From Escherichia coli phage AZ21: a stretch of DNA of 64,000 nucleotides. The position numbers were made by a program, and so were the translations under genes. The first letter of the stretch is position 1. Each line of letters starts with the position of its first letter. This document shows positions 1-64,000 of the stretch, one piece after another. The notes under the pieces were generated by a model. That model had not been told where the DNA came from. It made no database searches and saw nothing but the letters and a program-made list of their open reading frames with translations. Where the stretch lies: sequence record LC788708.1; one strand, written 5' to 3'.

Positions 1-391
1 GACTAATGCTAAGACTTCTGAAACTAATGCTAAAGCTTCCAAATTAGCGGCAGCTACTTCGGCTACGAATGCTGCTACTAGCGAAACTAATGCATTAGCA
101 AGTAAAAATGCTGCTGCTGCATCACAAACAGCAGCAAAAACTTCTGAAACTAATGCTAAGACATCTGAGACGAATGCTGCTACTAGTGAAACTAATGCAT
201 TAGCAAGTAAAAATGCAGCAGCTAGAAGTGCCTCAGATGCTTTAGCAAGTAAAAATGCGGCAGCAGCTTCACAAATAGCAGCAAAAACTTCTGAGACTAA
301 TGCTAAGACTTCTGAAACTAATGCTAAAGCTTCTGAAATTAATGCTAAAGCTTCTGAAGCTGCCGCCGCTGCTTCTGCTGCTAGTATTATT
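1..391 (+). repeat. Tandem imperfect nucleotide repeats encoding Thr/Ser/Ala/Asn-rich peptide repeats (TSETNAK-like) inside the tail-fibre gene
   Basis: Recurring units such as aaaacttctgaaactaatgctaagac and gctactag(c/t)gaaactaatgcattagcaagtaaaaatgc appear 2-4 times each; open in the frame of the downstream ORF with no stop. Confidence 0.75.
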
Positions 392-1651
392 ATGTATGAA
401 CCTGTCCCTTATCCGGATGTTTGGATACCTTTAAATGATGATTTACGTTTACTTGCCGGTTTTGCACCTTATGAGCAACTAAATATAAACGGCAAAATCT
501 TGGAGCTTCCTTGGAAATCTATATCCCATAATAGAGGATCAACTGCCACTTATATAGATAAATCAGGAGTGCTGCAAACAGCAGGGATAAATGAGCCTAG
601 ATTTGAGCGCGCAGGGTTTTTACTAGAAGGACAATCAACTAATTATATATTAAATAGTGAAGCTCCTTTATCTTGGTCAGGAACTAATAAAGCTTTTGGA
701 ACAAAAAATGTAATACAGGATGGTACTACTAGAGCCACCACTTTTGATGGTATTATTACTTTAGCAGGTACTAATAATGCTTCTGTTGTATTTTCTTCTC
801 TTATATCTTGTGCTGTAGGAGAATTTATAACATTGTCCTGTCGTTTCAAGAGCACATACACAAAAGGATATATGTTATTTAGATTTGATTCACCGGCAGG
901 AACTAATCAGGGGCAGTTAGGTTTAAATTTCGATGGTACAACCGCTAATAATACTATCCCTGATATCCTTGTTAGGGTTGAGAATACTTTAGGAAGTGAT
1001 GGTTATTGTTATGGGGCTGTAACTTGTAAAGTTCCTGTAGCAGGTTATTATATGGGGCGTATTTACTTCATGCCTGGCGGCGGAGACACTTCAATTCCTG
1101 TAGATTCTGAAGTATTTGTTCAAACTGTTCAATGCGAAAAAAATGCCGTAGCAACTAGTTATATACCTACAACTACAGCAACAGCTACTCGTGCGAATGA
1201 GACATTATCTCTCCAACCTTCAAATAATTTAGGTTATAGGATTGTTGGAGATACTTTTAATAGAACTGTAGCACTAGAAATATCTGCCGATAGATTTTCT
1301 CCACCTACAGCAACTTATCATGACTTAATAAGAGCCCCTGGTGTTAGGTATGACATAATTATGAGGGTTACGGATACCTCTATAAGAGCATATAGAGCTT
1401 CAACAGGTCCAGTAGTTTCTGCTACACCTCCTTTCTTCAATAAAATTTATACACAAACTATAGATTCTAGTAATAAAATGACTCTATATTTTGATGGTAA
1501 TTCTAATTTTACTTTTGGGGATGCCAGGGATCCATCAACTGCACCTCAAGGATTAGAATTTGCGGGAGCATCTAGTATAGTATATCATTTAAGAAACTTT
1601 CGTATATGGCACAGAGTTCTAACAGAAGATCAAATTAGGGGTATACGCTAA
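2..1651 (+). CDS. Tail fibre protein, 5'-partial (gene continues upstream of the window)
   Basis: Frame of ORF 392..1651 stays open to position 2; repeat-rich N-terminal part then Gly/Thr/Asn-rich beta-type region; sits at the end of the late operon next to a second fibre gene. Confidence 0.6.
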   Translation, partial: TNAKTSETNAKASKLAAATSATNAATSETNALASKNAAAASQTAAKTSETNAKTSETNAATSETNALASKNAAARSASDALASKNAAAASQIAAKTSETNAKTSETNAKASEINAKASEAAAAASAASIIMYEPVPYPDVWIPLNDDLRLLAGFAPYEQLNINGKILELPWKSISHNRGSTATYIDKSGVLQTAGINEPRFERAGFLLEGQSTNYILNSEAPLSWSGTNKAFGTKNVIQDGTTRATTFDGIITLAGTNNASVVFSSLISCAVGEFITLSCRFKSTYTKGYMLFRFDSPAGTNQGQLGLNFDGTTANNTIPDILVRVENTLGSDGYCYGAVTCKVPVAGYYMGRIYFMPGGGDTSIPVDSEVFVQTVQCEKNAVATSYIPTTTATATRANETLSLQPSNNLGYRIVGDTFNRTVALEISADRFSPPTATYHDLIRAPGVRYDIIMRVTDTSIRAYRASTGPVVSATPPFFNKIYTQTIDSSNKMTLYFDGNSNFTFGDARDPSTAPQGLEFAGASSIVYHLRNFRIWHRVLTEDQIRGIR

Positions 1652-1950
1652 TGAGAGATTTATTTTTAAAATTTAAAGATGGGGATGAAATGAGCCAACA
1701 GCTAAAGGCTATTGGTTTTATTCCTGATGAGTATGGTACCTTGACTCACCCCGATATCAATTTAGATATAATAGGTACTATATCAATTTTATCTGAGGTT
1801 ATTGACGAAGGTACAGATAATCAAACAGAAAAATATATTAAAAAAGAAGGATATCATGCTAATCTTCGAGTTATAGATGATGATATTGATTTAACTTCAT
1901 TAGAAGATTACCTAGTATACCCAGAAAATCCTGTAAGAGTGTGGGCATAA
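1651..1950 (+). CDS. Hypothetical small acidic protein between the two tail-fibre genes
   Basis: 99-aa ORF, ATG overlaps the upstream stop (TAATG), same strand and operon. Confidence 0.45.
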   Translation: MRDLFLKFKDGDEMSQQLKAIGFIPDEYGTLTHPDINLDIIGTISILSEVIDEGTDNQTEKYIKKEGYHANLRVIDDDIDLTSLEDYLVYPENPVRVWA

Positions 1951-1959
1951 GGAATTAAA

Positions 1960-4077
1960 ATGGCAAATAGAATCGATACAATTAATTTAACTAGTACTGA
2001 CGTTGCTGCCTTACCTGTATATGGTTTAATTACTACAGGAACAAATTTAAATACACTTGATGGGAGTGTGTATGGAAAGTATTGGCAATCTGAAAATGCT
2101 AACTCTCCTACTTCTCTTAACTATCCTGTTGCGGCTGCAGGTACATTACTAGTTTTAAAAAATAATGCAAGCAATTTAGCGACTTCTTGTACTCAAATTT
2201 ACTTACCTTATAATCGTAATGAGATATATAGTAGATCTTTTTACAATTCATGGACTGCATGGTCAAGATTTGCTAGTATAGACATGGATGGTGCCAACTC
2301 AACTATTAAATCTTTAACAGGTTTAACCACTGCACTTTCTATAGAACAAGGAGGTACTGGAGTAGTATCAAAAGAAGCTTTTAGACAAAGTTATAATGTG
2401 CCAACAAAAGACGAAAGCCTATTGACTAAAAATAATTTATCAGATTTAGCAGATCGCGCAGCTGCGTGGCTAAATGTTCGTCCTATTGGATCTACTCCCC
2501 TTGCGGGAGATCCAGTTAATGATTATGATGCTGTAACTAAGCGTTGGGTGGAGAACAAAATTAATACTGGCATAGTAGGACCCACAATGAATGGTGTCAT
2601 GAACTATGGTGTAGGTGATTTTCACCTTCGCGATAGCCGTGCGTATATTCAACCTTATGAGGTAGTTTCTGATGGGCAGCTTCTTAACAGGGCTGACTGG
2701 CCGGAGCTTTGGGCTTACGCTCAAATGGTGGGTGCTATAGATGATTCTAAATGGCTGGCTGATAAATTTCAGCGTGGCAAGTATTCTAAGGGTGATGGAT
2801 CAACTACATTCCGCGTTCCAGACCGTAACGGCGTTCAAGTCGGTTCATTAGCCGCTCTTTATGGGCGTGGCGACGGTGCAGGAAGTGGCACGGCAAACTC
2901 AAATGCCGATGGTCTAGTGTTCGATTCAGGCGTTCCCAACATCACTGGTGATGCAGGTGGCGTTATATCTTACGGCGCTAGTGGCGCATTTTTCTATTCG
3001 GGTCAAGGAGATACCGTTGTGGGTGCGCAGCCTGGTACAAACTTAGGTACGCAACGGCTTTCGTTAAATGCTGCGGGAAGTAGTGCGGTATACGGAAGAT
3101 GCGCTGATGAAATTATGGGGCGCAACTTCGTCGGCGTCTGGGTAATACGCGCATCAGGCGGGTTCGTTGCTGCGGATACGTCGTGGAGTGTTAAGAACGC
3201 CGATAAAGGCACCCCTCCACAGAATACCTCCGTTCGTGGTGGTGAAGTAGTATCGGAATATTCCAATCCAGCAGGTAAGCGGTTTGCTCGTCTATACTCT
3301 GATACTATCTGGGGCTCCTCGGGGGCGGCGATTATTGAGGCTGAGGGCTCTGCTAAGCACTCCTATAAGTTTTACGAAGATGGTACAGTAGACTTCCGCC
3401 AGTCAGGGAAGATTAACACCTTTCATATGCACACGCCTATGGGTACATGGAATGGTATTACGGATGCAGGAATGAACAACCTAAGTACCAACGGCATGGA
3501 TAGGATAGCCATTGCGAGCGGTTCCGACACAATCATTCGTGGTTATTCTATCGGTGGATATCGCCCTAACGGATACCCCACCAAGGTTGGATACCATATG
3601 TATATTCCAGGCAATAATGCATTTGGTATAGGTTGCGTGGTAATCGGTGGAGATAACGGTAAATTCTGTCGATACTTCCTTGACATTGATGGTCAAATAT
3701 ATGGTTCGACTGATTACGGGAACTTTAGTTATACAAAAAATGGTACTTCTGACTCACGTGTAAAACACGGCATCGCCCCTGTTGGAGTTGACAAATCATA
3801 CTCTAATATTAAAGGACTGGAATTTGTAGAGTTCATTTATGACAATGACGAACAAAATCGAGTTCGGCATGGCGTGATTGCACAGCAAGCAGAGGTTGTT
3901 GAGCCTTTGTATGTTAAGACGCGCAAATATGTTGGCAATAATCCAGGAGAGGTTGTGGAGCAGAAGGAGCTGGACACCACGCCGATGCTTCTGGATACCA
4001 TGCACGTTGTGCAGGTATTGATGCAGAGGATCGAAGCGATGGAAGCTGAGATTGCGGAATTAAAGGCAAGTAAGTAA
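1960..4077 (+). CDS. Tail fibre protein with C-terminal intramolecular-chaperone-like domain (LtfB-like)
   Basis: 705 aa; RBS ggaattaaaATG; Gly-rich body; C-terminus (GIAPVGVDKSYSNIKGLEFVEF...MLLDTMHVVQVLMQRIEAMEAEIAELK) resembles the self-cleaving chaperone module of phage fibres and tailspikes. Confidence 0.65.
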   Translation: MANRIDTINLTSTDVAALPVYGLITTGTNLNTLDGSVYGKYWQSENANSPTSLNYPVAAAGTLLVLKNNASNLATSCTQIYLPYNRNEIYSRSFYNSWTAWSRFASIDMDGANSTIKSLTGLTTALSIEQGGTGVVSKEAFRQSYNVPTKDESLLTKNNLSDLADRAAAWLNVRPIGSTPLAGDPVNDYDAVTKRWVENKINTGIVGPTMNGVMNYGVGDFHLRDSRAYIQPYEVVSDGQLLNRADWPELWAYAQMVGAIDDSKWLADKFQRGKYSKGDGSTTFRVPDRNGVQVGSLAALYGRGDGAGSGTANSNADGLVFDSGVPNITGDAGGVISYGASGAFFYSGQGDTVVGAQPGTNLGTQRLSLNAAGSSAVYGRCADEIMGRNFVGVWVIRASGGFVAADTSWSVKNADKGTPPQNTSVRGGEVVSEYSNPAGKRFARLYSDTIWGSSGAAIIEAEGSAKHSYKFYEDGTVDFRQSGKINTFHMHTPMGTWNGITDAGMNNLSTNGMDRIAIASGSDTIIRGYSIGGYRPNGYPTKVGYHMYIPGNNAFGIGCVVIGGDNGKFCRYFLDIDGQIYGSTDYGNFSYTKNGTSDSRVKHGIAPVGVDKSYSNIKGLEFVEFIYDNDEQNRVRHGVIAQQAEVVEPLYVKTRKYVGNNPGEVVEQKELDTTPMLLDTMHVVQVLMQRIEAMEAEIAELKASK

Positions 4078-4080
4078 ATA

Positions 4081-4116
4081 AAAACCCCAATGGATTTTGT
4101 CCATTGGGGTTTATTA
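4081..4116. terminator. Bidirectional rho-independent terminator between convergent late and early operons
   Basis: aaaaccccaatgg-attttgt-ccattggggttt hairpin flanked by A/T runs on both sides. Confidence 0.75.
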
Positions 4117-4133
4117 TTTATTTGATATGTAAA

Positions 4134-4580
4134 TTATTTACTTCCTGAGCTTCCAAATCCGCCTTCTCCACGATCGGTCTTTCCTAATTCGTCAACGATT
4201 TCAAAGTTATGAGTTGAGTAGTGTGGTACTACTACTAGTTGACAAAGTCTTTCAAAATTCTCCAGAGTTTGAATTTCAGAACCATAGTTATAAAGGTTCA
4301 TCTTAATAGTTCCACGATAGTCTGAGTCAATCACTCCTGCGGTGTTTGCGATCATCAGATGACGCTTACCTAAAGAACTGCGAGGAACTACCAAACCGAA
4401 CCAACCTCGCGGAATTTCTACCGCGACACCGGTGTCAATCATTAGGGATTTGCCTGGTGCAATAGCACGTAAATCTGCAGCAGGGTTAGTACCAAAGAAT
4501 GCCCGCAGATCCATACCTGCGGCATCTTCGGAACCAATCTTAGGCATACAATCTGGATGAGTTAACTTAATTTTAATCAT
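4134..4580 (-). CDS. dut: dUTP pyrophosphatase
   Basis: 148 aa; motifs AAGMDLRA, GVIDSDYRG, RGEGGFGSSG typical of trimeric dUTPases. Confidence 0.9.
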   Translation of the reverse strand: MIKIKLTHPDCMPKIGSEDAAGMDLRAFFGTNPAADLRAIAPGKSLMIDTGVAVEIPRGWFGLVVPRSSLGKRHLMIANTAGVIDSDYRGTIKMNLYNYGSEIQTLENFERLCQLVVVPHYSTHNFEIVDELGKTDRGEGGFGSSGSK

Positions 4581-5452
4581 TGTTTTGCAATCTCCAAAAT
4601 ATCTTTTGTAAACTTATCTAATACGTCCTGGCCTACCGCAGCAATAGCATCCACACAGTACGTAGGTAAATCAACCAGAATTAAATTTCGGTAAAGCAAT
4701 TCTTCCGAAGCATTTAAATTCTGTATATATTTCTGTTTTCCAGGTAGTGGAAGCTGATCAATAATATCCAGAACGTTACCAAATTCACGAATAATATTAT
4801 ACCCGCGTTTTGCCCCAATACCCTCGACACCACGGATATTATCTCCTAAATCACCCATAATTGCTTTCAGAGAGATAAACTGCTCTACATCGTCAACATT
4901 ATGATGCTCATACATATCACGAAGATGGTACTCACGACGTGTTGTGAAAGAAAAACGAGAAACTTTATCTGTTAATAAAGTATCCCAGTCACCGTCTGTA
5001 GAAATTAGCCAAACATGATCATATAGATGCCCAATCAGCTTAACGATATAAGCTGCCATATCATCTGCTTCTACACCACGAATAGTGAAAGTTGGGAATG
5101 TAGTTTCACATAGTTCGAAAGCATCTTTCAAATACTCGAAGAACTGCTCATCTAACGCTTTCTCCTCTTCAGTACGCTGAGAGTATTTCTCATCTCGATT
5201 CCCTTTATACTCGGGGAGATGCTCTAAGCGGAATGCAGACTTCCCTTTATCTCCTAAAACTATTGTAGTTCTAGCGGAATAAGATTTTGCTAGAGACTGA
5301 ATAGTGGAAACATAACTTGAGGCAAATGGTTTTTTACTGTTGTTATGCTTGAAGCGAAAGCCTAAGTTAGTTCCATCGACAATCATTAGGTTACGACGGG
5401 AAGCCATTTCAGCTTCCTCTTCTTCAATAAATTTTCCCCAGGATTTACTCAT
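4577..5452 (-). CDS. 5'-3' exonuclease / flap endonuclease (T5 D15-like)
   Basis: 291 aa; N-terminal LMIVDGTNLGFRF and acidic clusters typical of FEN/PolI 5'-nuclease family; position matches T5 D15. Confidence 0.85.
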   Translation of the reverse strand: MSKSWGKFIEEEEAEMASRRNLMIVDGTNLGFRFKHNNSKKPFASSYVSTIQSLAKSYSARTTIVLGDKGKSAFRLEHLPEYKGNRDEKYSQRTEEEKALDEQFFEYLKDAFELCETTFPTFTIRGVEADDMAAYIVKLIGHLYDHVWLISTDGDWDTLLTDKVSRFSFTTRREYHLRDMYEHHNVDDVEQFISLKAIMGDLGDNIRGVEGIGAKRGYNIIREFGNVLDIIDQLPLPGKQKYIQNLNASEELLYRNLILVDLPTYCVDAIAAVGQDVLDKFTKDILEIAKQ

Positions 5453-5934
5453 TATTTAATTAAGTCCTCAACAGATGCATGATGTAGCCACGGCTCAAAT
5501 AAACCAATTACGATTTCCATGTCTTTCTTATTTAACACCATATGGGTACGACTCATTAAGTTGTCAACCATCGGGTCTGAGCTATCCAAAGCTATTAACC
5601 ACTGTCCTCTGTCTTTTTTGAATATTAATGCAGGTTTGGAGTTCATCTGCTCACCTTCACGTGAGCACTGCTGCCACCACTTCTCTAGAGTGGATTCACC
5701 AACATTAAATAAATTACTTGATATATTATCATCTTTATACCACTTAACTTCGAAGCAGTATTTACTAATGTGTCCGCTTTGTGGTGGAAGGTAGATGTCA
5801 CCTTTCAGTCCGTGGCTCTGGCCAAAAGCACCAGAGCCAGGAACACGTTCCCACTCAAGACCTGTACGTTCACGTAGAATATCTCTTACCTGATATTCCC
5901 CACGTTTACCTTTCTCTCTACTATCTACAGCCAT
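5452..5934 (-). CDS. Hypothetical protein, possible resolvase/nuclease (T5 D14 position)
   Basis: 160 aa; N-terminal REKGKRGEYQVRDIL motif; located between FEN and SbcCD-like genes. Confidence 0.4.
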   Translation of the reverse strand: MAVDSREKGKRGEYQVRDILRERTGLEWERVPGSGAFGQSHGLKGDIYLPPQSGHISKYCFEVKWYKDDNISSNLFNVGESTLEKWWQQCSREGEQMNSKPALIFKKDRGQWLIALDSSDPMVDNLMSRTHMVLNKKDMEIVIGLFEPWLHHASVEDLIK

Positions 5935-5937
5935 GTT

Positions 5938-7776
5938 TTATTCTAAGTAGGAAAATCCTTCTGCATCTTTTTTGACAGTAATCTTATGGGCCAATGGATG
6001 CGTATGCCCGTGAGAAACAATGATAGAATTTAGACTTTCTTCCTCATTTAATAATTCAACAAGGGTGTCAAGTCCTTTAGTATCAATAAAGCTAATTACT
6101 TCATCAAGGAATAGAAGATTAATATTAACTTTACTAATAGATGTTAGTAGCATTCGAATAGCTAACAGAGTTGCTAGATTGATTCTACTTTGCTGACCAG
6201 TGGAGCAGTTCTCCATACTAGTACGATTTCCATCATTGAAGATTACTACTTGTAATTTCGTTTCATCAAGCTCAAATCCAAGTGCAAACTTACCACCAGT
6301 CATAATAGAAAGGTATTTATTAATTAATTCTTCAAATACTTTCACACTATGCTCTAGCTTATACCCTACTAGATTTTTCAATGCGGCGATCAGAATATCA
6401 AGATCAGAAACAGCTTCTGATACTCCATCCAGTTTGGAAGTAATCTCAGACATTTCTGCCTCAGCTTTCTCAATCTGTTCTAGTTTCGCTTTATATTTTG
6501 CATTGGCTAATTCAACATTTGCATTATGCTCTTTGGCAATTGCAACCTTAGAACGGCCATCAGCTATTTCCTGTTCTAGTTGTCGGATTTGCACCTGTAG
6601 GTTTTGCACATTGAGTTCTTCAAAAGAAGCATCACTCATTGAATTTTTGAACTCGTCTCTAGCTGCTACTGCTTTATCCAAAGCATCCTTTGCTCTAATA
6701 TATGTAGTGTACTCAAGTTGTTCTTTCTTCAACTGTTCTAACTTAGCTTCAAGAGATTGTTTCTCTTTGAACAGAGGATCATATTCTGTTCTAGCCATAT
6801 CCATTGCTTTTTGAGCAGCAGTTGTATCCAGATGAGTACCACAAGTAGGACATTCAGTATTTGAAGCCTCTTGCTTGAACTTCTGATAACGTTTCTTGAC
6901 TTCGCCCGCACGTGAGGTCACAATCGTTAGGTCACGCGTAACACTCGAGATCTCTTCATTTTGGTCGGTGGGCGCGGGCAAATTTTTGAAAGGCTCGAAA
7001 GATTGTTCGGCAACTTGTACAGCTTTGTCCAAATTACGCAATTTAGTAATATTAGCCTCTTGAGACTTGGCTAATGCCGCCTTAATTTTCGATTCAGTAA
7101 GTTCTTGTGCTAAGGGTTCTTCGTCAAACTCAGGCACTTCGACTGGTTCCTGCAAAGTTCCCAGATTATTCTTTCCATTAAGGATTTTCGTAATTACAGC
7201 CATTTGGCCCTGCAAATTATTTAAGGTATTTGCTATTTCTTTACGGTCAGCCTTAATAGTTTCTGACATTTCTTTGTACTGTTCTTGATTGAACAAGTTA
7301 ACAAGGAAAGCCTTACGTGTTGCGTCTGTTGCTTTTAGAAAGTCTAGATTAGAACCCACTGATTGATAAATCAGTTTGGTGAATGTTTGGAAGTCACCAC
7401 CCATAATTTCTTCAATCATCTTGTATGTTTGGGTCGCCGTGTGCCCACTAATATCTTCTCCATTCTTAATAAGAGTTACTTTAGCAGTTGATTTAACTAC
7501 TTTATGTAGTTCGTACTCATCTTCATCTTTAGAGAAGTAAGCATGCATATCATACTCTTTTTTCGGAGTAGACCAAGAGAACAGAGCATCCTTCTTAATG
7601 CCACGCGAGTTCTTATTATAAAATAGTTCTTCAATAACAGTAGCGATAGTGGATTTCCCTAGCCCATTGCCACCAATTAGTTGAGTAACTGGATTCTTAT
7701 CGAAATGAATTACGATGTCCTTACCGTAAGACATAACGTTACTAAATTTTAGTGTCTTAATTGTAATCTTTGACAT
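5938..7776 (-). CDS. SbcC/Rad50-like recombination ATPase (T5 D13-like)
   Basis: Walker A GGNGLGKST near N-terminus, long coiled-coil, C-terminal LLFLDE signature; start placed at MSKITIKTLKF (7776) rather than the upstream in-frame ATG at 7857. Confidence 0.75.
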   Translation of the reverse strand: MSKITIKTLKFSNVMSYGKDIVIHFDKNPVTQLIGGNGLGKSTIATVIEELFYNKNSRGIKKDALFSWSTPKKEYDMHAYFSKDEDEYELHKVVKSTAKVTLIKNGEDISGHTATQTYKMIEEIMGGDFQTFTKLIYQSVGSNLDFLKATDATRKAFLVNLFNQEQYKEMSETIKADRKEIANTLNNLQGQMAVITKILNGKNNLGTLQEPVEVPEFDEEPLAQELTESKIKAALAKSQEANITKLRNLDKAVQVAEQSFEPFKNLPAPTDQNEEISSVTRDLTIVTSRAGEVKKRYQKFKQEASNTECPTCGTHLDTTAAQKAMDMARTEYDPLFKEKQSLEAKLEQLKKEQLEYTTYIRAKDALDKAVAARDEFKNSMSDASFEELNVQNLQVQIRQLEQEIADGRSKVAIAKEHNANVELANAKYKAKLEQIEKAEAEMSEITSKLDGVSEAVSDLDILIAALKNLVGYKLEHSVKVFEELINKYLSIMTGGKFALGFELDETKLQVVIFNDGNRTSMENCSTGQQSRINLATLLAIRMLLTSISKVNINLLFLDEVISFIDTKGLDTLVELLNEEESLNSIIVSHGHTHPLAHKITVKKDAEGFSYLE

Positions 7777-8734
7777 ATTTCGCAGCTCTAGCCAAGATTC
7801 TATCAATGTCGCCTTGAGATAGCTTCTCGACTTCACGGAAGTAAAGTTCAAGTTCACCTAACATATCAAGATCAACAAGATTTAACTTAGCATCTTTAGT
7901 AACTCGATGGTTAATCTTCTTATCTAATAAATCAGAGTCTTTGATAGACTTTAATTGAACAACGTCACCAGTAACTTCATAGACTACACGATCATAATCA
8001 CTAGGTTCCATCTCTTCACCAGCTCCGATTGTTTTACGAATCAGTTGTGGTAAATCACCGAGTTCGATCCATTCTACTTTTAATGTGTCGGTATCAACGA
8101 TAAAGCAACCATTTGTACCTTTTGTGCGTTCTCTATGGAACGATGTAGTTAATGGAGAGCCTGGGTAGAGGAGTCTAGTAGACCCGATAGTCTGGCTATT
8201 AGCATAAGAATGTAAATCGCCAGCAATTACAGTATCATAACAGTTGTACTTAGTTAGATCAATTTCTGGTTTTACATGTGGAGGGATTTCACCACGAACA
8301 TGCGTGAAACATAGTTTTGATTCAGATGGTTTCCACTTAGACTTATGGATTTCATCATACGGAACAATATCAAATTCAGGGGAACGATATGGTTTGGTAA
8401 CTACTTCCCACTTCCCACTCGTTACTTTATTAATAACTCCTGCATAATGATATAGGCATGAAATGGTTTTAGTTAACATTTCATGATTTCCAGTAAAGAT
8501 TTTGCCTGGATGGTCAAGTCTTGACATGAACTGTTCAAGCAGTTCTATTTCTTCTGACGACGGGTCGGCAACATCAAGTATATCACCACCAGCAATATGA
8601 AGATCACAGTTATGATTATGGAATATATCATTTAACCGTTCTCCTAGCATCAGGAAGCGACGCTTCTGCCATTCCTTTGGAACTTTATCTTGTCCTAGTT
8701 TGATATGATGATCAGCACTAAATAATATTCTCAT
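7757..8734 (-). CDS. SbcD/Mre11-like nuclease (T5 D12-like)
   Basis: 325 aa; calcineurin-like phosphoesterase motifs MRILFSADHH, GGDILD, GNHE; adjacent to the SbcC-like gene. Confidence 0.8.
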   Translation of the reverse strand: MRILFSADHHIKLGQDKVPKEWQKRRFLMLGERLNDIFHNHNCDLHIAGGDILDVADPSSEEIELLEQFMSRLDHPGKIFTGNHEMLTKTISCLYHYAGVINKVTSGKWEVVTKPYRSPEFDIVPYDEIHKSKWKPSESKLCFTHVRGEIPPHVKPEIDLTKYNCYDTVIAGDLHSYANSQTIGSTRLLYPGSPLTTSFHRERTKGTNGCFIVDTDTLKVEWIELGDLPQLIRKTIGAGEEMEPSDYDRVVYEVTGDVVQLKSIKDSDLLDKKINHRVTKDAKLNLVDLDMLGELELYFREVEKLSQGDIDRILARAAKYVKDYN

Positions 8735-8737
8735 TGG

Positions 8738-8763
8738 TTAAAAAGAAAGGGGCCGAAGCCCCT
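8738..8763 (-). terminator. Hairpin plus T-run immediately upstream of the SbcD-like start
   Basis: Minus-strand reading aggggcttcggcccct followed by ttcttttt, then aacc and ATG. Confidence 0.5.
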
Positions 8764-8770
8764 CTATTTA

Positions 8771-9544
8771 TTAGTCGTCCAGATCGCTTGCAGCTTCTGT
8801 GTCAATACCTTTCTGGGAGCCTGCATTGCTATTACCAGATTTGGCATCATCATCTTTATTCTCACGACCCTCCATGAAGGCTTGAATTGCTTCTTTCTGC
8901 TCTTCATAGGTAGGAACCGGATAGGTTTGTTCCAGAGAAGGAACTTTTTCGAACTTAATGATGTCGCCATCTTCATCACACATAGCTTCACCGATCATAT
9001 CTACATCCGCAGCATATTGCTTGGATTCCGCACTGTTAGGATCTTGCAGCTTAATCTGGAACTGCATAGCAGCAATCTGCTGTACATCATACTCAGTATC
9101 GAAACCTTTACCTTTTTTCTCGATAGAAATATCAATATCAAACGGAGTTGCCAGACTCAGCTGCTTCATGATAGACTGGATGCCTTTCAGAATAGTAGGC
9201 TTGACTTCCATTACTTTCAGTTTGTTATCAGAACGGTCAATAACAAAAGCGATATAGTTTTTCTTCGGTTTCAGCGGAACACGATTACCATCTTTATCCA
9301 GCTCTTTCTCGAAGAAGCCCATCTCATGAACCGGATCAGCTTTACCACGAACAAAGCTCTCTTTGTCACGGTTAAAACGGAGACATTCGAAAGGAGCTAC
9401 GCTACCCTCTTTATTAGTCAGCCAATAGACATAACGTGGAAGAACACCAGAAACGATACGAACACGAGTGATACCGTTGTTGAACTTCAGGAATTCGATT
9501 TTATCGTTAGAACCGCCAGTAGTTTCGCCCCAAGACTTAGCCAT
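8771..9544 (-). CDS. Hypothetical protein with acidic C-terminal tail, possible ssDNA-binding protein (T5 D11 position)
   Basis: 257 aa; C-terminus DTEAASDLDD is acidic as in SSB tails; no diagnostic catalytic motif. Confidence 0.4.
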   Translation of the reverse strand: MAKSWGETTGGSNDKIEFLKFNNGITRVRIVSGVLPRYVYWLTNKEGSVAPFECLRFNRDKESFVRGKADPVHEMGFFEKELDKDGNRVPLKPKKNYIAFVIDRSDNKLKVMEVKPTILKGIQSIMKQLSLATPFDIDISIEKKGKGFDTEYDVQQIAAMQFQIKLQDPNSAESKQYAADVDMIGEAMCDEDGDIIKFEKVPSLEQTYPVPTYEEQKEAIQAFMEGRENKDDDAKSGNSNAGSQKGIDTEAASDLDD

Positions 9545-9821
9545 ATTTTATTTCCTCTTTAAAGATTAATTTCGATTTGTTAATTGCGATTAGTGGGTTA
9601 GTGTCGATTACTAAACGTGGTATCCATACTGGAACATATTGCATGTCCAAGCTAGGATCGTTTGTAAACTTGTATTCGGCATAATTTCGTAGACTTAAAA
9701 TTCCTAGATATTCTGCCAGTTGTCTATTAGACAATTTATTTGGATTATCAACAATAGTTGATTCATTCAAAATGAAGGAAGAACCGACCAATAATTGATG
9801 AGCATCAGGCTCTGTAAGCAT
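9537..9821 (-). CDS. Hypothetical protein
   Basis: 94-aa ORF with weak RBS; downstream of tandem early promoters. Confidence 0.35.
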   Translation of the reverse strand: MLTEPDAHQLLVGSSFILNESTIVDNPNKLSNRQLAEYLGILSLRNYAEYKFTNDPSLDMQYVPVWIPRLVIDTNPLIAINKSKLIFKEEIKYG

Positions 9822-10041
9822 TCTTTTGAATAGCTTAATAATTAGGTCGGAATTTCCTCTAGCTAGTAAGTATAGCTTTTCATAATCGAAGAATTTAATT
9901 TTTGTTTTCTCCTCGAATTTATGTATATATTATACTAGATTTCGAGAGAATTTAGCAACTAAAATTTTTATTTTTCTGCTTCGGACTTTCTTATCAATCC
10001 GAAACTTTCTCTCTCAAATTTATGTATATATTATACATCAT

Positions 10042-11394
10042 TTATGAGCTGTTGCCAAATGCAATTTTAGCTAATTGAACTGCTTTCTCCGGAGTCATAG
10101 TAATAGTTTTCCACCCGTTGTTACGATATACTGCCATACGTCCAGAAGCCTGCCTTAACCCAGTGCCACCTTTCATAATTAGATCTACAACAATCGGGTC
10201 GAGTTTACCATCAACAATACGTTGAACACGCCCTGCAAGCTGTTCAATCAGAGATTCATTATTAATGAGACTTCCCATTATTAAACAAGACAACTCATTT
10301 AGAGAAATACCCTCAGAGAAGATACTTTGAGCTGCTGCAAGTACACAAGGCCCACCTTTTGCTATATCTTCCTGAATTTTTAATCGGTCATCCAAGTGGG
10401 TTGCCCCTATAATTTCATATGTTGTAACACCACGCTGTGCAAGAGCTTCTAGTACTGTTTGGATTAACTCTGTTCTATCACTTACAATGAGTACTTTATG
10501 CCCCATATTTACATATAAATGTGCTAGATTTATTATAGTCTCTCGATATTCGGGATGATTATACACATCGTTAGCACGTAATGCCCATGGCACATTCTGA
10601 TTTCCTGATAACTCAACAGGTATGGAGTACCTATGGATTGTAGGTGCAACAGTATTATTAACAGGTGGGCTGAAGATCTTATATCCAAAGAAGTCTTTGA
10701 ACGTAACGTGTAGACCATCTTTACGTTTTAATGTTCCAGATAGTCCAATCTTATAGCGAGCACATGATATTTCTAGGAAGTTAGTGAAAGTTGTAGCTAC
10801 ACAATGGTGAACTTCATCAACTATAACAGTACCGAATACTTTAGAAAGATTATTCGCATGTTTATTCACTGTTTGAATATTACTGACCACAATTGGTGGA
10901 TCAATATTGTATTTCCCAGAACCTATGATACCCGGTTCAAACCCAAACCATTTACGAACTTCTGCCGCCCACATTTCACGAATAGATGTATTGGTACAAA
11001 TTACCAAAGTTTTCTGGCCAAATTTATACGCAAGTGCGAGGGCTAGGATAGTTTTACCAAACCCAGGCTTACCATTAATAATACAGGTATCATCGCATTC
11101 TTCGTATATTGGAAGCTGGTCTTCTTCACGCAGCTTGAACTTAGGTTTTGGTATATCTACCGGAGCCAGTGTGCGTTTATCGACTAATTCGTATTTTACT
11201 CCTTTAGCATCTAATAAATCTAGACGCGTGATAGGAATCCACTTAATCTCTTTAGCAACAACACCACTATTCTTATACATAATAGGGTATTTACTAGTCA
11301 TTGTCTCAATGTGATAAGTGGTTTGCTTACTACAATAATCCCAAAGTTCATCATCGGGCTTGAAATAGGCTTTATTAGATATAACAACCTTCAT
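10042..11394 (-). CDS. SF2 DNA helicase (T5 D10-like)
   Basis: Walker A GKPGFGKT, DEVHH box, downstream helicase C-domain motifs. Confidence 0.8.
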   Translation of the reverse strand: MKVVISNKAYFKPDDELWDYCSKQTTYHIETMTSKYPIMYKNSGVVAKEIKWIPITRLDLLDAKGVKYELVDKRTLAPVDIPKPKFKLREEDQLPIYEECDDTCIINGKPGFGKTILALALAYKFGQKTLVICTNTSIREMWAAEVRKWFGFEPGIIGSGKYNIDPPIVVSNIQTVNKHANNLSKVFGTVIVDEVHHCVATTFTNFLEISCARYKIGLSGTLKRKDGLHVTFKDFFGYKIFSPPVNNTVAPTIHRYSIPVELSGNQNVPWALRANDVYNHPEYRETIINLAHLYVNMGHKVLIVSDRTELIQTVLEALAQRGVTTYEIIGATHLDDRLKIQEDIAKGGPCVLAAAQSIFSEGISLNELSCLIMGSLINNESLIEQLAGRVQRIVDGKLDPIVVDLIMKGGTGLRQASGRMAVYRNNGWKTITMTPEKAVQLAKIAFGNSS

Positions 11395-11888
11395 AATTTT
11401 ATTCTAAGTCTAGGAATTTCAGGCTCCTCTTGATGGACTTGGTAAATAACAGGGCTATTATTTACCAGAATATAGCTTATATAAGCTGGAACATAGGATA
11501 ATACAAATGGGTATGGAACTTTAGCTACATAGCATTGGTATTTTCCGTTATAAATTCTAGCTGAATGCAAAACTTTAGAGGTGACAACATCATAGAACGT
11601 AGTTTTCTTCCAATTAATAAGATTTCCATCAGAATCTATGAATTGGTTACGCTTTGACCCAACTAATTGGGACAACATTGATATTCTACCTCTAATAGGA
11701 TAGAGCTTGTATGGTAATTCTTTCCGTTTCTCAAATAGAATAAGCCTACGTTGAGAAAAAGTGCCAGGCAACTTCCTGTTATCTAACACATATTTATTAT
11801 ATCTTGTTGTAATTACGGAATAATCACCTTCTTGCTCAATTGATACAAACGCCCGTAAAGCATATACGGGCAATTTGAAATCAAGCAC
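11391..11888 (-). CDS. Hypothetical protein
   Basis: 165-aa ORF translationally coupled between polymerase and helicase genes. Confidence 0.45.
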   Translation of the reverse strand: MLDFKLPVYALRAFVSIEQEGDYSVITTRYNKYVLDNRKLPGTFSQRRLILFEKRKELPYKLYPIRGRISMLSQLVGSKRNQFIDSDGNLINWKKTTFYDVVTSKVLHSARIYNGKYQCYVAKVPYPFVLSYVPAYISYILVNNSPVIYQVHQEEPEIPRLRIKL

Positions 11889-14448
11889 CGAGAATCCTTC
11901 TCACGTTATCCAAATCTTTACATACAGCAATAAACTTATCATCCTTGTATTTGCTATGATCTGGATGCTCTTTATCCATTACAGCTAGTTTCTTATACTC
12001 GAATTCTGCGTCAAGTAATACACCCTTGACATAACGAGTATATTCATCATCATCAATACAAGCGATTGATGGATGCTGCTTCTTCATCTTACCGCAAGAG
12101 TAGTCACGAGAACCTCCAGCTTCAGAATCAGAATCAATACCAATCGGACAACCAGGAATACTGATACCACGGTCTTTCTGAATATTACGAATCAGGATTT
12201 CATTGTATTGGTCGATCAAATCCTCACGAACAATAGCAACTACGGAGTCGTGAACCAACATAACAATCTTCATCTCTTGTTCTAGGCCAAGAGAAATGAT
12301 CTCATTATCTGCATCTACAGCACCTAAAAGGAGGCTATCAGAGGAAGCAGACTGAATGATTGCGTTAAATCCAGAACGGATTTCTTCACCCTGAACACCA
12401 CGGTCTTCGGAGTGGATATTGTGCAGACGACGTTTACGACCAAAGTGGCTATAGATAAATCCATGATTCTTGATCTGATCGTGGCACTTATCAATCCAGC
12501 GCTTAAGCTGCGGGAACTGACTGAAATACGTTTCAATGTACTCTTTAGCATCTGCAACCGTACATTCTACAAACGGTTCGCCTGTCTTAGCAGCCTGTTC
12601 CAGAAGAGCTTCGTTAACAGAATGAGCTACTTTAGCTGGGCCAGAACCATACAGAATACCAAAGGTGATTGCTTTAGCTGCTTGACGCAGAGCTGGGAAT
12701 AACTTTTTAACATCACGAGGTTCGCATTGGAGCTTAAATACCATGTGTGCGATGTTAGAGTGGAAGTCAGGGTATTTATCTGGTTCATTTCTCATGTTGA
12801 TAAATACTTGTTGCATATTTCTATCACCAGATAGAACAGCAGCATAATAAACTTCCGCAGTTGTTAAGTCCCATGCGATTACACGATACCCAGGAGGAGC
12901 TACTACACAACCCTTGATAATAGATTCATCACGAGGTAACTGTTGCAGGTTCAGTTTACCAGAAGAACTCAGGCGACCAGAAGTAGTCATGTGTTCGTGG
13001 AAGCCAGTACGAATGCAACCATCAGCATCAATACTCAGAAGAATTTTCTCAACGTAAGTAGAGATCAGCTTAGTCAGCTTACGAATCTCTAGTAGAGTCT
13101 TAGCAATTGGATGCTGCGTAGACAATTCGTTCAGAGCTTCTGCATCTGTAGAGTCTGCTCCAGTATCTGTCAATTTACCTGTTGGAGTTAAGCCAACATA
13201 GTCAAACAGAAGAACACGGAGTTGTTTAACAGAGTTTGGGTTAAACGCTTCGTTCTGATCTTTCTCTAGCTGAATGACTTCTGGATAAGTATACAGCTTC
13301 TCACGGGCTTTATTCAGATTATGAGTTAACTGATACTGAGCTTCTTTTAAACGATTAATTGAAATAGGTACACCACGATCCTCAACACGCTGGAGAAATA
13401 CACAACCAGGCATTAGAACATCATAATACAGACTGCAAAGTTTTTCATTCTTCTCAATTTTTGGTAAGAAGAAGTTGTGCAGACGTAAGGTGGCATCAGT
13501 ATCTTTTGCAGCGTAAGGCCACATAATATCAAATGGAATTAAATCATAGGTGAAATCGTCTTTCTTGATTTTATGTGCTTTGCAGTAATCCTCCTTGAAC
13601 TTATCTAGCTCAAAGTCATAGTCACCCATATCGGTATACTTCATTGCTAGAGATTTCAAGCCATGAGTACCTCGACGCTCATCTAGAACATAGTGCTGCA
13701 ACATTGTATCATGGAGCCTGCGTTCTTTATGCGCTTTATCAAAAGTAAGTCCCAGATGGTACTTATAAAAGTGCATATCAAACTTCAAGTTGTGAAAAAC
13801 AATAGTGTGGTTTTCACTATCCAGAATTTTCTGGAGATAATATACTGCAACCTCTGTGAGACAATCAGAATCGATATATACACCCTGATACTCCTGGTGA
13901 GATATAGAAACACCAAGTAGATAACCATCTCGACAGTATAGTGCTGAGGTTTCGGAGTCGAATGCGACAGGTCCGATAACCATATTATACACCATCTTGA
14001 TATATTCTTCCGCCTCATCAGGGTCAGTAATAGGACGATAATCACCAGCTTTTGCAATCTTCTCACGACCATTGATAATATCGTGGATATTCTCTACTGT
14101 TGCATCAAAAACTGGTTTCATTTCAGGCTTAAAGTGTAACTGGGCTGGGCTGATACTCGCAATCCAGTTAGCATATCCATTATATTCTACACGTTTACCA
14201 GTATAGTCACCAATGCCTTTCTTACCTGCGAAATACAGGAAAGGTTCAGCACCTACTAGTATAACAAAATCATAGTCATTCGGATCAAATGGGTTTTCTG
14301 GTGTTCCAATAGTAATATGCTTTTTAAGCAAACGACCAGATAACTTCTCGTTACACATATGGAATACATCAACTTCCTCGCCGTATAGCTGGAAATGTTT
14401 ATCGTAACGAGTGTTGTTTAGAGCTTTATCAACTACTGCGATTTTCAA
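11881..14448 (-). CDS. Family A DNA polymerase with 3'-5' exonuclease domain
   Basis: 855 aa; Exo I VAFDSETSAL; Pol motif B RQAAKAITFGILYG; motif C VHDSVV. Confidence 0.92.
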   Translation of the reverse strand: MKIAVVDKALNNTRYDKHFQLYGEEVDVFHMCNEKLSGRLLKKHITIGTPENPFDPNDYDFVILVGAEPFLYFAGKKGIGDYTGKRVEYNGYANWIASISPAQLHFKPEMKPVFDATVENIHDIINGREKIAKAGDYRPITDPDEAEEYIKMVYNMVIGPVAFDSETSALYCRDGYLLGVSISHQEYQGVYIDSDCLTEVAVYYLQKILDSENHTIVFHNLKFDMHFYKYHLGLTFDKAHKERRLHDTMLQHYVLDERRGTHGLKSLAMKYTDMGDYDFELDKFKEDYCKAHKIKKDDFTYDLIPFDIMWPYAAKDTDATLRLHNFFLPKIEKNEKLCSLYYDVLMPGCVFLQRVEDRGVPISINRLKEAQYQLTHNLNKAREKLYTYPEVIQLEKDQNEAFNPNSVKQLRVLLFDYVGLTPTGKLTDTGADSTDAEALNELSTQHPIAKTLLEIRKLTKLISTYVEKILLSIDADGCIRTGFHEHMTTSGRLSSSGKLNLQQLPRDESIIKGCVVAPPGYRVIAWDLTTAEVYYAAVLSGDRNMQQVFINMRNEPDKYPDFHSNIAHMVFKLQCEPRDVKKLFPALRQAAKAITFGILYGSGPAKVAHSVNEALLEQAAKTGEPFVECTVADAKEYIETYFSQFPQLKRWIDKCHDQIKNHGFIYSHFGRKRRLHNIHSEDRGVQGEEIRSGFNAIIQSASSDSLLLGAVDADNEIISLGLEQEMKIVMLVHDSVVAIVREDLIDQYNEILIRNIQKDRGISIPGCPIGIDSDSEAGGSRDYSCGKMKKQHPSIACIDDDEYTRYVKGVLLDAEFEYKKLAVMDKEHPDHSKYKDDKFIAVCKDLDNVRRILGA

Positions 14449-14510
14449 ATTTAATCTCCTCTTGGTAAGTAAGTATAACTTCAGTGTTTCTTCTCTAACT
14501 TACCAATATA

Positions 14511-15401
14511 TTATACCAAATCTTTAAGCGATTCAGCAACTAAAATTTCAATACGTTTTGCTAACATATCAATTTCATCTTTGTTTAAATCACCAGGATC
14601 TTTGCCTTCTGGCAGAAGAAAGTTAGCAACTACAGGTGTTAAACGCGTTTTTGTACGAATTAGCTTGGCCAACGCTTGTGCAGCTTTGTTACCAGAAGCA
14701 TCATTATCTAGTAAGATAACAACAACTTTTACACCAGCAATAATATAAGGACTGAACTTATCTGCAATGTTATCCGAAGTAAATTGATGTGTACCAAAGC
14801 AGCAAGAAGCATAGTCTATACCATTATCCTCTAGGTTAAGCATATCAAAGATACCTTCAACTAGAATAAGAACTGGAGTATTATATCGTACAGGGAAAAT
14901 CGGTGGTGAAACTTGTTTTGGTTTTACTAAGTATTTAGGAGGGGCAGAACTGTTTATAGAACGACCCAAAAATAGGATATTGCGTCCAACAGCATCTGTG
15001 ATTGGGAATACAATTCTGCCTTCCCAGTCTGCTTGGTGTTGGAAAGCAAAATATTTCTTCAAGGTCTTAGAACTTATACCTCGGAAATCACCTTCGAAAA
15101 GGTAAGCAGATTCAGGAATTGCAAGATTCGTAGATCCATTCCTAATCTCTGAAATCTTTTTACGTACCTGTGATAGTCTTGGGGACTGTCTGTACTGAGT
15201 CTCATTAAAATAATGGTAAATGCTCGGTATACCTTTACCGAAGCCACAACTCAAGCAGTGCATAATACCTGTTTCAGGATCAATACGCAAACTTGGGTGT
15301 TTATCGTCATGATCTGGATTGAGACAACAGATGAGGATGTCCCCACCTGTGTCTTTATATTCAATGCCTTTCAGATCAAGTAGTTCTGTTATTCTACTCA
15401 T
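14511..15401 (-). CDS. DNA primase (DnaG-like zinc finger plus TOPRIM)
   Basis: CCLNPDHDDKHPSLRI...HCLSCGFGKG zinc-binding motif; TOPRIM LILVEGIFD and LDNDASGNKAA. Confidence 0.8.
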   Translation of the reverse strand: MSRITELLDLKGIEYKDTGGDILICCLNPDHDDKHPSLRIDPETGIMHCLSCGFGKGIPSIYHYFNETQYRQSPRLSQVRKKISEIRNGSTNLAIPESAYLFEGDFRGISSKTLKKYFAFQHQADWEGRIVFPITDAVGRNILFLGRSINSSAPPKYLVKPKQVSPPIFPVRYNTPVLILVEGIFDMLNLEDNGIDYASCCFGTHQFTSDNIADKFSPYIIAGVKVVVILLDNDASGNKAAQALAKLIRTKTRLTPVVANFLLPEGKDPGDLNKDEIDMLAKRIEILVAESLKDLV

Positions 15402-16870
15402 ATATCGCTGGCCTGTTCACCTGTTGAATTTTCAGTTTTGTCTTTCTTAGCACGTTTAGGTTGAGCCGGCTTATCCTTCTCAATAGGGATAACGAACTCA
15501 GCTTCCATTTGAGATATATCTTCCATTGCTAGATTGGTAGTGTTATCCATCCGCAGGGTTTCCCAGTTCATCTTAGGCATAAACTTCACGCTATCAGAAG
15601 AACGAGTCTTAACGAAGTCAAACATAATAGCACCTTGACCATTATCAGCTTTTGCAGCATTAAGATTAGCAGCCATGTCTGCGGAATCAAGAATCCCCTT
15701 TGACATACGTGTTCTACCATCTTGATCGATCTGGTAAGGAGCTACACCAGCAACATTATGTTTCTGACAGATGGATTTGAAAGACGAACTGACAACCATC
15801 TGTTCTTTCCAGTCATACATATCAATGGTTTTAGAGTCTGGAAGTCGGGTTTGGTTAATATAGTCAAGTAGAGCTACTGTAACTTTATCACCATATCTAG
15901 CAACTAATTTATTTAATTCTACGTCAACTGTCGTAATAGACAACTCAGGGTCATAAACAATAATCATAGGAGTATGTAGCTCATACCCTTCTATTAGCTT
16001 ACTCTCCATATCGTAGAAATCACTCATCTTAGCCATTGTATACTGTTTAACGAAGTTATCAAAAAGCTCTTCACCGCCATTAAACATTCTAGCTCTAGTT
16101 CTGGCCAATCTCAACAGAGCCGCACCTTCTAGAGTATTATTACGCATTGCTAATGCTGATACACCAGCTAACATGGCTAGATTACGTCTAAATACTTCAT
16201 GTTCTTTCATCTCAATTGAGAAGTATGGAGCAATATCCCCATTCAAATATTGCTGAACCTGTATGTTTGAACAGATAATGGATTTACCAGTACCACGCCA
16301 ACCACCAAGCAGTAACGTTTCTGTGCGAGCTAAACCAATTTGAGCGTCGAACTCATTACAAATACCAAGAGCGATTAAGTTCAGTTTGGTATCTTCTTCT
16401 CTCTGGAAAATACGCATGTTATCTGCGTTGAATACTTTTCCAGTATTCGTTACTTTCTCTTCTAATTTTAAGTGAAGGGAGGCAACTCGGTTGAGAATTT
16501 CTCCCTGATCCAGCATTGTTAAATCTTGAAGCACGTCTGTTTCTAGAAGCTTCAGGAATAAATCCTGCGTATATTCGGCTTCTAGGACTTCAAGTGCCTG
16601 TTCCATGCTCACTTCTGGAATTTGAGTGTTAGCTAAGACGACTAGAGCTTGAGAAAGGCGGGCGTTCCTATTAGCTTCAAGCATAAGTGCGTCAATGGAC
16701 GGCATTGTGTTATATTTTTTATAATAATTCTGGACGGCTTGGTAAATTGAGGAGAAAGCGTCATTAAAATGATCTTTATGCAGTTTTGAGAATGTTTCCA
16801 ATGCTATTTGCTTCTGTTCGGAAGCTAGAAGCATCTTCAACACTACAGCTTGCACGTTAAACAAGGTCAT
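15398..16870 (-). CDS. DnaB-like replicative helicase
   Basis: RecA-type Walker A GGWRGTGKS; start placed at MTLFNVQ (RBS aaaggaga) rather than the upstream in-frame ATG at 16921. Confidence 0.75.
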   Translation of the reverse strand: MTLFNVQAVVLKMLLASEQKQIALETFSKLHKDHFNDAFSSIYQAVQNYYKKYNTMPSIDALMLEANRNARLSQALVVLANTQIPEVSMEQALEVLEAEYTQDLFLKLLETDVLQDLTMLDQGEILNRVASLHLKLEEKVTNTGKVFNADNMRIFQREEDTKLNLIALGICNEFDAQIGLARTETLLLGGWRGTGKSIICSNIQVQQYLNGDIAPYFSIEMKEHEVFRRNLAMLAGVSALAMRNNTLEGAALLRLARTRARMFNGGEELFDNFVKQYTMAKMSDFYDMESKLIEGYELHTPMIIVYDPELSITTVDVELNKLVARYGDKVTVALLDYINQTRLPDSKTIDMYDWKEQMVVSSSFKSICQKHNVAGVAPYQIDQDGRTRMSKGILDSADMAANLNAAKADNGQGAIMFDFVKTRSSDSVKFMPKMNWETLRMDNTTNLAMEDISQMEAEFVIPIEKDKPAQPKRAKKDKTENSTGEQASDI

Positions 16871-16904
16871 TCTCCTTTGCACGCTTTCGTGCCTTCTAAA
16901 TGCA

Positions 16905-16936
16905 AAAAGGGGAAGGAGCATAGCCCCCTCCCCTTA
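16905..16936 (-). terminator. Rho-independent terminator
   Basis: Minus-strand reading aaggggagggggctatgctccttcccct followed by tttt. Confidence 0.6.
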
Positions 16937-16952
16937 GGTTTAATTTACCAGA

Positions 16953-17720
16953 TTATTCAGCAGCCGCAGCTTTTGCATCCAGTTTAGCACGCTTAGCGGC
17001 ACCATCATAGTCCTTAGCAACCAGACCACGACGAGACAGCATAGATTTAACACCGCGCTCAGACTTACCAGTTTTCTCAGCTATCTCAGCAACAGTCATG
17101 TTAACCAGATCCAGACCTTCTAACAGATCTTCACGAGTTTTAGCACTTGAAGTTTCCTGTACCGGCATAGCAGCGATACGACCTTCACGAAGCAGACTCA
17201 GAGCTTTACCACGGATCTGCTTGATATTACGACCGAAGTGAGCAGCGATAGCTTCAATAGTAGCACCAGCAACAACCTGATTAACAAAATCAGTTTCTTC
17301 ATCCGGAGTAAAGGAACGAACAGCAGCAGCTTTTTCGGTTGGCTTAACAGAAGCGGTCATTTCCAGACTCAGGATCTTACCCTGTACCTGTTTAGCACCG
17401 AACTGACCACCAGCTACAGCAGCAGCGATTTCAGCATAGGTATACTGACCAGCATGAGCGTTCAGGAAATCAACCAGTTCAGCTTCCTGCTCAGGAGTCC
17501 ACGGAGATTTCTGTACTTCGTTAGCTTTCTGTACTTCAAAACCTTCTTTACGCAGTTTAGAGCCAACAGAGCGAGCTGTAACGTCTTTGCCAGTTTCAGC
17601 AGCCAGTTCAGCAGCGATAGCAGCTACTTGTTCTTGAGAGATTACAGCAACACCCAGAGCAGTGGCTTTTGCTTTCAGAGACTCGGTTACACCTTCTACG
17701 TTCCAGTTCAGTTTAGACAT
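16953..17720 (-). CDS. Putative DNA-binding protein built from internal repeat modules (T5 D5 position)
   Basis: 255 aa; three to four repeated ~50-aa helix-rich modules such as FTPDEETDFVNQVVAGATIEAIAAHFGRNIKQIRGKALSLL and TVAEIAEKTGKSERGVKSML. Confidence 0.5.
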   Translation of the reverse strand: MSKLNWNVEGVTESLKAKATALGVAVISQEQVAAIAAELAAETGKDVTARSVGSKLRKEGFEVQKANEVQKSPWTPEQEAELVDFLNAHAGQYTYAEIAAAVAGGQFGAKQVQGKILSLEMTASVKPTEKAAAVRSFTPDEETDFVNQVVAGATIEAIAAHFGRNIKQIRGKALSLLREGRIAAMPVQETSSAKTREDLLEGLDLVNMTVAEIAEKTGKSERGVKSMLSRRGLVAKDYDGAAKRAKLDAKAAAAE

Positions 17721-18495
17721 TATTATTTTTCTCCAATAGTTCTTTAATCGACAGGATTTCTATCCCATTCGTTTCGGCTTTCTTATAAGATGAGGAAGAA
17801 CGTTTTGATTCATCCTCACAGATTAGGTATTTAACGTCTTTAGTAACGGATTTCTTAACCGTATACCCTAGACTTTCTAAATAGTTTGTTGCATCCGTTC
17901 TATTTGCAAAATCTTGCAAAGATCCGGTAATACATACCGCGATTCCATTTGGCTGGGCAATTAATTCATCTGTAATGATGACGTCAGCTTTAGTGCCCTT
18001 AATACCGGTTGAAAATTTCCACGGTAGTTCGATAACATCCTTGCCTTGTAGGGAATTTAGCCAGGCTTTATAATTTTCTCCAGCCTTGCCGTCAGCCTTC
18101 ACATCGTGGAAGCTAGTGCAATTTTGGGATAATTTCTTTGCTGCAACCTCTCCAATTAGAGGGATTCCTAAAGAACCGAGAACTGAACCAAAGTCAATGT
18201 CTCCGCGAACTTTAGTATTTAATTCGCTAATTAACTTAGCGGCAACCTTGCTACCCACGGCTCTAACCAAATCTTCTTCGGTTAGGTAAAATAGTTCTGA
18301 AATCTTCGTCAGCTCCAGCTTCTCAATAGTTTTCGGGCCAAAACCCTTTAACTTCATTTTTGTACAGAAGTTCTCAATTAACTTACTTGATTGCGCTGGA
18401 CAGTTGGACTTATTCCGACAGAATAATTGTCCGTTGACAAGATCTAGCTTAGAACCACAAGAGGGACATTGTGTTGGAATTTCGATTTTCATCAA
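17713..18495 (-). CDS. NAD-dependent DNA ligase, C-terminal half (Zn finger, HhH, BRCT)
   Basis: CPSCGSKLD...CRNKSNCP zinc finger, GFGPKTIEKL HhH, C-terminal BRCT-like segment; pairs with the adenylation-domain ORF upstream. Confidence 0.8.
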   Translation of the reverse strand: MMKIEIPTQCPSCGSKLDLVNGQLFCRNKSNCPAQSSKLIENFCTKMKLKGFGPKTIEKLELTKISELFYLTEEDLVRAVGSKVAAKLISELNTKVRGDIDFGSVLGSLGIPLIGEVAAKKLSQNCTSFHDVKADGKAGENYKAWLNSLQGKDVIELPWKFSTGIKGTKADVIITDELIAQPNGIAVCITGSLQDFANRTDATNYLESLGYTVKKSVTKDVKYLICEDESKRSSSSYKKAETNGIEILSIKELLEKNNNV

Positions 18496-18522
18496 ATTTC
18501 TTCCTTATCAATTTATATAAAT

Positions 18523-18551
18523 ATTATAGCAAGTATTTAAGCATTTAGCAA
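18523..18551 (-). promoter_or_regulatory. Sigma70-type early promoter for the ligase C-terminal-half gene
   Basis: Minus-strand reading ttgcta-17 nt-tataat then conserved box atttatataaattgataaggaag before ATG. Confidence 0.6.
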
Positions 18552-18694
18552 CTACAATTTTAACTAACTTTGCTTACCCTCGCCATAACTTTCTATCCCT
18601 CAACTGAATGATAATAGTATATACCTAAGCGGCGAAAATGTCAATAACCACTTTATAATTCCGATATGGTAGATGGGTAGCAAAGGGTTATGTA

Positions 18695-19666
18695 TTAATC
18701 GTATACTCGCTCTACTATGCACGGGATTACACCACCAGCACGAATCACTCGAATCTGGCAACCGATCTCTAGATCAAGAGAGTTAATATAATCAACGTTA
18801 TTAAGAGTCGCCTTAACAATTGTAGCATCATCAATAATTACCGGTTCGAAATAACCAACTGGAGTTACTTTACCAGAAGCCCCTACCTGCCATTCAACTT
18901 TAGTAAGAGTTGTAATCTCGCCTTCTTCATCCTCTTTAATAGCGAATGCTCCACGAGGGAATTTATTAGTCCAGCCTTCTCGGAAGAATTTGTTGTTGTC
19001 ATTAATACGAACAACTTTACCGTCCGTCGGAATCCATTTAAAGAAGGAACGCACATTAACAACTGTTAAGAAATCTTCATTCTCTAGCCAGAGCATATCT
19101 TTTAAATACGATTCTGTAATACCTACAGATTCAGCAGAACACTGGATACCGTATGCAACAAAGATTAAACCACCTTCCCCGATACGTTGTACGAAATCAT
19201 CGCTATCTTTGAGGTTAATAGCACCAGAGGCAAAGTTACGTTTATTTTCTACTTCTTTTGTAATTAGAACTTCACCAGTGATTTGAGTAGGTACTTTTTG
19301 GGAAATCTTTTTGGGGATGTTCAGCAATCTTACGTTGCTTGTGACATCATTCCCTAGAATACCATTACCACGAGTTAGTGCTTGAACAAATTCGCCATTA
19401 ATATATAGCAGAGAAATCGCACAACCATCTAACTTATCAGTTTCTACCTGACCTAACGGGTTAAATGGGGGTTTATCTCCACGATTATAATAAACTTTCT
19501 GTAAAGAATACATACGATACAGATGTGGAATATCACCCTTAGGCCCGATCTCTTCTTCTAATGGAAATCTTTTAATCAGACGATCATATTCTTCGTCAGA
19601 GATTAAAGACATTCCCTGGTAATATGCTTCTTGGCAACGTTTAATAAAGTCTTTTACATTAGTCAT
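18695..19666 (-). CDS. NAD-dependent DNA ligase, N-terminal half (adenylation and OB domains)
   Basis: 323 aa; KLDGCA adenylation motif (KxDG), further nucleotidyltransferase and OB-fold motifs. Confidence 0.85.
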   Translation of the reverse strand: MTNVKDFIKRCQEAYYQGMSLISDEEYDRLIKRFPLEEEIGPKGDIPHLYRMYSLQKVYYNRGDKPPFNPLGQVETDKLDGCAISLLYINGEFVQALTRGNGILGNDVTSNVRLLNIPKKISQKVPTQITGEVLITKEVENKRNFASGAINLKDSDDFVQRIGEGGLIFVAYGIQCSAESVGITESYLKDMLWLENEDFLTVVNVRSFFKWIPTDGKVVRINDNNKFFREGWTNKFPRGAFAIKEDEEGEITTLTKVEWQVGASGKVTPVGYFEPVIIDDATIVKATLNNVDYINSLDLEIGCQIRVIRAGGVIPCIVERVYD

Positions 19667-19697
19667 TTATTTGTATCTCTCATCAATTTATATAAAT

Positions 19698-19726
19698 ATT
19701 ATATAATAAAACTGAGTTGAAAGCAA
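19698..19726 (-). promoter_or_regulatory. Sigma70-type early promoter for the ligase N-terminal-half gene
   Basis: Minus-strand reading ttgctt-tcaactcagttttatta-tataat-atttatataaattgatgagagatacaaATG. Confidence 0.65.
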
Positions 19727-19740
19727 ATACATTTATAAAG

Positions 19741-19770
19741 AAAAAGCCAAGAACTAGGCATTCTTGGCTT
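19741..19770 (-). terminator. Rho-independent terminator
   Basis: Minus-strand reading agccaagaatgcctagttcttggct followed by ttttcttt. Confidence 0.65.
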
Positions 19771-20062
19771 TGAGTTCTTCAGCTCGTTTCTGTACTTCAT
19801 GTAAAACCTCAGATTCGCTAAGAATCTGTGTAAACGCATAGAAAAGCTGTGATGTTGTTTCTAGGGTGTAAGGAAAAGAGAAGCCAGATTTCGTTGGAAA
19901 CCACTCATCATTAATATCAAGAAGCCAGTAACGAATACCCATGTATAGATTCCCACGAAATTCAGATACTGTTAATCTTACTTGTTCTCCCTCCTTCTCC
20001 CAAAGTATGATGGACTGGTCATCAACGTGTCCTTCATAGTTTTGATTTACCTGTTCGCTCAT
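19754..20062 (-). CDS. Hypothetical protein
   Basis: 102-aa ORF between terminator hairpins. Confidence 0.5.
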   Translation of the reverse strand: MSEQVNQNYEGHVDDQSIILWEKEGEQVRLTVSEFRGNLYMGIRYWLLDINDEWFPTKSGFSFPYTLETTSQLFYAFTQILSESEVLHEVQKRAEELKAKNA

Positions 20063-20077
20063 TTACATATCCCAAAT

Positions 20078-20100
20078 ACACAAAAAGCCCCATATAGGGG
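20078..20100 (-). terminator. Rho-independent terminator
   Basis: Minus-strand reading agcccctatatggggct followed by ttttt. Confidence 0.6.
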
Positions 20101-20112
20101 CTAATTGGTTTC

Positions 20113-20409
20113 TTATCGGCCTACTGGAGAAGCACGATCTAACTCTGATTGGAGGCTAGTCACACGACGGACTTTCTCGACAGGAATAAAACGGAAGCTA
20201 TCATTAGTACGAGAGAAGACAAGGATCTCATCATCTTTCGCTTTACGAATACGTTCACGTTTAATACGCTCAGCCAGATATTTATCCTGGGCTGGATCAA
20301 ATTCCATCGTACCCTGAAGGTACGTGGTTCCTTTCTGACGAAGTTTCTCGTAATGAAGATAAAACTCACCAAATTTTTCACATTGTGCGATAATTTCAGC
20401 TTTGGTCAT
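20113..20409 (-). CDS. Hypothetical protein
   Basis: 98-aa ORF, basic/acidic mix, no recognisable motif. Confidence 0.5.
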   Translation of the reverse strand: MTKAEIIAQCEKFGEFYLHYEKLRQKGTTYLQGTMEFDPAQDKYLAERIKRERIRKAKDDEILVFSRTNDSFRFIPVEKVRRVTSLQSELDRASPVGR

Positions 20410-20445
20410 AACTGTGTTCCTTTTGTTGGTGGATTTATCTAAAAA

Positions 20446-20856
20446 TTACTTAGTGATAGCTCGGATTGCTTCTGCCAGATGAGCAGCCGCTTTACCGGTC
20501 AGTTTGTCGATAATTGCATCATCCAGAAAATCTGGTGCTAGGCCAGCATCAGAGAATGCTGAACGAAGGTCGGCATGAGCTTGGGCTTTAGAAGTACGAG
20601 AGCCTCCAGAAGCTTTTTCTCCAGTAGATGCGCTAGATTTAGAAGCAGAGCCAGCAGCTTTCTTGATATACAAACCTGCTTTAGTCAGCTTCATACGAAA
20701 ACCGTTCGGAGTTACACCATTTTCCTGGGCAATTTCGCTAACAATTTCCATGCTAACACCCGGACGTTCATCCTCTGGGAATTGCTCCATACGAGCAACG
20801 TATTCGGAAGACATTTTTTCGAACAGTTCATCAGTCCACTGAGTTGGAGTAGTCAT
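20446..20856 (-). CDS. Hypothetical protein, possible DNA-binding (module similar to the 16953..17720 product)
   Basis: 136 aa; segment SMEIVSEIAQENGVTPNGFRMKLTKAGLY resembles repeat modules of the D5-position protein; own promoter at about 20895-20925. Confidence 0.45.
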   Translation of the reverse strand: MTTPTQWTDELFEKMSSEYVARMEQFPEDERPGVSMEIVSEIAQENGVTPNGFRMKLTKAGLYIKKAAGSASKSSASTGEKASGGSRTSKAQAHADLRSAFSDAGLAPDFLDDAIIDKLTGKAAAHLAEAIRAITK

Positions 20857-20959
20857 ATTTTATATTTCCTTAATTAAGAATTAAACAGAATAGTTCTTTC
20901 AAACTATGAGAATATTATATCAAGAATTATAGGATTAAGCAACTGAAATTTTTCAGTAG

Positions 20960-21235
20960 TTACTCCACCAGGCCAACAGCAAGCATATCATCAATGCTGG
21001 CAATCTCCCAATCGTCGGCAATAGCTTCGCATACTGTTAACGTGGCAACCTCACTATAGGGATAATTACCAGCTACCCAGGTATGTTGGGTAGCTACATC
21101 TGAGTCAGCGTCTAAAGTTAGTAACACTAAGCCATTATTGTCATTATCCCAGCTTCTACGATATAGAGTTTTTACTTCCCCATCTTTAAGCAAATCTGTT
21201 AGTTTACTCACGGCGTTTTCCTTTTTCTTTATCAA
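20960..21235 (-). CDS. Hypothetical protein
   Basis: 91-aa acidic ORF. Confidence 0.45.
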   Translation of the reverse strand: MIKKKENAVSKLTDLLKDGEVKTLYRRSWDNDNNGLVLLTLDADSDVATQHTWVAGNYPYSEVATLTVCEAIADDWEIASIDDMLAVGLVE

Positions 21236-21908
21236 GTTTCAGGGCAGCCTTAACAGCTTCGTTAATCAACGTAATAATTTCTTCACGAGTCCATTTATAT
21301 CCTAGAGATTTTACATCAACCCCTAGCTTTTCCAGGTGTTTAATAGAAGCTAGCTCGTAATTCATATAATGAACGTTCTGTTGTTTGCCTTCTGATAGAA
21401 GCCATACACGGTAACAACCAACAGGATTATCCATTGCTTTTTTGATTTCACCGATACACTGGTATCCAGGAACCCAAACAAGCTCACCAACTGCAAATTC
21501 TTCTGCTACAGCATCATCAGGAATAATCGGAGGATTCAATGGATCTACAATATCATTCAAACGAAGTAGAGCACCGTATCGTTCCAGAACAGATTTAACC
21601 ATTGCTACAGAGCGATAATTACGATCGGCAATTTCTTCAAAAGAATCACCAGATAAATACTGCTCAATAACGTTAGCTAACTCGATGCCTTCAATAAGTG
21701 TGCCACGTTTCTTTTTCTTCATTTCGGCAACTTGAATTTGGCGATCTTGCCATTCTTCAATCATCCTTTCCATAGTTGGATTGGAGGATACGCCGAGCAT
21801 TTCACATGCTGCTTTCTTAGTACCACCGTTCTCCAGATGCTCTATAACCTTTTTAAAGACTTCATCCGGGATTTCATGGATATGTTTCTTTCTACGAGAA
21901 CCAGCCAT
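21204..21908 (-). CDS. Putative helix-turn-helix DNA-binding protein
   Basis: 234 aa; two HTH-like segments (GGTKKAACEMLGVSSNPTMERMI and FEEIADRNYRSVAMVKSVLERY); promoter box at 21915-21945. Confidence 0.5.
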   Translation of the reverse strand: MAGSRRKKHIHEIPDEVFKKVIEHLENGGTKKAACEMLGVSSNPTMERMIEEWQDRQIQVAEMKKKKRGTLIEGIELANVIEQYLSGDSFEEIADRNYRSVAMVKSVLERYGALLRLNDIVDPLNPPIIPDDAVAEEFAVGELVWVPGYQCIGEIKKAMDNPVGCYRVWLLSEGKQQNVHYMNYELASIKHLEKLGVDVKSLGYKWTREEIITLINEAVKAALKLDKEKGKRRE

Positions 21909-21976
21909 ATTTAAACTCCTCTCTCAAATTTATGAATCTATTATACAGAAATTTTTTGAACTATGCAAATAAATTT

Positions 21977-22219
21977 TTACGATTCCTTGAGCAAAGAAGC
22001 AAGTTCAGCATAGACTTTATCTAACTCAAAGCCGATGCGAAGAGACACGTTTGTTTTCCGTTGTTTAAGTAACCACTCGGATATGTTAGGGATGCCAGCT
22101 AATCTATGTGGTACCACCCTACATAGCTTTTCCGAAGTGTCGTAAACAGGAACTTTACGTTCTTTTACTGGAAACTTCCTTGTTTCCCATTTTTTATTCT
22201 TCACTGTCATTTCTAGCAC
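21977..22219 (-). CDS. Hypothetical protein
   Basis: 80-aa basic ORF. Confidence 0.4.
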   Translation of the reverse strand: MLEMTVKNKKWETRKFPVKERKVPVYDTSEKLCRVVPHRLAGIPNISEWLLKQRKTNVSLRIGFELDKVYAELASLLKES

Positions 22220-25061
22220 CTAGCTCTGCCATTGCTTCATCATGCATATGTTTCTCCTCATCAGTCATAAACTTATATGGGATTGGCATACACTCGATTT
22301 TACAATAGGTTCTGTACCAGTCTACAATATTCTCCGTGTTCATATCCTTACCAATACCCATCATACCAAGATACATTCTTGCATATTTTGGGTTAGCACT
22401 CTGACCTGTTTTAAGGAAGAAATCTTTCTTCTTACCTTTCAGAGCTTCTATGAATGGTTTGATAGTGACATTTGAACACTTCTTAATATCTTCCCAGAAC
22501 ATCTCGTGCATTTTATGGAAGAATGCCGCTCGATCATTCGGTTTATCCTTGATATATTGTTCAACATGCTCAACTGTTACATCTTTAATAGACTCAAGAT
22601 GATAATAGCGTACAAGAAGTAGTTTAGCTTCATACGCATCTGCATGGCGTGGAGCACAATAATCAGGAGTTGAATACAAAATAGCTTTGATTCGCTCTTC
22701 CGTATATTCTTTTCCTGCACCTTCGATAGTTCCCCAGCTTTCACTAAAAATATCAATAGTTGCACCCTGATCAAGCAAGTAGTAACGTAAAGTACTAGTA
22801 TAGTTCCTAGATTCCAGCTCTCTTCGACGTGCGTATAATTGCTGTGCTAACTCCAGCCAACCTTCATCAATGTTATATTGTTCAGAACCTGCGGAGAATC
22901 CACTTGTAGATTTATCAATAAAATAATAAATGTTCTGAGCACCACGGTCGCGCCTGATTGCTTGGAAACGCATGTTTGGCGCCTGGTTGCTAGTTCTAGT
23001 AATAACGAATACGTTATCAAAGTAGTTGAAGTCAACACCACTCGTTACGGATGGACTACATAATAAGCAATCAATTTGTTGATCAATTAGCTCGTTAGTT
23101 GTGTAATCCAGGATACGTCGAATATCTACATCAGACGTAGAGTTTGAATGGATTTCCTTAACTAACGCACCAGTATTACGACGCAATGCCATGCCCTTCT
23201 CATTCAGTTCATCAGGGCCACAATCAGATACCAGAATAGATTTCTCCCCCATCTCTAGAGAAGTCTGAAGTGCAACCCAAATACTGGATTCGTCAGGGAA
23301 CTCATAAGCATGAGCTTTTGACAGCATCTTACGGTGATGATTATAAAATGCAACCGGTTTATCAAACTCAATCAAAGAACCATATGCTTCAATTGTTTCT
23401 GCACTAATATCCCCATCAGATAATATAATTATTTTTGCAGTTGCAAGAATATCCCGAAGAACTTGAATGCATTCACGACGTTGTTTAACAACCGGAGCGA
23501 ATAATAGGTCATTCATTACAGCATCACATTCATCGATAAAGATTGCATCAATTTGACCAATAAAACTCTTGAACTTATGCAAAGAGTGAATAGTTGTGGA
23601 CATACGGTCAATAGCACCACGCTTAAAATTAAGCATATCTACAGACTTATCATATTGTCCTGCACTAAATTTCTTAGCATTTGAAGATACCAGCGCTCTA
23701 GTATTGGTAATTGCTAAGAAATTACCTTTAATAACTCCTGAATCTAACCAACGTACAACCGCCGTAGTTTTACCTGTACCTAGACTTGCTTTTACAAAAG
23801 TCATATAACCTTCTGGTGGTACAGTATTTAATTTCAAGAAGTTATCAGTTTCTAGAGAATTAGTTTCTAACTTTTTAAGTGGAATACCTTTTAAAACATC
23901 AGGTATATCGCGTTTAGAATTATTAACAAACGCTTTCAGAGCCTGTTTACGACCGTTATTAAAGTAATCTTGAATATTACGACTATTATCTTTAGTTGCA
24001 ATATACTCTGATAAGGCTGGACGGATTTCTTTTTCTAGCCATGCAAAGTCAACACCATCCTCTAAAGCTCTATGATAGAGTTTAGGTATGATACGTAGAT
24101 ACACTCCATCCTCAGCTTCTTCTAGTTCGCTGATAGTTTCCTCTACTTTATCAGAGGCAGCTTTTTTACCTTTAATTTGATCTAGTAAAGAGTAAAACTC
24201 CTCCTTAAACTCACCTCTAGTTGTTTCATAATCAACCAGATTATTGGGTAAGTTTACCTTAGAACCCTTAACAAATACCAGACGTGAAGCACCCTCCGCT
24301 TTAAACGGATCTACTATACCATCGGTAAATAACGGATCTGCAAAATAATGAAGCTGTACGGAAGAGTAATAAGCTAAGTCGGCAATATCAAAGCCATACT
24401 TTTGTCTACTACTTTCGTTGATAGATGTAAATAAGAATTTTATTTGACCCTGAGTTACTTTAACATTAGATTCTAGTATTAAGTGCATTCGGATACCTGG
24501 TTTTAGCCCAGCCGAAGACGATGCATGAGCGATAAACCCTGCATCAAGAGGAAACATATCCTCACTAATACTATTTAACATTCTAATAATATGTCGAGCC
24601 ATGCCAACAAGATCAAACTTGTTACAACCACCTGTATCTACAATACCATCCACATCCATTGCAATTATATGACTTGGATTAGATACATTAAAGTTGCCCT
24701 TCTTACGCCGCACATTATTTTTAGGTGCGAGACATCGACCTCGTACCGCAACAATATGAGGGTCAGACGTTAAACGTCTCATAAGGGGAAGCATTTCTAC
24801 TAGGGTTTGAGGATCAACTTCATCAATTACATCAAACTTGAAGGGCATTGAAGCTGGTTTACCTTCAGGATGCTTTGAGGAAAATCTTTTAGCAAAAAGA
24901 TAGTCTTCTGCTTTAACTTCTCGCCAAATGCCTGTGGCTAAATCGCGATGAAATCCTGCATGACCTTGTAGGATTGAGAACACAACAATACTCCTGTGTT
25001 GGAAATGAAATAAGTTTTCTTTAGGACTATTCAGAAAGAATAGAACAACTGTTACTGTCAA
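22194..25061 (-). CDS. Large P-loop NTPase / helicase-like protein (putative replication origin-binding helicase); true start may be the internal ATG near 24848
   Basis: Walker A SLGTGKTTAV, Walker B FIDECDAV; N-terminal 71 residues of the longest ORF look non-protein-like; preceded by about 400 nt ORF-free leader. Confidence 0.6.
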   Translation of the reverse strand: MTVTVVLFFLNSPKENLFHFQHRSIVVFSILQGHAGFHRDLATGIWREVKAEDYLFAKRFSSKHPEGKPASMPFKFDVIDEVDPQTLVEMLPLMRRLTSDPHIVAVRGRCLAPKNNVRRKKGNFNVSNPSHIIAMDVDGIVDTGGCNKFDLVGMARHIIRMLNSISEDMFPLDAGFIAHASSSAGLKPGIRMHLILESNVKVTQGQIKFLFTSINESSRQKYGFDIADLAYYSSVQLHYFADPLFTDGIVDPFKAEGASRLVFVKGSKVNLPNNLVDYETTRGEFKEEFYSLLDQIKGKKAASDKVEETISELEEAEDGVYLRIIPKLYHRALEDGVDFAWLEKEIRPALSEYIATKDNSRNIQDYFNNGRKQALKAFVNNSKRDIPDVLKGIPLKKLETNSLETDNFLKLNTVPPEGYMTFVKASLGTGKTTAVVRWLDSGVIKGNFLAITNTRALVSSNAKKFSAGQYDKSVDMLNFKRGAIDRMSTTIHSLHKFKSFIGQIDAIFIDECDAVMNDLLFAPVVKQRRECIQVLRDILATAKIIILSDGDISAETIEAYGSLIEFDKPVAFYNHHRKMLSKAHAYEFPDESSIWVALQTSLEMGEKSILVSDCGPDELNEKGMALRRNTGALVKEIHSNSTSDVDIRRILDYTTNELIDQQIDCLLCSPSVTSGVDFNYFDNVFVITRTSNQAPNMRFQAIRRDRGAQNIYYFIDKSTSGFSAGSEQYNIDEGWLELAQQLYARRRELESRNYTSTLRYYLLDQGATIDIFSESWGTIEGAGKEYTEERIKAILYSTPDYCAPRHADAYEAKLLLVRYYHLESIKDVTVEHVEQYIKDKPNDRAAFFHKMHEMFWEDIKKCSNVTIKPFIEALKGKKKDFFLKTGQSANPKYARMYLGMMGIGKDMNTENIVDWYRTYCKIECMPIPYKFMTDEEKHMHDEAMAELGARNDSEE

Positions 25062-25550
25062 TTTCTCAACAAATTAATTGCAAATACTGAAGGGGGGTGG
25101 CAACTTCCCCTTTCACGCTACACTGCCGCTTCACTATACCGCACAAATCCTTGAGGATGGCCGCTAAGCCAGATTTGCTCACCTAATGCTTCATGTACTA
25201 GCTCATACTAGATGCAGTATACCTTACGTCATCACTTCTCAGAGTTTTTCACTCTTCCCGTCTCACTTCACAACCACCTCACGCTAGGTTGCTTCGAGGC
25301 CTTACCAGGGTTCCTACGGGATGTAGATCGCTAAGTATTCTATTAACTATTTGTTTAAAAACTAACACGTAACAGTTAAAACAACCCTTAATGGGGCAGC
25401 CTAACTGTTCCGTATCGCGGATTGTAAACAAGAAAAATTAGCAAAATCAATTTTTACTAATGTCTCTCAATTCAATATAAATATTATATCAAGATTTTGG
25501 GCATCCTGCAAGTAAAATTTTCCGGATGGTGCTATCATTGGTCTTGAGTA

Positions 25551-25580
25551 CGATAAAACCGAGCCAAAATGACTCGGTTA
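25551..25580 (-). terminator. Hairpin terminator
   Basis: Minus-strand reading aaccgagtcattttggctcggtt followed by ttatcg. Confidence 0.45.
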
Positions 25581-25586
25581 TGTGGA

Positions 25587-25784
25587 TTAGACACTTAAAA
25601 TACTTCTAATCTCTTCTATATACTTATCTACTTTTTTAGCATCTACTTTACTTAGTTTTCCTATATCAAAATCAGGATCAGTAAACATTCTAGCTATTTC
25701 TATCTCTAGAGACTTACTAATTTTCCCTGTAGTATTCCACTTAGAAATCTTACCTTTTATTTTCCAAAATTCCTTATTCATCAT
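25587..25784 (-). CDS. Hypothetical small protein
   Basis: 65-aa ORF. Confidence 0.4.
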   Translation of the reverse strand: MMNKEFWKIKGKISKWNTTGKISKSLEIEIARMFTDPDFDIGKLSKVDAKKVDKYIEEIRSILSV

Positions 25785-25854
25785 TTAATCCCGGAACATA
25801 AATCCCAACACGGTTTAATTGTTCTTTAGCTTCTTTGAGAATATCTGTAGTGTA

Positions 25855-26166
25855 CTACCAAATATCATCTTCCACCTGTAAAAGATGGGGCGAACAACCA
25901 TCATCCGGCACACGACATATGGCCAACCCACGTGGATGGAATATAGAGAAGTTTAGGGCAACAATCAAGCCCATAGCAGACAATTCATTCCAATCCAATT
26001 CCCATTCCCCTGCATATCCAGACAGGAAAACGCCAATGCAGGGATCATCTATTTGCTGCTCTGGAAAAGTGAAGGAGGCTTGTCTTACCCCCAACCAACG
26101 TTGTAGCAGCTTCTCAGCACGTTCCACTAAACTAGGGTCAATCTATCGCCAAAATACTCGTTCCAT
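25855..26166 (-). pseudogene. Amber-interrupted paralogue of the adjacent 142-aa gene
   Basis: RBS aaggagg then ATG GAA CGA GTA TTT TGG CGA TAG, continuing in frame as IDPSLVERAEKLLQRW...; downstream part aligns with residues ~30-100 of the 26176..26604 product (shared DDPCIG, MGLIVALN-type motifs). Confidence 0.5.
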
Positions 26167-26175
26167 TCTGCCTCC

Positions 26176-26604
26176 TTAAGCAGTTAAACCTGGGATGATA
26201 TACCCGAAACGTCGAAGTTTCTGAATCTCCTCATTTACTTCTTCCGGTGAGTAAGACCAACCGTAACGTTCATTAACCTGAAAACCAGGAGATTCACTAG
26301 TCTTATAGTTAACAACGAGGCGATGCTTAGCAGGCATAAACAGCTTATAGTTTAATGCAAAAACTAAGCCCATTTCATCTAACTCTTTCCAGCCAACAAT
26401 TTCTTCAAGACCCTCCTCTACCTGAACAATTAAACCAATACAGGGGGCCTCATCAATATCATCTTTAAAAGCAAAGGAGATTTCGTTATTTTCACACCAT
26501 ATTTTCAAGGAGTTAATAGCTTCATTATACAGGCTAGCTGGGAGAGTACGCCAAAAGTTAACCAAAATTGGGTTAGCTTCTTTAGAGAATACATTATTGA
26601 ACAT
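26176..26604 (-). CDS. Hypothetical protein (intact member of tandem paralogue pair)
   Basis: 142-aa ORF; paralogous to the interrupted copy downstream. Confidence 0.5.
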   Translation of the reverse strand: MFNNVFSKEANPILVNFWRTLPASLYNEAINSLKIWCENNEISFAFKDDIDEAPCIGLIVQVEEGLEEIVGWKELDEMGLVFALNYKLFMPAKHRLVVNYKTSESPGFQVNERYGWSYSPEEVNEEIQKLRRFGYIIPGLTA

Positions 26605-26606
26605 AT

Positions 26607-27113
26607 TTACACCTTAAATTGTTGTAAGGATTTACACATTTCAAGATCTGGGCTAAATTCTAGCATATAGCTAACAGCCATTAAATCTTGAAGATTTATC
26701 CCAGTCCTACCGTTGACTATAACTGTTGGATACTGATACATCATAGCACCAGCATCATCTAGCACACACCAATGTTTGAGCTTATGCTTTTCAACGAAGC
26801 GAAGAACAGAATTACCTCTAGATAGCCCACTCCCAGTAAAATCCGTTGTACCAAGAAAACGATCGATAAGGCCTAATCCGGTCATAATCTGAACGTTCTC
26901 CATCTCATTTTTGACAGAGAACCAAGATGATACTCCAACAATCATTATCGGAGAAGGACGAATAAAGTCCTGAAAAGCCTTGAGAAGCGGTTTGAAAACC
27001 CAGTCACTTCCAAAGAAAATCTTTTCATTATCAGGTGCATGATGGTGGGAGATGCTCGAATTGAGCACCCCATCAATATCTAGAAAAATAATTGGAGTAT
27101 TACTTATTTCCAT
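26607..27113 (-). CDS. HAD-superfamily phosphatase-like protein
   Basis: N-terminal IIFLDIDGVLN (HAD motif I DxDG) and C-terminal VLDDAG-type motif. Confidence 0.6.
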   Translation of the reverse strand: MEISNTPIIFLDIDGVLNSSISHHHAPDNEKIFFGSDWVFKPLLKAFQDFIRPSPIMIVGVSSWFSVKNEMENVQIMTGLGLIDRFLGTTDFTGSGLSRGNSVLRFVEKHKLKHWCVLDDAGAMMYQYPTVIVNGRTGINLQDLMAVSYMLEFSPDLEMCKSLQQFKV

Positions 27114-27309
27114 TTTTGTTCCTTTCTAAGAACGTATCATACTCAACCGTATCAACATATATAACACCATAGTCATCGGATTTATAGTCCATCTCCCACA
27201 GCTCACAGCGATAGCACCAACTACCATCTGCCCATACAAATATATCATCGGGATGTGTATAAACAGATTTAACTATGGACATATCTATTTCCCTTGCTTC
27301 TCGACACAT
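27100..27309 (-). CDS. Hypothetical protein
   Basis: 69-aa ORF overlapping neighbours at both ends. Confidence 0.4.
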   Translation of the reverse strand: MCREAREIDMSIVKSVYTHPDDIFVWADGSWCYRCELWEMDYKSDDYGVIYVDTVEYDTFLERNKNGNK

Positions 27310-28105
27310 AAGGTCTACCCTCTAAATGAGCTTCTACACGAGCAATAAAATCAGGGTCACTAAAAGCATCTACCGCACCTTTACTCCAGTAAGGGATACC
27401 GCGTTCTTCCAACTGGTACATCTCACTACGAGTCATACCTTGATAGCCAGGTTCTGCTGCGAGGGCACTATCATAGTAGTTAACAACCATAAGTTTCGCA
27501 GCAGTCAAATTAAGAACAGGAAATAATTCCCAGTAGAAGTTAATTACTTGGTTAGAGCAACCAACCACAATGATCATATCTTGACTGGTAATACCATCAA
27601 AAACATTATACATTTCTGCGTATGCAGGAGCACACTCCCCAAAGAAGATTACATTAGGTTTAACCCATTTATAATCATCTGGATCAATAGAATTGTATCC
27701 TACATCAATAATCCGTTTATTGCTACTATTGTAGCTATCAGCTACAACAACCTCTTTTAAATATCCGTGAATGTGCAGAATGTCACTATGTGGAACGCCA
27801 GCACGCTCAATAAGGTCATCAACGTTGGTAGTCAAGTTTACTACTTGACCTGGATATTGTTTATACCATTCACCAATACGCAAATGCGCAAGATTGGGTT
27901 CAACAGTTTTTAGCTCTTCACGACGCTTGTTGTAAAACATATGGGTTTTATGATAAAAATTACTACGAAAGGCATGAATATTACATACTTCTTCTAGATC
28001 ATAATCATCCCACAATGCTTTACCACTAGCAGTATCAGTACGGAAGGCTCGTACACCACTTTCAACACTCAAACCTGCACCACTAATAATAATTAATCTA
28101 CGCAT
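27269..28105 (-). CDS. Sir2 (sirtuin)-like NAD-binding protein
   Basis: GAGLSVESGVRAFR (sirtuin GAGxSxxSGIPxFR), TTNVDDL, HIHG (catalytic His), IFFGE, VVGCS; no zinc-ribbon cysteines seen. Confidence 0.65.
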   Translation of the reverse strand: MRRLIIISGAGLSVESGVRAFRTDTASGKALWDDYDLEEVCNIHAFRSNFYHKTHMFYNKRREELKTVEPNLAHLRIGEWYKQYPGQVVNLTTNVDDLIERAGVPHSDILHIHGYLKEVVVADSYNSSNKRIIDVGYNSIDPDDYKWVKPNVIFFGECAPAYAEMYNVFDGITSQDMIIVVGCSNQVINFYWELFPVLNLTAAKLMVVNYYDSALAAEPGYQGMTRSEMYQLEERGIPYWSKGAVDAFSDPDFIARVEAHLEGRPYVSRSKGNRYVHS

Positions 28106-28319
28106 TTTTCACCTGTTCTCTGAAGTTTTGCCCAATACTGTCTAATAGCTCAGCTAATTCTTTATTGCCTTTCCCCATTAAGGTATTAGCAATAACTTCT
28201 AGCATAGTAGCGCAGGATTCAACACCATCCTTATAGCCAGTTTCCCAGCGCTGCATTAATGCGTTTTCCAAAACAGCGTTTAAACCCTTATCTGGTAGCA
28301 TCGGCTTCGAGAATGCCAT
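28098..28319 (-). CDS. Hypothetical protein
   Basis: 73-aa ORF. Confidence 0.4.
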   Translation of the reverse strand: MAFSKPMLPDKGLNAVLENALMQRWETGYKDGVESCATMLEVIANTLMGKGNKELAELLDSIGQNFREQVKNA

Positions 28320-28491
28320 AAAGTTTCTCCTCTAGTTCCATGATACGACTTTCATAAGAGGCACGCAACTTTTCAATTGCCAGAGCACGCACTGTAATCT
28401 CATTAGAATTAATAGCTAATTGGGCCAGATCTTCTGTTTCCATACGTCCGTTGTAAATTAAGCGATATTTAAGATGTTTTACGTTTTTCAT
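28288..28491 (-). CDS. Hypothetical protein
   Basis: 67-aa ORF. Confidence 0.4.
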   Translation of the reverse strand: MKNVKHLKYRLIYNGRMETEDLAQLAINSNEITVRALAIEKLRASYESRIMELEEKLYGILEADATR

Positions 28492-28500
28492 TCTTGTTCC

Positions 28501-28782
28501 TTAGTTCTGTACTGTAAACTCATTCTTATCACAGTGAGCATAATAATACCCATACATACGATAAATTTTCACAGCCTTAGTAGACCCCTTCGATTCTTCA
28601 TAATCAATCCAGAGCCACTTGTCTTTACCTACATAATGTACCCGAAACTTCTTAACTTTCTTATCATTCCATGTTGCAACAACACGACGATAATCAAATC
28701 CTCCCAACCAATCTAGAGCCTTACGTTCTTCGCTAGGCTCTCCAAAATGGGAGACATCTACTTTAGGAAGCAACTCGCTCAT
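28501..28782 (-). CDS. Hypothetical protein
   Basis: 93-aa ORF; promoter box copy at 28785-28815. Confidence 0.45.
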   Translation of the reverse strand: MSELLPKVDVSHFGEPSEERKALDWLGGFDYRRVVATWNDKKVKKFRVHYVGKDKWLWIDYEESKGSTKAVKIYRMYGYYYAHCDKNEFTVQN

Positions 28783-28881
28783 AGCTTTCTCCTCTCAAAT
28801 TTATAAATCTATTATATATAAATTTTTGGCTGAAAGCAAATAAAATAAAAGCCAGGTCGACTAGCAACCCGGCTGATTAGC

Positions 28882-30729
28882 TTATTTAGCTCGAATATCC
28901 TGATGTTTCACTCTGCCCATCACCTCGTGCTGTTTGCCGGGGTTAAATGGACGAGCACCCGGATTTCCAAGATACCCACAAACTCGACGAGTTACTTCAA
29001 GAGTCTCAGGGTCATGATTACCACAGATAGGGCACTTAAATCCATCTTCGGATGCTATTGTTTCACCTAAGAATCCACATTTACCACAAGAATCCACTGG
29101 GGTATTAATACCGAAGTAATGAACCTTACTAGCAGCATAATTAATAACCCATTCCAGTGCATCTGGGAATCGTTTCATATCCGGTAGTTCTACATAGGAA
29201 ATGCACCCACCAGAAGCAATCGGAGTAAAGTTAGATTCATAATCAAATTTCACATTGGGAGCAACTTTACGTTCTACATCAAGGTGGTGCGAGTTAGTGT
29301 AGTATCCTTTGGACAGAATATCTTCATGCTCTGGGAAATATTCACGGTCTAGACGACAAAAACGGTCGCATAGGGATTCTGATGGTGTAGCATACAGACT
29401 ATAACCTAGTTTAGTTTCTTCCTTCTTCTGATCGACTCTATCCCGCATGTACTGCAATACACGCTGAACAAACTTGATGCAGGTCTCGGACATTGTGTCT
29501 ACATCTTTGCCAAACATGAACTGTAGCATTTCATGGCAGCCAATATACCCTAGAGATACAGAAGCACGGTTATAGAAATGATCGAATACATATTCCTCAG
29601 GCCCCAAGCGTAACCCAAAGGCTCCTGACATATAGAGGATGGGTGCAGCTTTAGCTTGAATGTATTTTAAGCGATCAACTCTCCACTCCAACGCTTTTAA
29701 TGCTGTATCCACACGTAGCTCAAGCAAATCAAAGAATAGGTCAATATTTCCTTCAGCTTCGATAGCAATTCTAGGCAAGTTTACAGAAACAACACCTAAG
29801 TTATTACGACCGGCAGTTTCACCATCTTCTGTAGCAGCTAGGAATGAACGGCAGCCCATAGAAACTTTATAGTCTCCAGTAACTTCTACAACCTTGTCAT
29901 AGCTGATATAATCTGGATACATACGTTCAGCAGTACATTTCATAGCTAACTTCTTGATGTCATAATTAACATCTCCTGGTTTCATGTTAACACCATCACG
30001 AAGTACAAATACCAGTTTCGGGAAGATAGCTGTACGTTTATTGATACCTAAACCATCCATGCGTACTTTCAGTATTGCCCTCTGTACTAGACGTGCTTCC
30101 CAAGAAGTTCCTAGACCAAAACCAAAGGTAATAAATGGACTCTGACCATTAGAGTTGAACATGGTATTGATTTCATATTCTAAACCCTGACAAGCGTCAT
30201 AGACTTCTTTTTCAGTCATCTCCGTAGCCATTACGGATGCTTTGGCCTCATCCTTAGTCCAACGTTTTGCAAACGCATGATTTTTATCATAGGATTTACG
30301 AACATAAGGGGCTAATACTTCATCAAGGCGATCTACAGAAGTACCACCATACTGATGGGAGCTAACCTGAGTGATAATCTGAGCAGTAATAGCCGCCGCA
30401 GTAGTAATAGAGTTTGGAGTGCTAATTTCAGCATTACCAACCTTCATACCATTCTTCAACATATCTTCCAGAGCTACCAGACAACAGTTAGTCATGCCTA
30501 ATGCAGCATAATCAGCATCATGGAAATGAATATCCCCAATCATATGAGCATTTCGAATCTGAATTGGCATTTCTTCTAGAATCAGATACTTACTCAATTC
30601 ACCTGCAAGCATATCCCTTTGTGTAGGGAAACGTTCTGAGGGTTTATTAGCATTATTAAACAGCAGCTCTTCATCTGCTGACCCTTCGATAATCTCTTTG
30701 CAGTTTCTAATCAATTCATCTTTGTTCAT
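28882..30729 (-). CDS. nrdD: Anaerobic ribonucleoside-triphosphate reductase (class III RNR)
   Basis: 615 aa; C-terminal zinc site CGKCGF...CPICG and glycyl-radical motif RRVCGYLG. Confidence 0.9.
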   Translation of the reverse strand: MNKDELIRNCKEIIEGSADEELLFNNANKPSERFPTQRDMLAGELSKYLILEEMPIQIRNAHMIGDIHFHDADYAALGMTNCCLVALEDMLKNGMKVGNAEISTPNSITTAAAITAQIITQVSSHQYGGTSVDRLDEVLAPYVRKSYDKNHAFAKRWTKDEAKASVMATEMTEKEVYDACQGLEYEINTMFNSNGQSPFITFGFGLGTSWEARLVQRAILKVRMDGLGINKRTAIFPKLVFVLRDGVNMKPGDVNYDIKKLAMKCTAERMYPDYISYDKVVEVTGDYKVSMGCRSFLAATEDGETAGRNNLGVVSVNLPRIAIEAEGNIDLFFDLLELRVDTALKALEWRVDRLKYIQAKAAPILYMSGAFGLRLGPEEYVFDHFYNRASVSLGYIGCHEMLQFMFGKDVDTMSETCIKFVQRVLQYMRDRVDQKKEETKLGYSLYATPSESLCDRFCRLDREYFPEHEDILSKGYYTNSHHLDVERKVAPNVKFDYESNFTPIASGGCISYVELPDMKRFPDALEWVINYAASKVHYFGINTPVDSCGKCGFLGETIASEDGFKCPICGNHDPETLEVTRRVCGYLGNPGARPFNPGKQHEVMGRVKHQDIRAK

Positions 30730-31387
30730 TAATTATTTCCTCAATAAACCTTGCTACTACTTCTGGCTCAATACTAAAAAATTCTGTAGCACCATCAAAA
30801 TCTTTATATTGACAATTATATTCCTTAAAATGTAGATGGGTTTCTCTCTCAATACGCATAGCTTTTGATCTATCTGAAAAGCTATACTCCTTAAATATTT
30901 TTAAATCATGTATGTTAGAAGAAGTTTTAATATCTCTGAGTCTATCTTTAGTTCTGCTAGACACACCTATTTTGGTCCCCACATTACTTACTAAAATATA
31001 TACGTTAGTAGGATAATTATCCTTTTCTAATAAACATATAGGACAACCAGAATTATGATTCCTAACACTATCGAGTGTAGACTCCCACCTATGATCATTC
31101 TCACAGCTAAACATGATTTTACTCTTGGAATTGATGTATTTACCTTCCATCTTTATTCCACGGGCAGCTAACGACTCATTTACTTCTTTAAGATCTAAAG
31201 TACGGCTAGCACAATAAGGGCAGCCCCTACCACCTTTTACGTTATCTACTCTAGCCTCCCAACTATGTCCATTAGAGCACTTAAATATAGCATTGGATTT
31301 AGCTGATATATACGTGCTTAGCATAACTATTCCTCTAGGAGCAAGTGCTAAGTTCACATCTTCTGTAGTTATTTTCTTTCTTACCAT
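30716..31387 (-). CDS. T5orf172 / GIY-YIG-like domain protein with tandem zinc-ribbon repeats (putative homing endonuclease)
   Basis: Two repeats FKCSNGHSWEARVDNVKGGRGCPYCA and FSCENDHRWESTLDSVRNHNSGCPICL; C-terminal NVYILVSNVGTKIGVSS...GATEFF; start overlaps nrdD by 14 nt. Confidence 0.6.
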   Translation of the reverse strand: MVRKKITTEDVNLALAPRGIVMLSTYISAKSNAIFKCSNGHSWEARVDNVKGGRGCPYCASRTLDLKEVNESLAARGIKMEGKYINSKSKIMFSCENDHRWESTLDSVRNHNSGCPICLLEKDNYPTNVYILVSNVGTKIGVSSRTKDRLRDIKTSSNIHDLKIFKEYSFSDRSKAMRIERETHLHFKEYNCQYKDFDGATEFFSIEPEVVARFIEEIINEQR

Positions 31388-31609
31388 TAAATTCTCCTTA
31401 ATTCACATATTATACATAATTCCACCCCATACGTCAACTACATTTTTCTAATACTATTTGACTTTTGATTTTTATCAATTTTTATTGACGTTATACAGCA
31501 TAATATCTTTACGTATAAATAAATGAATATCTAGTATCATATTTCTACCTTTATAAGCAAGTAAACTTTTTATTTAAAAGCAATATCATAGGTTTATTTA
31601 AAATTATAC

Positions 31610-31638
31610 TTGCTTTTTGCTGTAAACCTTGTTATAAT
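31610..31638 (+). promoter_or_regulatory. Sigma70-type early promoter (phoH operon) in the divergent intergenic region
   Basis: ttgctt-17 nt-tataat in AT-rich 320-bp region. Confidence 0.6.
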
Positions 31639-31714
31639 ATATTCGTAAGTTGATAAACAAGATCTCTTTGTTGATCCTCTGTTAGAAGCGAAGTACACTA
31701 TAGGAGTGTTATTT

Positions 31715-32467
31715 ATGGGAAAAGCACGTCAAAAAAGAGAGAACCGCAATGGTTCAAGAAAGCGTGGCAACAAATATGAGAATACCGTAATTCAGGCTGA
31801 TTTTTCTAATGATTACGCTAACCCAGTTGCTAAATCCCTAGTAGGTAAAAACCGCGAGCAAAAATCATATATCAATATGATCAAGAACAACACAGTGACT
31901 GTGGGTATCGGTGAGCCGGGTACTGGTAAAACCTTTATTCCGTCCGTTCTTGCAGCTCAGGAACTCGTAGACATTCACTCAGATATTGAGCAAGTGATCC
32001 TCGTACGTCCTAATGAACCTCTAGGCAAGTCTCTTGGTATGCTTCCTGGTGATCTAGCAGAAAAGCTAGAGCCTTGGTTGGAGCCAATAGCTGATGGTAT
32101 GAAATGGGCCATCGGCGATCATGCATATAAAGGATATGTCGAACGTCAGAAAATTAAATTTTTGGCTATCGAACATGCTCGTGGCAGAACTTTCAACAAC
32201 TCCTATGTAATTGTCGATGAAGCTCAGAATATTTCCGTTGAGGCAATGATTTGTCTCCTAACTCGTGTAGGACAAGACTGCCGTTTAATTATCTGCGGAG
32301 ATATAGCTCAGAAAGACATTAAAGGTGACTCAGGTCTAGCACTCCTTATGGAAGTCTATGAGAAATACGAAAATGCCCCATTCTCAATGATCGAATTGAT
32401 TGATAACGTTCGTTCTGTCGAGTCTAAAGCATTCTATGATATTTTTAAAGACATGGGGAAGGTGTAA
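31715..32467 (+). CDS. phoH: PhoH-like ATPase
   Basis: Walker A GEPGTGKT, Walker B VIVDEAQN; start at ATG with RBS aggag (not the upstream GTG at 31706). Confidence 0.85.
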   Translation: MGKARQKRENRNGSRKRGNKYENTVIQADFSNDYANPVAKSLVGKNREQKSYINMIKNNTVTVGIGEPGTGKTFIPSVLAAQELVDIHSDIEQVILVRPNEPLGKSLGMLPGDLAEKLEPWLEPIADGMKWAIGDHAYKGYVERQKIKFLAIEHARGRTFNNSYVIVDEAQNISVEAMICLLTRVGQDCRLIICGDIAQKDIKGDSGLALLMEVYEKYENAPFSMIELIDNVRSVESKAFYDIFKDMGKV

Positions 32468-32468
32468 T

Positions 32469-32690
32469 ATGGGAAACGTCGTTCATCTGAGCCGTAAAAC
32501 TAAAATACATCGTACTTCACTGAGTGCTGCTAATATTATTACACGTAAGGAAGGAGAAGAAAGTCCTAAGACAACCCTAGCGTGGAAAATTGTAACCTCA
32601 AATCCAAATAAACCATTCAATTATAACGAGCTGAGCACCTCCATAGATATTCTATTAAAAGAAGTAGCTAGAGCTAAAGTAATTGAATAA
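32469..32690 (+). CDS. Hypothetical protein
   Basis: 73 aa from MGNVVHL; ATG overlaps the phoH stop. Confidence 0.4.
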   Translation: MGNVVHLSRKTKIHRTSLSAANIITRKEGEESPKTTLAWKIVTSNPNKPFNYNELSTSIDILLKEVARAKVIE

Positions 32691-32832
32691 GCTAAAAAGC
32701 TAGACTGGTAATATACAGGGCCTGGGTATGAAAATACTCGGGCCTTTTCTATCAGAAAATTTTATTTGCCTAATGACCAATAATAATGTAGAATATTCCT
32801 TAAATCCTGATAACTATAAAAAGGAAAGCCAA

Positions 32833-35163
32833 ATGAGCCATCGCATTGAAAAAGTAATTAAACGTGACGGTACTGTAGAAGACTTTGCTCCTGAAAAAAT
32901 CAATGGTTGGGCAGAGTATGGTTGCAAAACAGTTGATGTAAGTTGGTCAGCCATTACTATGGCTGCTCAAAAAACTCTGCCTAAAGGGGTTGTAGATTCC
33001 GACACTCTGATGGATGCATTAATTAAAGCTGCTGAAAGTCTTATTAAAGATAATCCAGCATATGATGTGCCAGCAAAGGAATTACGTCTTGCGCAAATGC
33101 GTAAACGCCTTTATGATTCCTTCGAACCGCCTTCTCTGCGCTTCTTCCATGACCATATGGTTAGCGTAGGTGCATGGGAAGACATGAGTGCATGGATTAC
33201 CGATGAGCAATTTGAAGCTCTGAATCAGGTTATCGACCATGATCGTGACCGTCTTTTTACTAGTGGTGGGCTGAAGCAGTTCTTTGATAAGTATTCCCGC
33301 CGTAACATAGCCACTGGTGAAATTTATGAAACCCCGCAGTTTGCCTACATGGGTATGGCAATGGCGATGCTTTCTCAACCTAACTGGACAATTCTAGATG
33401 CAATCGACCTCTACAACGCAATGTCACTCCACAAAATCAACGTTCCTACGCCGCCACTGGTTGGTCTGCGCTCTAGTGACCGTGGATTTGCTAGTTGCTG
33501 TCTCGTGGATTCCACTGACACGTTGGATTCAATCGACACCGCCGAGCACATCGTCTTCAAAATGGTCGCAGCCAGAGCGGGAATCGGGTATCATCTTGAA
33601 AGCCGATCAATTGCTGATCCGGTGCGAAATGGGGCATTCCCGCATTCCGGAAAACTGCCATATTATCGACACATTGACCGCTCAGTAAAGGCCAATACTC
33701 AGCAAACTCGTGGTGGTTCTGCTACAGTGTCTTATCCATACTTCGACCCTGAAATCATTCAATTGATGCAGGTTAAGCAACAACGTGCTACAGATGAGAA
33801 TAAAATCGATAAGATGGATTATTCTCTGAGCTTTAACAATCTTTTGTTAAAACGTTATCTTAAAAACGAAGATATTACGCTAATGTCATACTTCTATGCT
33901 CCAGAAGTTCATGAAGCGTTTTATAGTGATGACGAGGCTAAATTTGAAGAAATCTACGTGGCAGCGGAGAAACGTGTGGCATCTCTTACAAAGATCGACC
34001 ACGAAGGAAAAACAGTTCCTGCAGCTCCTAAAGTCTCTGCAAAAGAAATCCTAGATACTTGGCTACGTATCCGAATGGAAACAGGACGTATGTATGCTCA
34101 TCACATCGGGGAATCTAATCGTCACGGTAACTTCCTTGATCCGATCCGTATGACAAACCTTTGTGTTGAAATTACTCAGCCTACACGCCCGTTCCATCAT
34201 ATCACAGAGCTGTATAAGACAAAAGAGCAGCTTGATCAAATGAAGCCGGAGGATATTGGTGAAGTATCTCTGTGTAACTTAGGCGGTGTTGTACTTGGAC
34301 GCATGGAATCTCTGGCTGAGTGGGAAAAAACTTGCTACATCCTTCTGAAATTCGTTGATACAATTATTGAGATTCAGGATTATCCGTTCCCAACTATGGA
34401 ATATACGGCTAAGAAACGTCGTAATGTTGGTATTGGCCTGATGAACGCAGCAGGTGCAATGGCAGCAGAAGGTCTGGCTTACGAAGGTATTGAAGCCCGT
34501 AACTGGATCCACCGTGAGGCTGAAAAACTGTCTTACTTCCTGCATAAAGCCTCTGTACGCCTAGCTAAAGAACAAGGTGCATGTGAGTGGTTTGATCGTA
34601 CTAAACCATCTAAAGGAATTCTGGTAATCGACACGTACAAGAAAACTGTTGATGAACTAGTATCCGTAGGCCTAGAAATGGATTGGGAGTCTCTGCGGGC
34701 AGATATTCTGAAATATGGTATGCGTAACTCTGTTCTAACTGCTCAGATGCCGGGAGAAAGTTCTTCTGTTCTGTTAGGTGTTACTAACTCTATTGAACCA
34801 CCTCGTAAGATTGTATCTATCAAGGGTAGTGCAGTAAATAAAGTAATTGCAATTGCTCCGGGTGCAACCGATTGGGAGACGTTAATGAGCTATAAACTGG
34901 CTTATGATGTAGATCGTATCGAGTGGATCAAGTGGGTAGCAACTATGCAGAAATTCTTCAGTCAGTCTATCAGTACGAATATGTACTATGACTACACCAA
35001 GTTTGAGAATGAAATCATTCCTGGCCCAGTAGTAGTTCGTGATTTCATGACTGCTGTTAAGTATGGGTGGAAAACTTTCTATTATGCTAACTTCAACACC
35101 GCAAATGGTGGAGGTGCTGGAGAAGAAGCAGCCGGTTGTGCATTCGGTGGTTGTACTATTTAA
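32833..35163 (+). CDS. nrdA: Ribonucleotide reductase large subunit (class Ia)
   Basis: ATP-cone VIKRDGTVEDF at N-terminus, catalytic core and C-terminal Cys pair; start at MSHRIEK with RBS aaaggaaag. Confidence 0.9.
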   Translation: MSHRIEKVIKRDGTVEDFAPEKINGWAEYGCKTVDVSWSAITMAAQKTLPKGVVDSDTLMDALIKAAESLIKDNPAYDVPAKELRLAQMRKRLYDSFEPPSLRFFHDHMVSVGAWEDMSAWITDEQFEALNQVIDHDRDRLFTSGGLKQFFDKYSRRNIATGEIYETPQFAYMGMAMAMLSQPNWTILDAIDLYNAMSLHKINVPTPPLVGLRSSDRGFASCCLVDSTDTLDSIDTAEHIVFKMVAARAGIGYHLESRSIADPVRNGAFPHSGKLPYYRHIDRSVKANTQQTRGGSATVSYPYFDPEIIQLMQVKQQRATDENKIDKMDYSLSFNNLLLKRYLKNEDITLMSYFYAPEVHEAFYSDDEAKFEEIYVAAEKRVASLTKIDHEGKTVPAAPKVSAKEILDTWLRIRMETGRMYAHHIGESNRHGNFLDPIRMTNLCVEITQPTRPFHHITELYKTKEQLDQMKPEDIGEVSLCNLGGVVLGRMESLAEWEKTCYILLKFVDTIIEIQDYPFPTMEYTAKKRRNVGIGLMNAAGAMAAEGLAYEGIEARNWIHREAEKLSYFLHKASVRLAKEQGACEWFDRTKPSKGILVIDTYKKTVDELVSVGLEMDWESLRADILKYGMRNSVLTAQMPGESSSVLLGVTNSIEPPRKIVSIKGSAVNKVIAIAPGATDWETLMSYKLAYDVDRIEWIKWVATMQKFFSQSISTNMYYDYTKFENEIIPGPVVVRDFMTAVKYGWKTFYYANFNTANGGGAGEEAAGCAFGGCTI

Positions 35164-35170
35164 TAAAAAC

Positions 35171-35199
35171 AAGGAGATCTTCGGGTCTCCTTTTTCTTT
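35171..35199 (+). terminator. Rho-independent terminator after nrdA
   Basis: aaggagatcttcgggtctcctt followed by tttcttt. Confidence 0.75.
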
Positions 35200-35209
35200 G
35201 AAATTTTAC

Positions 35210-35239
35210 TTGCTAATCGCTACCAGATTTGCTATAATA
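35210..35239 (+). promoter_or_regulatory. Sigma70-type promoter for nrdB
   Basis: ttgcta-18 nt-tataat. Confidence 0.6.
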
Positions 35240-35269
35240 TTCCTGAAATAGTGAGAAAGAGGAAAATCA

Positions 35270-36415
35270 ATGACTACTTTACTAAACCTGAATTGGGATC
35301 ATACTAACGCTGACCTTTTCCTGGGAGATTCTCTCGGTATCGCAGATTATGTACGTGTAGCACATCCAGAACTAGAACGTCTGGCACTTCTGCAACGCTC
35401 TCAATTTTGGACTGAAACTGAAATCAGTCTGGAAGCAGATAAGAAACAATGGCCCAATCTCCCTCGTGAAATTCAGGAAATTACACTCCTGAACTTAGCA
35501 TGGCAAACTCAAACTGATTCCTTTATCAGTCGTGCCCCTGAAGCAGCTATTATGCCACTTGTAAGTCGTCCAGAATTGGAAGGTATGCTCAAACAGTGGA
35601 GCTATTTTGAAGACCTGCATAGTCGTGCTTATAGCAATATTATTCGTAATGTGCTGACTGATCCAGCAGAATTTATTGATTCTGTAACCAAAAACCAAGA
35701 AGCATTCGCGCGCATCGCTGATTCTGTTGAACTATTCGATGAACTGTACCAGTTAGGTCAGTATTTCATCGCAGTACGCGATCATCGTGGAGACAATACA
35801 TATCCAGAAACTGAGTTCCCTGAAGTTAAACGTGAAACTCAGGCTAAACTATTGGACGCTTACTTTGCGATCTATGGTCTGGAAGCAATGCAGTTTTACG
35901 CATCCTTTGCATGTACCTTTGCATTAGCAGAGAACGATATTCTGCAAGGTATTGCTAAAAATCTGCAATTAATCGCTAAAGATGAAGCTCTGCACACTCA
36001 GATGTCCAAAGCAATCATCCAGATTATGTTTCAGCAATTTGACAAAGATCTGGTAGATGAGGCAGTAGCTAAAGCACCAGCACAGCTCCTGAAAACTCTG
36101 AAAACTGAAATTGAATGGGGTCATTTCATTTTCAAAGGTCGTAGTCTGATTGGCTTGAATGCAGAACTTCTAGAAGAATATCTGTACTTTGTGGGGCGCA
36201 ATGCATTTATGCACATCGGTGTAGAATGGCCTAGTCACTTACCAGTAATCACCAAAAACCCTATTCCGTGGATCATGAACTGGTTGGATACTACTTCTCT
36301 ACAGCCTGCTCCGCAAGAAATCCAGATTGGTGCAGCTTACCGTGTAGGTCAGGTAACTGAGACCTCTACTGATACTCTGAAAGATCTGGGTAATGAATTT
36401 GGAGATTTCTTATGA
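35270..36415 (+). CDS. nrdB: Ribonucleotide reductase small subunit (class Ia)
   Basis: 381 aa; diiron ligand pattern and tyrosyl-radical region. Confidence 0.88.
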   Translation: MTTLLNLNWDHTNADLFLGDSLGIADYVRVAHPELERLALLQRSQFWTETEISLEADKKQWPNLPREIQEITLLNLAWQTQTDSFISRAPEAAIMPLVSRPELEGMLKQWSYFEDLHSRAYSNIIRNVLTDPAEFIDSVTKNQEAFARIADSVELFDELYQLGQYFIAVRDHRGDNTYPETEFPEVKRETQAKLLDAYFAIYGLEAMQFYASFACTFALAENDILQGIAKNLQLIAKDEALHTQMSKAIIQIMFQQFDKDLVDEAVAKAPAQLLKTLKTEIEWGHFIFKGRSLIGLNAELLEEYLYFVGRNAFMHIGVEWPSHLPVITKNPIPWIMNWLDTTSLQPAPQEIQIGAAYRVGQVTETSTDTLKDLGNEFGDFL

Positions 36416-36945
36416 TTACAGCAATGTATGCAGTTGGGCCGAATGGGGAGTTCGGCCTCCGCGGTAAACTTCCATGGGGTTCCTTCAAAGAAGAACTAGA
36501 TGCTTTCTATTCTCAACTGGACGTATTAAATCCAGATAACATCATCATTGGTGCGGGTACTTATTTAGCTCTTCCATACGCCGTTAGAGAACGTATGATT
36601 AGGGCTTCTGACCTATTTATTCGTGTTGATCGTCCACTGCCAGACGATATTACGCATGATATTTACACTCCAATTTCTAAGATTGGGGATACATTACCTA
36701 CGTTTCTGAAAGATCAGCAGACAGTGGTTTTAGGTGGCGCAACATTATTGTACGAAATGTATATTCATGGACATATTGAGAGTGCTTTTGTATCCACAAT
36801 CTTTAGTAGTCAAAAACTAGAGGCAGATGTACATCTGGATAATATGATTCTAGATTACAACTATGAATCTACTCGTTTAGTTTACGCAACTGGCGCAAAC
36901 AGTGATAACAGCCTGCGATTTGTACAGGAATTGGTTACTTATTAA
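36412..36945 (+). CDS. Dihydrofolate reductase
   Basis: 177 aa; N-terminal [18 protein letters not shown]; sits directly upstream of thymidylate synthase. Confidence 0.7.
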
Positions 36946-37799
36946 TGGATCAGTATATCGAAGTTGGAAAACGCATTCTATCAGATGGTCAGTGGGTAAC
37001 GAATCCTAGAACAGGGGTTCGTTGCCTCACTATTATTGATGCAGACTTTACTTTTAACGTAGGTGCAGGGGAATTTCCCCTTATTACTACTCGTAAGGCG
37101 TTTGCAAAACAAGCAATAATGGAAATGATTGGGTATCTACGTGGATATGACTCAGCAGCACAATTCCGTGCTATTGGTGTTAACACATGGAATGCTAATG
37201 CAAATGAAAACTCAGCTTGGCTAGACAATCCATACCGTAAAGGTGAGGATGATATGGGACGAGTCTATGGTGTTCAAGGACGTCAGTGGACTAATTCCGA
37301 TGGTCTTATGTTTGACCAACTAGCCAAGATTTATCATAATCTGAAAAGGGGCATTGATGATCGTGGGGAAATTCTAACCTTCTGGAATCCGGGAGAGTTC
37401 TCAAAGGGTTGCTTACGTCCATGTATGCACACTCATCAGTTCTCTATTTTGGGAGATACATTATACCTGAACTCTTTCCAGAGATCTAATGACTTCCTGT
37501 TAGGCCAAGTATTTAACATGGTTCAGTGCTATACGCTTCTAGCATTAATGGCTCAGATTACAGGCCTTAAACCAGGAATTGCACGCCAGAAGATTATCAA
37601 TCTTCATATCTATGAGGATCAGTATAATGTTTTGATGGAGCATAAGCAATTCGATCGTAAACCTTTTGCACCTCCTACTCTAGAAATTAATCCAAATATC
37701 CGAACTCTGGAGGATGTATTGACCTGGGTAAATAAGGATGATTTTACTGTTCGTGGTTACGAACACCACCCTGCTATTGCATACCCCTTTACGGTATAA
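36945..37799 (+). CDS. thyA: Thymidylate synthase
   Basis: 284 aa; catalytic Cys region [10 protein letters not shown] and [12 protein letters not shown] (ThyA-like DxxLGxPFN). Confidence 0.8.
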
Positions 37800-37802
37800 T
37801 AT

Positions 37803-38156
37803 ATGTTGACAATACTATTATTTGTTATATTCTTCCTGAAACATTTTATGGCTGATTATCCCCTCCAAACTCCATACATGTTAAGGAAGACCCACAAAAT
37901 AGGGTGGAAACTTCCATTACTAACCCATTCTCTAGTACATGCTGGACTAACCTTTATAATTCTTACTATGTTCACATCACTAGGAATGGCTATAACTTTA
38001 GCTATAATGGAATTAATTCTACACTTTATCATAGATTACTGGAAAGCACAATGCTGTAAATACGATATAAGTGATTCCAGGTTTTGGATAGCTTTAGGAT
38101 TTGATCAGTTACTCCATTACTTAACCTATGCTCTCATAATTTTAATTATAATTTAG
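37803..38156 (+). CDS. Hypothetical membrane protein
   Basis: 117 aa, several hydrophobic helices. Confidence 0.45.
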   Translation: MLTILLFVIFFLKHFMADYPLQTPYMLRKTHKIGWKLPLLTHSLVHAGLTFIILTMFTSLGMAITLAIMELILHFIIDYWKAQCCKYDISDSRFWIALGFDQLLHYLTYALIILIII

Positions 38157-38161
38157 CTCAA

Positions 38162-38187
38162 ATAGCCCTTCGGGGCTATTATATTTA
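38162..38187 (+). terminator. Rho-independent terminator
   Basis: atagccc-ttcg-gggctat followed by tatattt. Confidence 0.65.
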
Positions 38188-38195
38188 AATTTCAT

Positions 38196-38224
38196 TTGCT
38201 TATTTAGTGAAATTTAAATATAAT
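38196..38224 (+). promoter_or_regulatory. Sigma70-type early promoter
   Basis: ttgctt-17 nt-tataat-atattttataaattggagg. Confidence 0.65.
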
Positions 38225-38250
38225 ATATTTTATAAATTGGAGGTACACAT

Positions 38251-38508
38251 ATGGGACTCTTTAGAAAGAAAGTTTATTTAACAGAAGAGCAAGAACACAA
38301 ACTTCTTACTCTATCAGAATACTATCATTTACCATATGATTATTTTGTAGATAGAGCAATAGAGGAATTCTTAGATAGAGAATTAGAGGCTATAAAACCT
38401 AAGCCTCCTGAGCCGTCTTTAGCATCAAAGGGTCACCAAAGAGAATCCCCAAGAGTTCCGCCAATGCCCCCAATTCCACCAAAAACTAGAGTTGTAACAG
38501 AGTTGTAA
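38251..38508 (+). CDS. Hypothetical protein, possible ribbon-helix-helix fold with Pro-rich tail
   Basis: 85 aa; KKVYLTEEQEHKLLTLSE N-terminus; C-terminal PPMPPIPP. Confidence 0.4.
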   Translation: MGLFRKKVYLTEEQEHKLLTLSEYYHLPYDYFVDRAIEEFLDRELEAIKPKPPEPSLASKGHQRESPRVPPMPPIPPKTRVVTEL

Positions 38509-38524
38509 TAGAAGGTAAAAAATA

Positions 38525-39004
38525 ATGTCGGTTTTCCACATTTACACAGATGGTGCTTGTAAGTCTAACCCAGGTCCAGGTGCTTGGGGTTTTATTGTCT
38601 ATAATGATAACGACGATCGTTTAGGTTCTAAATCTGGTTATAATCCTAAAACTACAAATAATGAGATGGAACTCACAGCTATTGTAGAAGCTCTACGTTG
38701 GTCTGTTAAAAAAGATAATAGACCAATTGCTATCTATACTGACTCTGCTTATTGCAAAAATGGCATGGAAAGCTGGATGTTTTCTTGGCAAAGGAAAGGC
38801 TGGAAGAAAGCAGATGGTGAAGTTCCTCTTAATCTAGAACTTTGGCAGGAAGCATTTAAATTAACACAGCAGTATATCAACTTTCATAATACTAATCCTA
38901 CCTTTATTAAGGTTAAAGGACATTCTGGTATTAGTGGTAATGAAGCTGTAGACGCCTTATGTAATACAGTTATTACTGAAGCTGAAATGGCTGAGATGTT
39001 ATAA
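38525..39004 (+). CDS. rnh: Ribonuclease H
   Basis: 159 aa; HIYTDGACKSNPGPGAWG start, TNNEMEL, YTDS, C-terminal H...D motifs of RNase HI. Confidence 0.8.
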   Translation: MSVFHIYTDGACKSNPGPGAWGFIVYNDNDDRLGSKSGYNPKTTNNEMELTAIVEALRWSVKKDNRPIAIYTDSAYCKNGMESWMFSWQRKGWKKADGEVPLNLELWQEAFKLTQQYINFHNTNPTFIKVKGHSGISGNEAVDALCNTVITEAEMAEML

Positions 39005-39021
39005 ATAAATTAAAAATTTTC

Positions 39022-39050
39022 TTGCTTAAAGCCCTCTAATTTAGTATAAT
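39022..39050 (+). promoter_or_regulatory. Sigma70-type early promoter
   Basis: ttgctt-17 nt-tataat. Confidence 0.65.
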
Positions 39051-39077
39051 ATTCGTATTGAAAGTGAGGAGGGATTT

Positions 39078-39356
39078 ATGCGAATTTATAACTCAAATTC
39101 ATTAGGATTTAAACCATTGAGAAAACGTGCACAATCACCTCGTCAAATAAGAAAGGCTAATATTGGTGAGCCAGAGACACGCCTTCCACCTCCTCCAGAA
39201 CAACGTTTAGTTTATCTGGACGAAGAATTAGCTGAACGCGAAAGAAAAGCTCAAGAAGAGATTGAGCGTAAGAAAATGTGTACTGCTCCAGCGTATAATA
39301 AAGGGGCGTATCAATACGTCTCAGATGCCGAACAAGCTAAGATGGTTGGTAGATAA
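39078..39356 (+). CDS. Hypothetical protein
   Basis: 92-aa ORF with RBS gaggagg. Confidence 0.45.
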   Translation: MRIYNSNSLGFKPLRKRAQSPRQIRKANIGEPETRLPPPPEQRLVYLDEELAERERKAQEEIERKKMCTAPAYNKGAYQYVSDAEQAKMVGR

Positions 39357-39372
39357 TTTTTAAAAAATTCAT

Positions 39373-39401
39373 TTGCTAAACGCTTCAAATTCTCGTATAA
39401 T
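39373..39401 (+). promoter_or_regulatory. Sigma70-type early promoter
   Basis: ttgcta-17 nt-tataat-atacttcataaattgat. Confidence 0.65.
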
Positions 39402-39439
39402 ATACTTCATAAATTGATAAACAAAAAGGAAAACAAATA

Positions 39440-39955
39440 ATGGCTAAGCAGAAAAACGCAAAAACTCAAGCAGCTCCGGCAGTTAAAACTTTCCCGAAGA
39501 CTGAGGCTAATCGCAAAGCTCGGCTGGAACGTCACCTGCGTAAGCATCCTACAGATGCTCAGGCTGCGCAAGCACTGAATAATCCGGCTCCGATTCGTCA
39601 GAAGCCTAAAGCTAAAAATGCCACCCGTAAATCCTACAAAATGGTTATGTATGTAGAAAATTACGGCCACAAATCTGTCCCAGTTTCCCTGAGCTTTAAC
39701 GCTGGGGCTGAATTGTTCTCTCGTAATGGTATGTCTATGAAAGACTATGAGAAGGCAGTTAACCAGAAGCGTAAACCAACAGCAGATGTATTGCGCGATA
39801 CTCGTGGACAGTTTGGTTCTGTTAAGCCAAGTATCTTTGGCGTAGAGTATAGTAAAGATAATGTTCGTGCTCTGTGTTACGGTGTAGGTATTAAGTTCAC
39901 GGGTGATTCTGCTCGTAAATCTGCTAAACCAGCTCGCAAGCGTAAAGCGAAGTAA
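39440..39955 (+). CDS. Highly basic Lys/Arg/Ala-rich protein (possible nucleic-acid binding)
   Basis: 171 aa; KAKNATRK, ARKSAKPARKRKAK. Confidence 0.5.
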   Translation: MAKQKNAKTQAAPAVKTFPKTEANRKARLERHLRKHPTDAQAAQALNNPAPIRQKPKAKNATRKSYKMVMYVENYGHKSVPVSLSFNAGAELFSRNGMSMKDYEKAVNQKRKPTADVLRDTRGQFGSVKPSIFGVEYSKDNVRALCYGVGIKFTGDSARKSAKPARKRKAK

Positions 39956-39964
39956 TAGATAAAT

Positions 39965-39980
39965 AGGGGCGAAAGCCCCT
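39965..39980 (+). terminator. GNRA-type hairpin (attenuator-like, weak U-tract)
   Basis: aggggcgaaagcccct. Confidence 0.4.
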
Positions 39981-40019
39981 ACAATCGACTAATTCTCTAA
40001 CTAATCAAGGATATTTTTT

Positions 40020-40235
40020 ATGTTCTCTAAGAAACCACGTTCTGTTACTGAAATCGTTGCTTCCTTTACCACTATCACTGATGAGCTTCAAGCTCGTATT
40101 GAGGCTGATCAAAAAATCGCTGCTGATATTCAGAAACAGCAGGAAGAACTCGCTTTAAAGTTGGCTGAAACCAACAAGAGTGAAAAATCTGCCCAAACTA
40201 TTATGGAAAATATCCTTAAACTGCTGGGCAAGTGA
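40020..40235 (+). CDS. Hypothetical protein
   Basis: 71-aa ORF. Confidence 0.45.
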   Translation: MFSKKPRSVTEIVASFTTITDELQARIEADQKIAADIQKQQEELALKLAETNKSEKSAQTIMENILKLLGK

Positions 40236-40243
40236 TTTAAATC

Positions 40244-40270
40244 AGGGGGGGGCGAAAGCCCCTCTTATTT
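40244..40270 (+). terminator. Rho-independent terminator-like hairpin
   Basis: gggggggcgaaagcccctc followed by ttattt. Confidence 0.55.
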
Positions 40271-40279
40271 GGAGAAACT

Positions 40280-40516
40280 ATGCGTAATTTTGTAGCAAAG
40301 AATGATTTTAACCGTGCTAGCACTCATAAGTCCGCTAGAGATTATACACGACTTTCTAGTCATGAGGTAATGGATACCTGTTATGAAGAGCTGGAAGGTA
40401 GCTGGAATGAGTGTCCCGACTTCTCTATGGAAGAGAACTGGGATGTCAGTGAGGATATGCTTCCTGGTTTTAAAGACCCCAAGAAGTGGGAGTCTATTAA
40501 AGAGACAGCTCTTTAA
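40280..40516 (+). CDS. Hypothetical acidic protein
   Basis: 78-aa ORF. Confidence 0.45.
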   Translation: MRNFVAKNDFNRASTHKSARDYTRLSSHEVMDTCYEELEGSWNECPDFSMEENWDVSEDMLPGFKDPKKWESIKETAL

Positions 40517-40544
40517 TAGTTTTCTACACAATAAAGGATAAGTT

Positions 40545-41246
40545 ATGAAAGTAAAACCATTTGGTATGCTAGATATTGAATCTCTAGGAACTCCAGGAGA
40601 TTGTGGTACTACCCATATCGCAATGCCTTCATTCGCTTTTGTGGCTATGCATGGAATTGATAAAGACCCTGATCTAGTATTTGTTACTTTAGATGTACAA
40701 GATCAACTTAATTCTGGTGCCAAAGTTACAGCATCTACTCTAGCATTCTGGATGGATCAGGCTAAACATAGCCCGTCTGCTATCCACATTATGGAAGCTA
40801 TGAATGAGCGTAATCCAAAACTGGTTGCCTTCCAAAATGGTAAACATCATTGCACTAATAAACTTGGCTCTAACCATGCTGCCTTCTCTATGGCTCAAAA
40901 TATTATGGAGTTGGCTCTAGGCGAAAATGCTTTGTATTATGGCAATGGCCCAGAGTTTGATATGACTATCTACTCTGCAAACACTTTCCATGCTGGAACC
41001 AATGAAGAAATAGTTCCGTGGAAATTCTGGAACTTGGGTAATGTTAGATCTCTTCGTAATCTCTGGATGCAAACTGGCTATAGTTATAAAGCTCTAGAAA
41101 CCGAAGGTATTAGCTGGGCAATAGCTAAAATGGAGAAGATGGACACCATTCGTTATGGGATCTATCCGGTTAAGCACGACCCAGCATTCGATGCCCTAGT
41201 TGAGAGCTATTGTGTTGCAGCTATGATCGAAAAAATGAAAATTTGA
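40545..41246 (+). CDS. Putative DEDDh 3'-5' exonuclease (Rv2179c-like)
   Basis: N-terminal MLDIESLGT (Exo I), YGNGPEFD (Exo II), KHDPAFDAL (Exo III HxAxxD). Confidence 0.5.
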   Translation: MKVKPFGMLDIESLGTPGDCGTTHIAMPSFAFVAMHGIDKDPDLVFVTLDVQDQLNSGAKVTASTLAFWMDQAKHSPSAIHIMEAMNERNPKLVAFQNGKHHCTNKLGSNHAAFSMAQNIMELALGENALYYGNGPEFDMTIYSANTFHAGTNEEIVPWKFWNLGNVRSLRNLWMQTGYSYKALETEGISWAIAKMEKMDTIRYGIYPVKHDPAFDALVESYCVAAMIEKMKI

Positions 41247-41247
41247 T

Positions 41248-41276
41248 TTGCTTCCGGCTCCAAAATTCTGTATAAT
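41248..41276 (+). promoter_or_regulatory. Sigma70-type early promoter
   Basis: ttgctt-17 nt-tataat-atattcataaatttgag. Confidence 0.65.
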
Positions 41277-41316
41277 ATATTCATAAATTTGAGAAAACAA
41301 TAAAAGGAAAACAAAT

Positions 41317-41499
41317 ATGCCAGTATCTAAAAATGTTCGTAAAAATGGTAAGAAAGCTACTCGTAATCTGGGTATCCGTCGTATGGCTGAACGTCAATCA
41401 GGTATCCAGAAAATCTTTGATCTGCTAAATCGTGCTAATCCTAAAATTGATAACAGTAACGATACTGTTCTGCGCACCCTGCTGGCAATTGGTCTGTAA
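41317..41499 (+). CDS. Hypothetical small basic protein
   Basis: 60-aa ORF. Confidence 0.45.
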   Translation: MPVSKNVRKNGKKATRNLGIRRMAERQSGIQKIFDLLNRANPKIDNSNDTVLRTLLAIGL

Positions 41500-41552
41500 T
41501 AGACCAAATTTAAACAAATTCAAATCTCAAACTTCATATAAGGAAGCAAATA

Positions 41553-42191
41553 ATGACTACTCGTATCTCTAAAACTCGCGCTCTGGCAACTATCAAATCT
41601 CTGGAAGCTAAAATCCGTAAAGCTACTGAACAACAGCTTCTGATCGCTGTTGGTGAAGGTAAGGATAAAAACCAGGTTGTAGTTGGCGCTGCAATCGAAG
41701 TAGATGCCCTGTCTACTCGTATTAAAACTGATTTCCAATCTCTGCTGGATATGATGTCTCAGCGTGATCGTATTAAATCTGCTCTGATTAAGAGCAATGC
41801 AGAAACAATCGTTGAGATTGGTTCTCGTAAGATGACTGTTGCGGAAGCAATTGAAGCTAAGCGTTCTATGGAGCTTAAAGCTCAGCTGCTGGCTAACATG
41901 CGTAAGCAGTTCCATGCCGCTACGATTAAGTTTAATACGCAGAAAGCACAGTTTGATGCTAAATATGAGCGTTTGCAGGATAGCATGGCTACCCGCGATA
42001 AGAAAACTTCCGAAGATGAAGTTAAAATGCAGCTCAATCTGCTGGAACTCAAGAATACTCCATTCTTGATTGATCCGCTGGAACTGGAGAAGCTGATTAA
42101 GCAGCATGACGAGGAATACCAGGACTTTGCAACAAATGTTGACTTTGTTCTATCCGAGTCTAACGCCTCTACCTTCATTGAAGTAGAGTAA
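41553..42191 (+). CDS. Hypothetical coiled-coil protein
   Basis: 212 aa; RBS aaggaagcaaataATG. Confidence 0.5.
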   Translation: MTTRISKTRALATIKSLEAKIRKATEQQLLIAVGEGKDKNQVVVGAAIEVDALSTRIKTDFQSLLDMMSQRDRIKSALIKSNAETIVEIGSRKMTVAEAIEAKRSMELKAQLLANMRKQFHAATIKFNTQKAQFDAKYERLQDSMATRDKKTSEDEVKMQLNLLELKNTPFLIDPLELEKLIKQHDEEYQDFATNVDFVLSESNASTFIEVE

Positions 42192-42574
42192 TAATTTAAA
42201 AGCTAGTAAATCGGTAGACGAAAGCCCAAGCATCTTACCTCGCAGCAGCGGTTGAAATACGAGGTTAAATAAGACCGCTGACCATACTATAAAGTATAAT
42301 CTATTGGAGATTATGTTTATTACACCAGCCTCTTAAGCTGACACGTAAGAACAAAGCGTCGTTGATATTACCGACACAACTTCAAAGATCAACATTTAAG
42401 TATGAAAGCTGAAAAGTTTAAAGAACTCAAACTTCTAAACTTCTAAAGCTAAAAGATGCAAAGTATTCGTTGATGATTCAAACCCTAGATCAAAGGTACA
42501 TGGCTCATAAGATATGGCCTGTGGCGCCTCTAGGCTGTTTATCGGTTTACTAGTTTCACAATTTAAAAATGTAT

Positions 42575-42603
42575 TTGCTAATTTACTAAGTTATCTGTAT
42601 AAT
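42575..42603 (+). promoter_or_regulatory. Sigma70-type early promoter
   Basis: ttgcta-17 nt-tataat-atatttttaaattgatgaaacgagg. Confidence 0.65.
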
Positions 42604-42633
42604 ATATTTTTAAATTGATGAAACGAGGCTATT

Positions 42634-42951
42634 ATGACTTTTCATATTTTGATTGATGATGTGCGTAATCTTCACGGAATGGACATTATCATTCGAACCC
42701 CAGAAGCCGCTGTAGAGTTTCTGAATAAAACTGATACCACAGGCCACTTCGTTTATATGGATAATGACTTGGCTGTAGATGGTATGGAAGGTTATCAAAT
42801 TCTTCGTTTACTCTTAGAATTTGGGCAGAGACCAAAGAAAGTGGTACTAGTAACCTCAAACCCAGTAGCTAAGCAAAATATGCGTAATGATTTGCTTGAC
42901 TTAGGGTATAAAGAAAATCCCAATCGTGTTGAATATGATTGGCAGGAGTAA
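42634..42951 (+). CDS. Stand-alone receiver (REC/CheY-like) domain protein
   Basis: 105 aa; HILIDD (beta1 acidic pair), FVYMDNDLAVDGMEG (beta3 Asp), VVLVTSNP (beta4 Thr/Ser), YKENP (beta5 Lys). Confidence 0.4.
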   Translation: MTFHILIDDVRNLHGMDIIIRTPEAAVEFLNKTDTTGHFVYMDNDLAVDGMEGYQILRLLLEFGQRPKKVVLVTSNPVAKQNMRNDLLDLGYKENPNRVEYDWQE

Positions 42952-42956
42952 AAAGA

Positions 42957-43406
42957 ATGAAGGCAGCTTTGCTTTTAGTAGCTGCCCTTACCTTCAGCTT
43001 TAGTAGTCAGGCATCGCACGATGCAAAAGAAATAGATTGCATTGCTAAAAATATCTATTTCGAGAGTCGCGGTGAGGGCATAAAGGGAATGACGGCGGTT
43101 GCACATGTTACTAAAAACCGTGTAAACTCCGGTAAATTCCCAGATTCCTACTGTAAAGTAGTATATCAGTCTAACCAGTTCTCTTGGGTATCTAAGAGAC
43201 CAAAAGTTGATAAAACTGATGAGGCTTGGCAAACCGCTAAGAATTTAGCTAGAGTGATATACTACGTTGATTTACCACAAGATCCTACGTATGGAGCACT
43301 ATACTTCCATAGTGGTAAAGATAAACCTTACTGGACAAAGAAGTTTAAGAAAACAACTAAGATTAAGGGACATACGTTTTATAAACCTGTTGTCACTAAA
43401 ACTTAA
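42957..43406 (+). CDS. Secreted SleB-like cell-wall hydrolase
   Basis: Signal peptide MKAALLLVAALTFSFSSQA; IAKNIYFESRGEG...AVAHVTKNRV...YCKVVYQSNQFSW matches SleB/Hydrolase_2 family. Confidence 0.65.
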   Translation: MKAALLLVAALTFSFSSQASHDAKEIDCIAKNIYFESRGEGIKGMTAVAHVTKNRVNSGKFPDSYCKVVYQSNQFSWVSKRPKVDKTDEAWQTAKNLARVIYYVDLPQDPTYGALYFHSGKDKPYWTKKFKKTTKIKGHTFYKPVVTKT

Positions 43407-43414
43407 AAATTTAC

Positions 43415-43443
43415 TTGCTTAGCTACTTAAATTTCTGTATAAT
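43415..43443 (+). promoter_or_regulatory. Sigma70-type early promoter
   Basis: ttgctt-agctacttaaatttctg-tataat-actttcataaattaatgagaggaag. Confidence 0.7.
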
Positions 43444-43474
43444 ACTTTCATAAATTAATGAGAGGAAGCGAAAT

Positions 43475-43645
43475 ATGAAATCAGTTGTAATTATTGGTGT
43501 TAACACTCGCGGTATTCGTACTACGAAAACTGTTAAAACTTCTAACGTTGCTGAAATCACTACGAACCCTAAAAAGTTTGATTTCGCCAAAGTCTCAGCA
43601 GTTATGACAGAACAATCTTTTAACCAAGCATTGGGGATGAAATAA
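43475..43645 (+). CDS. Hypothetical small protein (56 aa)
   Basis: ATG 10 nt after RBS gagaggaag; stop overlaps next start (TAATG); below the ORF-track size cutoff. Confidence 0.45.
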   Translation: MKSVVIIGVNTRGIRTTKTVKTSNVAEITTNPKKFDFAKVSAVMTEQSFNQALGMK

Positions 43646-44079
43646 TGGGTGAAAATATTCTAATGACCCTTCGTGGACTGCTTAGTCTAGCACGTACCCA
43701 CGGTGATAAGGAGAGGGCACTTAATCTTCAGACCATGATTGGTGATCTGCAACGTATTGATAAAGACATTGTTACTCGAACCGAGTTCGTAGCCTATCTG
43801 AAAGCTCAGATTAAGGCTCTAGAAAATGCAAAACAACGCGCTATTAAAGTTGGTACGGAAGTTCCTACTGATGTAGACTATGAGCAACTGCTTTATTCCA
43901 TGCTGCAAGAGTATCAGCCAAGTCAACTGACTGAAGTTCAGATTCGTGAGTATTTTGCAGAACTGGTTAAATTAAACCCAGGTATTACCAAAGCTCTATT
44001 AATGAAAACTATTAAGGCAGAATTTCCTGGACGTTATGACGGTAAAACAACTGCTTTGATTGCTAGTGAATTTTTCTAA
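43645..44079 (+). CDS. Hypothetical protein
   Basis: 144-aa ORF translationally coupled to the preceding small ORF. Confidence 0.5.
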   Translation: MGENILMTLRGLLSLARTHGDKERALNLQTMIGDLQRIDKDIVTRTEFVAYLKAQIKALENAKQRAIKVGTEVPTDVDYEQLLYSMLQEYQPSQLTEVQIREYFAELVKLNPGITKALLMKTIKAEFPGRYDGKTTALIASEFF

Positions 44080-44087
44080 AAATTCAC

Positions 44088-44116
44088 TTGCTAAATGCTT
44101 ATAAATTCTATATAAT
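44088..44116 (+). promoter_or_regulatory. Sigma70-type promoter heading the tRNA island
   Basis: ttgcta-17 nt-tataat-atattcataaatt followed by inverted repeat aattagatg...catctaatt. Confidence 0.65.
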
Positions 44117-44193
44117 ATATTCATAAATTAGATGATAATTAGGCATCTAATTTATAAATAGTGGGGTGTGGAAATCACTTATGTAGTAACACT

Positions 44194-44265
44194 GCCGTCC
44201 TAGTATAATTGGTATTATCAAGCCGTAACTGGTGGAAGATGTAGGTTCGAATCCTACGGTCGGTA
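44194..44265 (+). tRNA. tRNA-like gene with canonical T-arm but irregular acceptor/anticodon arms (possible degenerate tRNA)
   Basis: T-arm gtagg-ttcgaat-cctac and D-loop aattgg are present; acceptor gccgtcc/ggtcggt has one U-U mismatch; best anticodon stem has only 4 bp (loop gccgtaa); no encoded CCA. Confidence 0.4.
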
Positions 44266-44767
44266 AGAACTGGATAACTGATGCTTTTAACGTAAAAGCT
44301 TCCGAGGTTAGTTGCGCACTGCCTAAACCACGCGGTAGTTGGTTCCAGACTAACCAACCAGTCTGCTGAATAGTTTTATTACGATTTAACTATGTCCAGG
44401 CTAAAGAAGAACTTTAGAAGGTATTCTAGGATAGTGAAGTTCTTTCTCCACATCGGAGTAGTTTTTCAAGCTATCCACAAAGTGGGAAATGCTGACATGA
44501 GAGATGTCACTAATGGTGCACAATAGCACAGGTAATTCGCGATAATTCCTGTTGAGTAGCAGCAAAAGGCGGGAAGTCATGACCCCAAGCCTAACCGAGT
44601 CCTCAATATACCGCAGGGCATAACCACTAAGTCACCCTGACTTAAACTGGAAAATAATAGACGTTACTGTATTTTGTCTTGAAATACTTAATGAGTGAGA
44701 CTTATGACTCTCCCGGTATCGTCTGTATTTTTAAGAGTTTTTACGAGAGTTCTTAAAAATACTTAAA

Positions 44768-44842
44768 CGGGGTGTAGTCTAAGGGAGAGGCAGGAGTCTT
44801 CTAAATTCCTTTATGCAGGTTCGAATCCTGTCACCTCGGCCA
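44768..44842 (+). tRNA. tRNA-Arg (anticodon UCU)
   Basis: Acceptor cggggtg/cacctcg, D-stem gtct/aggc, anticodon stem ggagt/attcc with loop cTTCTAa, T-arm gcagg-ttcgaat-cctgt, discriminator g, encoded CCA. Confidence 0.8.
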
Positions 44843-44876
44843 ATTTTATTAACTGTAACTAAAACAAAGGAAACAT

Positions 44877-45824
44877 ATGTTTAATACTAAAAATATGAAA
44901 GAATTGACTTCTGAGCAGAAAGTAATTCGTACTATTAAACGTTGGGGTATTGGTGCTGTAGTTGGTTTAGCAGGTTTAATCCTAGCTTTTAATTCGTATA
45001 CCATTGTTTCTGATGGTACGGTTAAAACCCAAACATTCCTGGGTAAAGTAGACCCTAATCCAGTATTACCTGGTTTCCATCTTGTAAACCCGTTTGCATC
45101 TTTCGATACTTTTAGTACGAAAGATATTTCTATGAAACTGGATAAACTTCAGGTTCCTAGCCAGGATAAGTTTAAGTCTACAGTTGACATTACCGTTATG
45201 TTGCAGTTTGATGGTGCTAAAGCTCCTATTAACCGTGTTAACGCAGGTACTCAGGATCAAGCTCTGAACAAGTACGTTGAAGAGAAGATGCTGTCTACGA
45301 TTCGTGAGTTTGGTAAGTCTGTACCAAAAGCACAAGATCTGTTCGACGCTAAGATTCAGGCTCAACTGCAAACCGCTATTCAGCAAGAAGTAGAAGAGTA
45401 TGCGCGTCCTTATGGCTACACCGTTAAGCAAGTATTCCTTCAGGATATTACTCTGCCACCGGTAATCATGGAACAGGTACAAAACACCAAAGTTCGTGAA
45501 GAACAAGTTAACGCTGCAAAAGCTGAACTAGCTCGTGTTGAACAAGAAGCACAGCAGAAAGTTAAGCAAGCTGAGGCTGATCGTTCTGCTCGTGAAAATA
45601 TGGCAGTAGCTAACGAACGTGACGCAGATGCTAAACTGTATGCGGCTAAGAAAGAAGCTGAAGCTAACACCGCTCTGCAGCGTACCATCACTCCAGAGAT
45701 GATTCGCTGGAAACAGCTGGAAGTTGATATGAAACGCGCTGAAAAATATCAGGGTGGCGTTCCTCAGACTGTTGTAGGTACTGGTTATGATGGCCAGATG
45801 ATTATGGATATGCGTAATAAGTAA
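44877..45824 (+). CDS. SPFH/band-7 (prohibitin/HflC-like) membrane protein
   Basis: 315 aa; N-terminal TM helix IGAVVGLAGLILAF, SPFH core, C-terminal coiled-coil. Confidence 0.65.
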   Translation: MFNTKNMKELTSEQKVIRTIKRWGIGAVVGLAGLILAFNSYTIVSDGTVKTQTFLGKVDPNPVLPGFHLVNPFASFDTFSTKDISMKLDKLQVPSQDKFKSTVDITVMLQFDGAKAPINRVNAGTQDQALNKYVEEKMLSTIREFGKSVPKAQDLFDAKIQAQLQTAIQQEVEEYARPYGYTVKQVFLQDITLPPVIMEQVQNTKVREEQVNAAKAELARVEQEAQQKVKQAEADRSARENMAVANERDADAKLYAAKKEAEANTALQRTITPEMIRWKQLEVDMKRAEKYQGGVPQTVVGTGYDGQMIMDMRNK

Positions 45825-45847
45825 TAGTTACACGTAATCTTCGAAAC

Positions 45848-45882
45848 AAGCCCGCGTTTCCTCCGAGAGCGCGGGCTTTTCT
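45848..45882 (+). terminator. Rho-independent terminator
   Basis: aagcccgcg-loop-cgcgggctt followed by ttctg. Confidence 0.7.
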
Positions 45883-46027
45883 GTATTTAAGGCAAAAGAA
45901 AAGCCCATAAGTTATTCAACTAAGGTCTTTAGTACTTAATTCTTTAGAATCATATACTATTATTGCAGCAACAACGTGCTACCACTAAATGCCCTACGAT
46001 TTTCCTCTAAAAAGTTAAAAAATTCGA

Positions 46028-46056
46028 TTGCTTGAATGCTAAATTCTCTGTATAAT
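46028..46056 (+). promoter_or_regulatory. Sigma70-type early promoter
   Basis: ttgctt-17 nt-tataat-atatttataaatttgagagagg. Confidence 0.7.
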
Positions 46057-46086
46057 ATATTTATAAATTTGAGAGAGGAATCAAAT

Positions 46087-46383
46087 ATGAAACGCATTGT
46101 ACTTGCATTGACTCTAGTATCTACTTCTGTATTTGCTGCTCCACAACAGGAACTTTGTCAAGTTCAAGTTTGTAATAAGCTAGAACGATTTACTTTGGAT
46201 ATTTGGTCACACATTAAAGATAATATGGGTGAGCAATGTTTTGATATTGTTCTGCCAAAAGAACAAGCTGTTCCTGGTGCTGTTCTCAGCTCAGAATCAC
46301 GTTGGTGGCAAGGTTCTTCTATCAATCCAACTAAGAAGTCAGTGACACGTATCAAACAAGTGTATCAGTGCAGTGTTCAGTAA
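46087..46383 (+). CDS. Small secreted Cys-containing protein
   Basis: Signal peptide MKRIVLALTLVSTSVFAAPQ; 98 aa; start at ATG with RBS gagagagg. Confidence 0.5.
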   Translation: MKRIVLALTLVSTSVFAAPQQELCQVQVCNKLERFTLDIWSHIKDNMGEQCFDIVLPKEQAVPGAVLSSESRWWQGSSINPTKKSVTRIKQVYQCSVQ

Positions 46384-46391
46384 AATTTCAC

Positions 46392-46420
46392 TTGCTTAAT
46401 GCCGAAATTTTCTATATAAT
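46392..46420 (+). promoter_or_regulatory. Sigma70-type early promoter
   Basis: ttgctt-17 nt-tataat. Confidence 0.65.
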
Positions 46421-46451
46421 ATATTCTATAAATTATAGATAGGAGTCATAT

Positions 46452-46970
46452 ATGACTGTTGACGAGTTAAAACAACATCTTTTATCTAGGGGCTTTGATA
46501 GTGATAAGTATCACTGTTGGCTCTCTCCACATGGATGGTTAACAGTTCCACTGTATGATTTCTCTGGCATGTTACGTGGATATCAAACATATAACCCTAG
46601 TGCAGCTAAAGGTCATGGAAAATGTCCTTCTGAAGCTAAATATTTTACGCATTCTTCTACTCAATGTCTATGGGGTTTAGAAACTCTTACAGGTAATGAA
46701 GACCTAGTATTAGTTGCAGAATCTGTATTTAAAGCTGTGGCACTACACAACGCGGGATATCCCGCACTAGCAATGCTAGGATCTTCCCCTAGCAAAGCAC
46801 TGCTAAAGCAGCTAAAATTACAACCTTTTAAAGTAGTAGCCGTAGGCGATAATGATTCTGCTGGTGAGAAGTTTGCTAAAAAACTAAATGGGTTTACTTC
46901 CCTCATGGATTTAGATGAAATGAATACAGAAAACTTGAAAAATTTTCTTGCCATGAAGCTAAATTTCTAA
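46452..46970 (+). CDS. Hypothetical protein with TOPRIM-like segment
   Basis: 172 aa; LVLVAESVFKAVAL...VVAVGDNDSAGEKFAKKL resembles TOPRIM acidic motifs; the downstream tRNA promoter -35 lies within its 3' end. Confidence 0.4.
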   Translation: MTVDELKQHLLSRGFDSDKYHCWLSPHGWLTVPLYDFSGMLRGYQTYNPSAAKGHGKCPSEAKYFTHSSTQCLWGLETLTGNEDLVLVAESVFKAVALHNAGYPALAMLGSSPSKALLKQLKLQPFKVVAVGDNDSAGEKFAKKLNGFTSLMDLDEMNTENLKNFLAMKLNF

Positions 46971-46976
46971 TATAAT
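46948..46976 (+). promoter_or_regulatory. Sigma70-type promoter for tRNA-Ser/tRNA-Met pair
   Basis: ttgcca-17 nt-tataat-atattcataaattt immediately followed by the tRNA 5' end. Confidence 0.65.
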
Positions 46977-46990
46977 ATATTCATAAATTT

Positions 46991-47084
46991 GGAAGATTAA
47001 CCCTAAAGGTAAGGGAGCTGTTTGCTAAACAGCCAGTAGCTGTGGAGACACGGTGTGCCAGTTCGAATCTGGCATCTTCCTCCA
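46991..47084 (+). tRNA. tRNA-Ser (anticodon GCU), class II with long variable arm
   Basis: Acceptor ggaagat/atcttcc (7 bp), anticodon stem gctgt/acagc with loop tTGCTaa, long variable arm, T-arm gccag-ttcgaat-ctggc, encoded CCA. Confidence 0.8.
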
Positions 47085-47089
47085 AATTT

Positions 47090-47167
47090 GGTTCTCAAGC
47101 TCATTTGGTATGAGCCGTCGCCTCATAAGCGAAAGGTAGGCAGGTTCGAATCCTCCGGGAGCCACCA
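47090..47167 (+). tRNA. tRNA with CAU anticodon (Met or Ile-lysidine type)
   Basis: Acceptor ggttctc/gggagcc, D-stem gctc/gagc, anticodon loop cTCATaa, T-loop ttcgaat, encoded CCA; one non-WC pair in each of the anticodon and T stems. Confidence 0.6.
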
Positions 47168-47186
47168 AATTAAATAAGGACAACTA

Positions 47187-47375
47187 ATGGAATTATTCAT
47201 AGTTTCTATTAAATTTGCACAAGATAGAGAACATTCGGACGAGTTTAAACAAGGGTACAGACTAGTAAAGGCTACATCTGAACTACATGCTATGGACAAA
47301 GTAGTAGACTATATGTATAAAGTAGAAGACGTTTACTACGTCAATGCTTTAGAAGCCTCAAAAGTAATTAACTAG
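47187..47375 (+). CDS. Hypothetical protein
   Basis: 62-aa ORF with RBS aaggacaactaATG. Confidence 0.45.
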   Translation: MELFIVSIKFAQDREHSDEFKQGYRLVKATSELHAMDKVVDYMYKVEDVYYVNALEASKVIN

Positions 47376-47383
47376 GAGACTAT

Positions 47384-47569
47384 ATGTCCAAATTTCAAGA
47401 ACTCAAGCAAGAGCTAGAAGAGTGTGCCTGCCCAAAATGCTTCGGAGTAGGTGAGTGGAACGATGCTGAACCCGGTGATACACGGTATAATACATACGTT
47501 TGTACATATTGTAATGGTTCTGGTATTAATCCTGAATGTGGTATTTCTCTAGACATTGAGCGAGGTTAA
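47384..47569 (+). CDS. Small zinc-ribbon-like Cys-rich protein
   Basis: 61 aa; CACPKCFG ... CTYCNGSG. Confidence 0.45.
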   Translation: MSKFQELKQELEECACPKCFGVGEWNDAEPGDTRYNTYVCTYCNGSGINPECGISLDIERG

Positions 47570-47909
47570 GATGGATATTTTTACTACTCCGGCAATAAAC
47601 CTTTTAGGTGTTGGCTTGTTCCAAGCTACGGTGTATCGTACTGATGATTCTACTGATGTGGTAACGTTCATCGTACCTGAGTTCTTCCTAGAAAAGTTCT
47701 TTGAAGAGTTTGAGCAGTTCCGTGAAGAACACAATGCTCATTCCGATATGGAAGATCTAGCAGCTATGTTCCCTGCGGTTTACGGCTATATCTTTGAAGG
47801 TAATGGCCTAGATCTTAATAAATCTGAACTCGTTGAACTTAACTGGGGCATCAATTTTGAAGTTGGCTCTCCATTCCCTCGATATTTCCAGGGTTTAGAG
47901 ATTCGCTAA
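47556..47909 (+). CDS. Hypothetical acidic protein
   Basis: 117-aa ORF overlapping the upstream stop. Confidence 0.45.
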   Translation: MSEVKMDIFTTPAINLLGVGLFQATVYRTDDSTDVVTFIVPEFFLEKFFEEFEQFREEHNAHSDMEDLAAMFPAVYGYIFEGNGLDLNKSELVELNWGINFEVGSPFPRYFQGLEIR

Positions 47910-47917
47910 GATTACAT

Positions 47918-47994
47918 GGGGGTGTAATCGAATTGGCATAGGTACTGGACTTAAAATTCAGGTTTTGTGGGTTCGAATCCCACCACCCCTACCA
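47918..47994 (+). tRNA. tRNA with UAA anticodon (Leu by anticodon) but class I short variable arm
   Basis: Acceptor gggggtg/cacccct (7 bp), anticodon stem ctgga/ttcag with loop cTTAAaa, 5-nt variable loop, T-arm gtggg-ttcgaat-cccac, discriminator a, encoded CCA. Confidence 0.6.
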
Positions 47995-48009
47995 AATTAA
48001 GGAAATAAA

Positions 48010-48132
48010 ATGAAAGCTATTAAGAAAGCACTGCGTAAATTTATGTATTGTCGTTTTCATAGCATCAAGGCTTCAACTAATGGTACTACTTACGATCGCT
48101 ATGATCCTAAGTTTGGCTTACATTCTAAATAA
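48010..48132 (+). CDS. Possible small basic peptide (40 aa)
   Basis: RBS aaggaaataaaATG; below the ORF-track cutoff. Confidence 0.3.
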   Translation: MKAIKKALRKFMYCRFHSIKASTNGTTYDRYDPKFGLHSK

Positions 48133-48145
48133 CTGGAGAAAACAA

Positions 48146-48352
48146 ATGGCTAATCCTGAAATTACGGCACAACGCTTTATGCTGAAAGGAATTATTGCTG
48201 AAGCAGGCATGACAGAAGAAGTTGCAGATTTTCAAAAGCAATTCCTCAATATTCTCACTCAAGCCAAAGAGCTAGGAGAGAAAGAACATGGCGCGGCTAT
48301 TATGGCAATCACATTGGTTGGGCTTGATCTGGCTGAAGAATCAGGAGTTTAA
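48146..48352 (+). CDS. Hypothetical protein
   Basis: 68 aa from MANPEITAQ with RBS ctggagaaaacaaATG. Confidence 0.45.
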   Translation: MANPEITAQRFMLKGIIAEAGMTEEVADFQKQFLNILTQAKELGEKEHGAAIMAITLVGLDLAEESGV

Positions 48353-48382
48353 CTCCTCCAAGCAGAAATTTTAAAAATGTAC

Positions 48383-48412
48383 TTGCTTTTTGCTTAAGAT
48401 TTCTGCTATAAT
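48383..48412 (+). promoter_or_regulatory. Sigma70-type early promoter
   Basis: ttgctt-18 nt-tataat-agttatataagttgatgagagg. Confidence 0.6.
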
Positions 48413-48441
48413 AGTTATATAAGTTGATGAGAGGAATCAGA

Positions 48442-48717
48442 ATGTTAAAACGTTTTGCAGCAACTGGTATTGAAAGCTCAGTATGTAAATCCTGGGGTGG
48501 TTGGGAAGGTGAGATCGAGTGGCTTCAGTTCTACAATGTAGAACTTCTTCCAGAGATCAAAGCTCAATGTATTGAGGCTGGTATGGCTCCTGATGCTACG
48601 GCTGATGTTGAAATCAGCATGAATAAGCTAGAGGGTCGAGTAGTCACTGTTACTGATGAAGGTGAAGAGGTATTCGAACTTCCATTCACTTTGAAAGTCA
48701 CTCCTTCATTTGATTAA
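48442..48717 (+). CDS. Hypothetical acidic protein
   Basis: 91 aa from MLKRFAAT. Confidence 0.5.
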   Translation: MLKRFAATGIESSVCKSWGGWEGEIEWLQFYNVELLPEIKAQCIEAGMAPDATADVEISMNKLEGRVVTVTDEGEEVFELPFTLKVTPSFD

Positions 48718-48753
48718 CTGATACAGCACTGAGCAAGTTCTTTAAAATTTGAC

Positions 48754-48782
48754 TTGCTCAGTGCCTTAAAACTTGATATAAT
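48754..48782 (+). promoter_or_regulatory. Sigma70-type promoter upstream of tRNA-Tyr
   Basis: ttgctc-17 nt-tataat. Confidence 0.55.
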
Positions 48783-48847
48783 ATTTATCTAATTTGGAAA
48801 CATATTTAAAAGTGTTTAAATGAGAATTTTTGAATACTTCTAAATAT

Positions 48848-48935
48848 GGGCGTTTATTCCGTAAGTGGTAGCGGAGGGGATTGTAAATCCCTGGTCATTG
48901 CGACTCGAGTGGTTCGACTCCATTAACGCCCACCA
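48848..48935 (+). tRNA. tRNA-Tyr (anticodon GUA), class II
   Basis: Acceptor gggcgtt/aacgccc (7 bp), D-stem tccg/cgga, anticodon stem gggga/tccct with loop tTGTAaa, long variable arm, T-arm agtgg-ttcgact-ccatt, encoded CCA. Confidence 0.75.
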
Positions 48936-48952
48936 AATTAAAGGTAAAGGAT

Positions 48953-49144
48953 ATGTATATTGATCGGATAATTCAAGAAGCTGCAAATAGGGGTATTATA
49001 CAGTTGGGTTCACCCGCTGATATAAATAAAGATCTAATATTAGAAAGCCTCACATTTGGTACAGCTAACTTTGGTCGCGATAGTAATCGTCGATATAGCT
49101 TGAAGTTATCTGCACTATCTTTTATCAAGTATAACAAATTATAG
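48953..49144 (+). CDS. Hypothetical protein
   Basis: 63-aa ORF between two tRNAs; stop overlaps the next tRNA 5' end. Confidence 0.4.
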   Translation: MYIDRIIQEAANRGIIQLGSPADINKDLILESLTFGTANFGRDSNRRYSLKLSALSFIKYNKL

Positions 49145-49218
49145 TTAGTTGGCAGAGTGGTTATGCACCTCCTTCATACGGAGCGACTACAGTGGTTCAA
49201 CTCCACTACTAACTACCA
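49143..49218 (+). tRNA. tRNA with CAU anticodon (second copy; Met/fMet or Ile2)
   Basis: Acceptor agttagt/actaact (7 bp), anticodon stem ctcc/ggag with loop tTCATac, T-arm agtgg-ttcaact-ccact, encoded CCA. Confidence 0.7.
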
Positions 49219-49401
49219 AAGATAAGATCAGGCCTTTGTGCCAGATCTCTGTGTTTATTAAACTGAATGGGACTATCAATCCACAAGCCGGACTACGAGC
49301 GATTATCGGGTATTCACTTAATAAACAGCCTGCCTCCCAGTTTTTATCTTGCTTCTGGGTTAACAAAAAGCTGAGCCAAATTCTAACATCAGGGAGATCT
49401 A

Positions 49402-49770
49402 ATGAAAGCATATCAAAGTCTTAAGTCTGGCGTAATTAACCTTGTTCATGATAACCAGATCATTCAGCTATATTCTAAAGATGGTGAACTTAAACAAAAG
49501 GTTCTAGTTGAAGATCTAGAGGGTATCACACCTCATTTTGACCCTGAGGCCTTCCGCATTGTAGATGTAGAAGTGGTTCCTCAAGTCGAGGGTGGTCAGC
49601 ACCTAAATGTCAATGTGTTAAGCCGTGATCAGCTTTTGGATGCACAGAAACATCCTGAAAAATATCCTCAGTTGACCATCCGTGTCTCTGGCTATGCTGT
49701 TCGATTTAACGCATTGACGCGTGAACAACAGAACGACGTTATTAGTCGTACATTTACTCAGGCGATATAA
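49402..49770 (+). CDS. grcA: Autonomous glycyl-radical cofactor (GrcA/YfiD-like)
   Basis: 122 aa; [11 protein letters not shown]...[37 protein letters not shown] is the conserved GrcA/PFL C-terminal glycyl-radical domain (RVSGY). Confidence 0.8.
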
Positions 49771-49851
49771 TGGGGTTTGGATACGATTTCTCCCAACTAC
49801 GCAAGGTAGTCGAGCAAACTCCATTTATCTCCCAAGTTTTAGGAGAAATGT

Positions 49852-50151
49852 GTGGATCGAGCATTAAGACGCCATCACCGGCAACGTGTGAAAAACAATC
49901 GCAAGAAGTATTGGACAGTCTTCCCACATGAAGAAAGCCCTAAGAGGTTAGGCATTATCACTACCACTCCTTGCATCTGTTCTTGTTGGATGTGTGGGAA
50001 TCCTCGCAAATACTATAAGAATAGTAAAGCAGGCATGAAAATTTCGGAGATTAAAAAGATGGATGCAATGATTATGGGCATCACCTTTACAGGTGGTATC
50101 TCTGATGAATTCGACGGTTTTGTAACTCAGGATATTGTCGAAATTATCTAA
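49852..50151 (+). CDS. Hypothetical Cys-rich basic protein (GTG start)
   Basis: 99 aa; PCICSCWMCGNP; RBS aggag 6 nt before GTG. Confidence 0.4.
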   Translation: MDRALRRHHRQRVKNNRKKYWTVFPHEESPKRLGIITTTPCICSCWMCGNPRKYYKNSKAGMKISEIKKMDAMIMGITFTGGISDEFDGFVTQDIVEII

Positions 50152-50160
50152 TTAATAATA

Positions 50161-50196
50161 AACCCCAGCTATTGAATACGTAGTCTGGGGTTTTCT
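50161..50196 (+). terminator. Rho-independent terminator
   Basis: aaccccag-loop-tctgggg followed by ttttctt. Confidence 0.75.
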
Positions 50197-50215
50197 TGTA
50201 TATAGGATTTTCGAA

Positions 50216-50401
50216 ATGAAAATTTTTAAAGTGAACTATAGCGGCCTGTGGTTAGGTGGTACAGCTATTGTTGTTGCGGAAACTGCGGAAGAAGCAATCG
50301 AACTGGCTAGAAATCATAGAAGTTCTATAGAATTCGAGAATGTGACAGCAGAAGAACTCCCTAGCAGTGGGGTAGTATACAACGATAACGGAGACTACTA
50401 A
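50216..50401 (+). CDS. Hypothetical protein
   Basis: 61-aa ORF. Confidence 0.45.
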   Translation: MKIFKVNYSGLWLGGTAIVVAETAEEAIELARNHRSSIEFENVTAEELPSSGVVYNDNGDY

Positions 50402-50460
50402 ATGTTATATTTTGAAGTTAGACCACATTAAGTTACTTTAACAGACTTAATGGAGGTATT

Positions 50461-50814
50461 ATGAGCCGTACATATCGTAAACAATCGGGGAATCGTCACT
50501 GGCGTGATGCACATCGTTCTAAATTCAACTTTACTCTTGGGTACAATCGTCGTTTCTTTGCTTTGAAGGAGCCAGCAGTCCCGTATACTAGAGAAGAAGT
50601 TGAAAAGGAATTACAAGACGATATCATTAAATATGAGAAGAAGGATGGTTATAACTGGAATTCCATTAGTAAGAATGTTAAGTGGCACTCTAATAAAATG
50701 GTTCGTCAAGGGAATCGTCAAGAACTTCACCGCGTGATGAAAGATCCAGAAAATTACGACTATAATCGCGATCATGACATGCGTAAGCGTGGGTTATGGT
50801 GGTGCTATGACTAA
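50461..50814 (+). CDS. Hypothetical basic protein
   Basis: 117-aa ORF with RBS ggaggtattATG. Confidence 0.5.
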   Translation: MSRTYRKQSGNRHWRDAHRSKFNFTLGYNRRFFALKEPAVPYTREEVEKELQDDIIKYEKKDGYNWNSISKNVKWHSNKMVRQGNRQELHRVMKDPENYDYNRDHDMRKRGLWWCYD

Positions 50815-50831
50815 ATTCTGAAATAATTCAT

Positions 50832-50860
50832 TTGCTAAACCTCTCTTTTCTTGCTATAAT
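50832..50860 (+). promoter_or_regulatory. Sigma70-type early promoter
   Basis: ttgcta-17 nt-tataat-atgtttataaattgatgagagagg. Confidence 0.7.
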
Positions 50861-50890
50861 ATGTTTATAAATTGATGAGAGAGGTTTGAA

Positions 50891-51172
50891 ATGAAAACTC
50901 GTCTAGACTGTGCTGTTCATGTTCTTGAGCATGATGTTGCGGGAACCTGTATGTCCTACCATGAAGCAGGTCGTTTAATTAAAGAACGTGTGGCAGATGT
51001 GTGCGGATTGAAGATTACTGCTGAGGAAGCTGATGATCTTTTAGGTCAAGCACTGGAGAAAACCGAAATGTTCCTCTGCGATTCTTGTTCTTGGTGGTGT
51101 GAAGCTCACGAACGTTCTTTCAACGATTATGATGTATGTCGTGATTGTAGTGGGGAGGATGAAGATGAATAA
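50891..51172 (+). CDS. Hypothetical Cys-containing acidic protein
   Basis: 93 aa; ends CRDCSGEDEDE. Confidence 0.5.
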   Translation: MKTRLDCAVHVLEHDVAGTCMSYHEAGRLIKERVADVCGLKITAEEADDLLGQALEKTEMFLCDSCSWWCEAHERSFNDYDVCRDCSGEDEDE

Positions 51173-51464
51173 GTTTATTATTGCACTGATGATCTCCGCA
51201 GTTAGTTTCGGTTCTCTGGCGTCTACCAAAGTTTCTATGAAAAATGGTAATGTTAAAGTCCAACAGAACGGTATTATTACCGAGTATGGTAAAGTTCGCG
51301 ATGTTAAAGAACGTAATGGTAAAGTAGAAATCTATACTAATAAAAACTTCTCTACTCCAGCCGTTACTATTGGCAAACGTGGTGAAATAACCACTCAACG
51401 TACTAATAGTTCCAGCTCTTTTACTTGTCGTTATGATTGCGACTTTGAAGGTGAAGATGAATAA
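51165..51464 (+). CDS. Small secreted protein
   Basis: Signal peptide MNKFIIALMISAVSFGSLAS; ends CRYDCDFEGEDE, similar tail to the previous ORF. Confidence 0.5.
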   Translation: MNKFIIALMISAVSFGSLASTKVSMKNGNVKVQQNGIITEYGKVRDVKERNGKVEIYTNKNFSTPAVTIGKRGEITTQRTNSSSSFTCRYDCDFEGEDE

Positions 51465-51852
51465 TTTAGACCCTAGAATTAAATTTGCAATTACAGAAAT
51501 CCAAGATCAAATTGATGAGGACTTCACTGTTTGGTCAAGGTCTGGTAATGGGGAATATTGCCAGCTTTATAGCATGAAAATGGGTATCTCAATTGAGCTT
51601 AATATCAACTCTGAAGGCAGAGTAGAAGCCCAACCCATGTTCAGTGTTCCAGGCTTCTCTGGATTTGTTGCAGGTATAAAATTGTGTCTACCAAATAACC
51701 ATCTTCATCGAATTATTTGTCAGCTAGAGACTATTAAGCATTTCTTGCCAGAAGATAACATTAATGACTACTACCACGAAGTTGTAGCAGCTCATATGAT
51801 GAAAGAATCTAAACGTCGGAGAGAAGAACGTGAAAAGACTAAACATCAATAG
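51457..51852 (+). CDS. Hypothetical protein
   Basis: 131 aa from MNNLDPRIKF. Confidence 0.45.
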   Translation: MNNLDPRIKFAITEIQDQIDEDFTVWSRSGNGEYCQLYSMKMGISIELNINSEGRVEAQPMFSVPGFSGFVAGIKLCLPNNHLHRIICQLETIKHFLPEDNINDYYHEVVAAHMMKESKRRREEREKTKHQ

Positions 51853-52126
51853 CACAGTGCAGATTCCAGCAACTAAGGATGTTTTAACATTCCTACGGAG
51901 TGAAAACGCTCAGTTTTGGCATGATCATGTTGTAAAGAACGGTAGTATTCCAGATGTAGTTGCCTTTGCCAAAAAACGTATTGAAGAATATAAAGATCCA
52001 GAGATTAAAGATGGGATGATCACTATACAATTGTGGGTAGCCATGAATACGTTTGGGCCTACTATGAGTCTAGGAGTTACTCCACTGTTTACTAATATTC
52101 TAATTAAGGAAAAGGATCTGAAATGA
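51830..52126 (+). CDS. Hypothetical protein
   Basis: 98-aa ORF. Confidence 0.45.
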   Translation: MKRLNINSTVQIPATKDVLTFLRSENAQFWHDHVVKNGSIPDVVAFAKKRIEEYKDPEIKDGMITIQLWVAMNTFGPTMSLGVTPLFTNILIKEKDLK

Positions 52127-52407
52127 TTATCTCTCCATTTGCTCTTTGGTTCGTCATTGGATCTATAGTAGCTATTTACAGCTTGGTTGATGATCTGTAT
52201 ATTTCTAAGAATAAAGATGTAATATTATACGTTATACATAAAACTCGACCGTTAGATCTGCCTCCTCTTGATGATAAAACATTACTCAGATGTGCTAGAT
52301 CTATGATATTTGTTGTGGATATTCTTCTAGGCCCAACATCTGTGTTTTTCTTTTATAGAAAGACTCGTAATATGAAAAAATTTAAAGCTGAAATGCAGAA
52401 TACCTAA
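52123..52407 (+). CDS. Hypothetical membrane protein
   Basis: 94 aa, two hydrophobic helices. Confidence 0.45.
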   Translation: MIISPFALWFVIGSIVAIYSLVDDLYISKNKDVILYVIHKTRPLDLPPLDDKTLLRCARSMIFVVDILLGPTSVFFFYRKTRNMKKFKAEMQNT

Positions 52408-52517
52408 AGAACTCGCGTAGGACCGAGTTGCGTCACCTGCAACTGTTACGGATAAGGGAGTCGTGCCCCTTAGTGCGGTAAGTGGTGAGGTGGCTGCTAG
52501 CCATAACTGGAGATAAT

Positions 52518-52862
52518 ATGACTATATTACTAATTCTTGTTACAACTTGGTTTTTAATAGGTGCTGGATACGCAATAGCTATTATTAGACATTTGGACGA
52601 ATACTCTGCTGAATGGTTTGTTAAATATCTACGTATTGATGATCAAGAACAGAAGTTTAAAGATGAAAAGCAGAAAAAAGCAGTAAATAATATGACAGCC
52701 AAAGAATGCTTGTTCTACATGCGTATTGTAGGGTTCTTTGGACTATTAGTTGCTGGCCCAATTGGTTCTACCATTGCTCCCTATAAAGAAACAGTTGCTG
52801 ACATCAAATTGTGGAGAAATGCAGGGGTACTACGCAAAGCTAGAGAAACTAATATTACATAA
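52518..52862 (+). CDS. Hypothetical membrane protein
   Basis: 114 aa from MTILLILVTTWFLIGAGYA. Confidence 0.45.
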   Translation: MTILLILVTTWFLIGAGYAIAIIRHLDEYSAEWFVKYLRIDDQEQKFKDEKQKKAVNNMTAKECLFYMRIVGFFGLLVAGPIGSTIAPYKETVADIKLWRNAGVLRKARETNIT

Positions 52863-52956
52863 GATTGATACTAAATCAACTTACTAGCAAAAGCAAATAA
52901 TGACAAAGTCCAGCCTGCACTTTTGCGACTGGGCTATTTTTATAATAAAATTTTAG

Positions 52957-52985
52957 TTGCTTAGATGCCCAAACTTTTGTATAAT
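52957..52985 (+). promoter_or_regulatory. Sigma70-type early promoter
   Basis: ttgctt-17 nt-tataat-atgtttatagattgagg. Confidence 0.65.
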
Positions 52986-53016
52986 ATGTTTATAGATTGA
53001 GGCAAGAGGATTAAAT

Positions 53017-53715
53017 ATGAGGATTATTTCTAAGTTCGCCGATGTGTATGATTTGCAGAACAGTTTGTTCGACCCAGATCGTGTTTGGGAACGTAAAACT
53101 GAAGAGTTGCTGGTTAAAGTAACCGATGATGCAGAAAAGAACATTGTGCATACTCGCCAGGTATTTCGTGATGGTTCGCTATCTTTCCGTGGTGATTTCG
53201 AATATTTTGTAAACCCACTATTTGTTGCAGGTGAAGTTTACTGGTTACACGAGCTGTACTGCTGGCATCCAGCATTTAGCTTCAAAACGTTTAATCTCGA
53301 CACTATGTTCGATAAAATGGAAGAGATGGGATTACATGCTCGCTCTTACTTAATGGATAAGAGTCGTGGAGATGTTCGTGAAACAGTACGTGATTTGCTC
53401 TCTGAAGCAAAACCTAAAGCAGAACGTATCTTATCCGAACTGCGTGTACCGATTGCATATGTGAAAGGTATTAAGAAGAACGATAACGATGATGTTCGTA
53501 ACTTCGTGATTCAGACTAACATTCGTTTCCATCAGTCAGGTATTCCGTGGCAGGAAATTGAAAGTAACTTATACCGTTTACACCAAGTTCTCGAACAGTA
53601 TATCTTCGGTGTACTAGGAACTGGTGAGCCTGATATGATTAAAGTATCAGATAAAGACAGGTTAGCAGCGCATGGATTTGATACAAAAACTTCTTTCAGG
53701 AATATGGCACGGTAA
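53017..53715 (+). CDS. Hypothetical protein
   Basis: 232-aa ORF. Confidence 0.5.
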   Translation: MRIISKFADVYDLQNSLFDPDRVWERKTEELLVKVTDDAEKNIVHTRQVFRDGSLSFRGDFEYFVNPLFVAGEVYWLHELYCWHPAFSFKTFNLDTMFDKMEEMGLHARSYLMDKSRGDVRETVRDLLSEAKPKAERILSELRVPIAYVKGIKKNDNDDVRNFVIQTNIRFHQSGIPWQEIESNLYRLHQVLEQYIFGVLGTGEPDMIKVSDKDRLAAHGFDTKTSFRNMAR

Positions 53716-54121
53716 GTGGTATATCCTGGGAGCAGGTCTAGCGATAGGCATCGGGTTCGGTGCTTATCACTTAGTAGATAAAGTGGAGACTTTAGCAGGA
53801 GATCTTGCGGTAGCTACTAAAAAGATTTCTTCTCTAGAAACTTCCCTTAATAAGGTGAAAGCTGAAAGTGAACTTCGGGAGACTCGGATGAATCAGTATT
53901 TCACGATGAATAATACTTCTCAAGCAGATCTAGACAAAAAGATTAAGCAGTTAGATAAAGCTCTTAGTCGACAAGATATTATAGCTGCAAAGCCTGGATT
54001 GGTAACATTAATTGCTAAAAAGCAGAGTAAAGAGTTCGAGGAAAGATTAGCGTGTTTAACTGGAAACTTGGAATACTGCTCGCAGCCGCAATCACAATCA
54101 CAGGCTGTGCAGAAGAAATAA
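53672..54121 (+). CDS. Putative i-spanin (Rz-like): N-terminal TM helix plus coiled-coil
   Basis: 149 aa; TM WYILGAGLAIGIGFGAY then coiled-coil; overlaps the next lipoprotein gene. Confidence 0.5.
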   Translation: MDLIQKLLSGIWHGKWYILGAGLAIGIGFGAYHLVDKVETLAGDLAVATKKISSLETSLNKVKAESELRETRMNQYFTMNNTSQADLDKKIKQLDKALSRQDIIAAKPGLVTLIAKKQSKEFEERLACLTGNLEYCSQPQSQSQAVQKK

Positions 54122-54405
54122 AACCAGAGCCATCTCATGAGTTAAAGCAAGCTCATGTAGACTGGCCTAAAGGACTTCAACCTTGTAGCTTTGACTTTAA
54201 GTTTGAAAAGAAATTAGCTACAAATGGAGAAGATGGCGTAGTAGTTGTTGTACCATACAAAGATTGGAATGCAAAAGCAAAATGTGAGGAAGCAGTTTAC
54301 TCTTACATTTCACGACTGACTGGTATGGTTTGCTTCTATCGCCAAGATTTACAAGAAAAACGTTGCTTAGTTTACTATCCACCAATTAACAATAGGAAAG
54401 ATTAA
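54052..54405 (+). CDS. Putative o-spanin (Rz1-like outer-membrane lipoprotein)
   Basis: GTG start; lipoprotein signal LGILLAAAITITGC (lipobox ITGC); start embedded in the 3' end of the preceding gene. Confidence 0.5.
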   Translation: MFNWKLGILLAAAITITGCAEEIKPEPSHELKQAHVDWPKGLQPCSFDFKFEKKLATNGEDGVVVVVPYKDWNAKAKCEEAVYSYISRLTGMVCFYRQDLQEKRCLVYYPPINNRKD

Positions 54406-55157
54406 TGTCAGTATTAGTCGGTTTACATGGTGAAGCTGGTTCGGGAAAAGATACCGTTGCAAAATTAATTATCGATTGGTGTAATGACACGTATCCAACG
54501 TGTTTATCCCGTCGTTATAGTTTTGCTAAGCCCGTTTATGAACTTGCATCCGTAATCCTCGGTGTAACTCCGGAGTTTCTAGGAGAGCGCAGGGGAAAAG
54601 AGATTGACCAATGGTTTACTGTCACACAATCTCAATTGGAGCGAGCCAGAGATGTGTGGTTTAAGTACGGTATCGATAAGTTTGAAGACTTCTCGTACAT
54701 TTGGCCTATTTTTGAGGAAAAGTATCTTAATCCTCAACAACTTATCTCAGAGAATAAAGAAGACGGATTTTATAGTTTATTTATTTCTCCGAGAAAAATG
54801 TTACAGCTCGTAGGGACAGAGCTAGGAAGGCAGCTGGTGCATGAACGCATTTGGCTCATAATTCTGGAGCAATCCATCGCTAAAGACGACCCAGATGTCG
54901 CCGTAATAACAGATGTTAGATTCCCCAATGAAGGAGAGTTACTCAGAGAAACAAACCATTTAGATATGGATTCTTTGATAGTAAATGTAGTACCCGCTGA
55001 GCAGAAGTTCACTATTAAATCAGATCATCCATCTGAAAGTGGTATTCCTGCAAAATATATTACTCACGAATTAGTTAATAAATTCGATGGTATCAATAAC
55101 CTTAAACTAGAAGTTTATAACTTCTGTGACTTAGAGCTAGAACCACTAGTTGGATAA
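54405..55157 (+). CDS. Deoxynucleoside monophosphate kinase-like P-loop kinase
   Basis: 250 aa; N-terminal Walker A GLHGEAGSGKDT. Confidence 0.6.
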   Translation: MSVLVGLHGEAGSGKDTVAKLIIDWCNDTYPTCLSRRYSFAKPVYELASVILGVTPEFLGERRGKEIDQWFTVTQSQLERARDVWFKYGIDKFEDFSYIWPIFEEKYLNPQQLISENKEDGFYSLFISPRKMLQLVGTELGRQLVHERIWLIILEQSIAKDDPDVAVITDVRFPNEGELLRETNHLDMDSLIVNVVPAEQKFTIKSDHPSESGIPAKYITHELVNKFDGINNLKLEVYNFCDLELEPLVG

Positions 55158-55169
55158 TCAAGGATCGCT

Positions 55170-55769
55170 ATGACTAATAAAAAAGAAGAAAAGACTAACC
55201 TGTTTCACTCCATTCGCCAATCTAACGAGTATACCTTTTTCTTTGATGAAGAATTAGGCCCGCCTGATGAATACCGTGATTTATCAATGGTACTTATGCA
55301 GGCAAATGAGGACGACGAAATTAATCTGATGATTAATGGCCCAGGTGGTTATGTTGATACTGCTGCACAGTTAGCTAACTTAATTGCTAATTGCCGTGGA
55401 ACAGTTATAGGGCATCTGATTGGTCCTAGTGCTTCTGCTTACTGCACAATTTTCCTATCCTGTCATGGATGGGTAGTACATCCACATGCTACGTTAATGG
55501 GACACACGTTCTCTGGCGGATTCTGTGAGAAAGGTCAGGAAATCAAGAAAGCCTATGAATCTTACAACAAGTTTGTAGAAGATATGATGCTAGATGTCTA
55601 CTATCCCTTTTTCTCAATAGATGAAATCGACGAGATGGTAAAAGACAACAAAAATATCTATCTAGATAGCAAGGAAATCCATAAGCGTATTGAAATCTTG
55701 GCGAAATATCGATCTGAGCAATATAATAAAGCCCAGTTACCTCAATCCGAGGAGTACAACGAAGAGTAA
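55170..55769 (+). CDS. ClpP-like serine peptidase (S14 family)
   Basis: LMINGPGGYV (ClpP INSPGG-type) and IGPSASAYCTIF (GxxAS active-site Ser region), downstream His. Confidence 0.55.
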   Translation: MTNKKEEKTNLFHSIRQSNEYTFFFDEELGPPDEYRDLSMVLMQANEDDEINLMINGPGGYVDTAAQLANLIANCRGTVIGHLIGPSASAYCTIFLSCHGWVVHPHATLMGHTFSGGFCEKGQEIKKAYESYNKFVEDMMLDVYYPFFSIDEIDEMVKDNKNIYLDSKEIHKRIEILAKYRSEQYNKAQLPQSEEYNEE

Positions 55770-55778
55770 GTAATTTTA

Positions 55779-55810
55779 AGCCAGGGTTTAACGACCCTGG
55801 CTTTTCTTTT
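55779..55810 (+). terminator. Rho-independent terminator
   Basis: agccagggtt-taacg-accctggct followed by tttctttt. Confidence 0.8.
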
Positions 55811-55925
55811 ATCTAAAATTCTTCTTGACAACGACAAAATTTTGTGCTCCAAAGAAAATCTTTAAAAACACATTGTAATTTTCCTCCAAAATTAGTATAA
55901 TGGTACTGGTTAGAGGAGGTTACAA

Positions 55926-56582
55926 TTGGAAAAGTTCTTACAATTATTAACGGTACTGCTCCAAGAAGCGAAAGATCCAGCATCGCTTCTTAAACGTCTG
56001 CTAACTATCTTAGTTGCTGTCATTATTTTCTTATTTGTTAGTAATACTAGCGAGGTGATGTCATTCTTAAAGACTTTCTCCACGTCTGCGGTTCTACAGG
56101 ATGTTCAAACTCAAAGGATAGATAACTTTCCTAATGTAGCTAGAGAAAAGAGCATGGTACTCTTTTCTCAAACGGGTGCGGATGCTGTTTTTGTAGTCAA
56201 GTATAAACCCGATGCCATTAATGATTATTCTAACATTATTGCATGGGAAAGCAATGCGCAATTAGATAGGGCTGACTTGGCCGATAAAGCAGTAAATAAA
56301 ACGTCTGAGCTATACAGACGTCACTTAGAGGGCTTTAACTACGCATCGGATTTAAGTGTAAGAGTAAATAAATATACGGGGTTAAATATACCTGCGTTTA
56401 AGAACGTTACTTTTAATTACATATACACTTGTCCATATTTCAATCTAAACAATATCTATGCTGGATATATTGGTATTGCTTGGAAAGATAATCCTGTAGA
56501 TGCAGCCGATTCTGAGAGATTTAAGGAATATTTAACAAAGCTCTGTTCTCCACAACAGAGATCTTTAGGTAGATCAATATGA
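55926..56582 (+). CDS. Putative holin (membrane protein immediately upstream of the endolysin)
   Basis: TTG start after RBS gaggagg; 218 aa with N-terminal TM helix; stop overlaps the endolysin start. Confidence 0.55.
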   Translation: MEKFLQLLTVLLQEAKDPASLLKRLLTILVAVIIFLFVSNTSEVMSFLKTFSTSAVLQDVQTQRIDNFPNVAREKSMVLFSQTGADAVFVVKYKPDAINDYSNIIAWESNAQLDRADLADKAVNKTSELYRRHLEGFNYASDLSVRVNKYTGLNIPAFKNVTFNYIYTCPYFNLNNIYAGYIGIAWKDNPVDAADSERFKEYLTKLCSPQQRSLGRSI

Positions 56583-56992
56583 GTTTTAAATTTGGTAAAA
56601 ATAGCGAAAAACAATTAGCTACCGTTAAGCCAGAGCTACAAAAAGTAGCTCGTAGAGCGTTAGAATTATCCCCATATGATTTCACAATCGTACAGGGTAT
56701 TCGTACAGTAGCACAAAGTGCCCAGAATATTGCTAATGGTACTTCATTTTTAAAAGATCCTAGTAAAAGCAAGCATATTACTGGGGATGCGCTTGATTTT
56801 GCTCCATATATTAATGGCAAAATTGATTGGAATGACTTAGAAGCATTTTGGGCGGTTAAAAAGGCTTTTGAACAAGCGGGTAAAGAACTAGGTATTAAAC
56901 TTCGTTTTGGTGCTGATTGGAATAATTCTGGAGACTATCACGATGAAATAAAACGTGGTACCTATGATGGCGGTCATGTCGAACTAGTTTAA
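56579..56992 (+). CDS. Endolysin, L-alanyl-D-glutamate peptidase (M15-like zinc peptidase)
   Basis: 137 aa; SKHITGDALD ... DGGHVE (His-Asp-His zinc triad pattern). Confidence 0.8.
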   Translation: MSFKFGKNSEKQLATVKPELQKVARRALELSPYDFTIVQGIRTVAQSAQNIANGTSFLKDPSKSKHITGDALDFAPYINGKIDWNDLEAFWAVKKAFEQAGKELGIKLRFGADWNNSGDYHDEIKRGTYDGGHVELV

Positions 56993-57003
56993 TTAATAAT
57001 TGA

Positions 57004-57026
57004 GGCGGGAATATTCCCGCCTTTTT
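57004..57026 (+). terminator. Rho-independent terminator
   Basis: ggcggga-atat-tcccgcc followed by ttttt. Confidence 0.8.
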
Positions 57027-57069
57027 AGGCAAAGGGGGCTTTAATAATTTTTGAAGATAGGAGAAAGCC

Positions 57070-57486
57070 ATGTTTGCAGAACTATTCACTATGATGCTGC
57101 TAAGTATCTGGAAAATAAGTCTAGTAGTATTCGTTTTAATGATAGTCTTTACTATCCTTGCATTAACTACCCGAAATAGCTTATTAATAAAGGTTATTCA
57201 CGGACTAGAGTATATAATTATGGGTTCATTCGGCGTTTGTAAATGCAATTGCCATAGAGATACGAAATATTGTTGGTTATGGATGGAACTAGAGAATCCT
57301 ATATCCATAGCTTTGGCTGTTTCATTCGGCATGATTCTTATGGCCCTTACTCTAGCATTAATACCTTTGATGTTAGCTGGGGGAGTTACAGCGTATTTCA
57401 CCCTTTTCTCCCCGATACTTATGTACTCAATTTACCCGATAACTATGTATCTAGTTAGGAAAAGATTTATCCATGCAGTAGATTAA
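57070..57486 (+). CDS. Hypothetical multi-pass membrane protein
   Basis: 138 aa, four hydrophobic segments. Confidence 0.5.
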   Translation: MFAELFTMMLLSIWKISLVVFVLMIVFTILALTTRNSLLIKVIHGLEYIIMGSFGVCKCNCHRDTKYCWLWMELENPISIALAVSFGMILMALTLALIPLMLAGGVTAYFTLFSPILMYSIYPITMYLVRKRFIHAVD

Positions 57487-57499
57487 GATAAAAAAGTAG

Positions 57500-57528
57500 T
57501 TGACTTTTAGCCCTACTTATTATATAAT
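57500..57528 (+). promoter_or_regulatory. Sigma70-type early promoter
   Basis: ttgact-17 nt-tataat-atatacataaattagttaagagagg. Confidence 0.7.
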
Positions 57529-57563
57529 ATATACATAAATTAGTTAAGAGAGGTATATATATT

Positions 57564-57992
57564 ATGTCTGATCGTTTCTATACTCAAATGGCGGAACATT
57601 TTCGTATACCACATTACGAGCTAAACATTGCACTCCGTGATCATGACTCTCCTGAGTACAAAAAGCTCGAAAAGAAAGCGGAAAAATCTATTGATACAAA
57701 GGTAGGTGCATCTATGTCTAAGGGCAAAAAGTTAACTCGTCTTGATCTTAATAAAATTTTAACTGAACTTTTGGGTACTGATATTGAAGGTGCTAAATTA
57801 CCGCTTCTTGTACTAGAGACTATGATTAAAAAGGTCAAAAATAAAGAATATAAGAAGGTAGAAGTCCCGGAAGGCAGATTAAAAGCTCCTTATCAGGAAG
57901 CATTAACCGAGTGTTTGGGTGTAAATCTTGATCTGAGCACCGCAACCGTAAAAACTATGAAAAACTTCTTAGAGGCCATTAATAAATTGTGA
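57564..57992 (+). CDS. Hypothetical protein
   Basis: 142-aa Lys-rich ORF. Confidence 0.5.
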   Translation: MSDRFYTQMAEHFRIPHYELNIALRDHDSPEYKKLEKKAEKSIDTKVGASMSKGKKLTRLDLNKILTELLGTDIEGAKLPLLVLETMIKKVKNKEYKKVEVPEGRLKAPYQEALTECLGVNLDLSTATVKTMKNFLEAINKL

Positions 57993-58495
57993 TTACTAGG
58001 GAAAGATTATTAGAGGTACTAGAGTATCACGAAGATGGTACTCTAACCTGGAAACCTAGACCAGAAGGTACAAGAGGTTGGAATACCAGCCTTAACAATA
58101 TGCCTGCTGGGTCTATTAATGCTGATGGCTATCTAATGCTCTCTATTGATAGAGAACGAATACTTGCGCATAGGGCAATCTTCTTTATGCACAAAGGCTA
58201 TTTACCTGATATAGTAGATCATGATGATACCAATACTCTAGATAATCGTATTGGTAACTTAAGAGAAGCTACAAAAGCTCAAAATGCTTTTAATAGGAAA
58301 TCGGCTAATAAAAATAACCTATTGGGATTAAAAAATATATCTCAAAGAGGGAAGTCTTTTAGAGTAAAAATCTCTAGGGCAGGAATCAATTATATGAAAA
58401 CGTGCAGTTCTTTGGAAGAAGCAATTGCATGGAGAGATGAAAAACTAGAAGAACTCCACGGTGAGTTTGCCAGCAAAGGAAATAAAAATGTCTAA
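57989..58495 (+). CDS. HNH homing endonuclease-like protein
   Basis: 168 aa; HRAIFFMHKGYLPDIVDHDDTNTLDNRIGNLREATKAQNAFN matches HNH_3-type motif. Confidence 0.65.
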   Translation: MITRERLLEVLEYHEDGTLTWKPRPEGTRGWNTSLNNMPAGSINADGYLMLSIDRERILAHRAIFFMHKGYLPDIVDHDDTNTLDNRIGNLREATKAQNAFNRKSANKNNLLGLKNISQRGKSFRVKISRAGINYMKTCSSLEEAIAWRDEKLEELHGEFASKGNKNV

Positions 58496-58778
58496 ATTAG
58501 TCTATCTATTAAAAGGTTCCACCTGTAACCCGTGTAAACTTTTCGAGCCAGTATTTGATAAAGTAGTCAGTGACTATAATTTGGAAATCCATAAAGAGAC
58601 TGATAATACAGAATTAATGCAGAAATTTGGTGTGCGCCAAGTTCCTGTAGTAGTTCTGGCGGATCGCTTACCTAATGGTCGAGTAGAAGCTAATCATATT
58701 CTGATTGGACGTCAGCTTCGTAAAGAAACTATGCACGAAGCTATTAAAAATTTCCTGGATGATAATCCAGAGGACTAA
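58488..58778 (+). CDS. Thioredoxin/glutaredoxin-like protein
   Basis: CNPC (CxxC) near N-terminus; 96 aa from MSKLVYLLKG with RBS aaagga. Confidence 0.55.
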   Translation: MSKLVYLLKGSTCNPCKLFEPVFDKVVSDYNLEIHKETDNTELMQKFGVRQVPVVVLADRLPNGRVEANHILIGRQLRKETMHEAIKNFLDDNPED

Positions 58779-58785
58779 TAAACAA

Positions 58786-58817
58786 AGCCTGATTTTAGCT
58801 GATCAGGCTTTTATTTT
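58786..58817 (+). terminator. Rho-independent terminator
   Basis: agcctgat-tttagc-tgatcaggct followed by tttatttt. Confidence 0.75.
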
Positions 58818-58819
58818 AC

Positions 58820-58848
58820 TTGCTTTTTGCTAAAAATTTTGGTATAAT
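58820..58848 (+). promoter_or_regulatory. Sigma70-type early promoter
   Basis: ttgctt-17 nt-tataat-acttatataaattgattggagg. Confidence 0.7.
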
Positions 58849-58875
58849 ACTTATATAAATTGATTGGAGGATTAA

Positions 58876-59121
58876 ATGTTAGCGGAACAAGCAAAACGTT
58901 TAGCTAGAATAAATAGAGCTGCACTCCTTAAGAGCAAGAAGAAAACGTATAAGTATGTTAAAAAGAGAATAGTTTCTTCTGTAGGGATTGGAAGTTCTTT
59001 TGTACAGTTTAATCGTGATGAAATTAGTTATGAAGTTATAAAAGCCCTCTATAAAGAGGGTTATACTCTCCAACTATCTAATGATTATGGCACAACTATT
59101 TTAACTGTTATTTGGGAATAA
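58876..59121 (+). CDS. Hypothetical protein
   Basis: 81-aa ORF. Confidence 0.45.
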   Translation: MLAEQAKRLARINRAALLKSKKKTYKYVKKRIVSSVGIGSSFVQFNRDEISYEVIKALYKEGYTLQLSNDYGTTILTVIWE

Positions 59122-59987
59122 TTATGAAAAAAGAATTTAATGTACATAAAACTCTAGTAGTGCCTGATGATGCCAACTTGTTTTTCGTTGGTGATATTCA
59201 TGGATGCAATGATTTGCTAGAAGATGCGTTGAAGTTAGCTGGGTATAATAGCAAAAAAGATTGCGTAGTATGTGTCGGAGACTTAATAGACCGAGGCACA
59301 CAAAACCTACAAGTTTTAGCCAAATTCCTGTATAATCCACGTTTTATCAGTGTACGTGGTAATCATGACCAATTTATGATTGTAGGAGATTGGGCTAATT
59401 GGATGTATAATGGTGGTATGTGGGCTATGAATGAACTAGATGCAGACACCATTAAAAATATTGCCGAAGATATGGCTGAAAAAATGCCAGTATTCCTAAC
59501 TGTTAGACATCGTGGTAAGAAGTTTGGTGTTGTTCATGGTGGTGTACCTTTTACGTACAAAGAATGTGGTAATGAAGTAGAAACCCCAGTATGGGATAAT
59601 CTTATTGCACAAATAGAAGCAGCTAAGGAAAACCCACATGACCATCCTGAATACCATATTGAACCATATTTATGGGATCGAGATGTAATCCAAGAAATAG
59701 GCTTCTACTTGTCCAAAAATGGTGAGGAACACCCGTATTTCCAGCGTTATGCAGGATTTAAAGAAAAATACATGGTAGAAGTGCCAGAAGTTAAAGGTGT
59801 AGATTTCGTGTTTCACGGACATACTGGAGTTCCTTACCCACTTCTTTATAAGAACCGTGTTTATCTTGATACTGGCGGTGTTTTCAACGGGCAGTTGACG
59901 GTTGCGCAAGTTAACGATGAAACTGGCAAAATCACCACATTTACCACAGATAAAAATAATAGCTGCGGTGTACAGAGGATTCTTTAA
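59112..59987 (+). CDS. Ser/Thr protein phosphatase (calcineurin-like metallophosphatase)
   Basis: FFVGDIHGC, VGDLIDRG, RGNHD motifs. Confidence 0.75.
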   Translation: MGIIMKKEFNVHKTLVVPDDANLFFVGDIHGCNDLLEDALKLAGYNSKKDCVVCVGDLIDRGTQNLQVLAKFLYNPRFISVRGNHDQFMIVGDWANWMYNGGMWAMNELDADTIKNIAEDMAEKMPVFLTVRHRGKKFGVVHGGVPFTYKECGNEVETPVWDNLIAQIEAAKENPHDHPEYHIEPYLWDRDVIQEIGFYLSKNGEEHPYFQRYAGFKEKYMVEVPEVKGVDFVFHGHTGVPYPLLYKNRVYLDTGGVFNGQLTVAQVNDETGKITTFTTDKNNSCGVQRIL

Positions 59988-60508
59988 TGAAAGTTCGCTT
60001 TTGGAGTGATCTCCACTTGGGGCATGCAAATATTACTAAATTCAGACCAATCTTCTCTACTATGGAAGAGCATGATGAATTTATTATGGATACTATTACA
60101 TCTATGAAAGATAAGCGTACAGTATTCTATATTTTAGGAGACGCATTTGTATCTAGAAATGGTTTGGAGAAGTTCGAAAAACTCTTTGGCAATGTTAGAA
60201 CTACGTTAGTTTTGGGAAACCACGACTTAGAACGAGAAGGATTATCTTTCAAAGACTTAATAGGGGTTGTAGATAATGTACAATCACTAGTTAAATATAA
60301 AAACTTCTGGCTTTCCCATGCTCCAGTGCACCCTGGGGAGCTGAGGGGTAAAAAGAACCTACATGGACATACTCACTTTGAGTTAATGGGAGACCCTCGT
60401 TATATTAACGTTTGTATCGAGTATGCAAAATCTCCAGTACGCCTGGAAGACATCATGAGTGGTAAGTACACTTCACATGATAAAACTAGCTGGATGTTAA
60501 ATGTCTGA
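59987..60508 (+). CDS. Second calcineurin-like metallophosphoesterase
   Basis: SDLHLGH, ILGDAF, LGNHD, HGHTH motifs. Confidence 0.65.
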   Translation: MKVRFWSDLHLGHANITKFRPIFSTMEEHDEFIMDTITSMKDKRTVFYILGDAFVSRNGLEKFEKLFGNVRTTLVLGNHDLEREGLSFKDLIGVVDNVQSLVKYKNFWLSHAPVHPGELRGKKNLHGHTHFELMGDPRYINVCIEYAKSPVRLEDIMSGKYTSHDKTSWMLNV

Positions 60509-60623
60509 GTATATAGCTGAGGGTATTATTAAACGAATCATACAAGCGATAGCAATACTTATAATCATTTGTATTGCTATTGGTGCGGGATTAGGCATTT
60601 TAATTAAAAGTTTTATTTGCTAA
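60501..60623 (+). CDS. Possible small hydrophobic peptide (40 aa)
   Basis: MSEYIAEGIIKRIIQAIAILIIICIAIGAGLGILIKSFIC; start overlaps the upstream stop; below the ORF-track cutoff. Confidence 0.3.
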   Translation: MSEYIAEGIIKRIIQAIAILIIICIAIGAGLGILIKSFIC

Positions 60624-60645
60624 AATGCTTAAGTTTCTGTATAAT
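60617..60645 (+). promoter_or_regulatory. Sigma70-type early promoter
   Basis: ttgcta-17 nt-tataat-tactttataaattgatgagaagg. Confidence 0.7.
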
Positions 60646-60675
60646 TACTTTATAAATTGATGAGAAGGAATCAAA

Positions 60676-61104
60676 ATGAACAAAGTTGATAAAGCTCTAG
60701 TTTTCGCAGCAGCAGATAAGTTTGAACAAGTTAAGGCAACTTTCCGAACCTTGTTCCAGTCTTACGTTCAAGATAAGTCTAATCCTATCTCTGAACGTTT
60801 GATGGTCTGGGAATGCTACGCAACTGATGCCCTATTAATGGCATATTACAGGGGTGAGGCAGACGAAGAGATCGAAGAACTTTTTACTGAAGATACTCCA
60901 CGTTATCAGGCAGTTTATTTCCAAGACCTAGCTGAGCGCATCATTCCTGATGATCTTTGGAATAAATACTACGGTGATCCTGAAGATGAAGGAATGACTC
61001 CAGAAGCCTGTATTGAGCTGATCTGCAAAGATCATCCTGAAATTGCAGAGAAATTTGAAAAAGTTTTTGCTTCTGAGTTCTCCGGCGTTGTTAACGATTG
61101 GTAA
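60676..61104 (+). CDS. Hypothetical acidic protein
   Basis: 142-aa ORF. Confidence 0.5.
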   Translation: MNKVDKALVFAAADKFEQVKATFRTLFQSYVQDKSNPISERLMVWECYATDALLMAYYRGEADEEIEELFTEDTPRYQAVYFQDLAERIIPDDLWNKYYGDPEDEGMTPEACIELICKDHPEIAEKFEKVFASEFSGVVNDW

Positions 61105-61121
61105 GTAATTAAAAAATTCAG

Positions 61122-61150
61122 TTGCTTTAAGCCTTAAAATTCTGTATAAT
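61122..61150 (+). promoter_or_regulatory. Sigma70-type early promoter
   Basis: ttgctt-17 nt-tataat-aagttcataaattaatgagagagg. Confidence 0.7.
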
Positions 61151-61182
61151 AAGTTCATAAATTAATGAGAGAGGAAATTCTA

Positions 61183-61461
61183 ATGAAAAACATGACTAAA
61201 GACTTCGACGCCTCTAACCTTACCAAGACTGAAATGGCCAATGTATTAGCAATTCTCCTCGACATGCAAGGATTTGAGGGGCAACTGATGAAAATGTCTA
61301 TTCCAGCGATGAAGAAGATGTACGATTCCCTTAACAAGAACGCTATGGCCTTTAACTTAGCAAAACAAGAGGCGCGCTTTGCTAAGGAGCATCAAGCAGT
61401 GGCAGAACGCCGAGCAGCTAGCTTTGAGCGTGAAGTTAAGCAACTGAAAGGTAAGAAATAA
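61183..61461 (+). CDS. Hypothetical protein
   Basis: 92 aa from MKNMTKDF; the upstream in-frame ATG at 61165 lies inside the conserved promoter box. Confidence 0.5.
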   Translation: MKNMTKDFDASNLTKTEMANVLAILLDMQGFEGQLMKMSIPAMKKMYDSLNKNAMAFNLAKQEARFAKEHQAVAERRAASFEREVKQLKGKK

Positions 61462-61483
61462 GGACTAAGGGAGTATATAATTA

Positions 61484-61765
61484 ATGTTAATTGAAATTCT
61501 CATTGGATTGCTAGTGCTTATGACACTAGCAGCGATTGGTGGGGTTATTGGTATTGTAAGCATACGAAAAAACATGGAGAGTATGCTTATTACTAATAGT
61601 GGACTTCACTGCCGCTTAATAGAACAAGAACAAGATATTGAACTAGCACAAAGACGCTCGGATATTCTAAAAGAAAAATTAAACAATATTGAAGCAATAG
61701 CTGGGAATACAAAACTACCTAATAAAGTAATGCGTGCTCAGATAATTACGGAGATTAAAAAATGA
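61484..61765 (+). CDS. Hypothetical membrane protein
   Basis: 93 aa; N-terminal TM helix, coiled-coil tail. Confidence 0.45.
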   Translation: MLIEILIGLLVLMTLAAIGGVIGIVSIRKNMESMLITNSGLHCRLIEQEQDIELAQRRSDILKEKLNNIEAIAGNTKLPNKVMRAQIITEIKK

Positions 61766-62007
61766 TGATGTTTATTCTAGCGTTTTATCTAATTGTGGTT
61801 GGTGTACTGGTTACTAAATATCACACATGGACGCCAAAGAATGTTGTTAAGGTAGCCTTATTTGTTATTCCAGTTCCACTTATTATCTTTTCTATGTTAC
61901 TAGTGATGTTAGTTGGTAAAGTAACAAAAACCGATATTAAACGAATTGCGGATGAATTGCAACAGTCTTGTGATATGGTAGAGGATATTCTTAAAGATGA
62001 AGCTTAA
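61762..62007 (+). CDS. Hypothetical membrane protein
   Basis: 81 aa, two TM helices. Confidence 0.45.
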   Translation: MMMFILAFYLIVVGVLVTKYHTWTPKNVVKVALFVIPVPLIIFSMLLVMLVGKVTKTDIKRIADELQQSCDMVEDILKDEA

Positions 62008-62323
62008 TTTTAATGAATTAAATACCTTACATGAGATATTACAGTTTGTGAATAACAATATTAGTATTCCGGACGATACACTAGAAGTTCTCAGGATAAT
62101 TGAGAAAAAGGTAGGAATTGAAATTGAGGACTCTTGGAAACCACTTTCTGTATTAACACCACTTAATATGAAAGTGATAGTTAAAAATATCAATACTGGT
62201 GAAGAGTGTGAAATGATTCGTAAAGAACTAGCTGATAGCTATTCACCAAAGTCTGTAGTAATGTACCATGATGATACTGCTAAGACTCTACAGACAGCTA
62301 ATTACGTATGGCGTCTCCCATGA
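61997..62323 (+). CDS. Hypothetical protein
   Basis: 108-aa ORF. Confidence 0.45.
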   Translation: MKLNFNELNTLHEILQFVNNNISIPDDTLEVLRIIEKKVGIEIEDSWKPLSVLTPLNMKVIVKNINTGEECEMIRKELADSYSPKSVVMYHDDTAKTLQTANYVWRLP

Positions 62324-62466
62324 TTGATTTAGTACCAATTACTGCTGGGCTAATAGCACTATTAGTGCTTGCAGTTTTTATTATTGTGGAGCAGGCCAAA
62401 GTAATAAGGAGACTTAAAAACAATGATAAAACGTCTTGTTTATCAGGCACCAAAGATTGTAACTGA
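62320..62466 (+). CDS. Possible small membrane peptide (48 aa)
   Basis: ATG overlaps the upstream stop (ATGA); hydrophobic core ITAGLIALLVLAVFIIV; overlaps the next ORF in another frame. Confidence 0.3.
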   Translation: MIDLVPITAGLIALLVLAVFIIVEQAKVIRRLKNNDKTSCLSGTKDCN

Positions 62467-62623
62467 GTATTTTGTATTACTGCCTCAGATTGTATTTCTA
62501 ACAGCATTATTTAATATACTTTTTCGGCATCTAGGAATAACGGAAAATATCTTCTACACTTCTGAACTACTTCCTTTTATGTACGAAGGCATCATCGTGG
62601 CAATTAACGGAGTTCGTAAATGA
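62423..62623 (+). CDS. Hypothetical membrane protein
   Basis: 66-aa ORF. Confidence 0.4.
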   Translation: MIKRLVYQAPKIVTEYFVLLPQIVFLTALFNILFRHLGITENIFYTSELLPFMYEGIIVAINGVRK

Positions 62624-63081
62624 CAGCACTACAACAACTACAGAATTACTGGTTTGATAACCAATTTAACGATCTCTTCATCCAGTTGTTTGTCGAAACG
62701 AACGGACGCTTCAACTACCGATTCTTTAATAAGTTTCACGAAACAAAATTCTCGCATACAGAAATTAATGCAGCGATCCAAGACCTAACTGGTTCTAAAG
62801 TAATTCAGTATCGTGAAGTAGACTTTACACCAGATTGTTTTGGGTTTGAATTGTTTAAGAAAGCATATAAATTTGGTAAGTTTGAGGATGCTCGTCAATG
62901 GGTTCATGATTTCTGGTACAACACTGATATTGTTCCTAGTCGTGTGCTGATTCTTAACTGGATTGCTAAACAACATCCACCTAAAGCTCAATCGTCCTTC
63001 TTACCAACTGACACAGGAAACCTTTACCATGACAGAAAAGAAAAATCCATTGCTGGAGCAGATGAAGGAATGGGAGAGTAA
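62620..63081 (+). CDS. Hypothetical protein
   Basis: 153-aa ORF. Confidence 0.5.
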   Translation: MTALQQLQNYWFDNQFNDLFIQLFVETNGRFNYRFFNKFHETKFSHTEINAAIQDLTGSKVIQYREVDFTPDCFGFELFKKAYKFGKFEDARQWVHDFWYNTDIVPSRVLILNWIAKQHPPKAQSSFLPTDTGNLYHDRKEKSIAGADEGMGE

Positions 63082-63400
63082 TATTGAATCTGGTCTGGTA
63101 GACGGAGAAGATATTGTTAACTCTATGCTAGAAGTAACAATAGATAATATAAATCCTATTTTGGCCAGTGAAACCTCAGATCTTATAGGACTTTCTAGTA
63201 CTTTCGATTCTTTGGCTAAATTAGCCTTAGATGACAAAGAGATAACCAAAGAAGATCTCGCCTCAGCTATGAATATGGCTATTAACGCTTACATTGGCAA
63301 ACGTACCGATGAACTCGACAAACAAATCAAAAAGCGTGATACAACACTAAATCTTATGGAAACGGCCACTATTTTAAGAAGTGGTAAACAACTTCATTAA
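63029..63400 (+). CDS. Hypothetical acidic protein
   Basis: 123 aa from MTEKKNPLLEQ. Confidence 0.45.
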   Translation: MTEKKNPLLEQMKEWESNIESGLVDGEDIVNSMLEVTIDNINPILASETSDLIGLSSTFDSLAKLALDDKEITKEDLASAMNMAINAYIGKRTDELDKQIKKRDTTLNLMETATILRSGKQLH

Positions 63401-63413
63401 TTCTAGAGGCCGG

Positions 63414-63445
63414 GACTTGATTGTTCTGGCCTTTTGTGTTTCAAG
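63414..63445 (+). terminator. Rho-independent terminator-like hairpin
   Basis: aggccggg-loop-ctggcct followed by tttgtgttt. Confidence 0.55.
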
Positions 63446-63454
63446 GAATATAAT

Positions 63455-63652
63455 ATGAAAGCACTAGATAATTACTTAAAGGCTAAATATAGTCCTATAG
63501 AAGATCAATCTGCTGTAACTTGTGAAATAAGTCGAAATAATACAGTACGATTAGCTCAAAAAGGCGGAGGAACATCTGCTAATATTATTTGGCTATCCGA
63601 AGAACAAGCAAAAGACTTGTACCATAAACTAGACAAGTTATTTAATAAGTAG
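63455..63652 (+). CDS. Hypothetical protein
   Basis: 65 aa from MKALDNYLK. Confidence 0.45.
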   Translation: MKALDNYLKAKYSPIEDQSAVTCEISRNNTVRLAQKGGGTSANIIWLSEEQAKDLYHKLDKLFNK

Positions 63653-63653
63653 T

Positions 63654-64000
63654 ATGAGAGAAAAAGTAAATGAATTACTAATCGAGGAAGCTAACAACTT
63701 TCCAATAAATAGGTTTGTCAAATCTGATGGATCTATTAATAGAACTAAGATTAAGCAGCTACATCCCGACTTTCAACAAGAAGCACTAAACCTTATATTT
63801 ATCAAGAAAGCTGTTGCAGTTCATGGGGCTTTCTTTGGGTATGAGCGTGTAAATTACAAAACAATGCAACAGCAAGTCGAGATCTACTGTCCAGATCATG
63901 AAGGGTATTATTGGCAAACTGCTAGATCTCATTTAGAAGGGCATGGTTGTCGACTGTGTGCACACAAGGTTGTGCAGCGTGTCACGGATTATGGAACTTA
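63654..64000 (+). CDS. 3'-partial ORF with zinc-ribbon motif similar to the T5orf172-type endonuclease repeats (runs off the window end)
   Basis: Open frame from ATG 63654 to window end; EIYCPDHEGYYWQTARSHLEGHGCRLCA resembles the repeats of the 30716..31387 protein. Confidence 0.4.
   Translation, partial: MREKVNELLIEEANNFPINRFVKSDGSINRTKIKQLHPDFQQEALNLIFIKKAVAVHGAFFGYERVNYKTMQQQVEIYCPDHEGYYWQTARSHLEGHGCRLCAHKVVQRVTDYGT

What the first reader, a model, noticed from the sequence alone, without database searches (positions are those of the whole stretch)
44130..44870. tRNA island with one canonical tRNA-Arg(UCU), one irregular tRNA-like element, and about 500 bp of hairpin-rich ORF-free spacer
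Between the promoter at 44088 and tRNA-Arg (44768..44842) there is a tRNA-like sequence (44194..44265) with a perfect T-arm and D-loop but mismatched acceptor and anticodon stems, followed by about 500 nt with several strong inverted repeats (for example cagact-aaccaacc-agtctg near 44345-44365, and ttttaaga...tcttaaaa near 44730-44760) and no convincing ORF. This looks like decaying or non-canonical tRNA genes or processed spacer RNAs.
Basis: seen in the sequence. Interest (0 to 1): 0.4.

Follow-up and report, generated by a model that had tools for sequence, protein, structure and literature searches.

The report
T5 rnaX: large structured phage RNA
The "spacer" between the odd tRNA-like element and tRNA-Arg is one large, folded, non-coding RNA gene shared by T5-like phages; GenBank has listed it in T5 for about 20 years as "RNAX, stable RNA with unknown functions", but I found no description of it as a structured RNA family.

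Summary
The window is a T5-like coliphage, 100% identical here to E. coli phage AZ23. tRNA-Arg(UCU) lies at 44768-44842. An irregular tRNA-like element lies at 44194-44265. About 800 bp have no conserved ORF.

The interpretation of decaying tRNAs does not hold. The stretch from the early promoter (44088-44116) to tRNA-Arg is the ortholog of T5 rnaX, annotated "stable RNA with unknown functions". It is a roughly 640-nt structured RNA. Two covariance models covering 44479-44762 give 94-97% paired cells and 22 plus 12 pairs with compensatory changes, against at most 7 in slid controls.

The tRNA-like element is a maintained domain. Its T and D stems covary. Its anticodon arm differs by lineage: a regular tRNA-Pro(UGG) arm in Erwinia phage KEY, a UCA loop, a hexaloop (here), or a long arm. 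In EPS7, Proteus and Providencia phages other helices replace the whole domain.

In this phage the variable 5' domain (up to 478 nt in relatives) is reduced to its closing hairpin. Rfam 15 matches nothing except tRNA. Motif scans find the RNA only in T5-like phages. It is deleted in the viable T5 st0 mutant.

Function is unknown. The closest analogues are GOLLD and ROOL, but it is not a member of either family.

The parts
44088..44116 (+). T5-type early sigma-70 promoter (TTGCTA-17-TATAAT). The transcription start is inferred at about 44123-44130.
   Evidence: Consensus scan gives 10 of 12. Annotated as a promoter in AKFV33 and as 'promoter P 16-17' in T5. The same promoter precedes the RNA in EPS7, IME260, KEY, KKP and Stubb.
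44123..44155 (+). P1 hairpin (12 bp, 9-nt loop). It is the retained closing stem AUAAAUUAGAxx/xxUCUAAUUUAU of a 5' domain that is deleted here.
   Evidence: In relatives the same stem encloses 133-478 nt. T5 and this phage keep only the capped stem, with different caps and compensatory distal pairs: GAUG/CAUC here, GAGA/UCUC in T5.
44156..44193 (+). Conserved junction AAAUAGUGGGGUGUGGAAAUCACUUAUGUAGUAACACU.
   Evidence: Near-invariant across Tequintavirus, Epseptimavirus, Sugarlandvirus, KEY, KKP, Proteus and Providencia phages. The exact-motif scan of IMG/VR finds only T5-like genomes.
44194..44265 (+). tRNA-like domain. It has a canonical T arm and a GG D-loop. The acceptor stem is weak (G1.U72, U5.U68). 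The anticodon arm is replaced by a 3-4 bp stem with a GUAACU hexaloop. No CCA is encoded.
   Evidence: Rfam tRNA 35.5 bits, not called by ARAGORN. Over 16 variants the T stem is 98.8% paired with 3 covarying pairs and the D stem covaries. The canonical anticodon register is only 59.5% paired, against 78% for the hexaloop register. It is homologous to tRNA-Pro(UGG) of phage KEY. It is annotated as a tRNA pseudogene in T5 AY587007 and as tRNA-OTHER elsewhere.
44265..44278 (+). Conserved linker AAGAACUGGAUAAC.
   Evidence: Conserved even where the tRNA-like domain is replaced, as in EPS7, Stubb and PSTCR5.
44283..44358 (+). Middle domain, 5' part: hairpin M-a (44283-44299), helix M-x (44302-44305 with 44332-44335), hairpin M-b (44307-44323), AAACCAC motif, hairpin M-c (44338-44358).
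   Evidence: 92.6% of cells are paired, with 3 compensatory pairs against at most 1 in slid controls. The M-a stem has a different sequence in each genus: GCUUUU, GCUUC, GCUUAU, GGUUC, GGUUA.
44360..44478 (+). Middle domain, 3' part. 44360-44402 holds Tequintavirus-specific predicted hairpins. 44403-44476 is a module shared with Klebsiella and Enterobacter T5-like phages (UAGAA/UUCUA, CUCC/GGAG, GGAUAG/CUAUCC).
   Evidence: The 44403-44475 module is 85% identical in Sugarlandvirus phages. UAGAA/UUCUA changes to UAGGC/GCCUA in KKP and IME260. The rest rests on MFE prediction only.
44479..44627 (+). 3' core, part 1: a multi-helix junction. P0 is GUGG/CCAC (invariant, untestable). Pa is 44491-44510. 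Pb is 44517-44521 with 44556-44561. Pc is 44528-44552 with the CGNGAUAA loop. Pd is 44568-44591. Pf is 44599-44619.
   Evidence: Model R1 finds 44 copies (24 distinct). 93.8% of cells are paired and 22 of 33 pairs show compensatory changes, against at most 7 when slid; 0 of 500 shuffles reach this. Types not in the seed were recovered: KKP 48.5 bits, L018/26175V 42 bits, IME260 26.5 bits.
44575..44584 (+). Invariant loop AGUCAUGACC, containing the 8-nt palindrome GUCAUGAC and capping helix Pd.
   Evidence: Invariant in all 24 distinct sequences while the flanking helix covaries. TCATGA occurs nowhere else in the RNA (sequence).
44620..44724 (+). 3' core, part 2: AUAACCAC, invariant hairpin Pe AAGUCA-CCC-UGACUU (44629-44643), long-range helix Pg (44659-44663 with 44720-44724) enclosing Ph1 (44669-44687), UUAAU, and Ph2 (44697-44712).
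   Evidence: Model R2 was seeded from window-type sequences only, and it aligns four other sequence types. 97.2% of cells are paired and 12 pairs show compensatory changes, against at most 3 when slid.
44725..44762 (+). 17-bp AU-rich terminal hairpin marking the 3' end of the RNA. It is not followed by a U-run.
   Evidence: Conserved in all types with 5 compensatory pairs. It always abuts either tRNA-Arg or the ribosome-binding site of an inserted ORF. The terminator scan does not call it.
44768..44842 (+). tRNA-Arg(UCU) with encoded CCA. RNase P cleavage at its 5' end would define the 3' end of the RNA.
   Evidence: ARAGORN and Rfam, 49.3 bits. T5 annotates rnaX as ending exactly at the tRNA-Arg 5' end.

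Best explanation
Window 44123-44767 (+ strand) is the ortholog of bacteriophage T5 rnaX. It is a large structured non-coding RNA of T5-like phages (Demerecviridae), about 640 nt here and 0.7-1.3 kb in relatives.

It is transcribed from a strong early promoter as one unit with tRNA-Arg(UCU) and the SPFH/band-7 gene.

Its architecture, 5' to 3', is:
- a closing stem P1 that in relatives encloses a variable 5' domain, deleted in this phage;
- a conserved junction;
- an embedded tRNA-like domain;
- a modular middle domain;
- a conserved 3' core of about 285 nt, built around a multi-helix junction with invariant single-stranded motifs (GUGGGAAA, CGNGAUAA, the palindromic loop AGUCAUGACC, AUAACCAC);
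- a long terminal hairpin.

Inferred mechanism: the host tRNA-maturation machinery cuts the primary transcript. RNase P would cut at the 5' sides of the tRNA-like domain and of tRNA-Arg, and 3' tRNA-processing nucleases after the tRNA-like domain. This would release a stable folded RNA that acts in trans as an accessory factor not needed for growth in the laboratory. Its role would be linked to the phage tRNA island, as proposed for GOLLD and ROOL RNAs. The palindromic loop may allow self-association.

Shown: identity with rnaX, non-coding status, conserved secondary structure, strand, modular evolution, restriction to T5-like phages, and absence from a viable T5 deletion mutant.

Inferred: processing sites, stability, trans action and oligomerisation.

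The confidence of 0.55 is for the whole statement. By part: identity as a structured rnaX-family RNA about 0.95; RNase P-type maturation about 0.6; stand-alone trans function about 0.5; oligomerisation about 0.2.
For: - Identity: the region is 100% identical to AZ23, 99.5% to AKFV33 and 91-98% to T5. T5 AY543070 annotates promoter P16-17, then misc_RNA rnaX 'stable RNA with unknown functions', then tRNA-Arg.
- Non-coding: no conserved ORF.
- Structure, 3' core: R1 gives 93.8% paired and 22 of 33 compensatory pairs; R2 gives 97.2% paired and 12 compensatory pairs. Slid controls reach at most 7 and at most 3, and 0 of 500 shuffles match.
- Structure, other parts: middle-domain helices and tRNA-like T and D stems.
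- P1: the stem is retained while the enclosed domain ranges from 0 to 478 nt.
- Strand: 82 G.U cells against 21 A.C cells in paired columns.
- Transcription unit: promoter upstream, no terminator called before the one after the SPFH gene.
- Distribution: an ORF-free locus of 0.7-1.3 kb at the same place in Epseptimavirus, Sugarlandvirus, KEY, KKP, Novosibvirus and Priunavirus. Exact-motif scans of IMG/VR, metagenomes and GTDB genomes return only T5-like phages plus chance hits. No match in 5,426 E. coli genomes.
- Dispensability: the T5 st0 deletion starts inside the upstream gene and removes the locus.
- Analogy: GOLLD and ROOL are phage RNAs near tRNA islands. GOLLD has a variable 5' region, a conserved 3' region, and sometimes tRNAs in its linker.
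Against: - No expression or processing data were available here. 'Stable RNA' is a GenBank note whose source paper I could not read.
- The RNA always lies directly upstream of tRNA-Arg or of an ORF's ribosome-binding site, so a purely cis-acting leader role is not excluded.
- The 3' core is not detectable in Proteus or Providencia phages, even with filters off. The 'family' is therefore really a shared 5' half plus a lineage-restricted 3' core.
- The alignments used for pair counts were fitted to the models. The sequences are related and mosaic (24 and 19 distinct rows).
- P0 and several motifs are invariant and so cannot be tested.
- Oligomerisation rests only on a palindrome.
Confidence: 0.55

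Rival explanations
1. Cis-acting structured leader. The RNA has no function of its own. It serves as a folding and processing scaffold that sets the yield or timing of tRNA-Arg and of the downstream mRNA (SPFH or inserted ORFs), for example by recruiting RNase P or RNase E, or by protecting the 5' end.
For: It is co-transcribed with tRNA-Arg and the SPFH gene. The terminal hairpin always abuts tRNA-Arg or an ORF's ribosome-binding site within about 5-25 nt. The 5'-terminal hairpin P1 would protect the transcript.
Against: A leader of 640-1270 nt with at least 15 covarying helices and invariant loops is far more than known leaders need. The downstream partner differs between lineages while the RNA is kept. 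T5 annotators recorded it as a stable RNA.
Confidence: 0.2
2. tRNA-mimic decoy or anti-defence RNA. The tRNA-like domain, displayed on a large scaffold, would bind or titrate host tRNA-targeting nucleases or other tRNA-binding factors. Its anticodon arm would diversify in an arms race.
For: The anticodon arm is the hypervariable part, while the elbow and acceptor are conserved: UGG loop, UCA loop, GUAACU hexaloop, or 12-bp extension. T5 tRNAs are documented counter-defences against PARIS (PMC11464382) and retron Eco7 (bioRxiv 10.1101/2023.03.15.532788). The locus is accessory.
Against: The tRNA-like domain is replaced by non-tRNA helices in EPS7, Stubb and PSTCR5 although the RNA persists. No defence phenotype maps to this locus; the T5Mos deletion 30661-38625 does not include it. 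The rest of the RNA is left unexplained.
Confidence: 0.12
3. Decaying tRNA genes. The tRNA-like element and the spacer would be relics of former tRNA genes drifting neutrally.
For: The element lies in a tRNA island. It is homologous to an apparently regular tRNA-Pro(UGG) in phage KEY. It is flagged as a pseudogene in AY587007.
Against: The spacer holds no further tRNA-like hit at E<=10. There are compensatory changes throughout and invariant motifs across genera. None of this is expected under neutral decay.
Confidence: 0.03
4. DNA-level element (replication, nicking or recombination site), or small protein genes, rather than an RNA.
For: T5 has site-specific nicks and deletion hot spots in this region. 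ORFs of 44-60 aa exist on both strands, and some annotators call them hypothetical proteins.
Against: The ORFs are broken in homologs and show no codon-position bias. Paired columns tolerate G.U on the + strand four times more often than A.C, which points to a + strand RNA. The annotated nick lies downstream of the SPFH gene, not here.
Confidence: 0.03

Closest known systems
Bacteriophage T5 rnaX ('RNAX, stable RNA with unknown functions', AY543070 40848..41566) and the tRNA pseudogene annotated in AY587007 (41285..41356)
   Same: It has the same position (promoter P16-17, then the RNA, then tRNA-Arg, then the band-7 gene), the same strand, and 91-98% nucleotide identity. The tRNA-like element is the same one.
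   Different: T5 carries an extra 88-nt hairpin insertion in the 3' core and an A5-U68 pair that completes the acceptor stem. The window copy has U5.U68 and a different cap on P1. The GenBank records give no structure or function.
GOLLD RNA (Rfam RF01998)
   Same: It is a phage-encoded, very large (over 600 nt), many-helix RNA located at tRNA islands. It has a variable 5' region, a conserved 3' region, and tRNAs sometimes in the linker. Its function is unknown.
   Different: There is no match to the Rfam model even at E<=10 on the 0.65-kb and 1.3-kb versions. The host range differs (T5-like phages of Enterobacterales). Cage formation is untested.
ROOL RNA
   Same: It is a large ornate RNA of phages and prophages, often near tRNA genes, abundant but non-essential, with no known protein partner.
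   Different: There is no match to any Rfam family other than tRNA. The motifs are unrelated, and ROOL has no embedded tRNA-like domain as a regular feature.
T4 stable RNAs C and D (species 1 and 2) in the T4 tRNA cluster (own knowledge, not tested here)
   Same: They are non-tRNA stable RNAs of unknown function, co-transcribed with phage tRNAs, matured by the tRNA-processing machinery, and dispensable.
   Different: The T4 species are small (about 120-140 nt). No sequence comparison was made here.
tRNA-like elements used as RNase P processing signals within longer RNAs, for example MALAT1/mascRNA (own knowledge)
   Same: A tRNA-like fold with an intact elbow but no decoding function sits inside a long non-coding transcript and could dictate cleavage sites.
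   Different: Those examples are eukaryotic and the tRNA-like element is 3'-terminal. Here it is internal, and cleavage is only inferred.

Membership tests
Canonical tRNA (element 44194-44265) | Score at or above the Rfam RF00005 gathering threshold | tested here: met
   35.5 bits against 29, but the anticodon arm is treated as a local insert.
Canonical tRNA (element 44194-44265) | Detected by a dedicated tRNA finder | tested here: not met
   ARAGORN does not call it in the window. It calls the homologs inconsistently: 'Ser(ACT)', 'SeC(TCA)', 'Pro(TGG)'. tRNAscan-SE was not available.
Canonical tRNA (element 44194-44265) | 7-bp acceptor stem | tested here: not met
   Here the stem has U5.U68 and G1.U72. 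Position 5-68 is unpaired in 12 of 16 variants and position 1-72 is non-standard in 6 of 16.
Canonical tRNA (element 44194-44265) | 5-bp anticodon stem with a 7-nt loop and U33 | tested here: not met
   Only 3 of 5 pairs form and position 33 is G. The canonical register is 59.5% paired across variants, against 78% for a 4-bp stem with a hexaloop.
Canonical tRNA (element 44194-44265) | T arm with GTTCGAATC and D-loop GG (the elbow) | tested here: met
   The T stem is 98.8% paired with 3 covarying pairs. GG and the T-loop are invariant.
Canonical tRNA (element 44194-44265) | Aminoacylation and use in translation | not testable with these tools
   No CCA is encoded (sequence). tRNA sequencing or charging assays are needed.
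T5 rnaX (RNAX) | Sequence homology over the whole RNA | tested here: met
   90.9% over 44080-44652 and 98.4% over 44630-44880 against AY543070.
T5 rnaX (RNAX) | Synteny: T5.081 homolog, then early promoter, then the RNA, then tRNA-Arg(UCU), then the band-7 gene | tested here: met
   Band_7 scores E=2.4e-19. The upstream protein gives only a weak YqeY hit, 18 bits against a cutoff of 27.
T5 rnaX (RNAX) | Accumulates as a stable RNA in infected cells | not testable with these tools
   This rests only on the GenBank note. The source paper is not held.
GOLLD / ROOL (large ornate phage RNAs) | Match to the family covariance model | tested here: not met
   cmscan of the window locus and of the 1.3-kb IME260 version at E<=10 returns tRNA only.
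GOLLD / ROOL (large ornate phage RNAs) | Phage-encoded, adjacent to a tRNA island, over 500 nt, with many covariation-supported helices | tested here: met
   This is a resemblance in kind, not membership.
GOLLD / ROOL (large ornate phage RNAs) | Homo-oligomeric assembly (nanocage) | not testable with these tools
   The only indication is an invariant palindromic loop, GUCAUGAC.
tmRNA / group I intron / RNase P RNA | Family model or tmRNA finder hit | tested here: not met
   ARAGORN reports no tmRNA. No Rfam hit at E<=10.

The most novel reading that the evidence does not exclude
rnaX would be a further, independent class of giant ornate phage RNA, the first in a genetically tractable model pair (T5 and E. 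coli). After excision by tRNA-processing enzymes it would self-associate through the invariant palindromic loop GUCAUGAC, possibly exchanging with the identical words of the AAGUCA/UGACUU hairpin. The resulting RNA particle would display a tRNA-like elbow and act on the tRNA or translation machinery, or on host tRNA-directed defences.
Probability: 0.15. Interest if true: 0.85.

Novelty: new variant of a known kind. Interest (0 to 1): 0.55.

Why it matters
The locus itself is not new. T5's GenBank record has carried it as rnaX for about 20 years, and the tRNA-like element as a pseudogene.

What I did not find described, in Rfam 15 or in the searchable literature, is the following:
- It is a covariation-supported RNA of 0.65-1.3 kb with many helices, shared across T5-like phage genera.
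- It has a domain layout like that of GOLLD: a variable 5' region, a tRNA in the linker, and a conserved 3' core.
- Its tRNA-like domain has a rapidly changing anticodon arm.

The function of large phage RNAs next to tRNA islands (GOLLD, ROOL) is an open question, and those RNAs sit in hosts that are awkward to work with. T5 and E. coli would make the question directly testable, through deletion, trans-complementation, RNase P mutants and cryo-EM.

There is also a practical point. Many T5-like genome records annotate spurious 'hypothetical proteins', 'tRNA-OTHER', 'tRNA-Sec' or 'tRNA-Ser' inside this RNA.

Tried and rejected
- Rfam at gathering thresholds on the window and on 10 related loci, and at E<=10 on the locus and on the 1.3-kb Klebsiella version: only tRNA hits. 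This rules out membership in GOLLD, ROOL, group I introns, RNase P RNA, tmRNA, 6S and the rest.
- By eye, some words resembled group I R/S elements (ACUAAUGG, GAAGAUAU.GUC) and the 11-nt GAAA receptor (UAAUGG/CCUAAC). I dropped both: there is no model hit, and the CC of CCUAAC is already used in the covarying helix Pd.
- Host origin: no blastn match in 5,426 complete E. coli genomes.
- Wider distribution: exact core-motif scans of IMG/VR, metagenomes and GTDB genomes, and a junction-motif scan, found only T5-like phages. The non-T5 hits were coding-sequence coincidences.
- One search was wasted on a mistyped pattern.
- 3' core in Proteus and Providencia phages: none found with R1, filters off. 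GGGAUAAGUCAUGACACCC in Stubb may be coincidental.
- Small ORFs: rejected.
- RNAalifold on a raw MAFFT alignment was poor because the variable hairpins were misaligned. I replaced it with hand-defined helices and covariance-model alignment.
- Literature: searches for RNAX, T5 stable RNA and T5-like structured RNA found nothing relevant. Wang et al. 2005 is not held.
- A third covariance model for the 5' half was not built. Conservation of the 5' domain in other genera rests on motif inspection.
Full report
**Source and context.** The window is a T5-like coliphage. The 801 bases 44080-44880 are 100% identical to E. coli phage AZ23 and 99.5% to vB_EcoS_AKFV33. They match 560 phage records, almost all Tequintavirus or Epseptimavirus and their relatives. 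Upstream lies the homolog of T5.081 (43645-44079), which gives only a weak YqeY-like hit of 18 bits against a cutoff of 27. Downstream lies an SPFH/band-7 gene (44877-45824).

**Checking the observation.**
- ARAGORN finds tRNA-Arg(TCT) at 44768-44842 and nothing else in the finding's range.
- The Rfam tRNA model also hits 44194-44265 at 35.5 bits (gathering score 29). It skips the anticodon arm and flags mismatches in the acceptor and D stems.
- A sigma-70 promoter (TTGCTA-17-TATAAT, 44088-44116) is present. It is annotated as a T5 early promoter in AKFV33 and T5.
- The longest ORFs between 44080 and 44876 are 44-60 aa. In T5, SE24, L007 and KKP_3711 their frames are broken by indels and stops, and substitutions show no codon-position bias.
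- The 650-nt transcript folds better than all shuffles, with z = -3.2.

**What the locus is.**
- The T5 reference record AY543070 annotates exactly this interval. It runs from promoter 'P 16-17' to the first base of tRNA-Arg and is labelled misc_RNA rnaX, 'RNAX, stable RNA with unknown functions', 719 nt.
- The second T5 record, AY587007, flags the tRNA-like element as a tRNA pseudogene.
- Other depositors call the element tRNA-OTHER, tRNA-Sec or tRNA-Ser, or place hypothetical proteins over it.
- The viable T5 st0 deletion mutant (AY692264) has its deletion junction inside the T5.081 homolog and lacks the locus (hit H160). The RNA is therefore dispensable in the laboratory.

**Comparative anatomy.** An ORF-free stretch of 0.7-1.3 kb follows a T5-type promoter at the head of the tRNA island in all of these phages:
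- Epseptimavirus (EPS7, about 1.09 kb; SE24);
- Sugarlandvirus (IME260, about 1.26 kb);
- Erwinia phage KEY and Enterobacter phage KKP_3711;
- Proteus phage Stubb and Providencia phages PSTCR5 and PR1.

The RNA is modular:

1. *P1 stem.* The stem AUAAAUUAGAG/CUCUAAUUUAU sits at the 5' end. In relatives it encloses a domain of 133-478 nt carrying conserved words (CAGCGRGCYGAYUACGCUG, GAAUAGARUCNGUGRG, UAAACUCU). In this window and in T5 itself only the capped stem remains. The caps differ and the distal pairs are compensatory. Keeping a helix while its contents are deleted is typical of a functional RNA fold.
2. *Junction.* A near-invariant junction spans 44156-44193.
3. *tRNA-like domain.* It spans 44194-44265.
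4. *Linker and middle domain.* The conserved linker AAGAAYNGGAUAAC is followed by a middle domain of hairpins. Their stems differ in sequence between genera but keep pairing: 92.6% of cells are paired, with 3 compensatory pairs against at most 1 when slid.
5. *3' core.* A core of about 285 nt spans 44479-44762.

**Structure of the 3' core.** I defined the helices by hand and built two covariance models.
- R1 covers 44479-44627 with 33 pairs. It recovered 44 copies, 24 of them distinct, including types absent from the seed: KKP 48.5 bits, L018/26175V 42 bits, IME260 26.5 bits. 93.8% of cells are paired. 22 of 33 pairs carry changes on both sides, against 1-7 when the 3' partner is slid. 0 of 500 shuffles reach the observed values.
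- R2 covers 44620-44762 with 38 pairs and was seeded from window-type sequences only. It aligned four other sequence types. 97.2% of cells are paired, with 12 compensatory pairs against 0-3 when slid.
- Caveats: the alignments are fitted to the models, the sequences are related, and sub-domains are exchanged mosaically between phages.
- Strand: paired columns contain 82 G.U cells against 21 A.C cells, which points to a + strand RNA.
- Invariant unpaired words are GUGGGA.A.G, the CGNGAUAA loop, AGUCAUGACC and AUAACCAC. GUGG and CCAC could close the first junction, but being invariant this cannot be tested.
- AGUCAUGACC is a loop on the covarying helix Pd and contains the 8-nt palindrome GUCAUGAC. 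It has no other complement in the RNA apart from the two strands of the invariant hairpin AAGUCA-CCY-UGACUU.

**The tRNA-like domain.** Seventeen variants were collected and 16 of them aligned.
- The T stem is 98.8% paired with three covarying pairs. The D stem covaries. GG and the T-loop are invariant.
- The acceptor stem is weak: U5.U68 in 12 of 16 variants (A-U in T5), and G1.U72 or G1.A72.
- The canonical anticodon register is paired in only 59.5% of cells.
- In this phage the arm is a 3-bp stem with a GUAACU hexaloop. KKP_3711 keeps it through a C-G to G-C exchange.
- In SE24 and 26175V it reads as a UCA anticodon loop. In KEY it is a regular tRNA-Pro(UGG) arm (Rfam 50 bits). In Sugarlandvirus it is a roughly 12-bp extended arm that itself covaries.
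- In EPS7, Stubb and PSTCR5 the whole domain is replaced by other helices between the same junction and linker.
- This is a maintained structural domain with a fast-changing anticodon arm, not a decaying gene.

- The ttttaaga/tcttaaaa repeat is the 17-bp terminal hairpin, 44725-44762.
- The cagact/agtctg repeat (44346-44365) occurs only in Tequintavirus-type sequences. It is mutually exclusive with GUUGGUU/AACCAAC (44338-44358), which is paired in every sequence and changes G-C to A-U in KKP.

**Distribution.**
- Rfam 15 has no family for this RNA.
- Exact-motif scans of IMG/VR, public metagenomes and one genome per GTDB species return only T5-like phages plus coincidental coding matches.
- E. 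coli genomes have no match.
- The 3' core is not found in the Proteus or Providencia phages. These share only the 5' half.

**Mechanism.**
- *Shown:* the region is a + strand, non-coding, highly structured, modular RNA gene. It is co-oriented with tRNA-Arg and the SPFH gene and lies between a promoter and the terminator that follows the SPFH gene.
- *Inferred from general knowledge of bacterial tRNA maturation:* RNase P cleaves 5' of the tRNA-like domain and of tRNA-Arg, and 3' processing trims after the tRNA-like domain. This would release a folded RNA of about 0.5 kb (44266-44767), or about 0.64 kb if the tRNA-like domain is not excised. This agrees with the T5 annotators placing the rnaX 3' end at the tRNA-Arg 5' end.
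- *Likelihoods:* I judge a trans-acting accessory RNA, in the manner proposed for GOLLD and ROOL, more likely than a mere leader. My reasons are its size, its invariant loops, and its persistence when the downstream neighbour changes. No experiment available here separates the two.
- Self-association through the palindromic loop, and a decoy role for the tRNA-like domain, are speculative.

**Comparison with known systems.**
- The window copy is a member of the T5 rnaX locus, by homology and by synteny.
- It works like GOLLD and ROOL in genomic ecology and layout. Those are phage RNAs at tRNA islands. GOLLD has a variable 5' region, a conserved 3' region, and tRNAs in its linker (bioRxiv 10.1101/2024.12.08.627333). 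It fails their covariance models, so it is not a member.
- The element at 44194-44265 fails three defining tRNA features: the acceptor stem, the anticodon arm, and detection by a tRNA finder. It meets two: the elbow and the Rfam score.

**Verdict.** The locus is already annotated in GenBank, but as a class of structured RNA it appears undescribed. I rate it moderately interesting. It is not a surprise that T5's tRNA region encodes extra stable RNAs. It would, however, offer a large GOLLD-like RNA in a model phage.

Noticed in passing
window 44768-44842: The 'canonical' tRNA-Arg(UCU) has C1-G72 and a G3.U70 wobble pair in its acceptor stem. G3.U70 is the textbook alanyl-tRNA synthetase identity element. 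The same 49.3-bit tRNA occurs in T5 and Epseptimavirus loci, whereas KEY and IME260 carry a different 69-70-bit tRNA-Arg(UCU).
   Followed up: no
L006 (T5) 1883-1946; L108 about 7385-7450; equivalent to an insertion after window about 44652: T5 and one metagenome contig carry an 88-nt insertion in the 3' core. It is a long hairpin flanked by a 23-nt direct repeat, AGTCACCTTGAC(T/A)TAAACTGGAA, which resembles a duplication or insertion scar.
   Followed up: partly
L106 564-842; L111 9045-9319: Sub-domains of the RNA are exchanged mosaically. L106 joins a Tequintavirus-type first half of the core to a Sugarlandvirus-type second half. L111 joins a window-type first half to an Epseptimavirus-type second half.
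   Followed up: partly
L040 1973-2482; L007 about 1880-2390; L045 2624-3100: In Epseptimavirus and KKP_3711 a conserved ORF of about 160-170 aa (MNLGTTCIFDH..., Cys-containing, annotated hypothetical) is inserted between the terminal hairpin of the RNA and tRNA-Arg.
   Followed up: no
window 48848-48935 and 49143-49218: tRNA-Tyr(GTA) and a second tRNA-Met(CAT) are called by ARAGORN but do not reach the Rfam tRNA gathering score. Other non-standard tRNAs may therefore lie in this island.
   Followed up: no
window 43645-44079: The upstream gene (T5.081 homolog) is only 59% identical to T5's protein. It gives a sub-threshold YqeY-like (GatB-tail, tRNA-binding type) hit and is annotated 'tRNA amidotransferase' in some records. 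It precedes the RNA in most genera, with a small ORF in between in the Proteus and Providencia phages, and is absent before the RNA in IME260.
   Followed up: partly
L044 about 4049-4062; L116 about 1490-1505: In Proteus phage Stubb and Providencia phage PSTCR5 the enlarged 5' domain contains its own T-arm-like sequence (GGGTTCAACTCCC, GAGGTTCGATTCCTC). The usual tRNA-like position holds a plain hairpin instead.
   Followed up: no
public records MG065692, OR848805, OR847704, PP892525: Records named 'Campylobacter phage C13' and 'Listeria phage LM 4-14-1 / 4-11-1' match this T5-type RNA at 81-96%. PP892525 carries a Felixounavirus taxonomy line but is T5-like. These are probably mislabelled or contaminated entries.
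   Followed up: no
AY692264 30287-33086 (L004): The T5 st0 record annotates six further misc_RNAs in the tRNA island: RNAIII, RNAI, RNA1, RNA2H, RNAIV and rna2. These lie outside the region studied, and their counterparts in this window were not examined.
   Followed up: no

Follow-up and report, generated by a model that had tools for sequence, protein, structure and literature searches.

The locus considered here raises the question of whether a short open reading frame behind the tRNA cluster of a coliphage encodes an autonomous glycyl-radical cofactor of the GrcA (YfiD) type, and which enzyme such a protein would serve. The window, by which we mean the whole 64,000-nucleotide stretch of Escherichia coli phage AZ21 (LC788708.1) that was analysed, is 99.99% identical to E. 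coli phage AZ23 (LC788707.1, record positions 73-46161 and 47954-65912), a T5-like Tequintavirus of the Demerecviridae. The AZ23 counterpart of the protein, AZ23E_0680, is 100% identical and is labelled 'hypothetical protein'. The features of the locus are the following.

49143..49218, plus strand: tRNA-Met (CAU), last gene of the tRNA cluster (ARAGORN; Rfam tRNA 49.5 bits).
49391..49396, plus strand: Shine-Dalgarno sequence AGGGAG, 5 nt before the ATG of the GrcA-like gene, read directly from the sequence.
49402..49770, plus strand: coding sequence of the 122-residue GrcA-like, putative autonomous glycyl-radical protein, stop codon included (open reading frame and translation).
49402..49581, plus strand: N-terminal half, residues 1-60, apparently a divergent counterpart of the GrcA N-terminal region.
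49582..49767, plus strand: C-terminal glycyl-radical domain, residues 61-122, corresponding to PflB 698-759 and GrcA 66-127.
49681..49701, plus strand: radical loop R94-V-S-G97-Y-A-V100, with the G97 codon GGC at 49690-49692 as the predicted radical site.

The frame at 49402..49770 is intact, with an ATG start, 122 codons and a TAA stop, and its translation is identical to that quoted in the first-pass annotation. The Shine-Dalgarno sequence has a counterpart, AGGAG, at the same place in T5. The encoded protein contains no cysteine. The gene starts 183 nt 3' of the last of six tRNA genes predicted by ARAGORN between 44768 and 49218. The annotated order in T5 is promoter P11, followed further on by tRNA-Ile, T5.057, tRNA-Met, T5.056, T5.055 and a terminator, and tRNA-Met and the GrcA-like gene are probably carried on one transcript here, as in T5. 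No overlooked tRNA or structured RNA was detected in the 183 nt that separate tRNA-Met from the ATG: Rfam gave no match, and the fold energy was no better than that of shuffled sequences (z 0.5).

Two observations concern the surroundings of the gene. Relative to T5, a 170-nt insertion (49230-49399, plus strand) lies between tRNA-Met and the Shine-Dalgarno sequence of the GrcA-like gene. It is bounded by short repeats ending in GATC, is about 99.9% identical in many Epseptimavirus and Tequintavirus genomes, and contains a weak promoter-like site at 49360-49389; it gave no Rfam match, and its fold is not unusual. Furthermore, the six tRNA genes (Arg-UCU, Ser-GCU, Met, Leu-UAA, Tyr and Met) are the only ones predicted in 44768-49218, whereas the annotated tRNA region of T5 holds at least 17 tRNAs within 10 kb as well as tRNA-like stable RNAs, and the tRNA numbering of GRNsp8 reaches at least 30. 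Compared with these two phages, the tRNA island is strongly reduced.

The first-pass annotation had claimed a glycyl-radical signature in the C-terminal half of the protein, and this is borne out far beyond chance. The Pfam Gly_radical profile matched residues 62-103 with 66.1 bits (cut-off 22.2; E 4.7e-18). A phmmer search against the PDB recovered GrcA (6OWR, E 2.4e-29) and PflB (E 1.7e-26), the latter with a gap-free alignment of residues 61-121 to PflB 698-758. G97 stands in an exact RVSGYAV heptad and is aligned to G734, the radical glycine of PflB, and to G102 of GrcA. Over the last 61 residues the protein shares 47 positions with E. coli PflB (77%) and 49 with E. coli GrcA (80%), while E. 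coli GrcA and PflB are themselves 79% identical across the same stretch. The RVSGYAV loop is invariant in alignments of 11 and of 45 homologues; in the latter, which comprises phage and bacterial sequences, 36 positions of the radical domain are invariant.

Structure prediction agrees with this picture. The AF2 model of the C-terminal half contains helices at residues 75-83 and 107-117 flanking two strands (92-95 and 98-101), that is, a helix, a beta-hairpin with the glycine at its tip, and a second helix. With Foldseek, the best matches of the model in the PDB were YfiD (6OWR, E 5.4e-6) and PFL (2PFL, E 1.8e-4). Model confidence is moderate (mean pLDDT 75.5, pTM 0.41) and is low for residues 61-71, the strand expected to insert into pyruvate formate-lyase (PFL). 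The C-terminal half is thus predicted to adopt the fold of PFL residues 693-759, with its strand, radical hairpin and helix.

Among NCBIfam models, the three GrcA models ranked at the top, and the best was GrcA TIGR04365 (E 2.4e-34). The score on this equivalog model, 118.3 bits, lies below the cut-off of 170 and comes from residues 54-121 only, because residues 1-50 lack direct significant similarity to bacterial GrcA. For calibration, E. coli GrcA scored 234 bits, the T4 protein Y06I 151 bits and the T5 orthologue T5.056 121.5 bits. Since the experimentally validated Y06I also falls below 170 bits, the cut-off does not mark a functional boundary for phage members. The short GrcA2 and GrcA3 proteins (NF008341 and NF038360; about 80 residues) have the radical domain in common with the phage protein, which scored 90 and 116 bits on these models, under their cut-offs of 145 and 158; they lack the N-terminal half of about 60 residues. 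The phage-family profile phrog_1209 was matched from end to end (E 7.5e-47), with residues 1-122 aligned to positions 1-121 of its 121. The protein thus has the GrcA/YfiD layout, an N-terminal region of about 60 residues followed by a PFL-type radical domain of about 60 residues.

Like the phage protein, E. coli GrcA/YfiD (6OWR; TIGR04365; IPR011140) is a standalone protein of about 14 kDa, and the two are 74% identical over the last 74 residues. They differ in residues 1-50, and in that the phage copy is a viral gene, expected to belong to a phage transcription unit instead of being under host grcA control. PflB retains the equivalent glycine, G734, in its matching C-terminal domain (698-759) but is 760 residues long. 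The 122-residue protein is not a pyruvate formate-lyase proper: on TIGR01255 it scored 84.3 bits against a cut-off of 994, matching profile positions 683-743 only. It lacks the catalytic barrel and Cys418/Cys419, which makes the label 'pyruvate formate-lyase' carried by many phage records a misnomer.

The N-terminal half is more difficult to place. In profile comparisons with hhalign that were restricted to the N-termini, the T5-like group and bacterial GrcA gave no significant match when compared directly (12 columns). The T5-like profile did match that of a group of T4-like, jumbo-phage and other homologues (probability 94%, E 1.3e-7), and the latter matched bacterial GrcA (probability 99.6%, E 7.8e-24). 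The N-terminal half therefore appears to be homologous to the GrcA N-terminus, by a transitive link only. This link suggests a gene of grcA type as the ancestor, and not a pflB 3' end that had been captured. AF2 placed beta strands in residues 1-36 with a pLDDT of about 85, so that the N-terminal half is predicted to be ordered, which we take as a hint only. NMR shows residues 1-60 of YfiD to be disordered; they favour association with cleaved PFL and installation of the radical, but not catalysis (PMC8683613). Foldseek gave no match in the PDB for the N-terminal half of the model; this is explained by the 6OWR chain searched, which has 60 residues only, and by the disorder of YfiD residues 1-60.

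Compared with T5, dN/dS of the gene is 0.065 overall (dS 0.64), 0.094 in the N-terminal half and 0.026 in the C-terminal half. Both halves are under strong purifying selection, and the gene is real and probably functional. From the sequence comparisons, the domain architecture, the predicted C-terminal fold and the homology to Y06I of T4, we conclude that the view of the 122-residue product as a GrcA/YfiD-like autonomous glycyl-radical cofactor is supported, as the first-pass annotation had proposed.

Proteins of this kind are widespread in phages. With tblastn, homologues were detected in 1583 phage records, of which about 438 are T5-like at 80% identity or more. The remainder belong mainly to T4-like phages of Escherichia and Klebsiella, jumbo phages of Serratia, Salmonella and Klebsiella, and phages of Aeromonas and Vibrio. 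T5.056, with 92.6% amino acid identity, is annotated as a 'putative acetyltransferase-related protein' with a match to InterPro IPR001150, so that its record carries a glycine-radical note. Proteins that are 98-99% identical have already been named 'glycyl radical cofactor', 'glycine radical domain-containing protein' or, loosely, 'pyruvate formate-lyase'. Naming is inconsistent among orthologues of 91-99% identity, where 'pyruvate formate-lyase', '2-ketobutyrate formate-lyase', 'ribonucleotide reductase subunit', 'acetyltransferase-related protein' and 'hypothetical protein' all occur; few orthologue records carry the label 'glycyl radical cofactor'.

The closest characterized relative is Y06I (vs.6) of phage T4. 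It has 120 residues against 122, the same two-part architecture, the same phrog_1209 and the same RVSGYAV loop, and a full-length BLASTP alignment gave 51% identity (E 7e-38) with a common MKAYQ start. Identity is found mostly in residues 51-122, while the N-terminal half is far more diverged. Within the C-terminal part, Y06I is nearly identical to E. coli GrcA, whereas the T5-like proteins have their own substitutions A104, R107, N111 and S115. The T4 gene lies among the early genes tk, vs and regB and not in a tRNA cluster, and T4 has its own NrdG. PMC8683613 gives an account of work by Knappe and co-workers (Wagner et al. 2001, BBRC 285:456), according to which PFL activase installs a glycyl radical on E. 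coli YfiD as well as on T4 Y06I, and each of the two restores the activity of O2-cleaved PFL. These two are the sole spare-part proteins validated to date (PMC8683613).

Phage GrcA is therefore already known in kind, and both its presence in phages and its annotation in the T5-like clade are established. The novelty implied by the first-pass annotation does not survive these precedents: a phage GrcA was characterized in 2001, as reported in PMC8683613, the T5 orthologue already carries a glycine-radical note, and the occurrence of nrdD without nrdG has been published for T5-like phages (PMC3653736). In the literature searched, no paper was found that connects T5-like phages with glycyl-radical or GrcA proteins or treats the T5-like copy.

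The same genome encodes a second glycyl-radical protein, and the feature is as follows.

28882..30729, minus strand: NrdD, 615 residues, the other glycyl-radical protein of the phage (Pfam NRDD 573.9 bits, with its own Gly_radical domain).

The Pfam match confirms the presence of NrdD at the position reported by the first-pass annotation. The protein is 54% identical to E. coli NrdD and has the identical TRRVCGYLG radical motif and a Zn site. Pfam searches of the genes neighbouring nrdD revealed neither nrdG nor another radical-SAM gene. The neighbourhood (26176-32467) contains an open reading frame with T5orf172, DUF4379 and CapR domains that overlaps the nrdD start (30716-31387, minus strand), PhoH (31706-32467, plus strand), a Sir2-family protein (27269-28105, minus strand), a HAD_SAK_2 'Swiss Army Knife RNA repair' HAD protein (26607-27113, minus strand), a DUF7415 protein (26176-26604, minus strand) and small proteins of no assigned function.

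The search for an activase was extended to the full AZ23 genome of 104,075 bp. We looked for a CxxxCxxC motif in a protein of at least 150 residues with detectable similarity to PflA or NrdG. In a six-frame scan of the window and the AZ23 genome for this motif in open reading frames of at least 60 residues, two short frames were found, neither of them an activase: one of 99 residues at 49852-50151, which is zinc-finger-like, and one of 98 residues inside another gene, which is probably spurious. Searches with tblastn of the same sequences, using PflA and NrdG of E. coli and NrdG of T4, gave nothing better than E 0.2. The statement of the first-pass annotation that no activase is visible in the window thus holds, and it extends to the whole AZ23 genome. 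As no phage activase was found, NrdD and the GrcA-like protein would have to rely on NrdG and PflA of the host.

Two candidates for an activase were considered and rejected. A 93-residue frame downstream of nrdD (phrog_7953, no assigned function) resembled NrdG with E 0.2 over 22 residues, a chance match. The 99-residue frame at 49852-50151 has C41, C45 and C48 in CICSCWMC, formally a CxxxCxxC motif, with 'TFTGG' 30 residues on, and tblastn weakly paired it with the cysteine cluster and GGD motifs of T4 NrdG (E 0.88). A radical-SAM fold would need a far longer protein; moreover, the frame has no Pfam match and belongs to phrog_4499, a profile of 88 positions with no assigned function; the TFTGG segment is missing in T5.055, and distant homologues span residues 1-69 only.

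The 99-residue frame (plus strand), which lies directly 3' of the GrcA-like gene, is of some interest in its own right. It is the orthologue of T5.055, with a very basic N-terminus and the cysteine cluster CICSCWMCGNPRK, and its family occurs in about 490 phage records, including distant jumbo phages of Erwinia, Rhizobium and Serratia in which only residues 1-69 are similar. The product is probably a small zinc-finger protein. Between the stop codon of the GrcA-like gene and this frame, about 60 nt (approximately 49800-49860) are 100% identical to T5, against about 87% for the coding DNA on either side, a difference that suggests a conserved regulatory or translation-initiation element. A further frame of 53 residues (49770-49931, plus strand; phrog_31464) has an ATG that overlaps the stop codon of the GrcA-like gene (TAATG). 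Substitutions relative to T5 are mostly non-synonymous in the frame of this 53-residue product and synonymous in that of the 99-residue product.

Upstream, at a junction around 46041-46090, the window lacks a cassette of about 1.8 kb that is present in AZ23 (LC788707.1, 46158-47892) and encodes NadR, an NMN adenylyltransferase/ribosylnicotinamide kinase, and the nicotinamide riboside transporter PnuC. In AZ23 the nadR-pnuC cassette stands between two copies of a promoter/RBS/ATG segment of about 44 nt (TCTGTATAATATATTTATAAATTTGAGAGAGGAATCAAATATGA), of which the window has one. The difference has the look of a variant produced by clean recombination, either a deletion or an insertion; the cassette is likewise missing from other T5-like phages, DT57C among them.

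As to function, we consider it likely that the gene is a phage GrcA (YfiD), a 14-kDa spare part for PFL that docks onto O2-cleaved PflB and, once G97 has been activated by host PflA, allows pyruvate cleavage to resume. The infected cell would make the protein, probably early and from a transcript shared with the tRNA cluster. It would bind host PflB from which O2 cleavage at the G734 radical has removed the last 26 residues, and its own C-terminal 61 residues would replace the glycyl-radical domain of PflB, comprising the strand, the radical loop and the helix. The host radical-SAM activase PflA would then put the radical on G97 in the RVSGYAV loop, and the hybrid enzyme could again convert pyruvate and CoA to acetyl-CoA and formate. 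Fermentative ATP and acetyl-CoA would in this way continue to be supplied under micro-oxic or anoxic conditions, in cells in which the phage has shut off host gene expression.

The grounds computed for the 122-residue protein itself are its sequence, architecture, selection and predicted C-terminal fold. Its activation, the rescue of PFL and the benefit to the phage are what we infer by analogy, activation and rescue being known from E. coli YfiD and T4 Y06I only. In the literature searched, no study was found on the benefit of any phage GrcA, that of T4 included, to infection.

Other readings were weighed against that of a PFL spare part. The T5-like N-terminal half is constrained, predicted to be ordered and without a direct match to bacterial GrcA, and in YfiD this region recognizes damaged PFL. 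The protein might therefore recognize a different partner or state, for example TdcE, PflB that is intact but inactive, or some other glycyl-radical enzyme of the host, or it might bind much more tightly; it would then be a viral takeover module for host fermentation and not a simple repair part. We regard this as unlikely; if true, the module would sit in a phage that relies on two host activases, PflA and NrdG, for two radical proteins.

A related possibility, likewise improbable, is that the protein is a spare part for another PFL-type enzyme state of the host, namely TdcE (2-ketobutyrate formate-lyase) or intact inactive PflB, with the N-terminal half setting the partner. This would fit the role of the YfiD N-terminus in partner recognition (PMC8683613) and the divergence of that region in the T5-like protein. 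The label '2-ketobutyrate formate-lyase' on some orthologue records points the same way, but such names are automatic annotation and not evidence, and this reading overlaps with that of a PFL spare part without excluding it.

It is quite improbable that the protein is a decoy or inhibitor that titrates host PflA or caps PflB, thereby redirecting or shutting down host fermentation. Although mimics of host proteins are common in phages and the N-terminal half has diverged from host GrcA, invariance of the whole radical loop and of 36 positions in the radical domain fits retained catalysis better than mere binding. Moreover, the T4 homologue restores PFL activity and does not inhibit it, according to the account in PMC8683613.

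The first-pass annotation had also allowed for a role in the glycyl-radical chemistry of the phage itself, in which the protein would swap the oxygen-cleaved radical domain of NrdD and keep dNTP synthesis running. In favour of this, the phage carries nrdD as well, whose product is just as sensitive to oxygen, and spare parts for other glycyl-radical enzymes have been the subject of speculation (PMC8683613). BLASTP of the protein against phage NrdD, however, gave E 3.1 with a misaligned match, and the NrdD loop TRRVCGYLG follows a Zn-binding CxxC...CxxC site, unlike the context of RVSGYAV. The protein resembles PflB about as closely as E. coli GrcA does (77% versus 79%), and its gene and nrdD are 19 kb apart on opposite strands. 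As no similarity to the NrdD radical domain is detectable, we reject the repair of NrdD, which we hold to be very improbable. The protein is likewise not a component of class III ribonucleotide reductase: it is cysteine-free and not a radical-SAM protein, and it shows no similarity to the phage NrdD.

That the gene has lost its function and is what is left of a grcA or a pflB 3' end captured from a host, as the 'hypothetical protein' label in AZ23 and the variable tRNA and accessory region might suggest, is barely credible and is refuted by the selection and conservation data, namely an intact frame with a Shine-Dalgarno sequence, the low dN/dS at a dS of 0.64, retention in about 438 T5-like genomes and a GrcA-type N-terminal half, which pflB lacks.

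The reading of the gene as a phage GrcA corrects the AZ23 label and the loose names of its orthologues, and otherwise adds little to what is known of phage proteins of this type. What novelty is left lies in the N-terminal half, which in T5-like phages has diverged and yet is constrained, and in a possible role of phage GrcA in infection at low oxygen. T5-like phages have two oxygen-sensitive glycyl-radical proteins, NrdD and the GrcA-like protein, and no activase, so that at low oxygen a productive infection should require PflA and NrdG of the host.

What the first reader, a model, noticed from the sequence alone, without database searches (positions are those of the whole stretch)
53672..54405. 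Candidate spanin pair with embedded start, separated from the holin-endolysin cassette by two metabolic genes
ORF 53672..54121 has an N-terminal TM helix plus coiled-coil (i-spanin-like). The next gene starts with GTG inside its 3' end and encodes a lipoprotein signal with lipobox ITGC (o-spanin-like). The holin-like gene and endolysin lie 1.5 kb downstream (55926..56992), after dNMP kinase and ClpP-like genes, so the lysis functions appear split.
Basis: inference. Interest (0 to 1): 0.4.

Follow-up and report, generated by a model that had tools for sequence, protein, structure and literature searches.

The report
Known T5-type overlapping spanin gene pair
These two overlapping genes are the well-documented spanin pair of T5-like phages, the proteins that break the bacterial outer membrane at the last step of lysis.

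Summary
ORF 53672..54121 (149 aa) has one N-terminal transmembrane helix followed by a heptad-repeat helical region. ORF 54052..54405 (117 aa, GTG start) begins 70 nt inside it in another frame and encodes a lipoprotein signal with lipobox ITGC.

The window is 100% identical to E. coli phage AZ23, a Tequintavirus. The two proteins are 93% and 92% identical to phage T5 T5.045 and T5.044, which RefSeq annotates as Rz-like spanins. They match PHROG spanin families 739 and 812 (E 1e-37 and 3.5e-30).

Kongari et al. 2018 (PMC6139136) already define a "T5 family" of i- and o-spanins with overlapped architecture and a 70-bp overlap, exactly as seen here. Both proteins are also distant homologues of T4 PseT.3 and PseT.2, which complement lambda Rz/Rz1 mutants. 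The two essential PseT.2 cysteines are conserved.

The order spanins, dNMP kinase, ClpP-like protease, terminator, promoter, holin, endolysin recurs in all four Demerecviridae genera examined. The "split" is therefore the family norm.

Verdict: correct interpretation, already known, low interest.

The parts
53672..54121 (+). i-spanin gene (149 aa plus stop), homologue of T5.045
   Evidence: ORF. 93% identity to T5.045. PHROG 739 Rz-like spanin, E 1.1e-37. BLASTP to T4 PseT.3, E 2e-6.
53720..53776 (+). N-terminal transmembrane helix of the i-spanin (residues 17-35, YILGAGLAIGIGFGAYHLV)
   Evidence: Only 19-residue windows with mean Kyte-Doolittle above 1.4. Identical in T5, WP85 and Shivani.
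53777..53896 (+). Heptad-repeat (coiled-coil-like) part of the periplasmic domain (residues ~36-75)
   Evidence: Crude heptad score 0.93 versus 0.54 +/- 0.09 in shuffles; 1 of 2000 shuffles reached it. Weak Pfam match to the coiled-coil protein Spc19.
53990..54004 (+). KPGLV motif of the i-spanin (residues 107-111)
   Evidence: K107, P108 and L110 are the only invariant columns from T5-like phages to T4 PseT.3.
54038..54045 (+). Shine-Dalgarno-like GAGGAAAG for the o-spanin, inside the i-spanin gene
   Evidence: Read from the sequence. Identical in seven Tequintavirus sequences.
54052..54121 (+). 70-nt overlap. It encodes the i-spanin C-terminal tail (ACLTGNLEYCSQPQSQSQAVQKK, with C128 and C136) in one frame. 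In the other frame it encodes the o-spanin signal peptide, its lipobox and the first four or five residues after the lipobox Cys.
   Evidence: The same 70-bp overlap is stated for T5 in PMC6139136.
54052..54405 (+). o-spanin gene (117 aa plus stop, GTG start), homologue of T5.044
   Evidence: ORF. 92% identity to T5.044. PHROG 812 Rz-like spanin, E 3.5e-30. BLASTP to T4 PseT.2, E 3e-7.
54097..54108 (+). Lipobox ITGC (residues 16-19); Cys19 is the predicted lipidated first residue of the mature protein
   Evidence: Regex and PROSITE-like rule. G18-C19 is invariant across Demerecviridae and T4.
54331..54366 (+). C-terminal cysteine pair C94...C105 of the o-spanin
   Evidence: Aligns with T4 PseT.2 C87/C98, both essential for lysis in PMC6139136.
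54405..55157 (+). dNMP kinase gene (T5 dnk homologue). Context: same transcription unit as the spanins.
   Evidence: Pfam DNMK, E 1.5e-11. PHROG 139. T5.043 synteny.
55170..55769 (+). ClpP-like protease gene (T5.042 homologue). Context.
   Evidence: Pfam CLP_protease, E 2.3e-8. PHROG 1827, E 2e-89.
55778..55803 (+). Intrinsic terminator hairpin (11-bp stem plus T run) ending the unit that contains the spanins
   Evidence: Scan result. Same position as the terminator annotated in T5, Sugarland and PR1.
55873..55901 (+). Sigma-70-like promoter (TTGTAA, 17 nt spacer, TATAAT) for the holin-endolysin unit
   Evidence: Scan, 10 of 12 matches. Same position as the promoter annotated in T5.
55926..56582 (+). 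T-type holin gene (218 aa, TTG start after GAGGAGG)
   Evidence: Pfam Phage_holin_T, E 3e-112. Start region is the same in T5.
56579..56992 (+). Endolysin gene (137 aa, M15 peptidase, T5 lys homologue)
   Evidence: PHROG 465, E 1.3e-54, and Pfam Peptidase_M15_4. T5.040 synteny.
57004..57026 (+). Terminator-like hairpin GGCGGG-AATATT-CCCGCC followed by TTTTT after the endolysin
   Evidence: Read from the sequence. The scan did not report it. Its position matches the terminator annotated after T5 lys.

Best explanation
The two genes encode the two-component spanin of a T5-like phage, the orthologues of T5.045 and T5.044.

Proposed mechanism (steps are marked as shown here or inferred):
- The i-spanin inserts into the inner membrane through its single N-terminal helix, with its helical, partly coiled-coil domain in the periplasm (topology predicted from sequence).
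- The o-spanin is translated from an internal GTG in another frame. It is exported, lipidated at Cys19 and cleaved by signal peptidase II. Because residue +2 is Ala, the Lol system sorts it to the inner leaflet of the outer membrane (inferred from the lipobox rules).
- The C-terminal parts of the two proteins bind each other, forming a complex that spans the periplasm through the peptidoglycan mesh. Disulfide bonds stabilise it, including the C94/C105 pair conserved with T4 PseT.2 (inferred by homology).
- The T-type holin permeabilises the inner membrane and the M15 endolysin degrades the murein. The complexes are then free to move and change conformation, and they fuse or disrupt the outer membrane to complete lysis (inferred from work on lambda Rz/Rz1 and T4 PseT.3/PseT.2).
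- The spanin genes sit in one transcription unit with the T5.047 homologue, dnk and the ClpP-like gene. The holin and endolysin form a separate two-gene unit with their own promoter and terminators. This is shown at the level of sequence signals and conserved annotation, not of transcripts.
For: Identity of the phage and genes:
- The window is 100% identical to Tequintavirus AZ23.
- 93% and 92% protein identity to T5.045 and T5.044, annotated as Rz-like spanins.
- PHROG 739 and 812, 'Rz-like spanin', E 1e-37 and 3.5e-30.
- Many relatives are annotated i-spanin/o-spanin.

Literature:
- PMC6139136 lists a T5 family among both i- and o-spanins and states that the T5 spanins overlap by 70 bp. That is the overlap found here.
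- PMC6658699 and PMC4342426 describe overlapping or T5-like spanin pairs in the T5-like phages Sepoy and Shivani.

Protein features:
- Transmembrane helix, heptad region, lipobox ITGC and +2 Ala.

Link to tested proteins:
- Pairwise homology to T4 PseT.2 (E 3e-7) and PseT.3 (E 2e-6), with the two PseT.2 cysteines aligned.
- T4 PseT.3/PseT.2 complemented lambda RzamRz1am, and both cysteines were essential (PMC6139136).

Conservation:
- Purifying selection in both frames and a more constrained overlap.
- The i-spanin, o-spanin, dnk, protease, holin, endolysin order is conserved in T5, Sugarland, PR1 and Stubb.
Against: - I found no direct experiment on the T5-family pair itself. A full-text search for T5.044, T5.045, T5p044 and T5p045 gave no papers.
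- There is no Pfam or NCBIfam family for either protein and no solved structure of a relative.
- The transmembrane, lipoprotein and coiled-coil calls rest on simple rules, not on TMHMM, LipoP or COILS. The positive-inside signal at the transmembrane helix is weak: net +1 on the N-terminal side and -1 on the C-terminal side.
- Homology to the tested T4 pair is distant (25-29% identity).
Confidence: 0.93

Rival explanations
1. The 117-aa lipoprotein is a receptor-blocking or superinfection-exclusion lipoprotein, as T5 Llp or the Cor proteins are. On this reading the upstream membrane protein is functionally unrelated.
For: T5-like phages do encode a small early lipoprotein with that role (Llp, mentioned in PMC4342426). 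The pair lies in a unit with early-type genes such as dnk rather than next to the holin.
Against: - The only PHROG match is the spanin family 812.
- It is homologous to T4 PseT.2, including the essential cysteine pair.
- It is always coupled, usually by a 70-nt overlap, to a type II membrane protein homologous to T4 PseT.3.
- I did not compare the protein with Llp directly.
Confidence: 0.03
2. The 149-aa protein is an FtsL-like or other bitopic coiled-coil membrane protein that interferes with host cell division, not a lysis protein.
For: Sub-threshold NCBIfam match to FtsL (E 1.8e-4, 21 bits against a cut-off of 50). The two share a topology: an N-terminal transmembrane helix plus a coiled coil.
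Against: - The match is far below the curated cut-off and covers only the transmembrane helix and the first heptads, a generic feature.
- There is a strong PHROG spanin match.
- The KPGLV motif and overall homology are shared with T4 PseT.3.
- The gene overlaps an outer-membrane lipoprotein gene.
Confidence: 0.02
3. The genes are conserved but dispensable relics, and disruption of the outer membrane in T5-like phages is done by another factor.
For: No direct genetics on the T5 pair was found. PMC6139136 discusses spanin-less phages.
Against: - There is clear purifying selection in both frames across Tequintavirus.
- The pair is conserved across four Demerecviridae genera with the lipobox and cysteines intact.
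- No other spanin-like gene was noticed in the stretch I examined in detail (window 51.4-58.8 kb). The rest of the window was not screened for one.
Confidence: 0.02

Closest known systems
Phage T5 spanin pair T5.045 / T5.044: the 'T5 family' of i- and o-spanins in Kongari et al. 2018 (PMC6139136), PHROG 739 / 812
   Same: - 93% and 92% protein identity.
- Same 70-nt overlap, same Shine-Dalgarno sequence, same lipobox and cysteines.
- Same neighbours: the T5.047 homologue upstream, and dnk, ClpP-like protease, holin and lys downstream.
   Different: - The o-spanin starts with GTG instead of ATG.
- The first ~14 residues of the i-spanin differ. T5 carries the HNH gene hegF immediately upstream, whereas here the i-spanin start lies 44 nt inside the T5.047 homologue.
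- There are a handful of substitutions.
Phage T4 PseT.3 / PseT.2 two-component spanin (experimentally tested)
   Same: - Detectable homology of both partners (E 2e-6 and 3e-7).
- Shared KPGLV motif in the i-spanin.
- Lipobox and the C-terminal C-x10-C pair in the o-spanin.
- Not adjacent to the holin or endolysin.
   Different: - In T4 the genes share only the 4 nt where the stop and start codons meet, and PMC6139136 classes them as 'separated'.
- T4 PseT.3 has no cysteine and lacks the C-terminal CLTGN..YC tail. Here that tail is encoded in the overlap.
- The T5-type o-spanin has two extra cysteines (C45, C78) and a longer C-terminus.
- Identity is only 25-29%.
- Kongari et al. list the T4 and T5 groups as separate families.
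Phage lambda Rz / Rz1
   Same: Same functional class and topology: a type II inner-membrane protein with a coiled coil, plus an outer-membrane lipoprotein encoded in another frame of the same DNA (PMC6139136).
   Different: - No sequence similarity: the Pfam scan gave no match above threshold, only a sub-threshold match to an unrelated coiled-coil family (Spc19).
- Rz1 is wholly embedded in Rz and is described as unstructured. From my own recollection, not from a tool, its mature form is about 40 aa and proline-rich. The o-spanin here is 99 aa when mature and runs 284 nt beyond the i-spanin stop.
- The lambda genes directly follow S and R.
Shivani / phiR201 variant of the T5 spanin family
   Same: Near-identical periplasmic domains of both spanins (PMC6139136).
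   Different: In those phages a ~700-bp insertion, annotated as a hypothetical protein and described as a GIY-YIG homing endonuclease gene in PMC6139136, separates the two genes. It replaces the i-spanin tail and the start of the o-spanin signal peptide. The window has the uninterrupted overlapped form.

Membership tests
Two-component spanin (functional class) | i-spanin: bitopic inner-membrane protein with a single N-terminal transmembrane helix | tested here: met
   One hydrophobic segment, residues 17-35, mean Kyte-Doolittle 1.55, and none elsewhere. This is a rule-based prediction only. The N-in orientation is only weakly supported by flanking charge.
Two-component spanin (functional class) | i-spanin periplasmic domain is helical with coiled-coil propensity | tested here: met
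   Heptad score 0.93 versus 0.54 +/- 0.09 in shuffles; 1 of 2000 shuffles reached it, residues ~36-75. This is my own crude score, not COILS.
Two-component spanin (functional class) | o-spanin: signal peptidase II lipoprotein signal with a lipobox Cys and an outer-membrane sorting residue (+2 not Asp) | tested here: met
   MFNWK / LGILLAAAITI / ITG|C, with +2 Ala. G18-C19 is invariant in seven homologues, including T4. LipoP was not available.
Two-component spanin (functional class) | Gene pair in embedded, overlapped or separated arrangement, with the i-spanin first | tested here: met
   Overlapped: 70 nt shared, different frames.
Two-component spanin (functional class) | Periplasmic cysteines able to form intermolecular disulfides | tested here: met
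   i-spanin C128 and C136; o-spanin C45, C78, C94 and C105. Their presence is shown; bond formation is not testable here.
Two-component spanin (functional class) | i-/o-spanin complex formation and outer-membrane disruption (complementation of lambda Rz/Rz1 mutants) | not testable with these tools
   Shown only for the distant homologues T4 PseT.3/PseT.2 (PMC6139136).
T5 spanin family (Kongari 2018; PHROG 739 / 812) | Sequence similarity of both partners to T5.045 / T5.044 | tested here: met
   93% and 92% identity. PHROG E 1e-37 and 3.5e-30.
T5 spanin family (Kongari 2018; PHROG 739 / 812) | Overlapped architecture with a 70-bp overlap | tested here: met
   54052..54121 is 70 nt. PMC6139136 states that the T5 spanins overlap by 70 bp.
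T5 spanin family (Kongari 2018; PHROG 739 / 812) | Conserved genomic position upstream of dnk, the ClpP-like protease, the holin and the endolysin | tested here: met
   Same order in T5, WP85, Sugarland, PR1 and Stubb.
T4 PseT.3 / PseT.2 spanin family | Homology of both partners, with the two C-terminal o-spanin cysteines conserved | tested here: met
   BLASTP E 3e-7 and 2e-6. C94/C105 align with C87/C98.
T4 PseT.3 / PseT.2 spanin family | Cysteine-free i-spanin and separated gene architecture | tested here: not met
   The i-spanin has C128 and C136 in a tail absent from PseT.3, and the genes overlap by 70 nt. I therefore file it as a distant relative, not a member. Kongari et al. also keep the families apart.
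Lambda Rz / Rz1 sequence families | Match to the Pfam models for Rz or Rz1 | tested here: not met
   No spanin or lysis Pfam family matched either protein. The i-spanin gave only a sub-threshold match to Spc19, and the o-spanin gave none.

The most novel reading that the evidence does not exclude
The T5-type spanin may differ mechanistically from both tested models in two ways.

1. Its i-spanin carries a C-x7-C tail, conserved across Demerecviridae, that is encoded entirely within the overlap and is absent from T4 PseT.3. Its o-spanin has two extra cysteines in Tequintavirus. Together these could give a different disulfide architecture.

2. In every Demerecviridae genus examined, the pair is co-transcribed with dnk and a ClpP-like protease rather than with the holin and endolysin. 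Spanin complexes may therefore be laid down well before lysis, or the protease may take part in the timing of lysis.

Neither idea is excluded by my evidence, and neither is supported beyond conservation.
Probability: 0.15. Interest if true: 0.3.

Novelty: already known. Interest (0 to 1): 0.08.

Why it matters
It matters little beyond annotation. The exact source record, AZ23 (LC788707), labels both genes "hypothetical protein". Many T5-like records annotate only one spanin, mislabel the o-spanin as an i-spanin, or miss it altogether. A correct call therefore helps curation.

The T5-family spanins have apparently never been tested directly. A simple lambda complementation experiment would close that gap, but the result is expected.

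Tried and rejected
- Pfam gave no family for either spanin; the only match was a sub-threshold one to the coiled-coil protein Spc19.
- NCBIfam gave only a sub-threshold FtsL match for the i-spanin and nothing for the o-spanin. I rejected the FtsL match as generic similarity between a transmembrane helix plus coiled coil.
- A sequence search of the PDB found no relative of either protein.
- A full-text search for T5.044, T5.045, T5p044 and T5p045 returned no papers. Searches for T5-like spanin papers returned only genome announcements and the Kongari survey.
- The terminator scan missed the hairpin after the endolysin, so I read it by eye.
- I deliberately did not run the large protein-database searches, the structure predictions or the metagenome scans. 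Identity with a described family was already settled and those runs could not change the verdict.
- I considered and rejected three alternatives: an Llp-like exclusion lipoprotein, an FtsL-like division protein and a dispensable relic (see the rival explanations).

Full report
**What the window is.** The 4.1-kb stretch around the finding is 100% identical to Escherichia coli phage AZ23 (LC788707; Demerecviridae, Markadamsvirinae, Tequintavirus). It is 80-99% identical to about 450 other T5-like phage records. Window position equals AZ23 position minus 1912.

**Check of the observation.** Both ORFs are present as described.
- ORF 53672..54121 (ATG, 149 aa) has a single hydrophobic segment, YILGAGLAIGIGFGAYHLV, at residues 17-35.
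- A stretch with strong heptad periodicity follows at residues ~36-75. Its score is 0.93, against 0.54 +/- 0.09 in 2000 shuffles, and one shuffle reached it.
- ORF 54052..54405 (117 aa) starts at a GTG. This is the only canonical start codon (ATG/GTG/TTG) between the upstream in-frame stop and the signal peptide. GAGGAAAG lies about 10 nt upstream.
- Its N-terminus, MFNWK-LGILLAAAITI-TG|C, satisfies the lipobox rule as ITGC, with Cys19. Residue +2 is Ala, the outer-membrane sorting type.
- The genes share 70 nt in different frames.

The GTG start is well supported. T5, Bf23, oldekolle, KS_S14 and 3sent1 have ATG at the same position, and the A-to-G change is synonymous in the i-spanin frame.

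Across seven Tequintavirus sequences, variable sites concentrate at third positions of the called frames. The counts are 43/112 versus 7/113 for the i-spanin and 40/95 versus 10/95 for the o-spanin. The overlap is about half as variable as the flanks, at 11% of sites versus 19-21%. Both frames are therefore real coding sequence under purifying selection.

**What it is.**
- The proteins are 93% and 92% identical to T5.045 and T5.044. RefSeq annotates these as Rz-like spanins, with notes pointing to T4 PseT.2 and related proteins.
- They match PHROG 739 and 812, both "Rz-like spanin", with E 1.1e-37 and 3.5e-30.
- Many relatives are annotated i-spanin/o-spanin.
- The survey by Kongari et al. 2018 (PMC6139136) lists a "T5 family" among both i-spanins and o-spanins. 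It classes seven members, including T5, as overlapped, and states that "the T5 spanins overlap by 70 bp". That is the overlap measured here.
- Genome announcements for the T5-like phages Sepoy ("an overlapping spanin pair", PMC6658699) and Shivani (PMC4342426) say the same.

**Link to experiment.** I found no direct experiment on the T5 pair itself. Both proteins are, however, detectably homologous to the T4 spanins. The o-spanin matches PseT.2 with E 3e-7, and the i-spanin matches PseT.3 with E 2e-6.
- The C94...C105 pair aligns with PseT.2 C87/C98.
- A KPGLV motif is shared by the i-spanins.
- In PMC6139136, pseT.3 and pseT.2 complemented a lambda Rz-am Rz1-am lysogen, and both PseT.2 cysteines were essential.

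The T5 type differs from T4 in four respects:
- It has the 70-nt overlap.
- Its i-spanin has a C-terminal CLTGN..YC tail, conserved across Demerecviridae, that is encoded in the overlap.
- Its o-spanin has two further cysteines.
- Its o-spanin has a longer C-terminus.

It is therefore a member of the T5 family and a distant relative of the T4 family. It is unrelated in sequence to lambda Rz/Rz1.

**Surroundings and the "split".** Downstream lie, in order:
- the dNMP kinase (54405..55157; Pfam DNMK);
- a ClpP-like protease homologue (55170..55769);
- a strong terminator hairpin (55778..55803);
- a promoter-like TTGTAA-17-TATAAT (55873..55901);
- the T-type holin (55926..56582, TTG start after GAGGAGG; Pfam E 3e-112);
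- the M15 endolysin (56579..56992);
- another terminator-like hairpin (57004..57026).

These rest. The T5 record annotates a terminator and a promoter at the same relative places.

The same gene order occurs in Klebsiella phage Sugarland, Providencia phage PR1 and Proteus phage Stubb, which represent three other Demerecviridae genera. The separation of the spanins from the holin and endolysin is thus real, but it is the family norm. T4 scatters its lysis genes even more widely (PMC6139136).

**Mechanism.** I infer the mechanism from the lambda and T4 work. The i-spanin is anchored in the inner membrane and the lipidated o-spanin in the outer membrane. Their C-terminal regions bind across the periplasm, and disulfides stabilise the complex. 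After the holin triggers and the endolysin removes the murein, the complex disrupts or fuses the outer membrane. The sequence features that each step requires are shown here. The interactions and the phenotype are inferred.

**Rivals.** Three alternatives are each unlikely. The first is an Llp-like exclusion lipoprotein. The second is an FtsL-like division protein, suggested only by a sub-threshold 21-bit NCBIfam match. The third is a dispensable relic. All three run against the specific homology, the obligatory pairing and the selection pattern.

**Verdict.** Two terminological corrections apply: the architecture is "overlapped", not "embedded", and the ClpP-like gene is a protease, not a metabolic gene. 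The feature is already known, so interest is low. Its only practical value is annotation, because the AZ23 record calls both genes hypothetical, and many T5-like records miss or mislabel the o-spanin.

Noticed in passing
window 53017..53715 / 53672: T5 carries the HNH homing-endonuclease gene hegF (T5.046) between T5.047 and the i-spanin gene, and the window lacks it. Here the i-spanin ATG lies 44 nt inside the T5.047 homologue, and the first ~14 residues of the i-spanin differ from T5. Presence or absence of the endonuclease gene has remodelled the cytoplasmic N-terminus of the spanin. Records that match only from query base 32 onward may share the T5-type junction.
   Followed up: partly
L009 (Shivani) 1476..2921: In Shivani a ~700-bp ORF separates the i- and o-spanin genes, turning the overlapped pair into a separated one. 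It replaces the i-spanin tail and the first residues of the o-spanin signal peptide (MHKIK instead of MFNWK). This is already discussed in PMC6139136.
   Followed up: partly
window 57989..58495: An HNH_3 endonuclease ORF (168 aa, Pfam E 3.4e-13) sits between the T5.038 homologue and the thioredoxin gene. T5 and WP85 have no gene there, so this is probably another mobile homing-endonuclease insertion.
   Followed up: partly
window 55926..56582; L001 5559..6083: The holin starts at TTG 55926, just after GAGGAGG, as in T5 (218 aa). The WP85 record annotates only a 174-aa version starting at an internal Met, which removes the predicted transmembrane segment. That is probably an annotation error in that record.
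   Followed up: partly
window 55813..55983 (- strand): A 56-aa minus-strand ORF annotated as a CDS in WP85 lies over the terminator/promoter spacer and the start of the holin gene. It is most likely spurious.
   Followed up: no
window ~54585..54592 (inside dnk): The sequence around the major single-strand interruption (nick) annotated in T5 dnk, GAGCGCAG, is conserved here. The 61-nt region is 96% identical.
   Followed up: partly
window 55170..55769: The ClpP-like protein keeps a Ser and a His aligned with the catalytic Ser and His of E. coli ClpP, so it may be an active protease. The gene is conserved between the spanin and holin units in all four Demerecviridae genera examined, and its role is unknown.
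   Followed up: partly
window 57070..57486: A conserved 138-aa protein lies immediately downstream of the endolysin terminator. It is the T5.039 homologue, annotated in T5 with four transmembrane domains, and belongs to PHROG 5944 of unknown function. I did not examine whether it has any role in lysis.
   Followed up: no
window 44194..49218: Only six or seven tRNA genes were detected in the window, all between 44.2 and 49.2 kb. One (44194..44265) was found by Rfam only, and two by ARAGORN only. I did not compare this set with other T5-like phages.
   Followed up: no
public records: Annotation of this locus in T5-like records is inconsistent. Both genes are 'hypothetical' in AZ23. In several Salmonella phage records only an 'i-spanin' label lies over the o-spanin ORF. 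In PR1 the i-spanin is called 'outer membrane lipoprotein i-spanin' and appears to be annotated without its transmembrane segment. In 3sent1 the o-spanin is annotated from an internal start, which removes the signal peptide.
   Followed up: partly
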